The notes under the pieces are model-generated. The model was not told the origin of the DNA. It was given only the letters and a program-made list of their open reading frames with translations, and made no database searches. Below, piece by piece: positions 1-41,933 of a DNA stretch of 41,933 bases. Numbering within the stretch: position 1 is the stretch's first letter; every line of letters starts with the position of its first letter. Origin of the DNA: Atractiella rhizophila (lineage: Eukaryota); contig MU271582.1 of NCBI GenBank assembly GCA_021432655.1, positions 1 through 41,933 on the forward strand, written 5' to 3'. The position numbers and the translations under genes are program-made.

Positions 1-95
1 ACCCTAACCCTAACCCTAACCCTAACCCTAACCCTAACCCTAACCCTAACCCTAACCCTAACCCTAACCCTAACCCTAACCCTAACCCTAACCCT
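1..95. repeat. Telomere, (CCCTAA)n, about 16 perfect units, left chromosome end
   Basis: Perfect ACCCTA tandem array from base 1 to 95, C-rich on the + strand as expected for a left end. Confidence 0.98.
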
Positions 96-2790
96 CATCA
101 ATCGCTATTGCCGCCGGGTTATTGTTCCCTATGCTGACATATTCCGTATTGTCGATGACGATAGGGCGAAAGAAGTGACGGGCAGACGAAGTCGCTCTTG
201 CTGCTTCCAACACCGTACATCGTGCAGCAGAATGAACTGCATTGGGCCCGTCGTACGTGCGCATCTTTGTTGAAACAACTGCATTTGATTCATACGTTGA
301 CACGACAAAAGTTCTACATCTCTCCGCAATTGCCGCATCCTTCATAGGAAGTCGAGAGGACGACACAGACGATGGAGCGTGTCTTGTAATGATCTCCTGG
401 AGGACGGTTTCAAGCGTCTTTGCAGAGTATACGTAGCCTTCATTCGAAAGTGGAGCTTCTTGGGAAAAGACGTCCTGCACGATCTCTTCGTACGCGCTAA
501 TGGATTGTCTAACAGTCATACCCAACCTTCCGAGCATGAGAGCGATCCATCCTCCCGTGGAAGTGCCGCAGATGAGATCGAAAACATCGCACGGTCGGAC
601 TTCTTCTCCTTCGGGAACGTCGAGGAGATGTCCAACATGGAGCATGACGACTTCCAGCATGTAAAGGGTGGAGAAGGTACAAATCCCTCCGTTGTCGATG
701 GCAAGGATTCTGACACCTTGATCGTTCGCCTTCTTGACATTCTCCGGGACTTTGAAGATTTTAACGGTTTGGACTGGGGAGGAGACGCGCGATGGAAAAG
801 CTGATGGAGTGGGAACCTCCTGCGATTTAGTGCCGAATGGGTTGACGGCGTCCACATCCATGGTTTGCTTAAACTCGAGGACTGGCTTGTTTGGCGTGAA
901 CCCTGGATCATCTGCCTTTCTCTTGGGACGCAAAATATTGTCGGTTTGAACATGAGAGGGGCCAGGGGTTGAGAAAGTTGTGGGAGTAGTAGCTTGTTGT
1001 ATCGATGGGAAATCACAATCCATGTTCATGTCAACGTCTCCATCCAAGTGGTAATCCGCCGCAACCCCTGTAGAAGATGAAGCAATGGCCCCAAACCCGG
1101 CTTCACTCTCAAAGCCGACAAGTATTCCAGCTTGTTGTATCGATGGGAGATCGTTATCCAGGTTCACATCAACATTTCCATCCAAGCTGTCCTCTGCACT
1201 TGCGGAATCTGACATGGGTGACATTTGTAATAGCTGCCCAGGCGGCAGAGATGCTTGAGAAGTTGGCATCATGGTCGAAGAATACGCTGGGCGTTCTATT
1301 CCGTACGAAGCCACATGGCTGACCCTGCTTTTAGACAGTTCATCCTCAGACATAAGTGCTGGCGCGAACTCAGGAAGGTACGATTCGTCAGGGAAGCCGA
1401 GTGTTACCACTATTCATTGGATATCAGACCTGAACGGCTGAGAGCAGATAGTTACCATCTTCCTGTTCCTTAATGCAGTGTTGGCAACCCTCCAACAAGT
1501 CGATTGCTTGCTCAACAGTCCATCCTTCAGTATCGAACGGCCACTTCGACTATGCGCTTTCTTAGCTATTCGGAATGCCCCAAAGGGACAAAGGATACCT
1601 ACCGTTCCGCACAAGGTAGAGAGGTGAATGTCGGAAGAAATGGCGATTTTGTTTTTTGGCCGTAGCTATTAAAGCTTAGCGACAAGCACAGCAGAATGTA
1701 AACCAACGGTACCATCAACATAGCATCGAGAAGAACATCCAAGGGATCAGGAATTTGCTGGAACTGTCAATTAGAAACAATGATGCCTCATGTTAATAAG
1801 TGATTAACTTTTTCACTGCCCGCAATATCGCATACGATTGAGTCAACAGGTTCACCTTCACGGTGTGATGGAGAAGGTGGTCTGGAACCTCGACCTTCAA
1901 CCTTCAAGGGCAGACGCTTGTGCCACCTGACCTTGATCCGACTGATGAACAGAGTTTGATTTCCAACGGGGTATGCTGCTGTAGAAAGAATACCCTTTCC
2001 TGAACATGGCTTCAGAGGAGCAAGGCATGAACAAGCGAGAGAATTACGTGGTTCATGTAAAAGTGGACCATGACGCAGCCTGGCACCTAGATTGTTTCTG
2101 CAGTCACGTCCTATGTCGAATCCCAGCGGTGGGGATTCGAACCTGAGATGAAAGGATTGACCGCTCTGTGCAAAGGTTGCATGAAGCCAATCAAACGCTT
2201 TCACAGCTCCGACTACCATACAGAGATCTCTGTCGTTGGCACAGCGGAACCAGTTATCTAAATCATCTTGCAAAACTTGCTCATAATATCGCCTAAAGTA
2301 GCTCTCTGCTAGAGCTACCCGATCAACTTGGAACCGAGGCGCACGTTGTTTCGTCACGAGGAAAGCTGACACTGAAGAGTGACTTGCAATTTCAGCTGCG
2401 AAAGTGGGGGCGGGAACACTAATTTACGGCTGAGCGCCAAAATTCATTTATGCTCTGAGGAAGAACGTACATAGGCGCAGAGACGTTTACCGCAAAATTT
2501 GTAGATGAGCTTGTGCCTTTATATATGGGCGCCAGTGGACTGCAAGCAGCGTCCACAATGCCGTGATGCAGTGGTGGGTCGCCAGCACCCAACAAAGTGC
2601 GAACGTTTCGTGAGACGACAAATTGACCATCTCGGCAGTACCCGAAATCACCAATTTCACATTCGCCGAAAGGTTGCACCCTTCTCGTCGAGCCAGACGA
2701 ATCCAGCGGAAACATTGGATTAAAGAGGGGGAAATGATGGCGAGTATCGTACATCGTCTTCTCATAGATTTCCAGTTCAGATAACGGCAT
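88..2790 (-). CDS. Six-exon gene (819 aa): gasdermin-like N-terminal domain, low-complexity linker and patatin-like phospholipase domain, 3'-truncated by the telomere
   Basis: Exons 2790-2471, 2418-1809, 1763-1713, 1665-1603, 1549-1456 and 1409-88 are joined by five 45-53 nt GT..AG introns and give one open frame of 2460 nt. Patatin motifs: ILAIDNGG, FDLICGTSTGG, ARATSSA, NNP. N-terminal motifs: PLFNP..EIGDFGY..DGQF..N, LCMVVGAVKAFDW, NQTLFISRI, DPLDVLL..IAISSD. The stop codon TAG comes from telomere sequence. Confidence 0.85.
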
Positions 2791-3387
2791 GGTGGCGAAT
2801 GTCTCCTCTGCGCTGCTTTGACTTTGAGACTAGACTGACTTCTGATCAGAGAGGAATGGTCGACAGTTACGACTTTTATACTGTCACAAGCCAGGTATTT
2901 GATGGATCTAGGCCTTTCTAAGTCTAAAGCATTCGCAGAAATTACGGACAAACTTGAAGGAATTGAAATCGAGAAGCTTTGAGGGTTAGGACGAACGTAC
3001 AAACGGACAAACAACGCAATGACTAAGTCACGTGACTTTATCGTTGCTTTGCAAGTCTAAGGAAAGGAAAGCGCTGGAAGTTATGCTCACTCAGAGCCTC
3101 CCAACAAGAGGAGCTTAAGCAGAGAGGATGGTTAAGAGGTCGAAAATATAACGCGGAAAACTGCTTGTCCACAAACCCGAGACATGAGTAAGGGTGCCCT
3201 CAGACCTTGCTCAGATGCAATGCCTCACGATGTAATGAGTTACTTTGTCCGTTTGTATCCTTAACCCCAATCAGCGCTGACGGTACATCATTTTGACCCT
3301 CTGGTACAACGTACGGTTGTACCAGCGGTAGTGCGGTACATCTTTGCACAATGGTAATCATTTAAGGGGCTACAAAATGACAAATTC

Positions 3388-3760
3388 ATGACACGGCAGT
3401 CTTCTCCGGATAAGATGATCTATTGCAACCGCCCTGATACTGCAACAGCTACGATTCCCCCGACGCTCCTACACTCTGTTTTTGGGAGGTTTCTCTACGA
3501 GTGTGAGACTCACAAAATGACTGCAGACGATAGCGTTTTCGCGATGCGACTGTGCTCCGCCCTGTCAAATTTCTATTCCAAGGACAACAAACGCGCGCAA
3601 GATATATTCGTGACCTTTCGCAAGTTCCGGTATTCATGTCATCCATAGTAGCACAAAGAATTATAATCCGGGCGATATATCCGTCAACGGTTTCCGTTAT
3701 GCTATTGCCGAGTGCAAGAACGAAATCGGGCAAACTGGTCGCCCTGAGGGTTTTGCGAAA
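3388..3760 (+). pseudogene. Fragment of a Crinkler-associated restriction-endonuclease-fold (REase) domain
   Basis: CNRP..IPPTLLHSVFGRFL..C...LCSALSNFY..R, then in another frame GDISVNGFRYAIAECKNEIG (D..ExKNEIG). Broken by frameshift or stop. Confidence 0.65.
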
Positions 3761-3971
3761 GCGGCCGAAGGAGGCCAGGTCCAAATGGTTTTGCGCTTCG
3801 GTTTTGGTCGACCAGTTTTAAATCCGACGGGCTCAGACACCTGGGGCGACGTGTCTGCTCGTGACACCACACGAAACCCGCCACTTTTCCAATTCGTTCC
3901 GATACTCCTCTTCAAATAATTCGGAGAAAACACTTGGGGTCAGAGGTTGAGGCTGACCGTGCTTTGCAAGT

Positions 3972-5296
3972 TTGCTGTCGGCACTAGATATCTATCGAGG
4001 AGGGAGAGGCCAGGTGCGCAACGATTGTGACGACTCTGGCTATGGCATCCAGTGTGATGGAATATTGACATTTCAAGATGAATCAAAATCCATTCTTGAG
4101 GTCAGGTCAACCGTTGCTTACAACTACTATGCACCAAGGATAGTTAACCTTGCTCGTGGAGAGAACAATCAAGGAACTGCCTTAGGGATTAGTAATTGTC
4201 TGGAGAGTGACGAAAGGTCTATCATCTTCAAGGTCCACGTCTCACTTACAGAGAGATTGACGTCTTCTCAACCCGTTCCTCCTTCGTCTAGCTCGGAATA
4301 AAGATGATACACAAATGAACGAGATTTGGATTACTGTTCGATGGTCTCCATGCCATTGTTTTGGAGAAAATCTACCTTCCAACCTACCTCGGTTTTATCT
4401 CGCGTGCTCCGATGTCTACTCCGTCTTGAATACCCCCATTTCTCAAACTGCTCTTCGGGCTGTCCTTGGGAGATGACCTTGACATCCGACGACATACAAA
4501 TGGCTTCGTTCCGCCGGTCCCTGCCCCACTGCCGCCGACCAACGAGAAACCTTTGACACGACTCCGACCTTCTTCCTCTTCAACGACCCGTTATAATTTA
4601 CGGTCCAGTCGCAGGAAACAACAGGCTTTCACACCTGTATGTCTCGAAATAAGCACCGTCCGATTTCCGGCATCTTGTTATCCTGAGCATGCATTCCAGT
4701 TGACAGATGTTTGGCCTGAAGGGAAAGGTCGTGGAAATTGTGTTGCTCAGCTGGAAATTTGGTCACTTCATGGTAGCGGTGGCGGTAGCGTGGTTTATGA
4801 AGGCTACATTATCGACGGAGAAGGCTACTCCATGCGAGTGGCAGTTAAGCTCTTTGACGAGACGAAGCGCGATTGCTTTGAACGCGAGTCGATAGCTTAC
4901 CACCTTCTGGAGAACTATCACGGGGACGCGGTGCCGATGGTTTATGGCATTTACACCTTCCGGAAGGGTATGGGATTGTTATGGAGTTTTTAGAAGGGGG
5001 GTCGGAATGTCAGGACAGGAAGGTTATGACATCGCAAAGGAGGCTAGTACGCAGACCCCCTACAATTGTTCTAGAGACATAAATTGGTCACAGGTTGGAA
5101 CTCATCACAGCGATCAAGAAAATCCGGAATTCTTCATGGCGATGTGGAGATGCGCAACGTGTACTTAGGAGAGTCAAGAAACTACTTTTACGACTTCTCA
5201 TATTCATGGACGACTAAAAGGGTTGCAACTCCGGCAGCGATGGAGCGAGAAATAGAACATTTGGAGACCCTGCTTGAAATGGACGAAGGCAATTAG
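3972..5296 (+). pseudogene. REase-like plus atypical protein kinase gene, disrupted
   Basis: CDGILTF...ILEVRS (PD-(D/E)xK-like), Gly loop GSGGGSVVY, VAVKLF, FERE, then a frameshift to IVMEFLEG, and HGDVEMRNVY..YDFSYS. Contains stops and frameshifts. Confidence 0.65.
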
Positions 5297-6035
5297 CATG
5301 TGCTCATTCGCATTCCTCCTATAAAATTCATTGTGAATTTTTAAAGATCAATCAAGGATCGCCACGAATTCCCCGCCCCCTTCCAGTTATTGCCTAATAT
5401 TCGTACACATTCTGTCATAATAGCTGCATGGCACGACGCATTGAGAAACTCTTTTTGTGCAAAATCAAGCACAAGGTTCTCATTTTCACAAGTCATATTC
5501 ACTTTTGTCGTCTTACTGTCATCTTGTCAATCTTAGTTTTGCCATCTACTAGTAACTGCATTACCAAACTTACACATAACACCCCTCTTGCAATATCCTC
5601 TTCCCTCTACTACTGGCCGACCACATTCTCGTCCCTCACTTTCCACTCTTCTCTCCGTTTTCCCTCCCTTCTCTCCGGCACCCACGCCTAATCGTCCCAC
5701 TTCATCTCGGCCGCTCTCCCTCTGCTGTGGAGTGGATGGAGGGAGGAAGGGAAGAGTGGGAGGAAGACGGGTTCGGACGGAGGGAGACGCTGGGTCACTG
5801 GGCACTGGCAGGGAACAGGTATTTATGGTGCCATTTGGGAGTGACGGTCACTAAAGCATACCTGATGTAATGCGATGCGTTACAGATCCAAAACAGACGT
5901 AGTTTACAATGGATAGAGGAACAAACGAAAGAATGCTTTGTGTATACGTAGAGAAAGATGAATAATGATGATGGACGGGATGACGATAATGTGCGAGACA
6001 CAAAAAGCTTCCTTTCTACCAAGGAAGACAGGTAC

Positions 6036-9000
6036 TACTTGGGAGGCGCTGCTGGCGCCTTCCCTTCTCCCCTTCGCTGCTTTTGAAGCTCCTTCCTCAA
6101 CACCTCGGTCCATAGAGGTCGCTTCAGTATCCGCTCCAAAATATTACTTTCGCCATCCACTCCCGCTTCTCTTCATCTGCACCAGCATAGAAATGCACCT
6201 CGCTCTTATCATTGAATATGAGGCGGAAGGAACGTAAACATGCATGTACTCGTCGTCGTCATCGTTCGCAATCGAAGTGAGCAACGTGAGGTTATTGTCC
6301 TCGATCGCAACGACTTTGAGAAGGTCAAGCTGGAACATGGGGGACGACGTCGTTGAAGGCTCGTAACCGTGCGCCTTTCAGTTGCATGCACTGACGTCTC
6401 CAAGTCTATGCTGAAATCAGAAATTACAGCTTGTGGATAGTGTGCCTTACCAAGTCTCGGGTTGAGGAATCCCTCATGAGACTGTGTCATGCCACACTAG
6501 GCCCTTAAGCCCAAACATTGCCTTGTCCAAGTTGATGGGACCAGCCTTGCGACCAATTCCGGGAAGGTAAGGTAGGCGCAGAATCTCTAATTCCACGGGT
6601 CCGATGGGTTTCTGACCTCCCTTCCCCATGGGTTCCCCATAAGAGCTGCTAATCGCCGTACTGGATCCACTGGATCCACTGGAGGAACTTCCGCTGCTCT
6701 GTGACCTGAGCTTCAATGACTGTGAACGCAGTGTCTCGTGAGACGCGATCATTTCCGCTGATAGGAGACATTAGCGGCTGAAGGATTCTTCGTTTTCGTA
6801 GGTAAGAGCTTTGCAGTTGTTCTGTCAAGGAATCGATGACCGTGCGAGCGAAAACACCGTCGTTGCGACAGTGATATAGGAGGGATTCCCTCGAGAACGT
6901 CGGTGGAATTTGTTCCCGGGCTGGGAAAGATTTTGCGGCCTTCTTTGGCGAGCCAAAGAGTCTGCCAAGCCAAGAACGATATTTCGATTCGGTGGATGTT
7001 GGAGCGACTGGTCGAGGGGGAAGGAGGTGGATATCGCGGTTAGGGTCAATTTGGAGGTGGAACCGGAGAGAACATGTCACCCGGGGGGCGTAGTTACTGT
7101 TACTTGTGAAATTAGGCGCAGACTCACAGTTCCCATTCTTGATTCAAGGGAACATCGCGCCAACCGAAACGTATCCTTTGTCAAAACGTCTGTTTCTCCG
7201 TTTGACACAGGTGAAAAAGGTAGGTTTTGTGGGTACGAGTAGACCAGCAAGTCCCATTTTTGTGACTAAAACTGGAAGAGAAACCGTTCGTGAATAGCAG
7301 AGACGACGCACGTTTGACGAAAACTACCCCATGTCTGCTGCGTACAGTCTCCGCTCGCTGAAGTCGAAGTTGCTCAGTCATCTCGCTCTGCCTCAGCTTC
7401 AACGACAGTCCTGAGCCAAAAAAGATGAAACCTACAGCATCGCTCGAATGAACTTTCCCACAGTCGACGTCCCCAGCGTTTTCAACACTACCAACAGTGG
7501 CAGCAGTAAAACGGCCTCTCGCTCGACGGCGCGATACTTTGTCTGTACAAATCAATGCGGCATTAGACAAGAGAGGACAGCAAAGAGGCGTACATCGCTA
7601 CCATCTGCTACACGCTCAAATTCTCTCCTCAGATTTTCTACAAATGCCGGTCCAGGAGTAGGTAGAAGGACGTCAGGCAGTATCGCGGGTTCGCTATCTG
7701 TTCGCGGAGCAGAGGTAGATGGGGCGAGTGACACTGTTAGTTTCTCTTCTTCTACTGTTGGGTGGCGCGTCTGTCCACAAACTTTGAATTCGCAATAAAG
7801 AATGAGGAAATAGAGGAAGCACGAACCCTCTGAACCTGCATATCCTCCGCATCCCCAGTGCTGAGACTCCTTCCCTTCCGTTCGCCCTCCTACGCGCAAT
7901 GATCTCCTTCTCCTTTTGCCCAGGAGTCATTGCTCCACCCTTGCTGCCTGCACATTACCGCCACCTCCTATCCCGGACAGATTGCTCTGCTCGCTGACCA
8001 TTCGACGATGCCCTCCCATATCGCTGACCAGCCTTTCGAGCGGAGATTCGGCAGGAAGAGGTGTGAGTAGCGACAAGTGTAGAGGGAGAATTCGCAGAGC
8101 TACAGGCTGCGGAGCGGGCGCGTCAAGCAGCTGAGGTGAAGGCACTGGAGATGGTTTAAGAGGCAGAGAGGGCACACGGGCATCAGGCGCTGATTCAACA
8201 TTGTAGTTCGCGAGTGGATCCACAAGTCCAGCTTCCTCCAGCCTCTTTTGTTTCATCCGCCCATGAATCCCGTCCCTCGTATTCCTCGTACGTCCTCTAA
8301 AGCTTCCTCCTCCACCTCCACTACGCGAAAGCGACGACACAAGCACAGAATTCTTGCGCTCCAAAAATCCTCCTAAATCTCCAAGTCCACCGCCTGATAA
8401 CAGATCCAGATCCGGCAGAGGGTAAAGTGAGGACATCGAGAGGGATTTTGGCATGTGCAAATAATTCGTGTTGGGAACGGAGGGAGCCTTGAAACCTTGG
8501 TAAGCGAATTGAGTGAGGTGGATGATGCGAGGGGAGCTGGCGGAGCGGAGGAGCTGGGGAGGCGAGGGAGAGGACGTTGCGTTGGCGGGGAGGAAGACAT
8601 GGGCTGCGCCTGTGGCGCTATTACGTCTTGTTGGTGTTCCTCGATAGCAAACTCGATAACATAACCGTCGCCTACTTCTTCCTCCTCTCTATCCTCCAAG
8701 ATTCTGAGGTCAATTTTCTCGCCCCTTCTTAATCCGAGACCAGAAAACTGCCCATCGCTCTCTTCCCGAGGACGCGGCAGGCCCTCCAAGACTTAGCAGG
8801 TGACGAAGGGCGGGGTGCAGTTTGAGAGAGAGTCGGGCTAAGACGTTCATCATGAAGGAAATCGTCAATCATCTCCATCGAGAACCGCGAATCATCAATG
8901 GAACCCATGGAGGAACGCGAACCATTTTAGCGGAAAGAGAAATATGAGGAGTTGTCGTCCTCTCAGACATCGCGACGCCCGAACTGTGGCAGGGATAGGG

Positions 9001-9155
9001 AGTTTCTCTCCCTCAATGATCAACTTCCGAAGGCGGATGGTCGATGGATCAGGCGAGACGGATGGAGGAATGACGGGAGAAGGGGAGGGAGAGACAACTG
9101 GTTCTGAAGGAGGCGGATCTTTTCCCCTAGGAGGCTGGAGACGAAGCGACGTCAT
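6036..9155 (-). pseudogene. Degenerate Bud4/Mid2/anillin-like gene (anillin-homology plus PH region)
   Basis: Fragments in changing frames: AGDVDCGK, HGVVFVK, LRFHLQIDPNRDIHL, FARTVI, LEILRLPYLPGI..GLKGLVWHDTVSHEGFL, LDLLKVVAIED, KREWM..PLW. Many frameshifts. Boundaries are approximate. Confidence 0.65.
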
Positions 9156-12100
9156 GCATTTCTTTTTTTGCACGATTGCCCCCAAGCGAATGAACTTACA
9201 CATACTATGAGTGAGGAAAGTGAAGGGAACAGTTCCTACAAGTCCTACCGCGATTGCAAGATGATACCAGTACGAAGCAAACTGTGTCCCAAACGTTCGC
9301 GAAATAACCACGAATGCAAAGTGCCGCGAAGCGACCACAGTTGTAAGTAATGGCGAAGCGAACTGGGCTTTGAGAGTTCGCGAAGCGAACACTATTGCAA
9401 ACTCTCGCTGCACGAAACGTTAGCAAGCAGTAGAGAAGCGAACCGAAGGAGATGGTGGGCAGTTGCGAAGCAAACGCGATCGTGAGCAGTCGCGAAGCGA
9501 ACGCGACCGCCACCAGTCGCGAAATCCTTTGCAACCTCTCGCGAGGAGAGCATTTGGCTAAGCTGCTATGAAGGGTTGGGTTTCGCGAAGTGAACAAGAT
9601 TGCAGCTCTTCATTCTTGCCAGCTGTCTCCGCACGAACACGATTGTGAGCAGTCGCGAAGGGAAAACATTCGCAAGCTCTCGCGAGGAGAACATTTTCGG
9701 CAAGTTGCCACCAAGGGTTAGGTCTCTCGAACACAACACGATCCCAAGCAGTCGCGAAGAGAACACGACTGCGAACAGCCGCGAAGCGAACACGAATCTC
9801 AGCAGCCGCAAAGCGAAATCGTTTGCAAACTCTCGCGAGAACATTGGGCAAGCTGCCACGAAGGGTGATAACTTGAAGTTTAAGAGAGGGGCGAGGTGCG
9901 AGGCTGCGAGGTACGAGACCAAACCAATAAGAATGTGGTCTAGCTATGTAAAGGTGAAATACATTACCTGCGAGGTGCGAGACCAAACCAATAAGAATGT
10001 GGTCTCGCACTCGCAGGGGTTAGTCATACAATGTGACTGATTTGGCCGGACTAGTGTCAGCTGGAGTTGGAAAGCTGAAAGACACTGAGAAAAGAAATAG
10101 AAGTATACCAGGGATAAACATCTGACCCGATACGGCTCATCGCTAAACCCGCCACTCTTTTGCAAATCGTAGTAGAAGGAGACAACTTCAGAGACGACTT
10201 AACATTTCAGAAAACTTCCAATCTGGCTGGCGCCTGCTGGGTGTAGTCTTTTCTGCTGAAAGGGTAGATTAATTTGTAATCACATGGCGGGATAAGAATG
10301 GACAAACTTGTATTTACTAACAGGCTAAGTGTTCGCTCCGATGCCTCTCTTTTTTGTGTTTCGAATCATTCCACTCATTCCACTGAGTTCTAGCGCAGAG
10401 CTGGTCGAGAGTTAGGATCGGGGAGAGTCAGTTGCGTGGCAAGCTTCAAAAGTTTGTGATTTTCTGGGAGATACGGGCTAAAGAAACGAAGGATGATGCG
10501 TCCTGTCGCCCACAAATCGGCAGGGATAGGGTGGAATGTCCGTTTCGGTCCTCCACTTTCGCCAACTTCTGGGGCAACCCACGTCTCGTTCCCCTGAAGC
10601 CTTCTAAAACCGTGTGAGAATTAACTCGTACAGATAAACCAAAGTCGATAATTTGGAGAGTGTCGCCAATAACAACAAAGTTTTCTGGTTTCAGATCCAA
10701 GTGCGCAAAGTCATGACTGTGTATGAATGCGACGCCTTCAATGAGTTGTTCGCAGAGACGAATGGCTAAAGCTGGGTCCAGATGTCCTTCCAAATCACGC
10801 AAGGGAACTCCAAGCGGAAGAATCAGGAGCAGGTCATCTTCACATTCCAACAGGTCGATGATTTTGATCGTATGATTTCTTGAGTCGTCAATTTGAGCAA
10901 GGGAACGGTGAATCGCAACTTCTTCGTGGTCTTCAACGACCTTGACGATAAATCGCTGTCCTCCTCGACAAACTTCTGCGACAAGCGAGGAAGAAAGTGA
11001 CGACTACATTATTGAGATCAGTGATGAAAGGACCGAGTTGGCAAATACGGACCAGACTTGAGGTGGTCCATCTCTTTAAACCCTGGGGTTGTGGCAGGGC
11101 AAGGGAGTAGCCTGCATCAGAGCCGTCTGTACGGGACCTCTCAGTTTTTTGCGGCTCCATGGTCACCGGACTGGCGATTTTCTTTATTTTCAGAATCTTT
11201 GCGCCTTTTGCTGACTTCTGAGCGGAAAGCTTCAAACCCTCCTACTTGTTCTTTCAGACCTTGCTCAATCTCCTGCACGTTAATTTTTTTCTCCCAGTCA
11301 ATCACAGCTGTCAAGTTGTACAGCTCGAGGGGAAACGTGAACGCTCCATCCTTTGTGAGGAGGGAATAATCGTCCCGTCGGTATACAACTTTCCCCTGTA
11401 AAAAGATCAGAGCAAGGAGCTAAAGAGCGAAATCTACGTACGCTAGGATTCTTAATATCCTCACTACACATCAAATATCGCCTAACCGTCAGATCGCGGT
11501 CCACGTAGCAACAAATGATGACAAAGGGCCACGATTCTTTTTCGCTCTGGTTAATGGCATATTGCGCAATCCTAACGACAGTAGCCCCTTCGAGCAGCAT
11601 TCGCGCTTGGTCCTCTTCCTTCTCTTGCTTCGATTCCGCCACCGACTGAACCTCAACGATAAATCTGGGGATTTCACCCACGCGAAACTCAGGGCAAAAT
11701 CTATAGCGGGCAATTTGCCCGTGTTCGTTGTTTTCGACGACAGGTAACAAGTGGAATGTCCATTGTTTATCGCTGTAAATGAAGTCTCAGCTCTATCCCA
11801 CAACCCAAGCCGCATACGATAAAAAGAACAAGTTTTGCACCATTTTCAACCCCAATCGCTCAGCTAGCTCGGCTGCCACAATTTCCATGTACGTCGCGAG
11901 GAAGTATCCTTCTTTGTACTCGCGATAACGGTCAAGGCTCATATCCACATGGGTTTCAAGCGCCGAATGATAATGTCCAAGTTCTTTCCTGGTTACCGTC
12001 CGGTTTGAAGGCGTCTGAGAAGGAAACTGGTTTTGAACTTGGCGCGCAAATTGAAGGTAGGGCTCTATTGCTGCTCTGAAAGCAGAGGCAAGACGAAAAT

Positions 12101-12300
12101 TCGACCCAATTCCTTTTTGGCATCGTTGAGCACTGGGGACACACCGTGAGCGTCAATAATGTGGTTCATCTCGAGCAGTTTATCGTGAGGGAGAAACGAT
12201 CCACGTTTCTCAGCCTGGAATTGCGCAAGTAATTAAATACCGTTAAGGTTTTCGGTATTACGCCGCCAAACTAGTAATGTAGTTAGCAGTCCTGTTAAAG
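8760..12300. repeat. Segmental duplication, copy A (direct repeat of 20341-24271)
   Basis: Starts CTCTTCCCGAGGACGCGGCAGG at 8760 and 20341. Similarity is colinear through AGTTAGCAGTCCTG at ~12294 and ~24265, with one non-matching interval (9868-10028 versus 21449-21961). Confidence 0.95.
9270..9865. repeat. Degenerate ~27-bp CpG-rich minisatellite (CGCGAAGCGAACACGATTGCGAGCAGT-like), copy A
   Basis: CGCGAAGCGAAC and TCGCGA recur at about 27-bp spacing. Confidence 0.85.
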
Positions 12301-12779
12301 AGGAATGAGGAGGGAGCGCACCACCAGGCTCCTCCTCCAACGGCAATACTTCTGCAATAAACTGGAATTCAGATACGTCCGGTTGAGACTCCCAACAACG
12401 ACCAAGCTTTCTAGATTGCAGAAGAATCTCCAACGGCAAGGAATTCTCGGGGGGTCTAACTTTGTGATCAACACTGGGGTCGTCCCAAGGAAAATTGATA
12501 GATCGGATAGAGTCTTCAATTTCGGCCAGATCCGTCTCTTCCAAACGAAGTGGCGTCTTGAATTTCCAAATCCTAACTCTACGACATCCTCCATCCTGTT
12601 CAAGCCGCTTAAAAGTCGGTTGTTTGACTTCCAGAATGCTGTACATTTCATCTTGCAGATCGTCAACAACGGATAACTCGTTCACAGACAAGGCGACGCG
12701 AGATGGAGGGATATAAAAAATCAGGCTTTCCAACAGCGACGTAGAAAAGAACTAGACGACGTTGAATCTGCTCCATCAT
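10390..12779 (-). pseudogene. Crinkler-like effector gene copy A: N-terminal header, REase-like domain and Ser/Thr kinase
   Basis: ATG at 12779 (MMEQIQRRLVLFYVAVG), header motifs VRIWKF and FQFIAEVLP, middle domain RFIVEVQS..DQARMLLEG, kinase HLDLKPEN, IIDFG, WVAPE, DLWATG. Lesions: frameshift in a T run near 12715, CAA>TAA at 12233-12235, a 12-nt deletion in the PRSx motif and a frameshift at ~10585. Confidence 0.8.
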
Positions 12780-12836
12780 GATCAGGTCTGGCTCGTTCTA
12801 GCGGAGAAATGTGAATGATGAGTGAGGTGATCTAGT

Positions 12837-13053
12837 TGTTGGAACGAGCCGGATCTGGATCCACAGCGCACACGAAGATGGTGGTCAAAACGCTGTCTAC
12901 AATGCAAAGAACACTACATACCTGGATCCACAGCGTACACGAAGATGGTGGTCAAAACGCTGTGGATCCAGAAGGCAAGACCCTAACCCTAACCGCAACT
13001 TGTAGAAGCACCAAAAGCATGCTGAGTGCCTAATGAGAGCCATATCTCTCACA
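12837..13053 (-). repeat. 3' LTR (217 bp)
   Basis: TGTTGG...CTCTCACA. Matches 19298-19447 plus 67 extra bp. Confidence 0.93.
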
Positions 13054-13068
13054 CCCCCCCTCACTCAG
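13054..13068 (-). promoter_or_regulatory. Polypurine tract
   Basis: The minus strand reads GAGTGAGGGGGGG immediately before the TG of the 3' LTR. Confidence 0.88.
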
Positions 13069-13317
13069 CAGCCGAGGAAAGAAGGAAAGAGAACCGAAGA
13101 GAGAAAGAAAGAGAGAAGGATGAACGGAACCAAGAGAAAAGGAAGGAGAGTGTGAAATTATAGCATCAAAAGAAATCAACACAGATAAATGAACAAATAG
13201 GGAAAGATTGTCGAATACCAATACCGAAATCAGTAACCCCAAGATGAAGTCCTTTCAACGAAAATCGAGACCATAAACATCCTATATCAGCCCGGTAAAG
13301 GAATACGATGCCTCCCC

Positions 13318-16300
13318 CTAATTCTCCAGCAGACCAAGCATCGAGCATAGCTTCCAGTGCTGGACACTACCTATACCCTTCGTGAGAACGTCTGCTGCCA
13401 TTTGTACCGTCGGTATCCATGTTAGTATTATCTCACCCGATTCGACCCTCTCTCTTGTAAAATGATAGTGCACCTCAACATGTTTCGTGCGGCCATGGTT
13501 TGCAGGATGCTTCGCTAAGGTAAGTGCACCCTGATTATCCCCTTTTATCGTCGTCGGTCCCTGCTGAGGAAAACCCAGTTCCGACAATAGTCCCCTCAAC
13601 CACATCACCTCCCTAGCTGCACTTGAGAGCGCGATGTATTCTGCCTCCATCGAAGAGATGGCTACGGTGGGCTGCATCTTTGATATCCAAGATACCGCCA
13701 ATCTGCCTAGTCGAAATACTACGCCAGAGACTGAGCGACGTGTATCTACATCTGCTGCATGGTCAGAATCCGAAAATCCTTCTACCTTGGTGGAACCTGT
13801 GTCATCCCATGTGAGTTTAAAGTCAAGAGTGCCAATAAGATATCTAAAAATCCTCTGAACGCTCGCCCAATGCCTCCTGCCAGGATCAGCACTGTATCGG
13901 GCCGCCCTGTTGACCGCGAATAAGATATCCGGGCGCGTGTTCACAGCAGCGTATATTAGAGCACCTATCGCCTCTCTGTAAGGTATTCTCTTCATGTACT
14001 CACGTTCCTCCTCCGTTTGCGGCGCCCAGGCTTTCAAAACTTTCTCGTTTATGTCGCAGGGAGTGTTCACTGAGTTCGCATCCGACATACCAAAACGTTC
14101 CAAACATTTTCGGACGTAGTCCCGCTGATCCAAAGTGATACGCCCAGAACTCCTATCCCAGTTAATACGCATCCCTAAGAAATTCCCAACCACTGCCGTG
14201 GTTATCTTGAACTGAGTCCGTAACAGAGCATATAGCTCGTCGATGAGATGTTGAGATGAAGCAACCACAAGTCCATTGTCGACATGGAGGCAGATGATCG
14301 TTGTATCTGCTCCCCTCCTCTTGATGTAAACTCCCCTGTCAGCATTCGTGCGCAAATAGCCATGTTGTGAGAGAAAGTTGTGTAACGTATCGTTCCAACC
14401 CTTCCCAGCTTGTCGGAGGCCATACAGCGTCTTTCGAAGCCTAAACACCTTTTCAGGTTGACTCTGGTCAACAAACCCCTGAGGCTGTTTGAGATATACT
14501 TCCTCTTCCAATGTGCCATTGAGAAAAGCGTTGGACACGTCGAACTGGCCGCCGTACCACTTATTTGTGGCAGCGAGGGATAGAGCGGACCTCACGGACA
14601 CCATCCGTACCGTAGGCACATAAGTCTCGCCAAAATCAACCCCTTCTATTTGACGATCCCCTCTGGCTACTAAGCGCGCCTTGTACTTGAGGACGTTCCC
14701 ATCTAAATCCCTCTTGATCAGCAAAACCAACCCACTTCGAGCCTATGGCTCTTTTTCCTTGCGGAAGGTCGACTAGCCTCTCCTGCCAAGTCCCCATGGC
14801 CTGAAGTGCCGCGAATTCCGCTAAGATAGCCACCCACCACTTGTCAGCATCAGGCCCTGCAAGTGCCTGTCGGAAGGAAGGTTCATCTAAGTTACCATTC
14901 CAGTGAGCGGCAGCCGCATATACTTCCCATTTCGTAATATGGGTGCCCCTAATCGCTTCATCCTCCAATGAACAAGGCGAAACGTGAAGTGTATTCTGCA
15001 TCTCGCAAGTAGCTATCGCCGGTAGGTAATCCTTTGGCCGAAAGTCCGCTCTGATCGTAAAGGCATTTACCCGAGATGTCGAATCGGTATCATCTGTCCC
15101 TGTGGAGATAGGCGGGGAGGTAGTCAGAATTGGTTGCGGACGGCCACTGTCTAAAGCCTTGTAGTCAATACGAGGGAGGTTTCGACGTGACCGGTTATGT
15201 CGTGGATACGGGTGAGGCGAATGGTCTGGTATCCTCTTCCTCCGCTGGCGCGTAGGAGGAATAGCAGGAACATCAGGAGGATCAGCTACATCACCTTGAG
15301 AAACGAGGGTCACCTCCCCCTTTTGAACCCTTGGTCCATCATCTATCAGCATTTCTCCACTCCCAGTCAGATGCCGCTCCACAGCTGGTGGCGTTGTCGG
15401 TGGGATTATGGCTTCAGGACCTGGAACTCGAACAGAAACATCATCAGCTAACATATCGAAATCTGAGGGCATGAATTCGTGTAGAGACCATTTGGCCAGT
15501 TTCTCGATGTCCCCCATCGGCCTATCCTTGTAAAACTGGTCCTCAAACCACATAACCTCCTTGGCCTGAACGAAACGCCGTGATTGAGGAACCCAGAACA
15601 ACCATCCCTTCGCACCCTCCAAATACCCAACAAAATATCCCATCAATCCCCTCGCATGTAGTTTCGACGTCTGCTTCTCCTTCGGAATGTTGATAACGCC
15701 TAGGCATCCGAACGTGCGTAGATGAGAAACATCCGGACGATCCCCATCCCATGCACCAATTGGTACCTTCCAAGACCCATGCGAGTATGTAGGCATTCGA
15801 TTGAGTGTGTAAACCGCGAATTGAACCGCTTTCTCCCAGAACGATAGCGGAAGTCCCGACTCGAAAAGAATAGTTCTAGAAATATTAAAAAGGGTGTACC
15901 ATCTCCTCTCAATAAAACCCATCTGATTGTGAATGTAAGGAATAGAAGTTTCGTGTGAAATACCTCGGTTTTGAATAAATGCTTTGAAATAAACAGATTG
16001 AAACTCACCACCGTTATCGCTTCGAAGTACCTTCACTTTGATGCCATAGCGCCGCTCAACCCCCAAAATCCAATTCCGTAGGACCAACGCAGCATCACCC
16101 TTGCTGCGAAGGGGAATCCACCATAACCTAGCGGAGGATTCCTCAACAATTCCAAGACCATAACGCTCACTGGTATGCATCGCCCCAACTGGGGCAGGTC
16201 CCCAAAGATCACAATCGGTTCGTTCGCCTTTGGCATACGAATTCGACGTAGTAATCACTCGATTTGGACGAGCCTTCGACTTCCCAGCGGCACAAGATAT

Positions 16301-19164
16301 GCATGGGTCCAACTTTGTTGAATTGCAGTCAAAGCCCGTCACCCACTTCACAGTACACAGCTCATGCCATCTCTTAGAACCTATATGGCCGAAACGCGCG
16401 TGCCAGGTCTTAGCAGTCGTAGCTACGAGTGCAGAGGCATGAGCCTTGTACTCCTTTGCAGGTAAGGAAGGGGCACTTGCCTCCAGCTCGATTTGTCGTT
16501 CTCCAAAACTGGCCATCCCAAAGTGAACACCAATTTCGCGTCGAAAAAGCAATCGATCACGAGTGTTGGTAAATCTGATGCCACACTTCATAAGATCCAG
16601 TTGGGCTATGAGCGTGACGCCGAGGCCAGGGACGTAGAGGCCAGTACCGAAATCCGCTTGATAAACTTGGCGACCGCTGACGTCTTCGAGCAGAGGGCAG
16701 ACTCCGCCAGCGTGTGTCGCAAAACCACCGCTCCCGAAAGCACCACCAACGAATACTGGAGGGTGTATAAGTCGTAGGTCTTGAAAGAGATCAGGAGAGC
16801 CAGACATGGGTACGGTTGCAGCGGAGTCCACGAAAGTCGAGATGGATATGGTATCAACACCAGGTACATCACGGTTAAAGAATCGGTGAGCACCGTCGGG
16901 AATTTTAGCGTCGTAATCGGTAAAAGGAGGAGCTGGAGGAGTCGATCGAGGGTTGGAATCATTTCCGAAAGAAAAGGAAGAAGGAGAAGAAGCAGCAGCG
17001 ACATTAGCCGCAACATCAACGGGAAGGCGCTTGTCAACAACGCAAGCAGGCGAGTCCAAAGAAGAAAGCAAGAAAGTGGGCAATTTGTACGAATCAAAAG
17101 TTTGTCGATAAAGAGAAGTATTGTGAAAGTTCGTAGGCATGGAACGTAATTTATAAGAAGAATCAACGGAAAATGCAGAAGACGTAGAACTGGCAGAACA
17201 AACGGAAGGAGAAACAAAGAAAGCAGAATGGCGGGAAGTGGCGGGAGACGGGGTCCGGGTCGGTTCAGTTTGCTGATCTTGAAGGAATTCGAACGCGATG
17301 TACTGTTCGTCAGTGTACGTCGCAAGGGTCTCTTCGAGAGAAGCTTTCCCATCTTGAGCATACACCGCCCGGGATAGGAAGTGAGGAGTCGAATCCGGAA
17401 CTGGTTCATCAAAGGTATAACCTGGGATGTATAAGGGGTGGTGGATGTGAGATCGCTCGATGGAACGGATGGGAACATCCCATCGACATTGCTCATAGGC
17501 AGCCTGAATGTAAGATGGCCAATACGCATTATCCCCTTCGAAAATTGGGTAGCCATCCATATCCCCATCGTATCTTCCATCTGGTCCAGGATTGATAGGA
17601 TCCCTGGAGGATGGGGGATGTCTAGTGCTGGTAAGGAAAACAGAAGCCGTGGTATCGGACGCGACACCAGCAACGAGTCTCTGATTCGGGGTACTGAAAT
17701 AAAACGGCGCCACATTCGTCCTAATCGTGATGCCCATCTGCCTGAAAGCAGCTACCCTCGCCTCTTCTCGTGCCTTCGGCGTAGTCGGAACCGGGCATGC
17801 TCGAGACAAGTGTCCCATCCGCAGGCAATAAATGCATTGGTCAGGCGCGACCACAAAGTGTCCCGAGGGGGAAATGGTACCAGGCCAATTTTTGACATTG
17901 TCGTAATCCCATGCCCGTGATCCAAAAGTGTCGCGATCAGGGTTAGAGACGACCCTGCGAGTAAAACGTGGATATCGCTCAGACACAATTCCCTTTGGAG
18001 GTCGTACACTATACGTGTCCATGGCGCGTTCACCCACCGGCCTGAGGTCGTGTTGGATGATCTGGGTACGAGACCGGGACGGAGTGACCGGATCGATCCT
18101 AGGCATTGGAGGGGTTGTAGACATCTGAGGAGAAGACCTTGGAACATATGAACGATGCATCGGAGAAGGTGGAGGACGAGATCGAAAATCTTGACAGAAC
18201 CGGCCAGAGGGACGAAAACGAGGTCGGGAAGAAAATCTCTGATCGTAGCCTCGGTCCGCCACAACTAGATAAGCTCCAGTACCACCGTCGTTGTCCATCA
18301 CCGCAGAGTATACCTCTGCACTCTGAGCCCGGAGCATTCGATCCTCCATGACCCCTCTCACTTCCCGAGCACGCCCGGCATCCTTGAGCCTTTCAAAGCA
18401 TTCATTGAGGTTGTCCCTGGTGACCTTGTTCGGGTCCAGAGCAATATCACGCCACGTCAACTCGAGAGAGTTGACAAAAATTATAAAACGAACAGGTTCG
18501 GAGAGCGCGTACTGAGACCCGGAAGACAATAGATCGGCGTAACGGCTGTTCCAAAGGGAAATGTATCCAGCGATGTCAAGGGACGGATCCATGGATTGAC
18601 GAAGATCACAAAAATCGGCCCAAGCAGAATGAGACAAAATGGACTGGGCTTCACCGTAGAGAGACCTCAACTTCGCCACGATTTCAGACGCAATTTCCAT
18701 GTCCACAGGGATTTCGTTCAGTTCGTGTCGCTTGAGGTTCGCACGCAACACCGCAACTGCATTTGCATTCCCAGCATCCCACTGCGTAATATTCACCTCC
18801 CATGCCCTTTTTGCTGATTCAGACGCACCACTCCAGGATATACCGGTTTCGTGCGAGTATATCTGTCCTCCGGCATCCGGTCCAGACAAAAACGATACAC
18901 CATCAACCTTTTTAAACCCAGAACTATCGCCCTCCACCAAGCATCGAAACCGGCTAACACTTGGGGAACGCTGTCGATGATGAAATTTCCATTTCCTCCA
19001 CCAACCGGGTAATGGGGTACATCCATGGAGTAGGGAGTCGAGAATAACGGTTCAGTGACGGAGGGGGAGGGCTGTCGTGTAATTGTGTCCGGAATATGCA
19101 AGAAGGGTTGGTGCGGGGGAGGGTCTCGGTCATCAAGTGGGGTGGGTAGTCGATTGTTGGACAT
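13318..19164 (-). pseudogene. Copia gag-pol polyprotein with two frameshifts
   Basis: Probable ATG at 19164 (FDAWWRAI gag start) with a frameshift near 18840. Zinc knuckle CIYCLRMGHLSRAC, protease FVDSAAT, integrase WHARFGH..CISC, DLWGP, SDNGGEF. Second frameshift at ~14730. RT motifs KARLVARG, DVSNAFLNG, LYGLRQ, HVDN, and RNase H FSDSDHA. Confidence 0.95.
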
Positions 19165-19280
19165 AGACAGTACGAAGATGTAAAATTGATATGACTGATG
19201 GAATTTCTGATAAAACTGATTGGACTGATGTGACTAATAAGGCTGATGGAGGAGCGTTGACACTTGTGGATGTTGAATTA

Positions 19281-19297
19281 CCAGGCTCTCGCTACCA
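19281..19297 (-). promoter_or_regulatory. Primer-binding site, initiator-Met-tRNA-like
   Basis: The minus strand reads TGGTAGCGAGAGCCTGG directly after the CA of the 5' LTR, resembling the TGGTA(T/G)CAGAGC of copia iMet PBSs. Confidence 0.8.
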
Positions 19298-19447
19298 TGT
19301 TGAAACGAGCCGGATCTGGATCCACAGCGTACACGAAGATGGTGGTCAAAACGCTGTGGATCCAGAAGGCAAGACCCTAACCCTAACCGCAACTTGTAGA
19401 AGCACCGAAAGCATGCTGAGTGCCTAATGAGAGCCATATCTCTCACA
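19298..19447 (-). repeat. 5' LTR (150 bp)
   Basis: TGTTGAAACGAGCC...CTCTCACA, near-identical to the 3' LTR. Confidence 0.93.
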
Positions 19448-19819
19448 CAAGTCACCCGACAGCACGGCAGCATCCGAACCACTCCTCGAAGTGGCACCCG
19501 AGCCACATTGCCACGAAACCAACACCAAGACAGTCATCTCGCGAGGCGGCACACCCAAGCCACTTTGCAACGAAACTAATACCAACACATCCCATCCGAC
19601 AAAACGACATGCGAACCAACACCCACACCACATCCCACAGCGCTCGCGAGGTGACATGCGAACCAGCGTCTGAAAAGGAATGTGTCAGTCTCTGAAGCAA
19701 AAAACAACAAAATAAAAGAGATAGGTATGTGGAAACTTGAATTGTAATTGCACCTCCGACATCAGTACACAAAGTGTTTTCCAGTTAAGTCACATTGTAA
19801 CGCATGTAATGTTGTTATT

Positions 19820-20340
19820 GGACTGTATAACACGTAATAATGATGGGTGAATGTAAAAAAAAGCGGAGCAAAAAGATGCACCTTCAAATATCAAAAATAC
19901 AATTCGCCATTACTTCACCATTATCCATCACATTTCAGGCGTGAGTAGGGCCAACGCAAGGGCTGATAGCCGGCTACAACGACGTATAATCCTTAATAAG
20001 AATGAATGAATATTTAAAAAAAGCGGAGTCAAAATACACACCTCATATAAATCAAAAATTGCAATTCCCCATTTCTTCGCCATTATCCATCGCATTTCGG
20101 GCGCGAGTCGCGCGAATGGGAGCACCGAAAGCTAGCTACAACGACGTATAATTCTTAATAAGAATGAGTGAATATTAAAAAAAGCGGAGTTCAATACGCA
20201 CCTCATATATATCAAAATCGCAATTCCTCATTGCTTCGCCATTATCCATCGTATTTCAGACGTGAGTAGCGCGAATGAGACGCCTGATATGTAGCTTCAA
20301 CGACGTATAATTCTTAATAAGAATGAGCGAATATTAAAAA
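19820..20340. repeat. AT-rich ~160-bp tandem repeat, about 3.2 diverged units
   Basis: The anchor CGACGTATAAT(C/T)CTTAATAAGAATGA occurs at 19980, 20142 and 20301. AAAAAAGCGGAG and CCATTATCCATC recur in register. Confidence 0.9.
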
Positions 20341-20849
20341 CTCTTCCCGAGGACGCGGCAGGCCCTCCAAGATTTTAGCCAGGTGACGAAGGGCGGGATG
20401 CTGTTTGAGAGAGAGTCTGGCTAAGAAGTTCATCATGAAGGAGATCGTCAACCATCCTCTCCATTGAGAACCGCGAATCATCAATGGAACCCATGGAGGA
20501 ACGCGAACCATTTGAGCGGAAAGAGAAGTATGAGGAGTTGCCTTCCTCTTCGACATCGCGACGCTCGAACTGTGGTAGGGATAGGGAGTTTCTCTCCTTC
20601 GATGGATCAACTTCAGAAGGCGGATGGTCGATGGATGAGGCGAGACGAATGGGGGAATGACGGGAGAAGGGGAGGGAGAGACACCTGGTTCTGAAGGAGG
20701 CGGATCTTTTTCCCTAGGAGGCTGCAGCCGAAGGGACGCGATGGATTTCTTTTCTTGCACGATTGCTCCGAAGCGAATGAACTTACACATATGTGCGAGG
20801 AAAGTGAATGCGAGCAGTTCCGACAAGTCCTAGCGCGATTGCAAGATGC

Positions 20850-21615
20850 TACGAAGCAAACTGTGTCCCAAACGTTCGAAATAACCACGAATGCAAAGTG
20901 CCGCGAAGCGACCACGGTTGTAAGTAATGGCGAAGCGAACTGGGCTTGAGAGTTCGCGAAGCGAACATGATTGCAAACTGTCGCCACACGAAAATGTTAG
21001 CAAGCAGTCGCGACGCGAACACGATCGCGAGCAGTCGCGAACCGAAGGAGATGGTGGGCGGTTGCGAGCCGAACGCGATCGTGAGCAGTCGCGAAATCCT
21101 TTGCAACCTCTCGCGAGGAGAGCATTTGGCTAAGCTGCTATGAAAGGTTGGGTTTCGCGAAGTGAACAAGATTGCAGGTCTTGCGAAACGACGCTTCTTG
21201 CCAGCTGTCGTCGCGCGAACACGATTGTGAGCAGTCGCGAAGGGAAAACATTCGCAAGCTCTCACGAGGAGACTCGAAACATTTGGGCAAGTTGCCACGA
21301 AGGGTTAGGTCTCGCGAACACGATCCCAAGCAGTTGCGAAGAGAACACGACTGCGAACAGCCGCGAAGCGAACACGAATCTCAGCAGTCGCAAAGCGAAA
21401 TCGTTTGCAAACTCTCGCGAGGACATTGGGCAAGCTGCCACGAAGGGTTGGATCGCGAGAAACGAACTTAAGTACACGTTCTTGCGAGACGAGAACGGTT
21501 GCAAGGTCTCTCTCAAGCGAAGCGAACATGATTGCAACCTCTCGCGAAGCGAAAACGTTTGCATGCTTCGCGAGGAGAGCACTTAAGCAAGCTGCCACGA
21601 AGCGAACACTATTGT
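20850..21615. repeat. Degenerate ~27-bp CpG-rich minisatellite, copy B (longer than copy A)
   Basis: Same CGCGAAGCGAAC units, with extra units at ~21450-21615. Confidence 0.85.
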
Positions 21616-22199
21616 GGCCTGCTGAAGGAATATGCAATGCAAAACGAAACACCACACGAGGAAAGCTCGCACGAGCATTTGCTTTGGCTCGGGAATGCAT
21701 ACTTTTCGTTGTGTGGGGTTACTGTAAAGCCATCTCTGCCAATCGAACCTACTCATCATTCATCCAACACTTCGCGAATTGACAATCAATCGCGACCTCA
21801 GATTCTAACTACCTCGCCACATGCAAAATAAGCGGCAATCTGAACTCACTCGGGACCTAACTACTTTGTGAAGCCCGCCCCATCGACCCTTTAATATACC
21901 GGCGTTGTGGTTGAAGCAGAGCATAGGCACTAGTTGATGACATAACATGAAACATTTCATGCAATGTGACTGATTTGGCCGGACTAGTGTCAGCTGAAGC
22001 TGGAAAAGCTCAAAGGCACTGAGAAGAGAAATAAAAGTATACCAATGATAAACATCTGACCCGATAGGGCTCATCGCTAAACCCGCCACTCTTTTGCAAA
22101 TCAGACAACTTCAGGGACGACTCGACATTTCAGAAAACTTCCCATCGGGCTGGCGCCTGCTGGGTGTAGTCTTTTCTGCTGGAAGCGTAGATTAATTTC

Positions 22200-24679
22200 T
22201 AGTCACATGGCAAGATAAGAATGGACAAACTTGTATTTACAAACAGGCAAAGTGTTCGCTTCGATGGCTCTCTTCTTTGTGTTTCGATTCATTCCACTGA
22301 GTTCTAGACGCAGAGCTGGTCGAGAGTTAGGATTGGTCGAGAGTTAGGACTGGTCGAGAGTTAGGATTGGGGAGAGTCAGTTGCGTGGCCAGCTTCAAAA
22401 GTTTGTGATTTTCTGGGAGATACGGGCCAAAGAAACGAAGGATGATGCGTCCTGTCGCCCACAAATCGGCAGGGATAGGGCGGAATGTCCCTTTCGGTCC
22501 TCCACTTTCGCCAACTTCTGGTGCAACCCACGTCTCGTTCCCCTGAAGCCTTCTAAAACCTTGTGAGAATCAACTTGTACAGATGAACCAAAGTTGATAA
22601 TTTGGAGACTGTCACCGATAACAACAAGGTTTTCTGGTTTCAGATCCAAGTGTGCAATGTCATGGGTGTGTATGAATGCGACACCTTCAATGAGTTGTTT
22701 GCAGAGACGGATGGCTAAAGCAGGGTCCAGGTGTCCTTCAAAATCGCGCAAGGGAACTCCAAGCGGAAGAATCAGGAGCTGGTCACCCTCACATTCCAGT
22801 AGGTCGATGATTTTGAGCGTATGGTTTCTTGAGTCGTCAATTTGAGCAAGGGAACGGTGAATCACAACTTCTTCATGGTCTTCAATGACCTTGATGATAA
22901 ATCGTTGTGCTCCTCGACAAACTTCTGCAACGGACAAGGAAGAAAATGACGACTATGCTACTGAGATCAGTGATGAAAAGGACCGAGTTGACAAATACGG
23001 ACCAGACTTGACGTGGTCCATCTTTTTAAACCCTGGTGTTGCGGCAGGACAAGGGAGTAGCCTGCATCAGTAAGAGCTGTCTGTACGGGACCTCTCATTT
23101 TCTTTGCGGCTCCATGGTCACTGTACTGGCGATTTTCTTTATTTTCAGAATCTTTGCGCCTTTTGCTGACTTCTGAGCGGAAAGCTTCAAACCCTCCTAC
23201 TTGTTCTTTCAGACCTTGCTCAATCTCCTGCACGTTAATTTTTTTCTCCCAGTCAGTCACAGCCGTCAAGTTGTACAGCTCAAGGAGAAACTTGAATGCT
23301 CCATCCTTTGTGAGGAGGGAATAATCGTCCCGTCGGTATAAAACTTTCCCCTGTAAAAGGATCAGAGCAAAGAGCTAAAGAGCGAAATCTACGTACGCTA
23401 GGATTCTTAATATCCTCACTACACATCAAATATCGCCTAACCCTCAGATCGCGGTCCACATAGCAACAAATGATGATAAAGGGCCACGGGTCTTTTTTGC
23501 TCTGGTTAGTGGCATATTGCGCAATCCTAACGACAGTAGCCCCTTCGAGCAGCATTCGCGCTTGGTCCTCTTCCTTCTCTTGCAATTCCGCCGCCGACTG
23601 AACCTCAACGATAAATCTGGGGATTTCATCCACGCAAAACTCGTAACCGCTGCGAGGGGAAAATCTATAGTGGGTAATTTGCCCGTGTTCATTCTTTTCG
23701 ACGACAGGTAACAAGTGGAATGTCCATTGGTTATCGCTGTAAATGAAGTCTCAGCTCTATCCCACATCGCAAGCCGCATACGATAAAAAGAACAAGTTTT
23801 GCACCATTTTCAACCCCAATCGCTCAGCTAGCTCGGCTGCCACAATTTCCATGTACGTCGCGAGGAAGTATCCTTCTTTGTACTCGCGATAACGGTCAAG
23901 GCTCATATCCACATGGGTTTCAAGCGCCGAATGATAATGCCCTAGTTCTTTCCTGGTTACCATCCGGTTTGAAGGCTTCTGAGAAGGAAACTGGTTTTGA
24001 ACTTGGCGCGCAAATTGAAGGTAGGGCTCTAATTGATGTTGCTGCTCTGAAAGCAGAGGCAAGACGAAAATTTGACCCAATTCCTTTTTCACATCGTTGA
24101 GCACTGGGGACACACCGTGAGCGTCAACAATGTGGTTCATCTCGAGCAGTTTATCGTGAGGGAGAAACGATCCACGTTTTTCAGCCGGGAATCGCGCAAG
24201 TAATTGAATACCGTTAAGGTTTTCTGTATTACGCTGCCAAACTAGTAATGTAGTTAGCAGTCCTGGTAAAGAAAAATGTGATGGAATGACCGCAGGGTCA
24301 TACGAGACGTTGGATGTTGTACTGCGAGAGGTGAATCGCACAACTGGGCCACGATATGGAGATGTCTAGGCGCTGGGACTTCTCCCCAATAATCTGATAG
24401 CAGACAGGCAGGGTCTAGTTCTTTCAATCTTTCAGAGGGGAAACTGATCGCTTTCAGAAGCTCTTCTTCCTCAATGGCCAGCGTTGGGTCCAAAATCCAC
24501 AAATCAAATTCCTTTCCATGCAGTTTTTCGCCCAACTTTTGAAGGATTGCCTCCTCCAACCCAGCAACCGTTTTGTTGGCAGGAAATTCGATAACAAACG
24601 TTTTTCCGACTAGCTGATTTTCATAACCGGGTTGCACTACTTGATACAGTAACTCATAAACGACGTCGTGAGCCGACAT
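22200..24679 (-). pseudogene. Crinkler (CRN)-type effector gene copy B: ubiquitin-like CRN header, REase-like domain and kinase
   Basis: ATG at 24679. The header has KTFVIEF..TVAGLEEAI, FDLWIL (LxLFLAK position) and HLHIVAQL (HVLVxxP position). In-frame introns lead to FSPRSGY..FIVEVQS..DQARMLL and kinase HLDLKPEN. DFG reads NFG, and there is a frameshift before WVAPE. Confidence 0.82.
22318..22368. repeat. 17-bp unit x3 (GGTCGAGAGTTAGGA(T/C)T)
   Basis: Three tandem copies in copy B and a single copy in copy A (~10403). Confidence 0.9.
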
Positions 24680-26867
24680 TGTCTCAAGAATGGGACATGG
24701 GACAAGAGTTAGGACGAGTTGCCAGTGGGATGGAGAACGATCTTGGTTAACACCAGTCCCCCCTTGGGGTTTACTATCTCTGCATCTTTTGCTGCTAAAA
24801 CTGACTAGCTCCCAAGTTGAATCTCGTTATTACTCGTTGGATTTGGCAAGGTCTTGAGAAGATTTGCTCAGAGAGGAAATTGCATCTGCCAAAAAGGTAT
24901 GTATGAAACCTGGGACCCGTTCTGTTGCGCCTCAGCAGGACCTCTCTGCTAATATCTCCTAAAGTATGCACCAAAAATTTGGAGCAAATTGGTCAAAATG
25001 GCAAGGATGGATCTGTGGATATGACCTGGGGAGAGATGGAGGCGGGGGGAGCGAGGAAGAGATTGGAGAGGAGTGACCTTAAAATCCTCAAGTTTTACCT
25101 TACACTCTGGACAAGCAGTGACAGGGTTCGATCGTCCTGCATGCCTGGCACAATTAAAAGGAATGACTGGGGACAGGACAGGAATCTCTATCCGGAGCGA
25201 ACATGCGGGGGCTAGGGAATCCCATATGCCAAAATTGCAGAGTGAGGTGGTATAATTGAACCTCTGTGATACTACCTTATAACTTGAAAAGCAGAGATTT
25301 AGCTGTGGTTCTGCCTTGAGAGTCGTCAAGCAAACCCAGTCCTGCCAACCCACTCCCCAGCCGCTGGTCCCCCCATCCGGCGTATCACAGTGAGCCAGAA
25401 CCACTTGCCATCCACCCACATTTCCCTTTCGCCAAAGTCGATGGCATGCAAGACCAGCTCTGCATTGACCTTTGCCAACCTTGCTAGTTTCGCTCCTCCC
25501 TCTTCCACCGACAATTGAGATGTAGAGGCGGATGGTGAAGAAGGGGACAGCAATACACATCCCACTCGCAGCTCCAGTTCACGATGCTCTGGTACCACAG
25601 CCAGCTCCACCGTTTCGAATACTGAACCCTCACTCGCCTCCTTCTTGATGGGGTGTTGGACGATCCTCAATCCCTTCGTCTCTAATCGGAGACAGTCCAA
25701 GAAATGTACTTCCGCGGCTAACGAACTGGTATGAGTGCATCCGGGGAGGGGAAGCGCGGCTTCGGGGCGTGTGAGGAGATAGAGGGCTGGGGAGGAGGAG
25801 CGGAGGAGGAAGGGGAGGAGGAGAGCGCAAATGGCGGGGAGAGACGAAGGGCGGGTGTTTGTTGCTGCTTGCGGTGGAGGGAGGGGCAGAGTCACGATTG
25901 AAGCTGGGGACGAGAGGGACGAGAGGTGGGAGTGCGCGAACGCAGTGGGATTGGGAGGCGAGATGGAGCTGTGAGGAAAGAGTTAGAGAAGCGGATGTAC
26001 ATGGAAGAGAGGACAGGACAGACAAGACGATAACTGTGTCAATTGTTGACTAGGGAAGGGAGGAGGCCATCTCCCTCAGCGATGCTCCAAGCGAGAGCTT
26101 GCAGGTCACCACTTGGACACCATCGATGATTGGATAACCATCCCCCTTCCTGACGACCCCAATCACCTCTGCTCCTCTCTGTCTATACTGCTTCACGACC
26201 TCCACGTCGACCGCTGTCCGTTCCCCACTCACAACAAAGAGTACCCTCTCTTGCTGAGGAGGAAGGATGCGAGTCCTTTCACGTCAGACGGCGAGGAGAA
26301 CGCGTGAGGTGTGCACGAGGAGGGAGATGCGGAACGGTATTGTGAGGGTGAGGTAGCGTGTCGGATTCTTTTTAGAGTACAAAAGTGAGCAGCAGTGTGA
26401 AGTAGGCGATGTAGAGTCCGAGGGAGAGGATGAGGCGGGAGGGACGGAGCGTGAAGCGGAGGAGCGTTAGGAAGTGCTGGATCTCAGAGCGCTGAGCTTC
26501 CATTTCTGTAGATATACTGGTATGTTGGAGTTGAACGAAAAGCAATCGATTGAGACGTTTATCCAGGCAACAGGCGGCGCGCGTTCGGTATAGCTTGATT
26601 GGAATATGCGTCAGTACTACCGCATCGCACGGCGTGGGAATGGAAAGAATACCGATGCTTCACTGAACAACGTTGTACCAGAGTCCCTATCTTTTCGAGG
26701 ATGATGCGCGAGCCGGTTGTTGATGGTGTCCATGGTAGCACGTGATCCAGAATCGCGGTTTTGATCGAATAATCCTCCTTTCCTGTTCAAGTTGCTGTTC
26801 TCCGATTGCTACACGGCGTATTTCGCTCTGGCTCGCTTATGTTGTCCTGAAATCGAGCGCTGAAACG

Positions 26868-29800
26868 ATGTCGACAGCCCAACAGCGCGACTTCCTCGCG
26901 TCCCTCCCCCTCGAGTCTTTGACGACATCTGCAGCGTTACCCAAACCCAGTCAACCTCCAAACCATCCAAACGCCTGCTGATTACTCTCTCAAAGATGTT
27001 CAAGCAGTCCTGCGCCATCACGACCGTCCCCGATGGCGGCAACGAAAACAAGCGGTGTCTGACAGGAGAACGAGGTTTCAGGGAAGCCCTTTAAGGACTC
27101 TTAGATAGAACAGTTAATAAAAAACGCCGTCATTCTGGGGCGGAGAGTCGTAAAGTTTTGCGTGGAGTGGGTGGAATGGGAAGGGAAACAGAGTGCGTCT
27201 TCCGTCTGTTCTCCTCAAGTCGGGATCCCGGGATCCACAATGTTTACTGTGAGTGTGATTGGACAGAGGAGGAGGGGAAGGAGAACCTCCAACAACCACT
27301 CCAACGCCCCGTATCTACCTTGTTCAGGCATTATTGCAAAGGCTTCAAGGCCAAAGATAAAACTATGCGCTTCAGATGCGTCGCTGCGCTCCTCTCCAAG
27401 ATCCAAGAACTCGAGTTCGTCATCAAGTCCTCTATCCCCTTTAGCTCGGTGCTCACGAGAAGAACAGTGAAGATGATCATTCTCTCCTCCTTCCACACCT
27501 CTCCGCACGTCTACAAGATAAAGAACCCGCTGTAAGAGGCCAGGCAGTGTTAGGGGTTGGCGAGATTGCAGGAAGAACTAGATGATGACGAAGGATTTGG
27601 AGAGTCGACGGAGGGAGAAGATGAGGAGGAAGAGGAAGAGGTTAGCGCGTCTCGATTGTTGGCGAGGGCAATGGAGTATGGTCCGTCGGCGTACGTCTTC
27701 TGCCCTCCACTTCCTTGGAGCAGTGCTGATAAATGTCATTCCGCTACATGAACAGCGAAGTCCGGCGTCTCGCGCTTCTTAACCTTTCCCTTTCAGCAGC
27801 CACCTTGCCCCCGCTGCTAAGCCGCCAACGCGACATGGATCCTTTGACGCGAAAAGCACTTTACCGAATCGTCCTCAAAGAAATAGGCATCGTCAGTTTA
27901 GGGAGGCAGAGAAGGCGCGATTGAGAAGGGGCTGAAGGACAGGGAGGAGAACGTTAAGAAAGCAGCGAAGGAGTGGGTGTGTGCCAGTCTCCCGATCATC
28001 TTGGCCGGAGAAGGCAGCGGGATGGAGGAGCTGTTGAAGGTACTCAAAGAGATGGATGTCATCACCTGTACGATGGCAAAGGACGTTTTAGAATGTTTAT
28101 TCGAGGGAAGGCCTGAGCTTATGGATGAGGTCGCGTTCGATGGTTCTTCTCCTTCTTTCCGTCTTAAGTTGGAACTCATCCTTACCAGATGCGTATTGGA
28201 ACACCCTTACGCCGGAGTCGGCTTTCCTCGTCCGCGTCTACCTGTTATGGTTACAGAAACAAAACGTGCGTTTCTTACTCTCACTGTGGCACTTTATCGA
28301 AACCAGCAGTAACATGGACGACAATAGGACGAAGCAAAACTCTCTGTTCACATGCCAGAAATTACGCCGCTCTCGCAACTCATCCAATCCAAATTTACCC
28401 AGCTTGTTAATCTGGTGGAAACTATCGAGTCGAAGGACCCGTAAACTCTTGAGCAAGAGGCAGAGGACGAAGATGTTCAGAGTCTTATCAGGCTTGCTTT
28501 TGTGGAGAGGGAACTGTTGGCCATCGCAGTGAAAGAGGACTACGCGGATGAAATTGGACGGAGGGCCATGTTCGCACTTATCCGTAGGTCACCCTTCAAC
28601 TCCATCATTCTGTCAAATCATGCTCTATCGCGAATATTGATTTTGTGACCAACAGGTGATATGATCTCCAATCCTCTTCTCCCTCAAGAGCTCCTCCCAC
28701 CCGCTCTAGACGTGCTCTGCAAGATCTCCGCCAACGAACAAGACTTTATGCGGGTAGTCGTGGAGATCGTCCAGTCTCTTCGTGACGATGAAGAGGACTT
28801 CGACGATTCGAAGGATGCAGACGCGATGAGGGAAGATGATGACGACGACGAAGACGACGACGAAGACGACGACGAAGACGACGACGAAGACGACGACGAA
28901 GACGGAGGAGCTCAGCGGAGGGATCAGGCGAGAAAAGTAAAGAAAGACTTCGAGGTCCCAACGGAAGGGGACAGACTCGATATCCACATTAGGTGTCTAG
29001 GCATCTTTAGGGCTATGCTAGAGCGCTTGGAAGGGGCAAGTCTTCTCCTTCAAATCATAGAAAGAGAGTATGTTAATTCGTTGCGGTACAGACCCTACAA
29101 GACGACACATCTCTCCAAGGTCTCTTACACGAGCTCGTCATTCCTTCCGTCAAATCCAAGGAACCAGCTGTGCAGTATGAAGGATTAATGTGTCTTGGGC
29201 TTATCTGCTTGCTAGACAAGGTATACTTCCACATTTCTTCTGACTAAATGTAACTCAAGCATGGTGTTTGGCAAGAAAACCGCAATCGATGCATTCGGTC
29301 TCTTCACGCATCAGTCGCAAAATGCGGAAGGGGATCTCAGAATCAAGGTTCTTCAGACTATCTTCGGCATACTCATGCTGCACGGTTTAAATTCTCTCTC
29401 TGAGAAAGCACATTCAGTTTGTCTCCCTGCTTCTCTTGTTCTCGGCCGCTGATTGCAGACTGCTGGTAGCCAGATCGCGTGATTGACTTCTTGCTTCATT
29501 CGCTTGACCAATCCGATCCCAAAGCGCAAGCCACCAAGTGTCGTCGGTATCAGTAAGCTCATGCTGAGCGGCAAGATTGCCGATGACGAGGTCTGTCGCT
29601 GTCTCCCTAAAGTGAAATCGATGCACTAGGATTGATGATGGTTCCAGGTGCTCAAAAGTCTCGTCTTGATGTACTTTTCGCCAGAAACGTCGGGGAACCA
29701 ACCACTGCGACAATGCCTCCCCTACTTTTTCCCGTCTACTGTTTCTCATCCGCTGCACATCAGAGGAGGATGCAAAAGGTCTTCATGCCGTCTCTCGATA

Positions 29801-31460
29801 TCCCGAATGGTGTATACGAAGATCTTGATGACGAGGAAAGGCAAGACATGATCCCTCCGCCTCAAATTGCTGCACAGATGGTGGATTGGACTGATCCCAG
29901 AAGGGCCGTCACTCTGTGAGTTTCTGTTAAGCAAGTTTCTCCCACTTACAGCATATCGATCCAGCGAGAATCTTGACCAGCCGACAGACGAGTTAGTGCA
30001 CTACGATCTTTGCTTAGGAGTCCAAAAGTTTGTCGGATCCATTTCGAACGATTACTGCTAATTTGTTTTGCAGAGGAACAGCGCAAGCTGTTTTGCCAGC
30101 TTCTTTCAAGGTTGTGGCTTCCAGACCAGTTGGACCAGCGGAAAGCCAAAGGCATGGCTATCTGGATATCTGACCTCAAAGATGTGAGATACATGTCCGA
30201 GGCTATCCCTGATCTATCTTCACCAGCTGTCAGCGACGACCGCTCGCTGATGCCGTTTCCAAAAACGCTGTCAACAAGTTCGAGAAGAATTTGAAGGATA
30301 AATATCCCAAAGAGCTCGCAGGGGGCTCGACGACGATGATCTTCATGTTTCGGAAGCATGGATTGAGATTCAAGCTGAAATCGAGCAACTCCGCCAACTA
30401 GCGCAAGAAAAGGTCAAAAGCCGGAGGCAGTAAATGTATGAAAGGGAAGAGAGGGAAGAAAAAGTCCTCGTCAGAGAAGGAGGAAAACCTCGACCTGGAG
30501 AACGAGGACGAAGAAGTTAGCAAGCCTGTCAGGTGGGTCTTTACTTGTCCTATGCGAGCCTCCCTTTTATGATTCTTGTGCCAGAGCGAGCACGAGGAAC
30601 GCTCCTTCACGTAACGCCAAGAGTCAGGCAAATCGATATCTCGCTCAGAAGGATACAGATGAGAGTGAACAGGACAGTGAGGGTAATGATGAATCGCAAG
30701 CGGAGAGTGCTCAGGCTTCGTCTGGATCTGAAGCTCCCCCAAAGCCAAATCGGTTCGCATCTACAGCCTCGTTCTCAAGTGCCACTTACCTGACGTGTAA
30801 TAGGGGCAAACCTGCTGACGAGACGAAAGATGACGATGTGACCACCCAATCCGAGTATTTTTCTTTAACCCAGTTTGTATTCTTCTAAGCCGGAGAGTAG
30901 GGATCCCATCGACGACTCGCATCTGCCTCCAAAGGCTCCCGGTGCGTCATGTTCTTTGCCTCTGTACCTGCTGTTGCGTGATGTTTGTATGCTTAGGCGT
31001 TCAAGCAAACCAGCTAGGGCTCCGTCATCTAAGCCAACTTCTAGCCGTCCCGCTTCGAAAGCACCATCAGCGACCTCCACAACAACTGGATGAACACGAC
31101 AGGCTTCAGGAAACAAAGACACTGCAAAGAAACACCCTGCAACACGAGGCAAAGCTAGAGCCAGGGGAAGATCAGCCGCGCCAACTCGGTCTACGAGGTA
31201 TGCTATCGCCGCTCTACCAGCACTGGAGGTCTGACGGAGGAATAGGTCTACAAGGAATAGTCGTGCTGCTTTCTCGGTGGAGAATGAGGATGCGAGGTAA
31301 TTGTCTCAGTCTTTTCTACTGCAATGCAGCATTGGCAAAATGACTGGCTGATGCTCCGACCTTGCGTAGGATTGATCCATAGACGGTCGAGGGGAGTTAT
31401 TGGCAGGAGGCATGGCCGTAATGCTGGTGATTGGCCGAAGAGTGAAAAACGATGGAGCCG
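26868..31460 (+). pseudogene. YCG1: Condensin non-SMC subunit G (Ycg1/Cnd3/CAP-G) homologue with many frame disruptions
   Basis: KGFKAKDKTMRFRC, SEVRRLALLNL..RQRDMDPLTR, GLKDREENVKKAA, DYADEIGRRAMF, GLMCLGLICLLDK, VVGISKLMLSG, YFSPETSGNQPLRQCL. Multiple frameshifts and stops. The 3' end is approximate. Confidence 0.82.
28836..28903 (+). repeat. (GACGACGAAGAC)n repeat encoding a poly-Asp/Glu tract within the Ycg1-like gene
   Basis: A 12-bp unit repeated about five times, translating as DDDDEDDDED. Confidence 0.9.
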
Positions 31461-33193
31461 CCGCTTAGCGCATTGTCGATTCAGACTGCAACTTCGCTTG
31501 ACGAGCCATAAGGAAATCGCGCGTGGGTTGTTGCCAAGTAGAATGCCGATTGAAAAAAGGGTTTGGTGACATAGTAGCAGGCTGAATTGGATTGTCGGGA
31601 GCGAGGCCGACTTCAGTCTTGATCGTTTTCCCCTTCAGCTCCATGGAGGCGGCTTTCTCTCTCAAGTCCGATAACAGTAGCGTAGACACATTTCTCGCAG
31701 CGCAGGCTTAGAGGATGAGCAAACTTATTGAGGTATCTTGTTTCTGCCAACGCTTGGTACAAACGGGCGTTTCTTGATTGATGGTGTCAGCTCCGAGGTC
31801 ATCAACATCATCAGAACACTCAATCAGGTTTATTAACAATTGACGTAGTAAGTACAATTTTTCGGTAGAGTTCAACTCACTGGTCACTGAACTTGACTGA
31901 GGCGACTTGGAGTCATGGACTAAGTAAGCTATTGATATCAGACAGATCTAGCCAACCCATTGTCACTGATCACTTGTAGCAATTTTACGCCTTTCCCCGT
32001 TACAATATCCCGAGATTACTCTGTGTCTGTGTCGCTGTGTTGTAGCTATACCACTCCTTTCCTGCCCAAGAACCTGGATCTGACGGCTGGAGCAAGAAGA
32101 AACCGATTGGATGGCTGCCAGCATTTTCCAATGTGTCTCTACACTTCACAGCATGCACCCCTTCTAGTGCCTCGACGAACCCATCCGAAATCATGGATAG
32201 CCAGTCTGTGGAACTGGCGATTGACGCAATGTTGGAGAAGAGGCTGGATATCAACGAGTTGATGTGGAAATGCGCATTTTGGGGCCCTGTACATAAGGTA
32301 GGTTATTCTATCACTTAGCCATTCTCACTGATCAATTCTCATGATCTTTCAGTCCTCAGCAGTACCTGCTTTCAACGCCCGATACGACGCCTTTGTCTTC
32401 TTCTGCTTTTGCTGACGGGTTTGCAGGCTATGCCTTTGTTGCCAGGATTAGGATTCGACAGCAAGAGCAAGGCAAGGCCAATTAATTGACTACAATGTTA
32501 AAATGTCGTTGAGCCTGTCAAACGCAGATTCCAGCACCTGACAGTGAGAACTTGCTATTGAGAGCCCGTCAAGAAGTCAACATAGAACTGTGAATTGTGC
32601 GCTGTCGTACCTACGTACAAGCACTTTCCTTACCTCTTTGGCAAACGTGGGAAGAAGATTTCACAAGAGCTAGTCATCCTCAAGTGGAGTTGACTTTGGC
32701 ATGGTGTCGGTTCTTCGGTAATGTCACTTCCAGTGCAAGATCATTGACTGAATTGCTTAGCAACACTGGCAAATTTGGCTTTTTCTGGATTTGGATCCTT
32801 GCTGCGCCAAGTATAGAAGCATCTTCCGTTTGCGGTGGTAAAGTCTACAGGTTCTTGTGCTCTCCTCCGTCTACAGGTAATGCCCGCAGAAAATTTTTGC
32901 ATTTTTCGCAAGCTCCCTTCTCGCTGCAGCTGCAGAGAGCGAAGTAGCTTGCCAAGCCTTGGTCAGTATCACGAGCTGAAGGTCAGGTCGGAGTTGGCGT
33001 TCAGACGCGGACGAACTTTCCAAAAATAGGACTTTTTAGGCTCTGGTACAAAAAGAAGACAAAAAGGAGTGGTCCCTGTTCCATCACAACCACAACCTCT
33101 CCAGCCATTTTTTCTCGTTTATCTACTACTTTCCTGTGAATCACCTCGCCGCCCTCACCTAATCTCGAATACACTGTCAGAATATTATTCATA

Positions 33194-34788
33194 ATGCTCT
33201 CAACGCTCCTTACCCTCTTTCTCCTTGAATCCCCGAAAGTCGCCCATGCCTACTCGGCCACCTACCTTCCCTCCACTGTTCGTTTAACCCCCTGCCTTAA
33301 ACCCTTTTGACTAGAAAACACAGGTTCCTAACATAACGGAGGAGGGCGAGACGGGTTATAATATCTGTGGAACAGGACACTCGCAGACTTCGATGTGTCA
33401 GGTGCGTTTAACAGTTTTTAGTGCAGTTCGGACGTCCAGCTGATGCAGGTCGTGCTGGAACGATAGACATCCTATGTCAATTCCATCGATGACTTTTGTC
33501 TTTGGGTTCGTTTCTTCCCTTTTGGACAGTGCAAAGAATCTGATGAAAGCCTCGGATCAGGCCCCCCCTGAGCCCGGAGCTAACGCGAGTTCGTGTTCCC
33601 CTATCTACTACTCCCCAAGGACGCGCGCACTCAACATGGTGGTCACGAATAGCCATCGGCGAGACAGAGCGATTTGAGGTCGCATGGTGCACTAAGGCTG
33701 GTCACGTCAGTGTTGTCCCTCTCACTCCTACTGTCTGTCGTCTCCGAAGTGAAACTGAGAGATGTGTGTTGCGTAGGGGACCCGTCTCATCCCTGATGGC
33801 ACCTTGACTGGAGTCCATTTCGTTCAAACCCCTGACTTTGTCCAGGTCTGTTTGTCCCTTCCCAACTGCACGTCAAACTCAATTTTATGGCGCGCAGATT
33901 ACCGGTGTTGGAGACTTGACCAAGATCAACATTCCTGCTGGCGATGCAGGAGGAGAGCTCGGTTCGTTTCTTTCTCTTTTCCAGTGTTACACCTCCATGT
34001 ACCAATGTTTATAATCTGTGCTAGATCCCCACGGAGCAGATGGTAACGGAAACCCCATCGGTGGTATCGTCTTCTCGACCGCTTTTACTGGCTCTGCTGC
34101 CCAGTCCCACGAATGGAGCTCTTTCATTGGCGCAGAGCAGTTTTGCATTAGGTAGGGTTTCTTTCCGAACACAAAGGATGCAACTGAGTAATGGAATGTG
34201 AAGGGTGTGCAAGGACGCTGCGAATGCTTGGCTCTACTGCAACCATGTCTATGATGTGGGTCTCCAGGAGTAAACTCTTCAGCACTCGCATTAACGAACC
34301 GTTATGACCACAGGAAATGGGATGTGCCTGGAACTACCCTGGCGACTACTCCGCAGGGAGCTTTGATACCTGCGCCGGAGACAGTGGAGATTGTTTGTCC
34401 CCTCTTTGAGCCTCTTCCACGTTTGGTTAACGTCATTTCCACAGTCCCAGGAGTATACGGCACTTCGACTTTCAGCCAAGGGCAACCGACGACGCCTGAT
34501 GCGCACCCAGCTCCGTCCTCGTCAGACTGCACCAGTATCACTACCATCCAAGCGAATGGCCAGACCGCTTCCTCCCAATCTACCTCCACTTCCACTTCCA
34601 CCACCAGCACGGCCACCACCAAATCTGCAGCAGTGACTACAGGGTCCAATACTGGTGGAAGCACTTCAACTCCCACCTCCGGCGCACAGAGTGGCACCAA
34701 TAACTCTGCTGCTTCGAGCCTTTCAAGCATCGGTGGACTTGCGGCTGCCGCGATGATGATTGCTGTTGGCGCTATCATGGTTCTCTAG
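33194..34788 (+). CDS. Secreted, probably GPI-anchored mannoprotein of the Cryptococcus MP88/macrophage-activating glycoprotein family (multi-exon)
   Basis: Signal-like start MLSTLLTLFLL. Exon motifs: GETGYNICG..SMCQ, NSIDDFCLW, IGETERFEVAWCTK, GVHFVQTPDFVQ, GGELDPHGADG.GNPIGG, HEWSSFIG, STFSQG..TPDAHP. Ser/Thr-rich stalk and hydrophobic C-terminus. Confidence 0.85.
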
Positions 34789-35373
34789 ATTTGGTTGTCA
34801 TGATGCGATTGGCTTGGCTACTAATCGATAACGCAAGAGGGAGGTAAGAAGTTGCAAAGGAAGAGCGGTTGCGCATGAACGATTGGAAGGAAAGGCGCAA
34901 GGTTTCTTCACTTGTTCCATTTCTTTGCATTCATTCCATCACTTTTCGAGATCAAATTCAACAAACAACCATCAATTGATTCACGGACTCGTTTTTCTTC
35001 TTCATATTTCATTGTTCACTTCCCTCCAACTACATCTTTATGTCTGAGGTGATGCAAAGATGGCTTTCTTTAATTTATGAGCAGTGGCGAACTAATGGAA
35101 TAATCGATTTGCGTTCAGTGCTGCACTTTGCTCGCCATCCAGCGTTATCCTTGAAGGCAGTGGCAACATTGCGCTGTGACTTTCCTGTCCTGTTGTCCTG
35201 TAGCCACCCAGCAGCACCAGACCCTATAGGCCGATACACTTCGTACACCATTACTCTTTAGGCGAAGTGTGAACGTTTTGAACACAAGTGAAATGCGCTT
35301 GGCTTCACCGCCACCATGAGCGATCGATTTCAGATAAAACCACACTTCATTACGACAGCCACCTCCACTTCAT

Positions 35374-37807
35374 GCGGGGCGGACGGCTTTTTCAGCCACC
35401 CCGTCCCGCCACCGTTGGCACTTCCTTTCCAGGCGACGGACGGGATTGGTGGACGGCACCCTGCCGTCCTTAATCACCAACCTCTTTTGAAGACGGCTGA
35501 GACGGTGTGAGACGGCTAGTTGTGGGGTTAACCGGGGCTTGAAGCAGTCAAAGGTTCGTGGTTCAGATCACACTTCAGGAATATTCCAAATATTTGAGGA
35601 AGGCTTCTCACCAGTTCACAGGTTAGTTCTGATACAGTAGTCACGATCTCTCCTTGCGACGTCCTTTAGCGCAGCCTCCAGCTCCTCGTCATCTCAATTT
35701 CAGGACTTTCATCAGAGCTACACGAAAGCTTCCCGCCTTCATAACGAATCTCGACCTCTCCCTCCATCGTCCTCCAGACAATCCAAGCGCAACCTTCTGA
35801 TTTTCGGTGCTGCTAGCTGCTTGCAAACTAGTTCATTGAGGAGGTTAGTTGGGACACAAAGAGGGCATGATAATTATGATGAACACAACAGCGTTGGGTA
35901 GATGCTCGGCCTCCATTGTCACCCGCAGTGAAGCTTGTGATGGGAAGGACACTGACCAGCTGCTGAATTGGTAGCCACAACCGCCACTATTATGTAGATA
36001 CTACCAAGAACCCGCCACGATCGATATGGGTACACCCGAACGAAGGTTCGCTCTTCATCAGTGTCCAATCCCGCTAGACTGAATAGGTACATTAGATCCA
36101 CAATGGCTACAAGAGCAATTTGGTGGCGGTCCACCAGCAGGAGCAGGAGGTTATAACGCTCCCCCAGCCCCACCTCAACATCAACAGTCTTGGGGTGCTC
36201 CGTCGCCTCAACAACATGGTGGTTACGGTTCCCCTGCCCCGGGTCACGGCGCGGGAGGGTATGGCTCCCCGCCTGCACCAAGTCACTCGCCTTCACTTTC
36301 GTCCGAGCCAAAAGAGAGAGGACACTCGCATACCCAGTCTAAGGACCGAGGCTTCTTTGGAAAGTTAAAGGATAAGGCGATCGGGAGCAAGGAGGAGAGG
36401 GAGCTTAAGAGACAGGAAAGGGAACAGAGAGAACGGTTCGTTTTTTCACCTCCTTTAATTCCAATCTGTTGTGGGTCTTAAGATGAGTTGCTGCCAACAG
36501 GGAGTACATGATCGCTCGTCAGCAAGCCCTGCAACAAAGACAGCAACAGCTCGCCTATCAACAGCAGTATGGGCCGCCTGGTGGTTATGGTGGTGGTTAT
36601 GGAGGAGGTTACGGTGGAGGGTATGGTGGAGGAGGATACGGACGGAGCGGAGGAGGTTTCGGCGGTGGAAGCGCTTTGCCCCTTGCTGCTGGACTCGCTG
36701 GCGGACTTCTACTGGGAGAGGCGATTGGAGATGCCGGCGATGACGGTTCGTTTTTCTCTGTACTGTGAAGCATGACCTAACATCACATCTCAAAGGCGGA
36801 GACGGTGGTGGAGACGATGGCGGCGGAGAGTAAACTGATATATGGATTTAGCAAATCAAGATATGTCTTATACTAGCTTGTGTGGAGAGACTGTACATTT
36901 ATCAGGTTGAATATTATCTGCTTCCCTACATTCGCTGCAATGCTAGCCGTCGGGTTGACAAGGGGGACACCATTCAACCATTGTGGTATGATTATAAGAT
37001 GGTATATACACCGAACGGAACGATGTCTGTCTAAACATTATACACATACGAAAGGATGCGAGTTCGAGATCTTAAACGACAGGGTTTTGAGAGAACGACA
37101 TGCAAGGAATGCAAGGAGCCCAACGACAGAACAGGTGAGTCCTCTATTCCTCGTTTGAGTCAGCCAACTGAGTGAATGTGGTTGCAGGTGTTTACGGATC
37201 AAGAAGATTCGTCAACTGACAAAGAGCCCAATGCGGATGGGAAGCAGAAGGTATGCTTGATTTTCTCTGCTGTGCTGGCAACAAGATACTGATGCACTGT
37301 ACAACATGTAGAAAACTGGTGGTGTAACCCGAGGGAAAGCGACGATCAAGTTTTGCTACGAGTCAATCCACAACTAGCATCAGCGGTAGCGGTGGAGCAG
37401 GTGTTCTCTTCGGGCAGAGATGTGATCTCACTTCGCCGTGCTTCTCTCAAGGCTGAGACAATCCGAAAGCTGATGCTGCTACGCTCTTGGTGGATGCTTG
37501 ATAGGAAGAAGGATGGGAAATGGTCCTGGCTTTTTGAGCCATCTTCAGCATCTGTCCAAGGTGACTAGGAGCTTTGGGTTACAAAGCTTTGTTCTCTGTT
37601 TTTTGATATATTTTACAGCAACACAATAATATTATGTCTTCTACACCGTTGACCCGTCCGTCAACAACCCGTCTTGGACCGTCAGCCGCTCCGTCAGCGT
37701 CAAAGGAAGTTGGTGATCAATGCGGTACGGCGACGGTGACGGGTCCAGCCGCCCCCCGCTCCCGCCTCAGCTCAAAAATTCGACGGACGGGACGGTGAAC
37801 AGCCCTA
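35374..37807 (+). mobile_element. Non-autonomous hAT-family DNA transposon remnant
   Basis: hAT dimerisation-domain fragment SAVAVEQVFSSGRDVISLRRASLKAETIRKLM (~37375-37500), GACGG/CCGTC-rich subterminal blocks at 35374-35520 and 37645-37800, and a candidate right TIR ...GGTGAACAGCCCTA. No left TIR is seen. Confidence 0.7.
35887..36833 (+). pseudogene. 5'-truncated, intron-containing copy of the adjacent WW-domain gene
   Basis: Near-identical to 38252-39126, lacks exon 1, and keeps the final exon GDGGGDDGGGE-stop. Confidence 0.75.
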
Positions 37808-37927
37808 TTTCAGATAAAAACCACACTTCATTACGACAGCCACCTCCACTTCATTCAGCCAGCTTCAGCTCATTAGCACACTCGCTCTCGCTAGGACTCG
37901 CCGAAGAATCGAAGGAGAGCTCCAGAA

Positions 37928-39126
37928 ATGTCATTCGCACCACCCCAGGTCCTCCTGGAGGTGCACCAGACGAGGAACTGCCACCCGGGTGGAAGAAGGA
38001 ATGGGACGCGAAGTAAGTCATCCCTTTGGAGAGTTACTATTACTAGTATGGGACGTCGTTGTTTGTTATGCGGTGCTTGCGACTGCTACTGCCCCACTGC
38101 TCTGATCTGGCAGGCTGACAATATCCACTCAAGTCATTACCGGCTTTGCTGCCAAAATTACTGCATGCAGCAGACATACCCTTTCACCTTGAAGGATACC
38201 CCATTCTTCAAAAGAAAGTTCTCTTACAAGAGGAGAGACCTCCAACGAAATAACAGCGTTGGGTAGATGCTCGGCCTCCAATGTCACCCGCAGTGAAGCT
38301 TTGTGATGGGAAGGACACTGACCAGCTGCTGAATTGGTAGCCACAACCGCCACTATTATGTAGATACTACCAAGAACCCGCCACGATCGATATGGGTACA
38401 CCCGAACGAAGGTTCGCTCTTCATCAGTGTCCAATCCCGCTAGACTGAATAGGTACATAGATCCACAATGGCTACAAGAGCAATTTGGTGGCGGTCCACC
38501 AGCAGGAGCAGGAGGTTATAACGCTCCCCCAGCCCCACCTCAACATCAACAGTCTTGGGGTGCTCCGTCGCCTCAACAACATGGTGGTTACGGTTCCCCT
38601 GCCCCGGGTCACGGCGCGGGAGGGTATGGCTCCCCGCCTGCACCAAGTCACTCGCCTTCACTTTCGTCCGAGCCAAAAGAGAGAGGACACTCGCATACCC
38701 AGTCTAAGGACCGAGGCTTCTTTGGAAAGTTAAAGGATAAGGCGATCGGGAGCAAGGAGGAGAGGGAGCTTAAGAGACAGGAAAGGGAACAGAGAGAACG
38801 GTTCGTTTTTCACCTCCTTTAATTCCAATCTGTTGTGGGTCTTAAGATGAGTTGCTGCCAACAGGGAGTACATGATCGCTCGTCAGCAAGCCCTGCAACA
38901 AAGACAGCAACAGCTCGCCTATCAACAGCAGTATGGGCCGCCTGGTGGTTATGGTGGTGGTTATGGAGGAGGTTACGGTGGAGGGTATGGTGGAGGAGGA
39001 TACGGACGGAGCGGAGGAGGTTTCGGCGGTGGAAGCGCTTTGCCCCTTGCTGCTGGACTCGCTGGCGGACTTCTACTGGGAGAGGGCGATTGGAGATGCC
39101 GGCGATGACGGTTCGTTTTTCTCTGT
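37928..39126 (+). CDS. WW-domain, Gly/Gln-rich protein (Wwm1-like), runs into the assembly gap
   Basis: ELPPGWKKEWDA, intron, then YYYVDTTKNPPRSIWVHP, RGFFGKLKDK, GGGY repeats and LAGGLLLG. Single-base homopolymer indels (near 37945 and 39085) may be sequencing errors. Confidence 0.78.
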
Positions 39127-39151
39127 NNNNNNNNNNNNNNNNNNNNNNNNN
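39127..39151. other. Assembly gap (25 N)
   Basis: N run. The 3' ends of both flanking convergent genes appear to be missing, so the real gap is probably longer. Confidence 0.98.
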
Positions 39152-40490
39152 TTTGACGTTATAGGTGGAAGATTATCGTTCGACAAAACTTGGGAAAAAC
39201 TGACTGGTCTTGATTGAAAGCCATGTGATATGCTGGGAAAATTTCTTTTGGCAGGACATGCACTGATACTATGGCGAGGGAACTAAACTGAGTGGCATGC
39301 CCCTGACAGGTGAAGCATACGCACATCCGGTAGTACTGATGAAGTCTTGGTGAGCACCACCATCTGGCCGTCTGCGAAGCTCAAAGGTGTTCAAGAGTTT
39401 GTTGACATTCAGCTGATCGCGGCTCTGCTCGGACACACGACTTATCAACGGGTGGATTCCAGCAAAAAGGGAACGAGACACACCACTTCCTGCATATCGC
39501 GATCGAGGACGTCCCTCCACAGCTGAACGGTTTCCGGCTTAGATACGATGTGAAAAAAGCCTGTTTCCCGCTCAACCACATTTTGCGCGTAAAAGACAGG
39601 TTTTACGGACCGGTGTTGACTTGGTAAGCTGTTTCTTCTTGTATCTGGAAGTCGAAGCTTCCCAACGGCTTCATGTGTTCGTATGGATTTCTTCGCAGTC
39701 ATCAGTTCACGCTAAGGAATCGTCAAGAGGAATGGAGACTTACGACCTGAAATAGACATCCGAGTCAACGAAAAAGGTGTCTCTTCCGCTCTCGAGAATC
39801 TCGATAAGACCTGTTCTCTGCATCAGCACAACATTCAGGAAGAGCAGGAGTAGCGACGAACCCATGAGTTTTGGCCATGTAAACGTCTTTATAATTTCAG
39901 GCTTCCCTTCGCGATATCCTCCGAAACAAAACCATCCCATCTCCTCGCATGCGATATCGCACAATTCGTCCATGCAAAACGTAATGAGTGTGGTCTTGCG
40001 CTTGTTCCTTCTGTTCAAAACGTGTTGAATGAAGTGTTGCATATGAGCCGTGCCTTGCTTGATGAAGTCAGAGGAAGAGATGGTGAGCCAAAGAATGGGA
40101 CGATCGTCTTCTCTCCCTGTTGTCCAGCGAGATAACGGGAAGTGCTTTTCGAGGTAATCGGGGAAAGGCTCTCCATATTCCGATACTCTCGGTATCGGTA
40201 TTCCTTCGTTCGGATCGAAGAAGAGTGCGGAAGGGAGGAACGAGCGCAGAAAGAACATGGCGATAACAATGAGGGTGAAAGCGCCCAGCCACTGGATATA
40301 GCGTCTAGACTTCCCCTTCCAGCCTGAGCTCGATCCGACGAAAAGAGGATTGTAACCATGCGACTGGGAACTGTGGGAGGACACATTTGAGCTCCTTGGA
40401 GAGGAAACCTGGTCGAAATTCGACTTAGCAGTCTCAATGAAGGACTCGAGGCTCCGTTGAGCTGTTTTCAGCGGGATGTAGCTTCCCATG
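39152..40490 (-). CDS. Type II membrane nucleotide-diphospho-sugar transferase (GT-A fold), multi-exon, 3' end in the gap
   Basis: N-terminal TM segment WLGAFTLIVIAMFFL, then LITFCMDE..C, TWPK, DxD motif FFVDSDVYFR, VNTGFFHI and RDQLNVNKLL. Confidence 0.82.
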
Positions 40491-41264
40491 ATCCGCACTC
40501 GCCGGCGATGGAGTGAGCTGGAGGCGATATGCTTAGATAAAAGCTGAACTGCGCCTTCTAGCCTTGGTCGCAGTCGTACTTGGGCTGGTGGCCTTTAAGA
40601 AGACGGAATATGGAATACTGCCGTCCACTCGCCAAGACTTTCTTCCCATTCCGGACCGAGGTTTCCACAACGAGAGCTGCCCAAAGGCAGGATCGACAGG
40701 AAAAAGGACATCGAGCGACACGATTGGTTGCATAATAGTAAGGGTTGACCACGTTAAGCAGTAAAATCATGATTCTAATTGGTCAACACCCCTTGATCGG
40801 GGCGGTGCACAGACTCGGCATCGAAAGCCAAAAATTTCAAATACCTGAACATTGACGCTGTTTGGTGAAGTAAAAGGAGAAAGAATGTTGGCAGTATGGC
40901 TGACAGCTGAGTTGAGATTGGGAAATGGCTACTAGTAGGGGGTAACGTGAAGGTGTGCGATCCCTCAGTATCATTAGTTGTGAGTATTTTGTTGCCCTCC
41001 TAGTCTGTCCACCGTCCCAGGAATGAAGTCCATAACAGATCAAGTGGGAATCAGACACTGATCATGAATATTACGATGAGAGTGCATAGAAGTTTTTCAC
41101 GCCTTTTATCGTCTACATTGTCGCCAAAGAAATAGTAGAAAAGACTGTTTTATTATTGCGTAGGTCGTAGGGACAACATGTATATGACATCACCAAATGC
41201 ACAAAAATGGAAAGTCCGTAACAGCATCAAAATTAACCAATGTCCTTGTCCATCGTGCAGAAGC

Positions 41265-41870
41265 TCAGTGGCGCACCAGTGGGCCAAAATTCCCTTCCAG
41301 CTTGTTCTTGTTCCTCCTCTGTTCTTCCCCTCGTTCTCTTGCCTTTTTCAAACCTCTCAATCTATCCAAGAACCCGAGGAGCGAACTTTCCTCGAACGTA
41401 TCGACCAAGAGGTCTTGAGACCGTCGACGGAGATCTTGGGAACTAAATGACACAACATTAGACCCAAACAATGCGAAACTGAGTAGCCTAGTGTACCTAT
41501 GTGACGCATGCATCTTTTTAATTACACCTTTCTTCTTCTTCCGCTCTCTGGACCTACCCGTAGCGTTGCTTTCACGAGTTGAGGGAACGACTGCACGGGA
41601 CGATGCAAGCGAAGGACGAGGAACGGGAGAACCAGCCGCAGGTATCGCGCGATGGTTTGGATAATAAGAATCTGGTCTAGCATGCATTGAATCTGGCCGA
41701 GAATTTGATGCTTGTATGGGTGAAGCGGACCTTCCATGACGAGGAACATATATCTGATTGTCGTCTCGCCTGTACGACCTGATGGACGGAAAGGATGGCA
41801 TGGGAGGTGCCACGGAGGGCTCGTGATGAACTGGTCGATAGAGTGACGGGGCAGATCTTGATGCTAATGC
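41265..41870 (-). CDS. 3' exons of an unidentified Pro/Ser/Arg-rich protein starting beyond the window
   Basis: Long low-complexity open frame bounded by plausible splice sites. No recognisable domain. Confidence 0.4.
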   Translation of the reverse strand, partial: ALASRSAPSLYRPVHHEPSVAPPMPSFPSIRSYRRDDNQIYVPRHGRSASPIQASNSRPDSMHARPDSYYPNHRAIPAAGSPVPRPSLASSRAVVPSTRESNATGRSRERKKKKGVIKKMHASHRYTRLLSFALFGSNVVSFSSQDLRRRSQDLLVDTFEESSLLGFLDRLRGLKKARERGEEQRRNKNKLEGNFGPLVRH

Positions 41871-41933
41871 TATAAAAAAAATTATTTTGTTGTTTTCCAA
41901 ATTGTGCGATGACGCGTACCTGAAGTCGTTAAA

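What the first reader, a model, noticed from the sequence alone, without database searches (positions are those of the whole stretch)
88..2790. Candidate gasdermin-like pore-forming domain fused to a patatin phospholipase in one spliced gene
Seen: separate ORF-track fragments splice through five canonical short introns into one 819-aa frame with no internal stops. Known: patatin domains are common effector domains of fungal NLR-type cell-death proteins, and fungal gasdermins (RCD-1, HET-Q1) are cell-death executors, with HET-Q1 activated by a separate protease. Inference: the first ~370 aa carry the motif series P..P/IGDxG..G.F..N, W..L(xx)VxG.xK..W, NQxxF and DPL..LL..AI..D of a widespread unannotated basidiomycete family that looks gasdermin-like. 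A pore-former joined to a lipase by a long disordered, potentially cleavable linker would be a two-effector membrane-attack module that I do not recognise as described.
Basis: partly seen in the sequence, partly recalled or inferred. Interest (0 to 1): 0.85.

Follow-up and report, generated by a model that had tools for sequence, protein, structure and literature searches.

The report
Telomere-cut fusion gene with patatin domain
A fungal gene at the very end of a chromosome joins a little-known, possibly gasdermin-like domain to a patatin domain, but the telomere cuts the patatin part short, so it is probably not a working two-weapon cell-death protein.

Summary
The spliced minus-strand gene exists. 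Homologue alignment and a spliced contig show a sixth, in-frame intron, giving about 803 aa. The stop codon is supplied by the telomere repeat (window 1-95). Paralogues continue past that point with about 130 more patatin residues and then an NB-ARC P-loop, so this copy is cut inside the patatin domain. The whole patatin clade, window included, lacks the catalytic Asp and the canonical oxyanion motif. By sequence the N-terminal ~360 aa has only six relatives, all from Atractiella rhizophila, each with a different C-terminus. 0 of 67 patatin relatives carry this N-domain. Gasdermin likeness rests only on protein-language-model and ESMFold neighbours, with scores of 0.79-0.85 and TM 0.33-0.47. 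Both AlphaFold2 models failed at pLDDT 34-37. Pfam, PADLOC and PDB sequence searches gave nothing, and no protease gene lies nearby. Verdict: a one-off, telomere-truncated chimera. The gasdermin idea is plausible but unproven. An intact pore-former plus lipase is not supported.

The parts
1..95 (.). Telomere repeat array (ACCCTA on the + strand, which is TTAGGG on the gene strand). It supplies the last Gly codon and the TAG stop of the gene.
   Evidence: Tandem Repeats Finder: period 6, 15.8 copies, 100% matches; sequence read.
88..1409 (-). Exon 7. It holds the end of the N-domain (VTLGF, 1407-1393), the 234-aa linker, the patatin domain, and the stop at 90-88.
   Evidence: One open frame of 441 codons; model B. 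Exact-match DNA contigs of run X1 cover 804-1153 and 1165-1462 (table 8).
100..702 (-). Patatin-like domain, cut at its C-terminal side. DNGGICT lies at 696-676, the nucleophile elbow GTSTGG at 567-550, and VSIGNNNP (where relatives have the catalytic Asp) at 138-115. The last gene-derived base is about 93.
   Evidence: PF01734, E 4.5e-14, profile positions 2-191 of 191. Alignment to CBASS patatins puts query 'yvSIG' against target 'yvDGG'. Alignment A4. Motif coordinates.
703..1392 (-). Low-complexity linker with an internal duplication (PSIQQA at 1146 and 1008). From about 930 (RPKRKADD) it is homologous to the leader of the patatin-NLR paralogue P0010, so the fusion breakpoint lies at about 930-1390.
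   Evidence: 69% disorder-promoting residues. tblastn of P0010 residues 187-465 matches window 930-94 at 75%. Sequences.
1410..1455 (-). Intron 6 (46 nt, GTAACT..AG).
   Evidence: Skipped exactly in the spliced X3 contig (table 5).
1456..1549 (-). Exon 6, part of the helical subdomain of the N-domain.
   Evidence: Aligns with the homologues.
1550..1602 (-). Intron 5 (53 nt, GTAGGT..AG).
   Evidence: Skipped in the X3 contig.
1603..1665 (-). Exon 5 (LRPKNKIAISSD...).
   Evidence: Aligns with the homologues.
1666..1712 (-). Intron 4 (47 nt, GTACCG..AG).
   Evidence: Skipped in the X3 contig.
1713..1763 (-). Exon 4 (DPLDVLLDAML block).
   Evidence: Aligns with the homologues.
1764..1808 (-). Intron 3 (45 nt, GTTAAT..AG; an alternative donor at 1835 gives 72 nt). 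This is the least certain junction. Unspliced, the frame stops at 1793-1791.
   Evidence: Frame and length fit the homologues. The X3 contig reads through this stretch (table 8, record 20).
1809..1999 (-). Exon 3 (GNQTLFISRI, SRPPSPS).
2000..2047 (-). Intron 2 (48 nt, in frame, GTAATT..AG).
   Evidence: Absent from the homologues. Skipped in the X3 contig.
2048..2418 (-). Exon 2, the core of the N-domain (YF.RYY, CMVVGAVK..W).
   Evidence: phmmer hits at E 3e-32 to 1.5e-7.
2419..2470 (-). Intron 1 (52 nt, GTACGT..AG).
   Evidence: Restores the frame. The flanking exons align in order with the homologues. No spliced read was seen over it.
2471..2790 (-). Exon 1, from ATG 2790 (N-terminal helix, GDFGY hairpin).

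Best explanation
This is a young, one-off chimeric gene in the subtelomere of an Atractiella-like basidiomycete (Pucciniomycotina). Its 5' part encodes a ~360-aa domain of a small, fast-evolving family. The domain has a beta-rich N-terminal portion, a Pro/Ser loop and a small helical subdomain. In paralogues this family carries different C-terminal ends. Recombination joined it, through a ~230-aa low-complexity linker, to the leader and patatin domain of a patatin-NB-ARC NLR gene. The chromosome then ended inside the patatin domain: telomere repeats follow directly on ...NNPAAIAIDE, which removes about 130 aa of the patatin fold and everything behind it. This patatin clade also lacks the Ser-Asp dyad's Asp and the canonical oxyanion motif, so the lipase half of this copy is almost certainly dead. 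If the gene is still expressed, only the N-domain can act. The most likely role of the N-domain is as a membrane-targeting cell-death execution module of gasdermin type, held in check by its own helical subdomain. I put that at roughly even odds. Shown: the gene model, the truncation, the family relations and the motif losses. Inferred: the order of events, the gasdermin-type fold and any activity.
For: Gene model. The exons are collinear with six homologues. Introns 2, 4, 5 and 6 are removed at exactly the predicted borders in a spliced contig of run X3 (table 5).

Truncation: the telomere array is at 1-95. Paralogue contigs in X1 and X2 run on beyond place 93/94 with non-telomeric sequence (table 7). 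By my hand translation these read ...AIDEAKRIWGQGSE and ...DESKRIWGEGSQ, matching P0007-P0010. P0009, P0010, P0012 and P0060 continue into VAIVGGAGNGK(T/S). tblastn found no NB-ARC remnant in the window.

Patatin: PF01734. The nearest relatives are A. rhizophila proteins at 85, 81, 77, 73, 72 and 71% identity. The clade has DNGGIC/A-T and ..Y-V-A/S/T-I/V-G/R..NNP where outgroups have DGGGxRG and D-G/A-G.

Uniqueness of the fusion: 0 of 67 patatin relatives hit the N-domain profile, and 0 of 6 N-domain proteins have a Patatin hit.

Single frame: the 234 linker codons are open, P about 1.3e-5. Exact X1 contigs cover 804-1153 and 1165-1462.

Gasdermin lead: the nearest named ESM clusters are Bact_GSDM at 0.85 and 0.84, PJVK at 0.82 and 0.80, and GSDME at 0.79. 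Structure rows include GSDMD, pejvakin and two bGSDM clusters. The helical subdomain is the only confidently modelled part (pLDDT 63-86, P0004 residues ~260-330).
Against: The gasdermin fold is not shown. Both AlphaFold2 models are unusable (pLDDT 37.1 and 33.9). Foldseek gave 0 hits at E<=0.001. Pfam and PADLOC gave no match for the homologues or the window's N-domain exons. A family profile gave 0 PDB chains at E<=10, although the PDB holds RCD-1 structures (8JYY and 8JYZ, named in the passage read). The ESM scores lie below the tool's 0.9 line, with 116-147 shared features where same-family hits usually share 170 or more.

No S8 or CHAT protease ORF lies within 10 kb or elsewhere in the window, whereas about 80% of fungal gasdermin genes are reported to have one (passage read).

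The telomere junction was not bridged by an independent read, and X1 and X2 may be the source sample. No transcript of this exact copy was seen. The spliced X3 contig is 90-94% identical, so it comes from a paralogue or a relative, and it does not remove intron 3. The order 'fusion first, truncation later' is inferred.
Confidence: 0.6

Rival explanations
1. One reading: an intact, working protein in which a gasdermin-like pore former and an active patatin phospholipase are joined by a cleavable linker and attack membranes together.
For: One open frame joins both domains. The GxSxG nucleophile elbow GTSTGG is kept. ESM leads point to gasdermin. Patatin activity is needed for PLP-1-driven cell death in Neurospora (passage read).
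Against: The frame ends in the telomere repeat about 130 aa before paralogues finish the patatin fold. The catalytic Asp and the oxyanion motif are absent. No other protein with this fusion was found.
Confidence: 0.05
2. Only an N-domain product is made. Either intron 3 is not removed, so translation stops at 1793-1791 after about 290 aa, or the patatin part is an untranslated remnant of a neighbouring NLR gene that happens to lie in frame.
For: The X3 spliced contig removes introns 2, 4, 5 and 6 but reads through 1764-1808. The donor GTTAAT is weak. Patatin paralogues normally start with their own Met about 100 aa before the domain (MDTS...). P0001 and P0002 are N-domain proteins without a further domain.
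Against: The homologues continue in frame across this point into the DPLDVLL block, with a spacer of similar length. 234 linker codons without a stop in the joining frame are unlikely by chance. The X3 contig is from a paralogue or relative that carries a 1-nt insertion at 1761 (table 4), so it says little about this copy.
Confidence: 0.15
3. The N-domain is not gasdermin-like. It is a lineage-specific domain with another fold and role, for example an adaptor or regulatory module placed in front of variable enzymatic or repeat domains.
For: No sequence or profile match to gasdermin in Pfam, PADLOC or PDB chains. The family profile found nothing beyond chance in 401 Bacteroidota genomes (3 weak hits, best per-genome E 0.0038). 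The domain is about 360 aa, longer than the fungal gasdermins, which are described as having small C-terminal domains (passages read). There is no neighbouring protease. The ESM scores are in the range the tool calls leads.
Against: Every named neighbour in two Atlas searches was a gasdermin cluster (5 of 5), and four gasdermin rows appear in the structure search. That is hard to get by chance among 7.7 million clusters.
Confidence: 0.4
4. The telomere junction is an assembly artefact, and the real gene continues.
For: The patatin family is highly repeated: 198 X1 contigs were laid, most of them paralogues. Repeats invite misjoins. I saw no contig that bridges the gene and the telomere repeats.
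Against: The 95 nt of perfect repeats sit at the very start of the sequence in the orientation expected of a chromosome end. The junction shares 1-2 G with the repeat, as de novo telomere addition does (sequence read). The window's own letters at 134 and 166 make up most of the depth in run X2 (table 3).
Confidence: 0.07

Closest known systems
PLP-1-type fungal NLRs (patatin-NB-ARC-TPR), and the expanded patatin-NB-ARC family of Atractiella rhizophila (P0007-P0012, P0060)
   Same: The patatin part is 71-85% identical to these Atractiella proteins over 96-100% of the query. It shares their leader sequence (P0010) and their clade-specific motifs.
   Different: The window copy has no NB-ARC or repeats because the telomere cuts it. 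It has an extra ~360-aa domain plus linker in front. 0 of 67 relatives have that domain. Unlike PLP-1, whose patatin activity is required (passage read), this clade lacks the catalytic Asp.
Fungal gasdermins (RCD-1, HET-Q1) and bacterial gasdermins
   Same: These are the nearest named neighbours by language-model features and by ESMFold structure. The layout is a beta-rich N-terminal part followed by a Pro/Ser loop and a helical C-terminal piece, which could act as an inhibitory segment (inference).
   Different: There is no profile or sequence match. The domain is longer. Large and variable domains sit behind it. There is no adjacent S8 or CHAT protease gene. Neither the fold nor the activity is shown.
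Unannotated Basidiomycota protein clusters in the ESM Atlas (330-426 aa, 59-113 members; also an 801-aa WD40 protein and 415- and 532-aa proteins by structure)
   Same: Feature scores are 0.95-0.96 with 208-216 of 256 shared features. TM is 0.61-0.65 by query.
   Different: HMMER did not reach them from the 203-aa window query (5 hits only). I could not fetch or align their sequences, so kinship is a lead.
CBASS CapV-type patatins (9wn1, 9kh7, 8zr9) and potato patatin (1oxw)
   Same: These are the closest solved structures by sequence (E 5e-5 to 6e-6). The GxSxG motif and the NNP block align.
   Different: Those chains are 333-373 aa and the match ends at residue ~187-206, so the window lacks the last third of the fold. 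Their 'DGG' aligns with the window's 'SIG'.

Membership tests
Gasdermin (pore-forming N-terminal domain) | Gasdermin-N fold (N-terminal helix plus twisted beta-sheet core) | tested here: inconclusive
   The AlphaFold2 models had pLDDT 37.1 and 33.9. Foldseek against the PDB gave 0 hits at E<=0.001. The ESM Atlas structure search of its own low-confidence model (pLDDT 0.44) lists GSDMD, pejvakin and two bGSDM clusters at TM 0.33-0.35 by query.
Gasdermin (pore-forming N-terminal domain) | Match to family profiles (Pfam PF04598 Gasdermin, PF26164 Bact_GSDM, PADLOC bGSDM models) | tested here: not met
   Pfam gave no gasdermin hit for the window's N-domain exons at E<=1 or for the six homologues at E<=0.1. 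PADLOC gave none at E<=10 for 8 of 8 sequences. PF26164 is not in the local Pfam copy, so it was not tested. The profile against PDB chains gave 0 at E<=10. Profile-profile comparison (HHpred) could not be run.
Gasdermin (pore-forming N-terminal domain) | Inhibitory C-terminal segment removed by a protease | not testable with these tools
   A conserved Pro/Ser loop (SRPPSPS, 1880-1866) and a helical subdomain are present. Cleavage is unknown.
Gasdermin (pore-forming N-terminal domain) | Neighbouring S8 or CHAT protease gene (reported for ~80% of fungal gasdermins; passage read) | tested here: not met
   Six-frame ORFs of at least 45 aa in 2800-13300, and of at least 90 aa in the rest of the window, gave no protease family. 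The telomere lies on the other side.
Gasdermin (pore-forming N-terminal domain) | Membrane binding, oligomerisation, pore formation and toxicity of the freed N-domain | not testable with these tools
   Needs experiment.
Patatin-like phospholipase (PF01734) | Profile match above the curated cut-off | tested here: met
   53.5 bits against 27.7, E 4.5e-14.
Patatin-like phospholipase (PF01734) | Nucleophile elbow G-x-S-x-G | tested here: met
   GTSTGG at 567-550, invariant in alignment A4.
Patatin-like phospholipase (PF01734) | Catalytic Asp of the Ser-Asp dyad (D-G-G/A motif before NNP) | tested here: not met
   The window has VSIGNNNP. The Atractiella paralogues in A4 have VAIG, VAMG, VAVG, IAVG or VTIR. 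Four of six outgroups in A4 have D-G/A-G there. Solved CBASS patatins have 'yvDGG' against the window's 'yvSIG'.
Patatin-like phospholipase (PF01734) | Oxyanion-hole motif D-G-G-G-x-R/K-G | tested here: not met
   DNGGICT in the window and in four of the five Atractiella paralogues in A4 (P0012 has DNGGIAT). Five of six outgroups have DGGGxRG.
Patatin-like phospholipase (PF01734) | Complete fold | tested here: not met
   The frame ends at AIAIDE + G + stop in the telomere. Paralogues add about 130 aa before the NB-ARC linker. PDB matches end at residue ~187-206 of chains 333-364 aa long.
Fungal NLR (patatin-NB-ARC-TPR, PLP-1 type) | Central NB-ARC or NACHT domain with a P-loop | tested here: not met
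   Absent from the window (tblastn with P0009, P0010 and P0060). Present in the paralogues P0009, P0010, P0012 and P0060.
Fungal NLR (patatin-NB-ARC-TPR, PLP-1 type) | C-terminal TPR, ANK or WD40 repeats | tested here: not met
   No repeat-family Pfam hit anywhere in the window. Relatives such as P0016, P0022 and P0028 carry TPR families.

The most novel reading that the evidence does not exclude
The N-domain is a true gasdermin-type pore former of a basidiomycete branch that is built as a module: an executioner plus its own helical inhibitor, followed by exchangeable C-terminal domains. These include patatin here, an RNase III-like domain in P0006, an unknown domain in P0003 and P0005, and WD40 repeats in an Atlas neighbour. 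Before the chromosome broke, the window's gene was then an NLR (N-domain-patatin-NB-ARC-repeats) carrying a gasdermin-like executioner in cis. That would be a gasdermin wired directly into a NOD-like receptor instead of being cleaved by a separate protease-NLR.
Probability: 0.12. Interest if true: 0.8.

Novelty: new variant of a known kind. Interest (0 to 1): 0.42.

Why it matters
If the N-domain really has a gasdermin fold, it would add a basidiomycete branch of gasdermin-like proteins with an unusual design: a longer domain, variable enzymatic or repeat domains behind it, and no partner protease next door. That bears on how fungal cell-death executioners are regulated. The locus also shows how subtelomeres make and break immune-type genes. 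A domain from an NLR family was grafted onto another cell-death-type module and then cut by the chromosome end. As it stands, the copy in this window is most likely a decaying by-product, not a working two-effector weapon.

Tried and rejected
1. A word-indexed search with the 203-aa exon 2-3 read-through, longer proteins only, gave no hit.
3. Pfam, PADLOC and PDB-sequence searches of the N-domain found nothing for gasdermin.
4. A metagenome scan with the family alignment matched patterns in 596 stretches, none confirmed. A prokaryote genome scan with the patatin part matched 93 stretches, none confirmed.
5. I tried to obtain bacterial gasdermins for a profile-profile test. PF26164 is not in the local library. 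PF04598 over 401 Bacteroidota genomes gave 2 weak hits, below the cut-off, in 876- and 1792-aa frames, which are not gasdermins. The family profile over the same 401 genomes gave 3 hits at per-genome E 0.004-0.05, which is chance level, and 0 of 5 in a first small search. No hhalign test was therefore possible.
6. Sequencing runs: no RNA holder was listed. Run X3 is of unknown kind but holds a spliced contig. No contig was seen that bridges the gene and the telomere.
7. No whole genome is held for the window, so paralogues could not be fetched.
8. Earlier findings of this scan returned nothing in three look-ups.
9. Literature. One search (patatin, NLR, fungal, basidiomycete) found 20 papers. 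One search (gasdermin, fungal, Basidiomycota) found 25. One search (gasdermin, patatin) found 85, of which 20 were listed. One search was uninformative. I read passages only. None describes a gasdermin-patatin fusion or basidiomycete gasdermins of this form. Supplements are closed. The homologue tables of PMC7414189 and PMC8851545 might list such proteins, and I could not see them.
Full report
**The locus.** The window starts with 95 nt of perfect ACCCTA repeats (15.8 copies, sequence). This is a chromosome end read from the C-rich strand. The gene in question runs on the minus strand from ATG 2790 towards that end.

**Observation.** Two corrections follow.

- A sixth, in-frame 48-nt intron (2047-2000) exists. 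The homologues lack those 16 residues (HEPR|KG...). A spliced contig in run X3 skips it, together with introns 4, 5 and 6, at exactly the predicted borders (table 5). The better model has 803 aa.
- Intron 1 rests on frame and collinearity only. Intron 3 (1808-1764, donor GTTAAT) fits the homologues in frame and length, but the X3 contig reads through it. That contig is 90-94% identical to the window, so it comes from a paralogue or a relative.

The stop codon at 90-88, and the Gly before it, belong to the telomere repeat. The frame is cut, not finished.

**The C-terminal half.** The last exon carries a Patatin domain (PF01734, E 4.5e-14).

- Its nearest relatives are six Atractiella rhizophila proteins at 71-85% identity. 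Lineage: Basidiomycota, Pucciniomycotina, Atractiellomycetes.
- These proteins go on after ...NNPAAIAIDE with (S/A)(K/N)(R/H)IWG(E/Q)GS..., about 130 further residues. In P0009, P0010, P0012 and P0060 a P-loop follows (VAIVGGAGNGK). They are therefore patatin-NB-ARC NLRs.
- More distant relatives carry NB-ARC plus TPR, or ankyrin or WD40 repeats.
- Contigs of paralogues in DNA runs X1 and X2 likewise continue beyond window place 93/94 with sequence that reads, by my translation...AKRIWGQGSE and ...SKRIWGEGSQ (table 7).
- No NB-ARC remnant lies elsewhere in the window.

So this copy ends inside its patatin domain. Solved patatins that match it (CBASS CapV-type, potato patatin) are 320-373 aa long, and for the best-covered CapV-type chains the match stops at residue ~187-206.

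The whole Atractiella clade, window included, has DNGGIC/A-T where outgroups have DGGGxRG. It has no Asp at the D-G-G/A position before NNP. The window has VSIGNNNP, aligned to 'yvDGG..NDP' of a solved CBASS patatin. Only the GxSxG elbow is kept. An active lipase is therefore unlikely even in the intact paralogues, and more so here.

**The N-terminal half.** The 203-aa exon 2-3 read-through found only 5 proteins among 1.84 billion representatives (E 3e-32 to 1.5e-7, 39-42% identity). A profile search added a sixth. All are A. rhizophila hypothetical proteins without Pfam domains, except a sub-threshold RNase III-like hit at the C-terminus of P0006 (21.6 bits against a cut-off of 35).

The six window exons align in order with them. 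The conserved blocks are:

- an N-terminal helix;
- the GDFGY hairpin;
- YFK.Y;
- CMITGVVK..W;
- GDQTLFISRI;
- a Pro/Ser loop;
- a helical part, DPLDVLLEAML...AIASD.DL..LC...W..Q.A..LL.

After this domain of roughly 360 aa the proteins differ. P0001 and P0002 have nothing or a disordered tail. P0003 and P0005 share a domain. P0004 has another. P0006 has the RNase III-like end. The window has patatin.

The fusion seen in the window occurs nowhere else in what I examined. 0 of 67 patatin relatives hit the N-domain profile, and 0 of 6 N-domain proteins have a Patatin hit.

Homology to the patatin-NLR leader begins at about 930 (RPKRKADD, shared with P0010). The breakpoint therefore lies in the 234-aa low-complexity linker. 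That linker is open in the joining frame (P about 1.3e-5). Exact-match DNA contigs cover it at 804-1153 and 1165-1462.

**Is the N-domain gasdermin-like?**

For:
- In the ESM Atlas the nearest clusters of P0004(1-395) and of P0002 are unannotated Basidiomycota clusters (0.95-0.96).
- The only named neighbours are gasdermins: Bact_GSDM at 0.85 and 0.84, pejvakin at 0.82 and 0.80, gasdermin-E at 0.79.
- The structure search with the Atlas's own model lists gasdermin D, pejvakin and two bacterial gasdermin clusters (TM 0.33-0.35 by query). It also lists a Bacteroidota 261-aa cluster at TM 0.47/0.67, and Basidiomycota proteins at 0.61-0.65, one of them with WD40 repeats.

Against, or missing:
- These scores are in the range the tool labels leads.
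- Both AlphaFold2 runs failed (pLDDT 37.1 and 33.9). Only the helical subdomain reached pLDDT 63-86.
- Foldseek on such a model is empty.
- Pfam, PADLOC and PDB-chain searches give nothing.
- I could not obtain gasdermin sequences for a profile-profile test.
- No S8 or CHAT protease ORF lies in the window. About 80% of fungal gasdermin genes are reported to sit beside one (passage read).

I put a gasdermin-type fold at about even odds.

**Mechanism.** Most likely a subtelomeric recombination grafted the 5' part of a patatin-NLR gene behind an N-domain gene. A later terminal break, healed by telomere addition, removed the rest. This order is inferred. What remains can at best make the N-domain with a long tail and a crippled patatin stump, from a gene without its own 3' end. 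If the N-domain is an executioner of gasdermin type, its helical subdomain and Pro/Ser loop are the natural candidates for the inhibitory piece and the cleavage site. That too is inference.

**Known comparisons and novelty.** The patatin half belongs to the PLP-1-type NLR effector domains, but fails three of five patatin features tested here and both NLR features. The N-half fails the profile test for gasdermin, and the fold test is inconclusive. In my searches and the passages I read, no gasdermin-patatin fusion or gasdermin of this design is described. Supplements were closed.

I rate the locus a new variant of a known kind, of moderate interest. The interest lies in the N-domain family, not in this broken copy.

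Noticed in passing
window 13318-19051 (-): A Ty1/copia-type retrotransposon. It has RVT_2 (E 1e-55), integrase core, GAG-pre-integrase and retroviral SH3-like domains in two long frames.
   Followed up: no
window 24257-24826 (-) and 22398-22952 (-); also 10449-11003 (-): A Crinkler N-terminal domain ORF (PF20147, E 2.3e-5, just above the cut-off) lies upstream of a protein-kinase ORF on the same strand. This looks like a Crinkler-kinase type gene. A second kinase fragment lies nearer the telomere.
   Followed up: no
window 29611-29916 (+); 37293-37565 (+): A condensin Cnd3 C-terminal fragment (E 4e-16) and a hAT transposase dimerisation domain (E 6e-5).
   Followed up: no
proteins P0007-P0012 (Atractiella rhizophila); window 696-676 and 138-115: The whole expanded patatin-NB-ARC clade of Atractiella lacks the catalytic Asp and has DNGGIC/A-T instead of DGGGxRG, while keeping GxSxG. 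It may be a conserved, possibly non-catalytic patatin effector domain in an NLR family.
   Followed up: partly
proteins P0003, P0005, P0004, P0006: N-domain paralogues carry different C-terminal domains. P0003 and P0005 share an unannotated ~250-aa domain. P0006 has a sub-threshold RNase III-like hit (21.6 bits against a cut-off of 35).
   Followed up: partly
window 2791-2848 and 2566-2638: One X3 contig (record 21, 97% identical over 2638-2790) skips 58 nt directly upstream of the ATG, with GT..AG ends on the + strand. It also replaces 71 nt of exon 1 by 6 nt (tables 5 and 5c). This could be an indel in a paralogue or an antisense intron. It is unexplained.
   Followed up: no
window 76-760: Summed contig depth over the patatin part is several-fold higher than over the N-domain part in runs X1 and X2. 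198 contigs of X1 were laid, most at 85-99% identity. The patatin domain is therefore a large, young multigene family in this organism.
   Followed up: partly
window 1146-1006: The linker has an internal duplication. The block ending in PSIQQA occurs twice, 46 aa apart. Tandem Repeats Finder did not report it at the DNA level.
   Followed up: no
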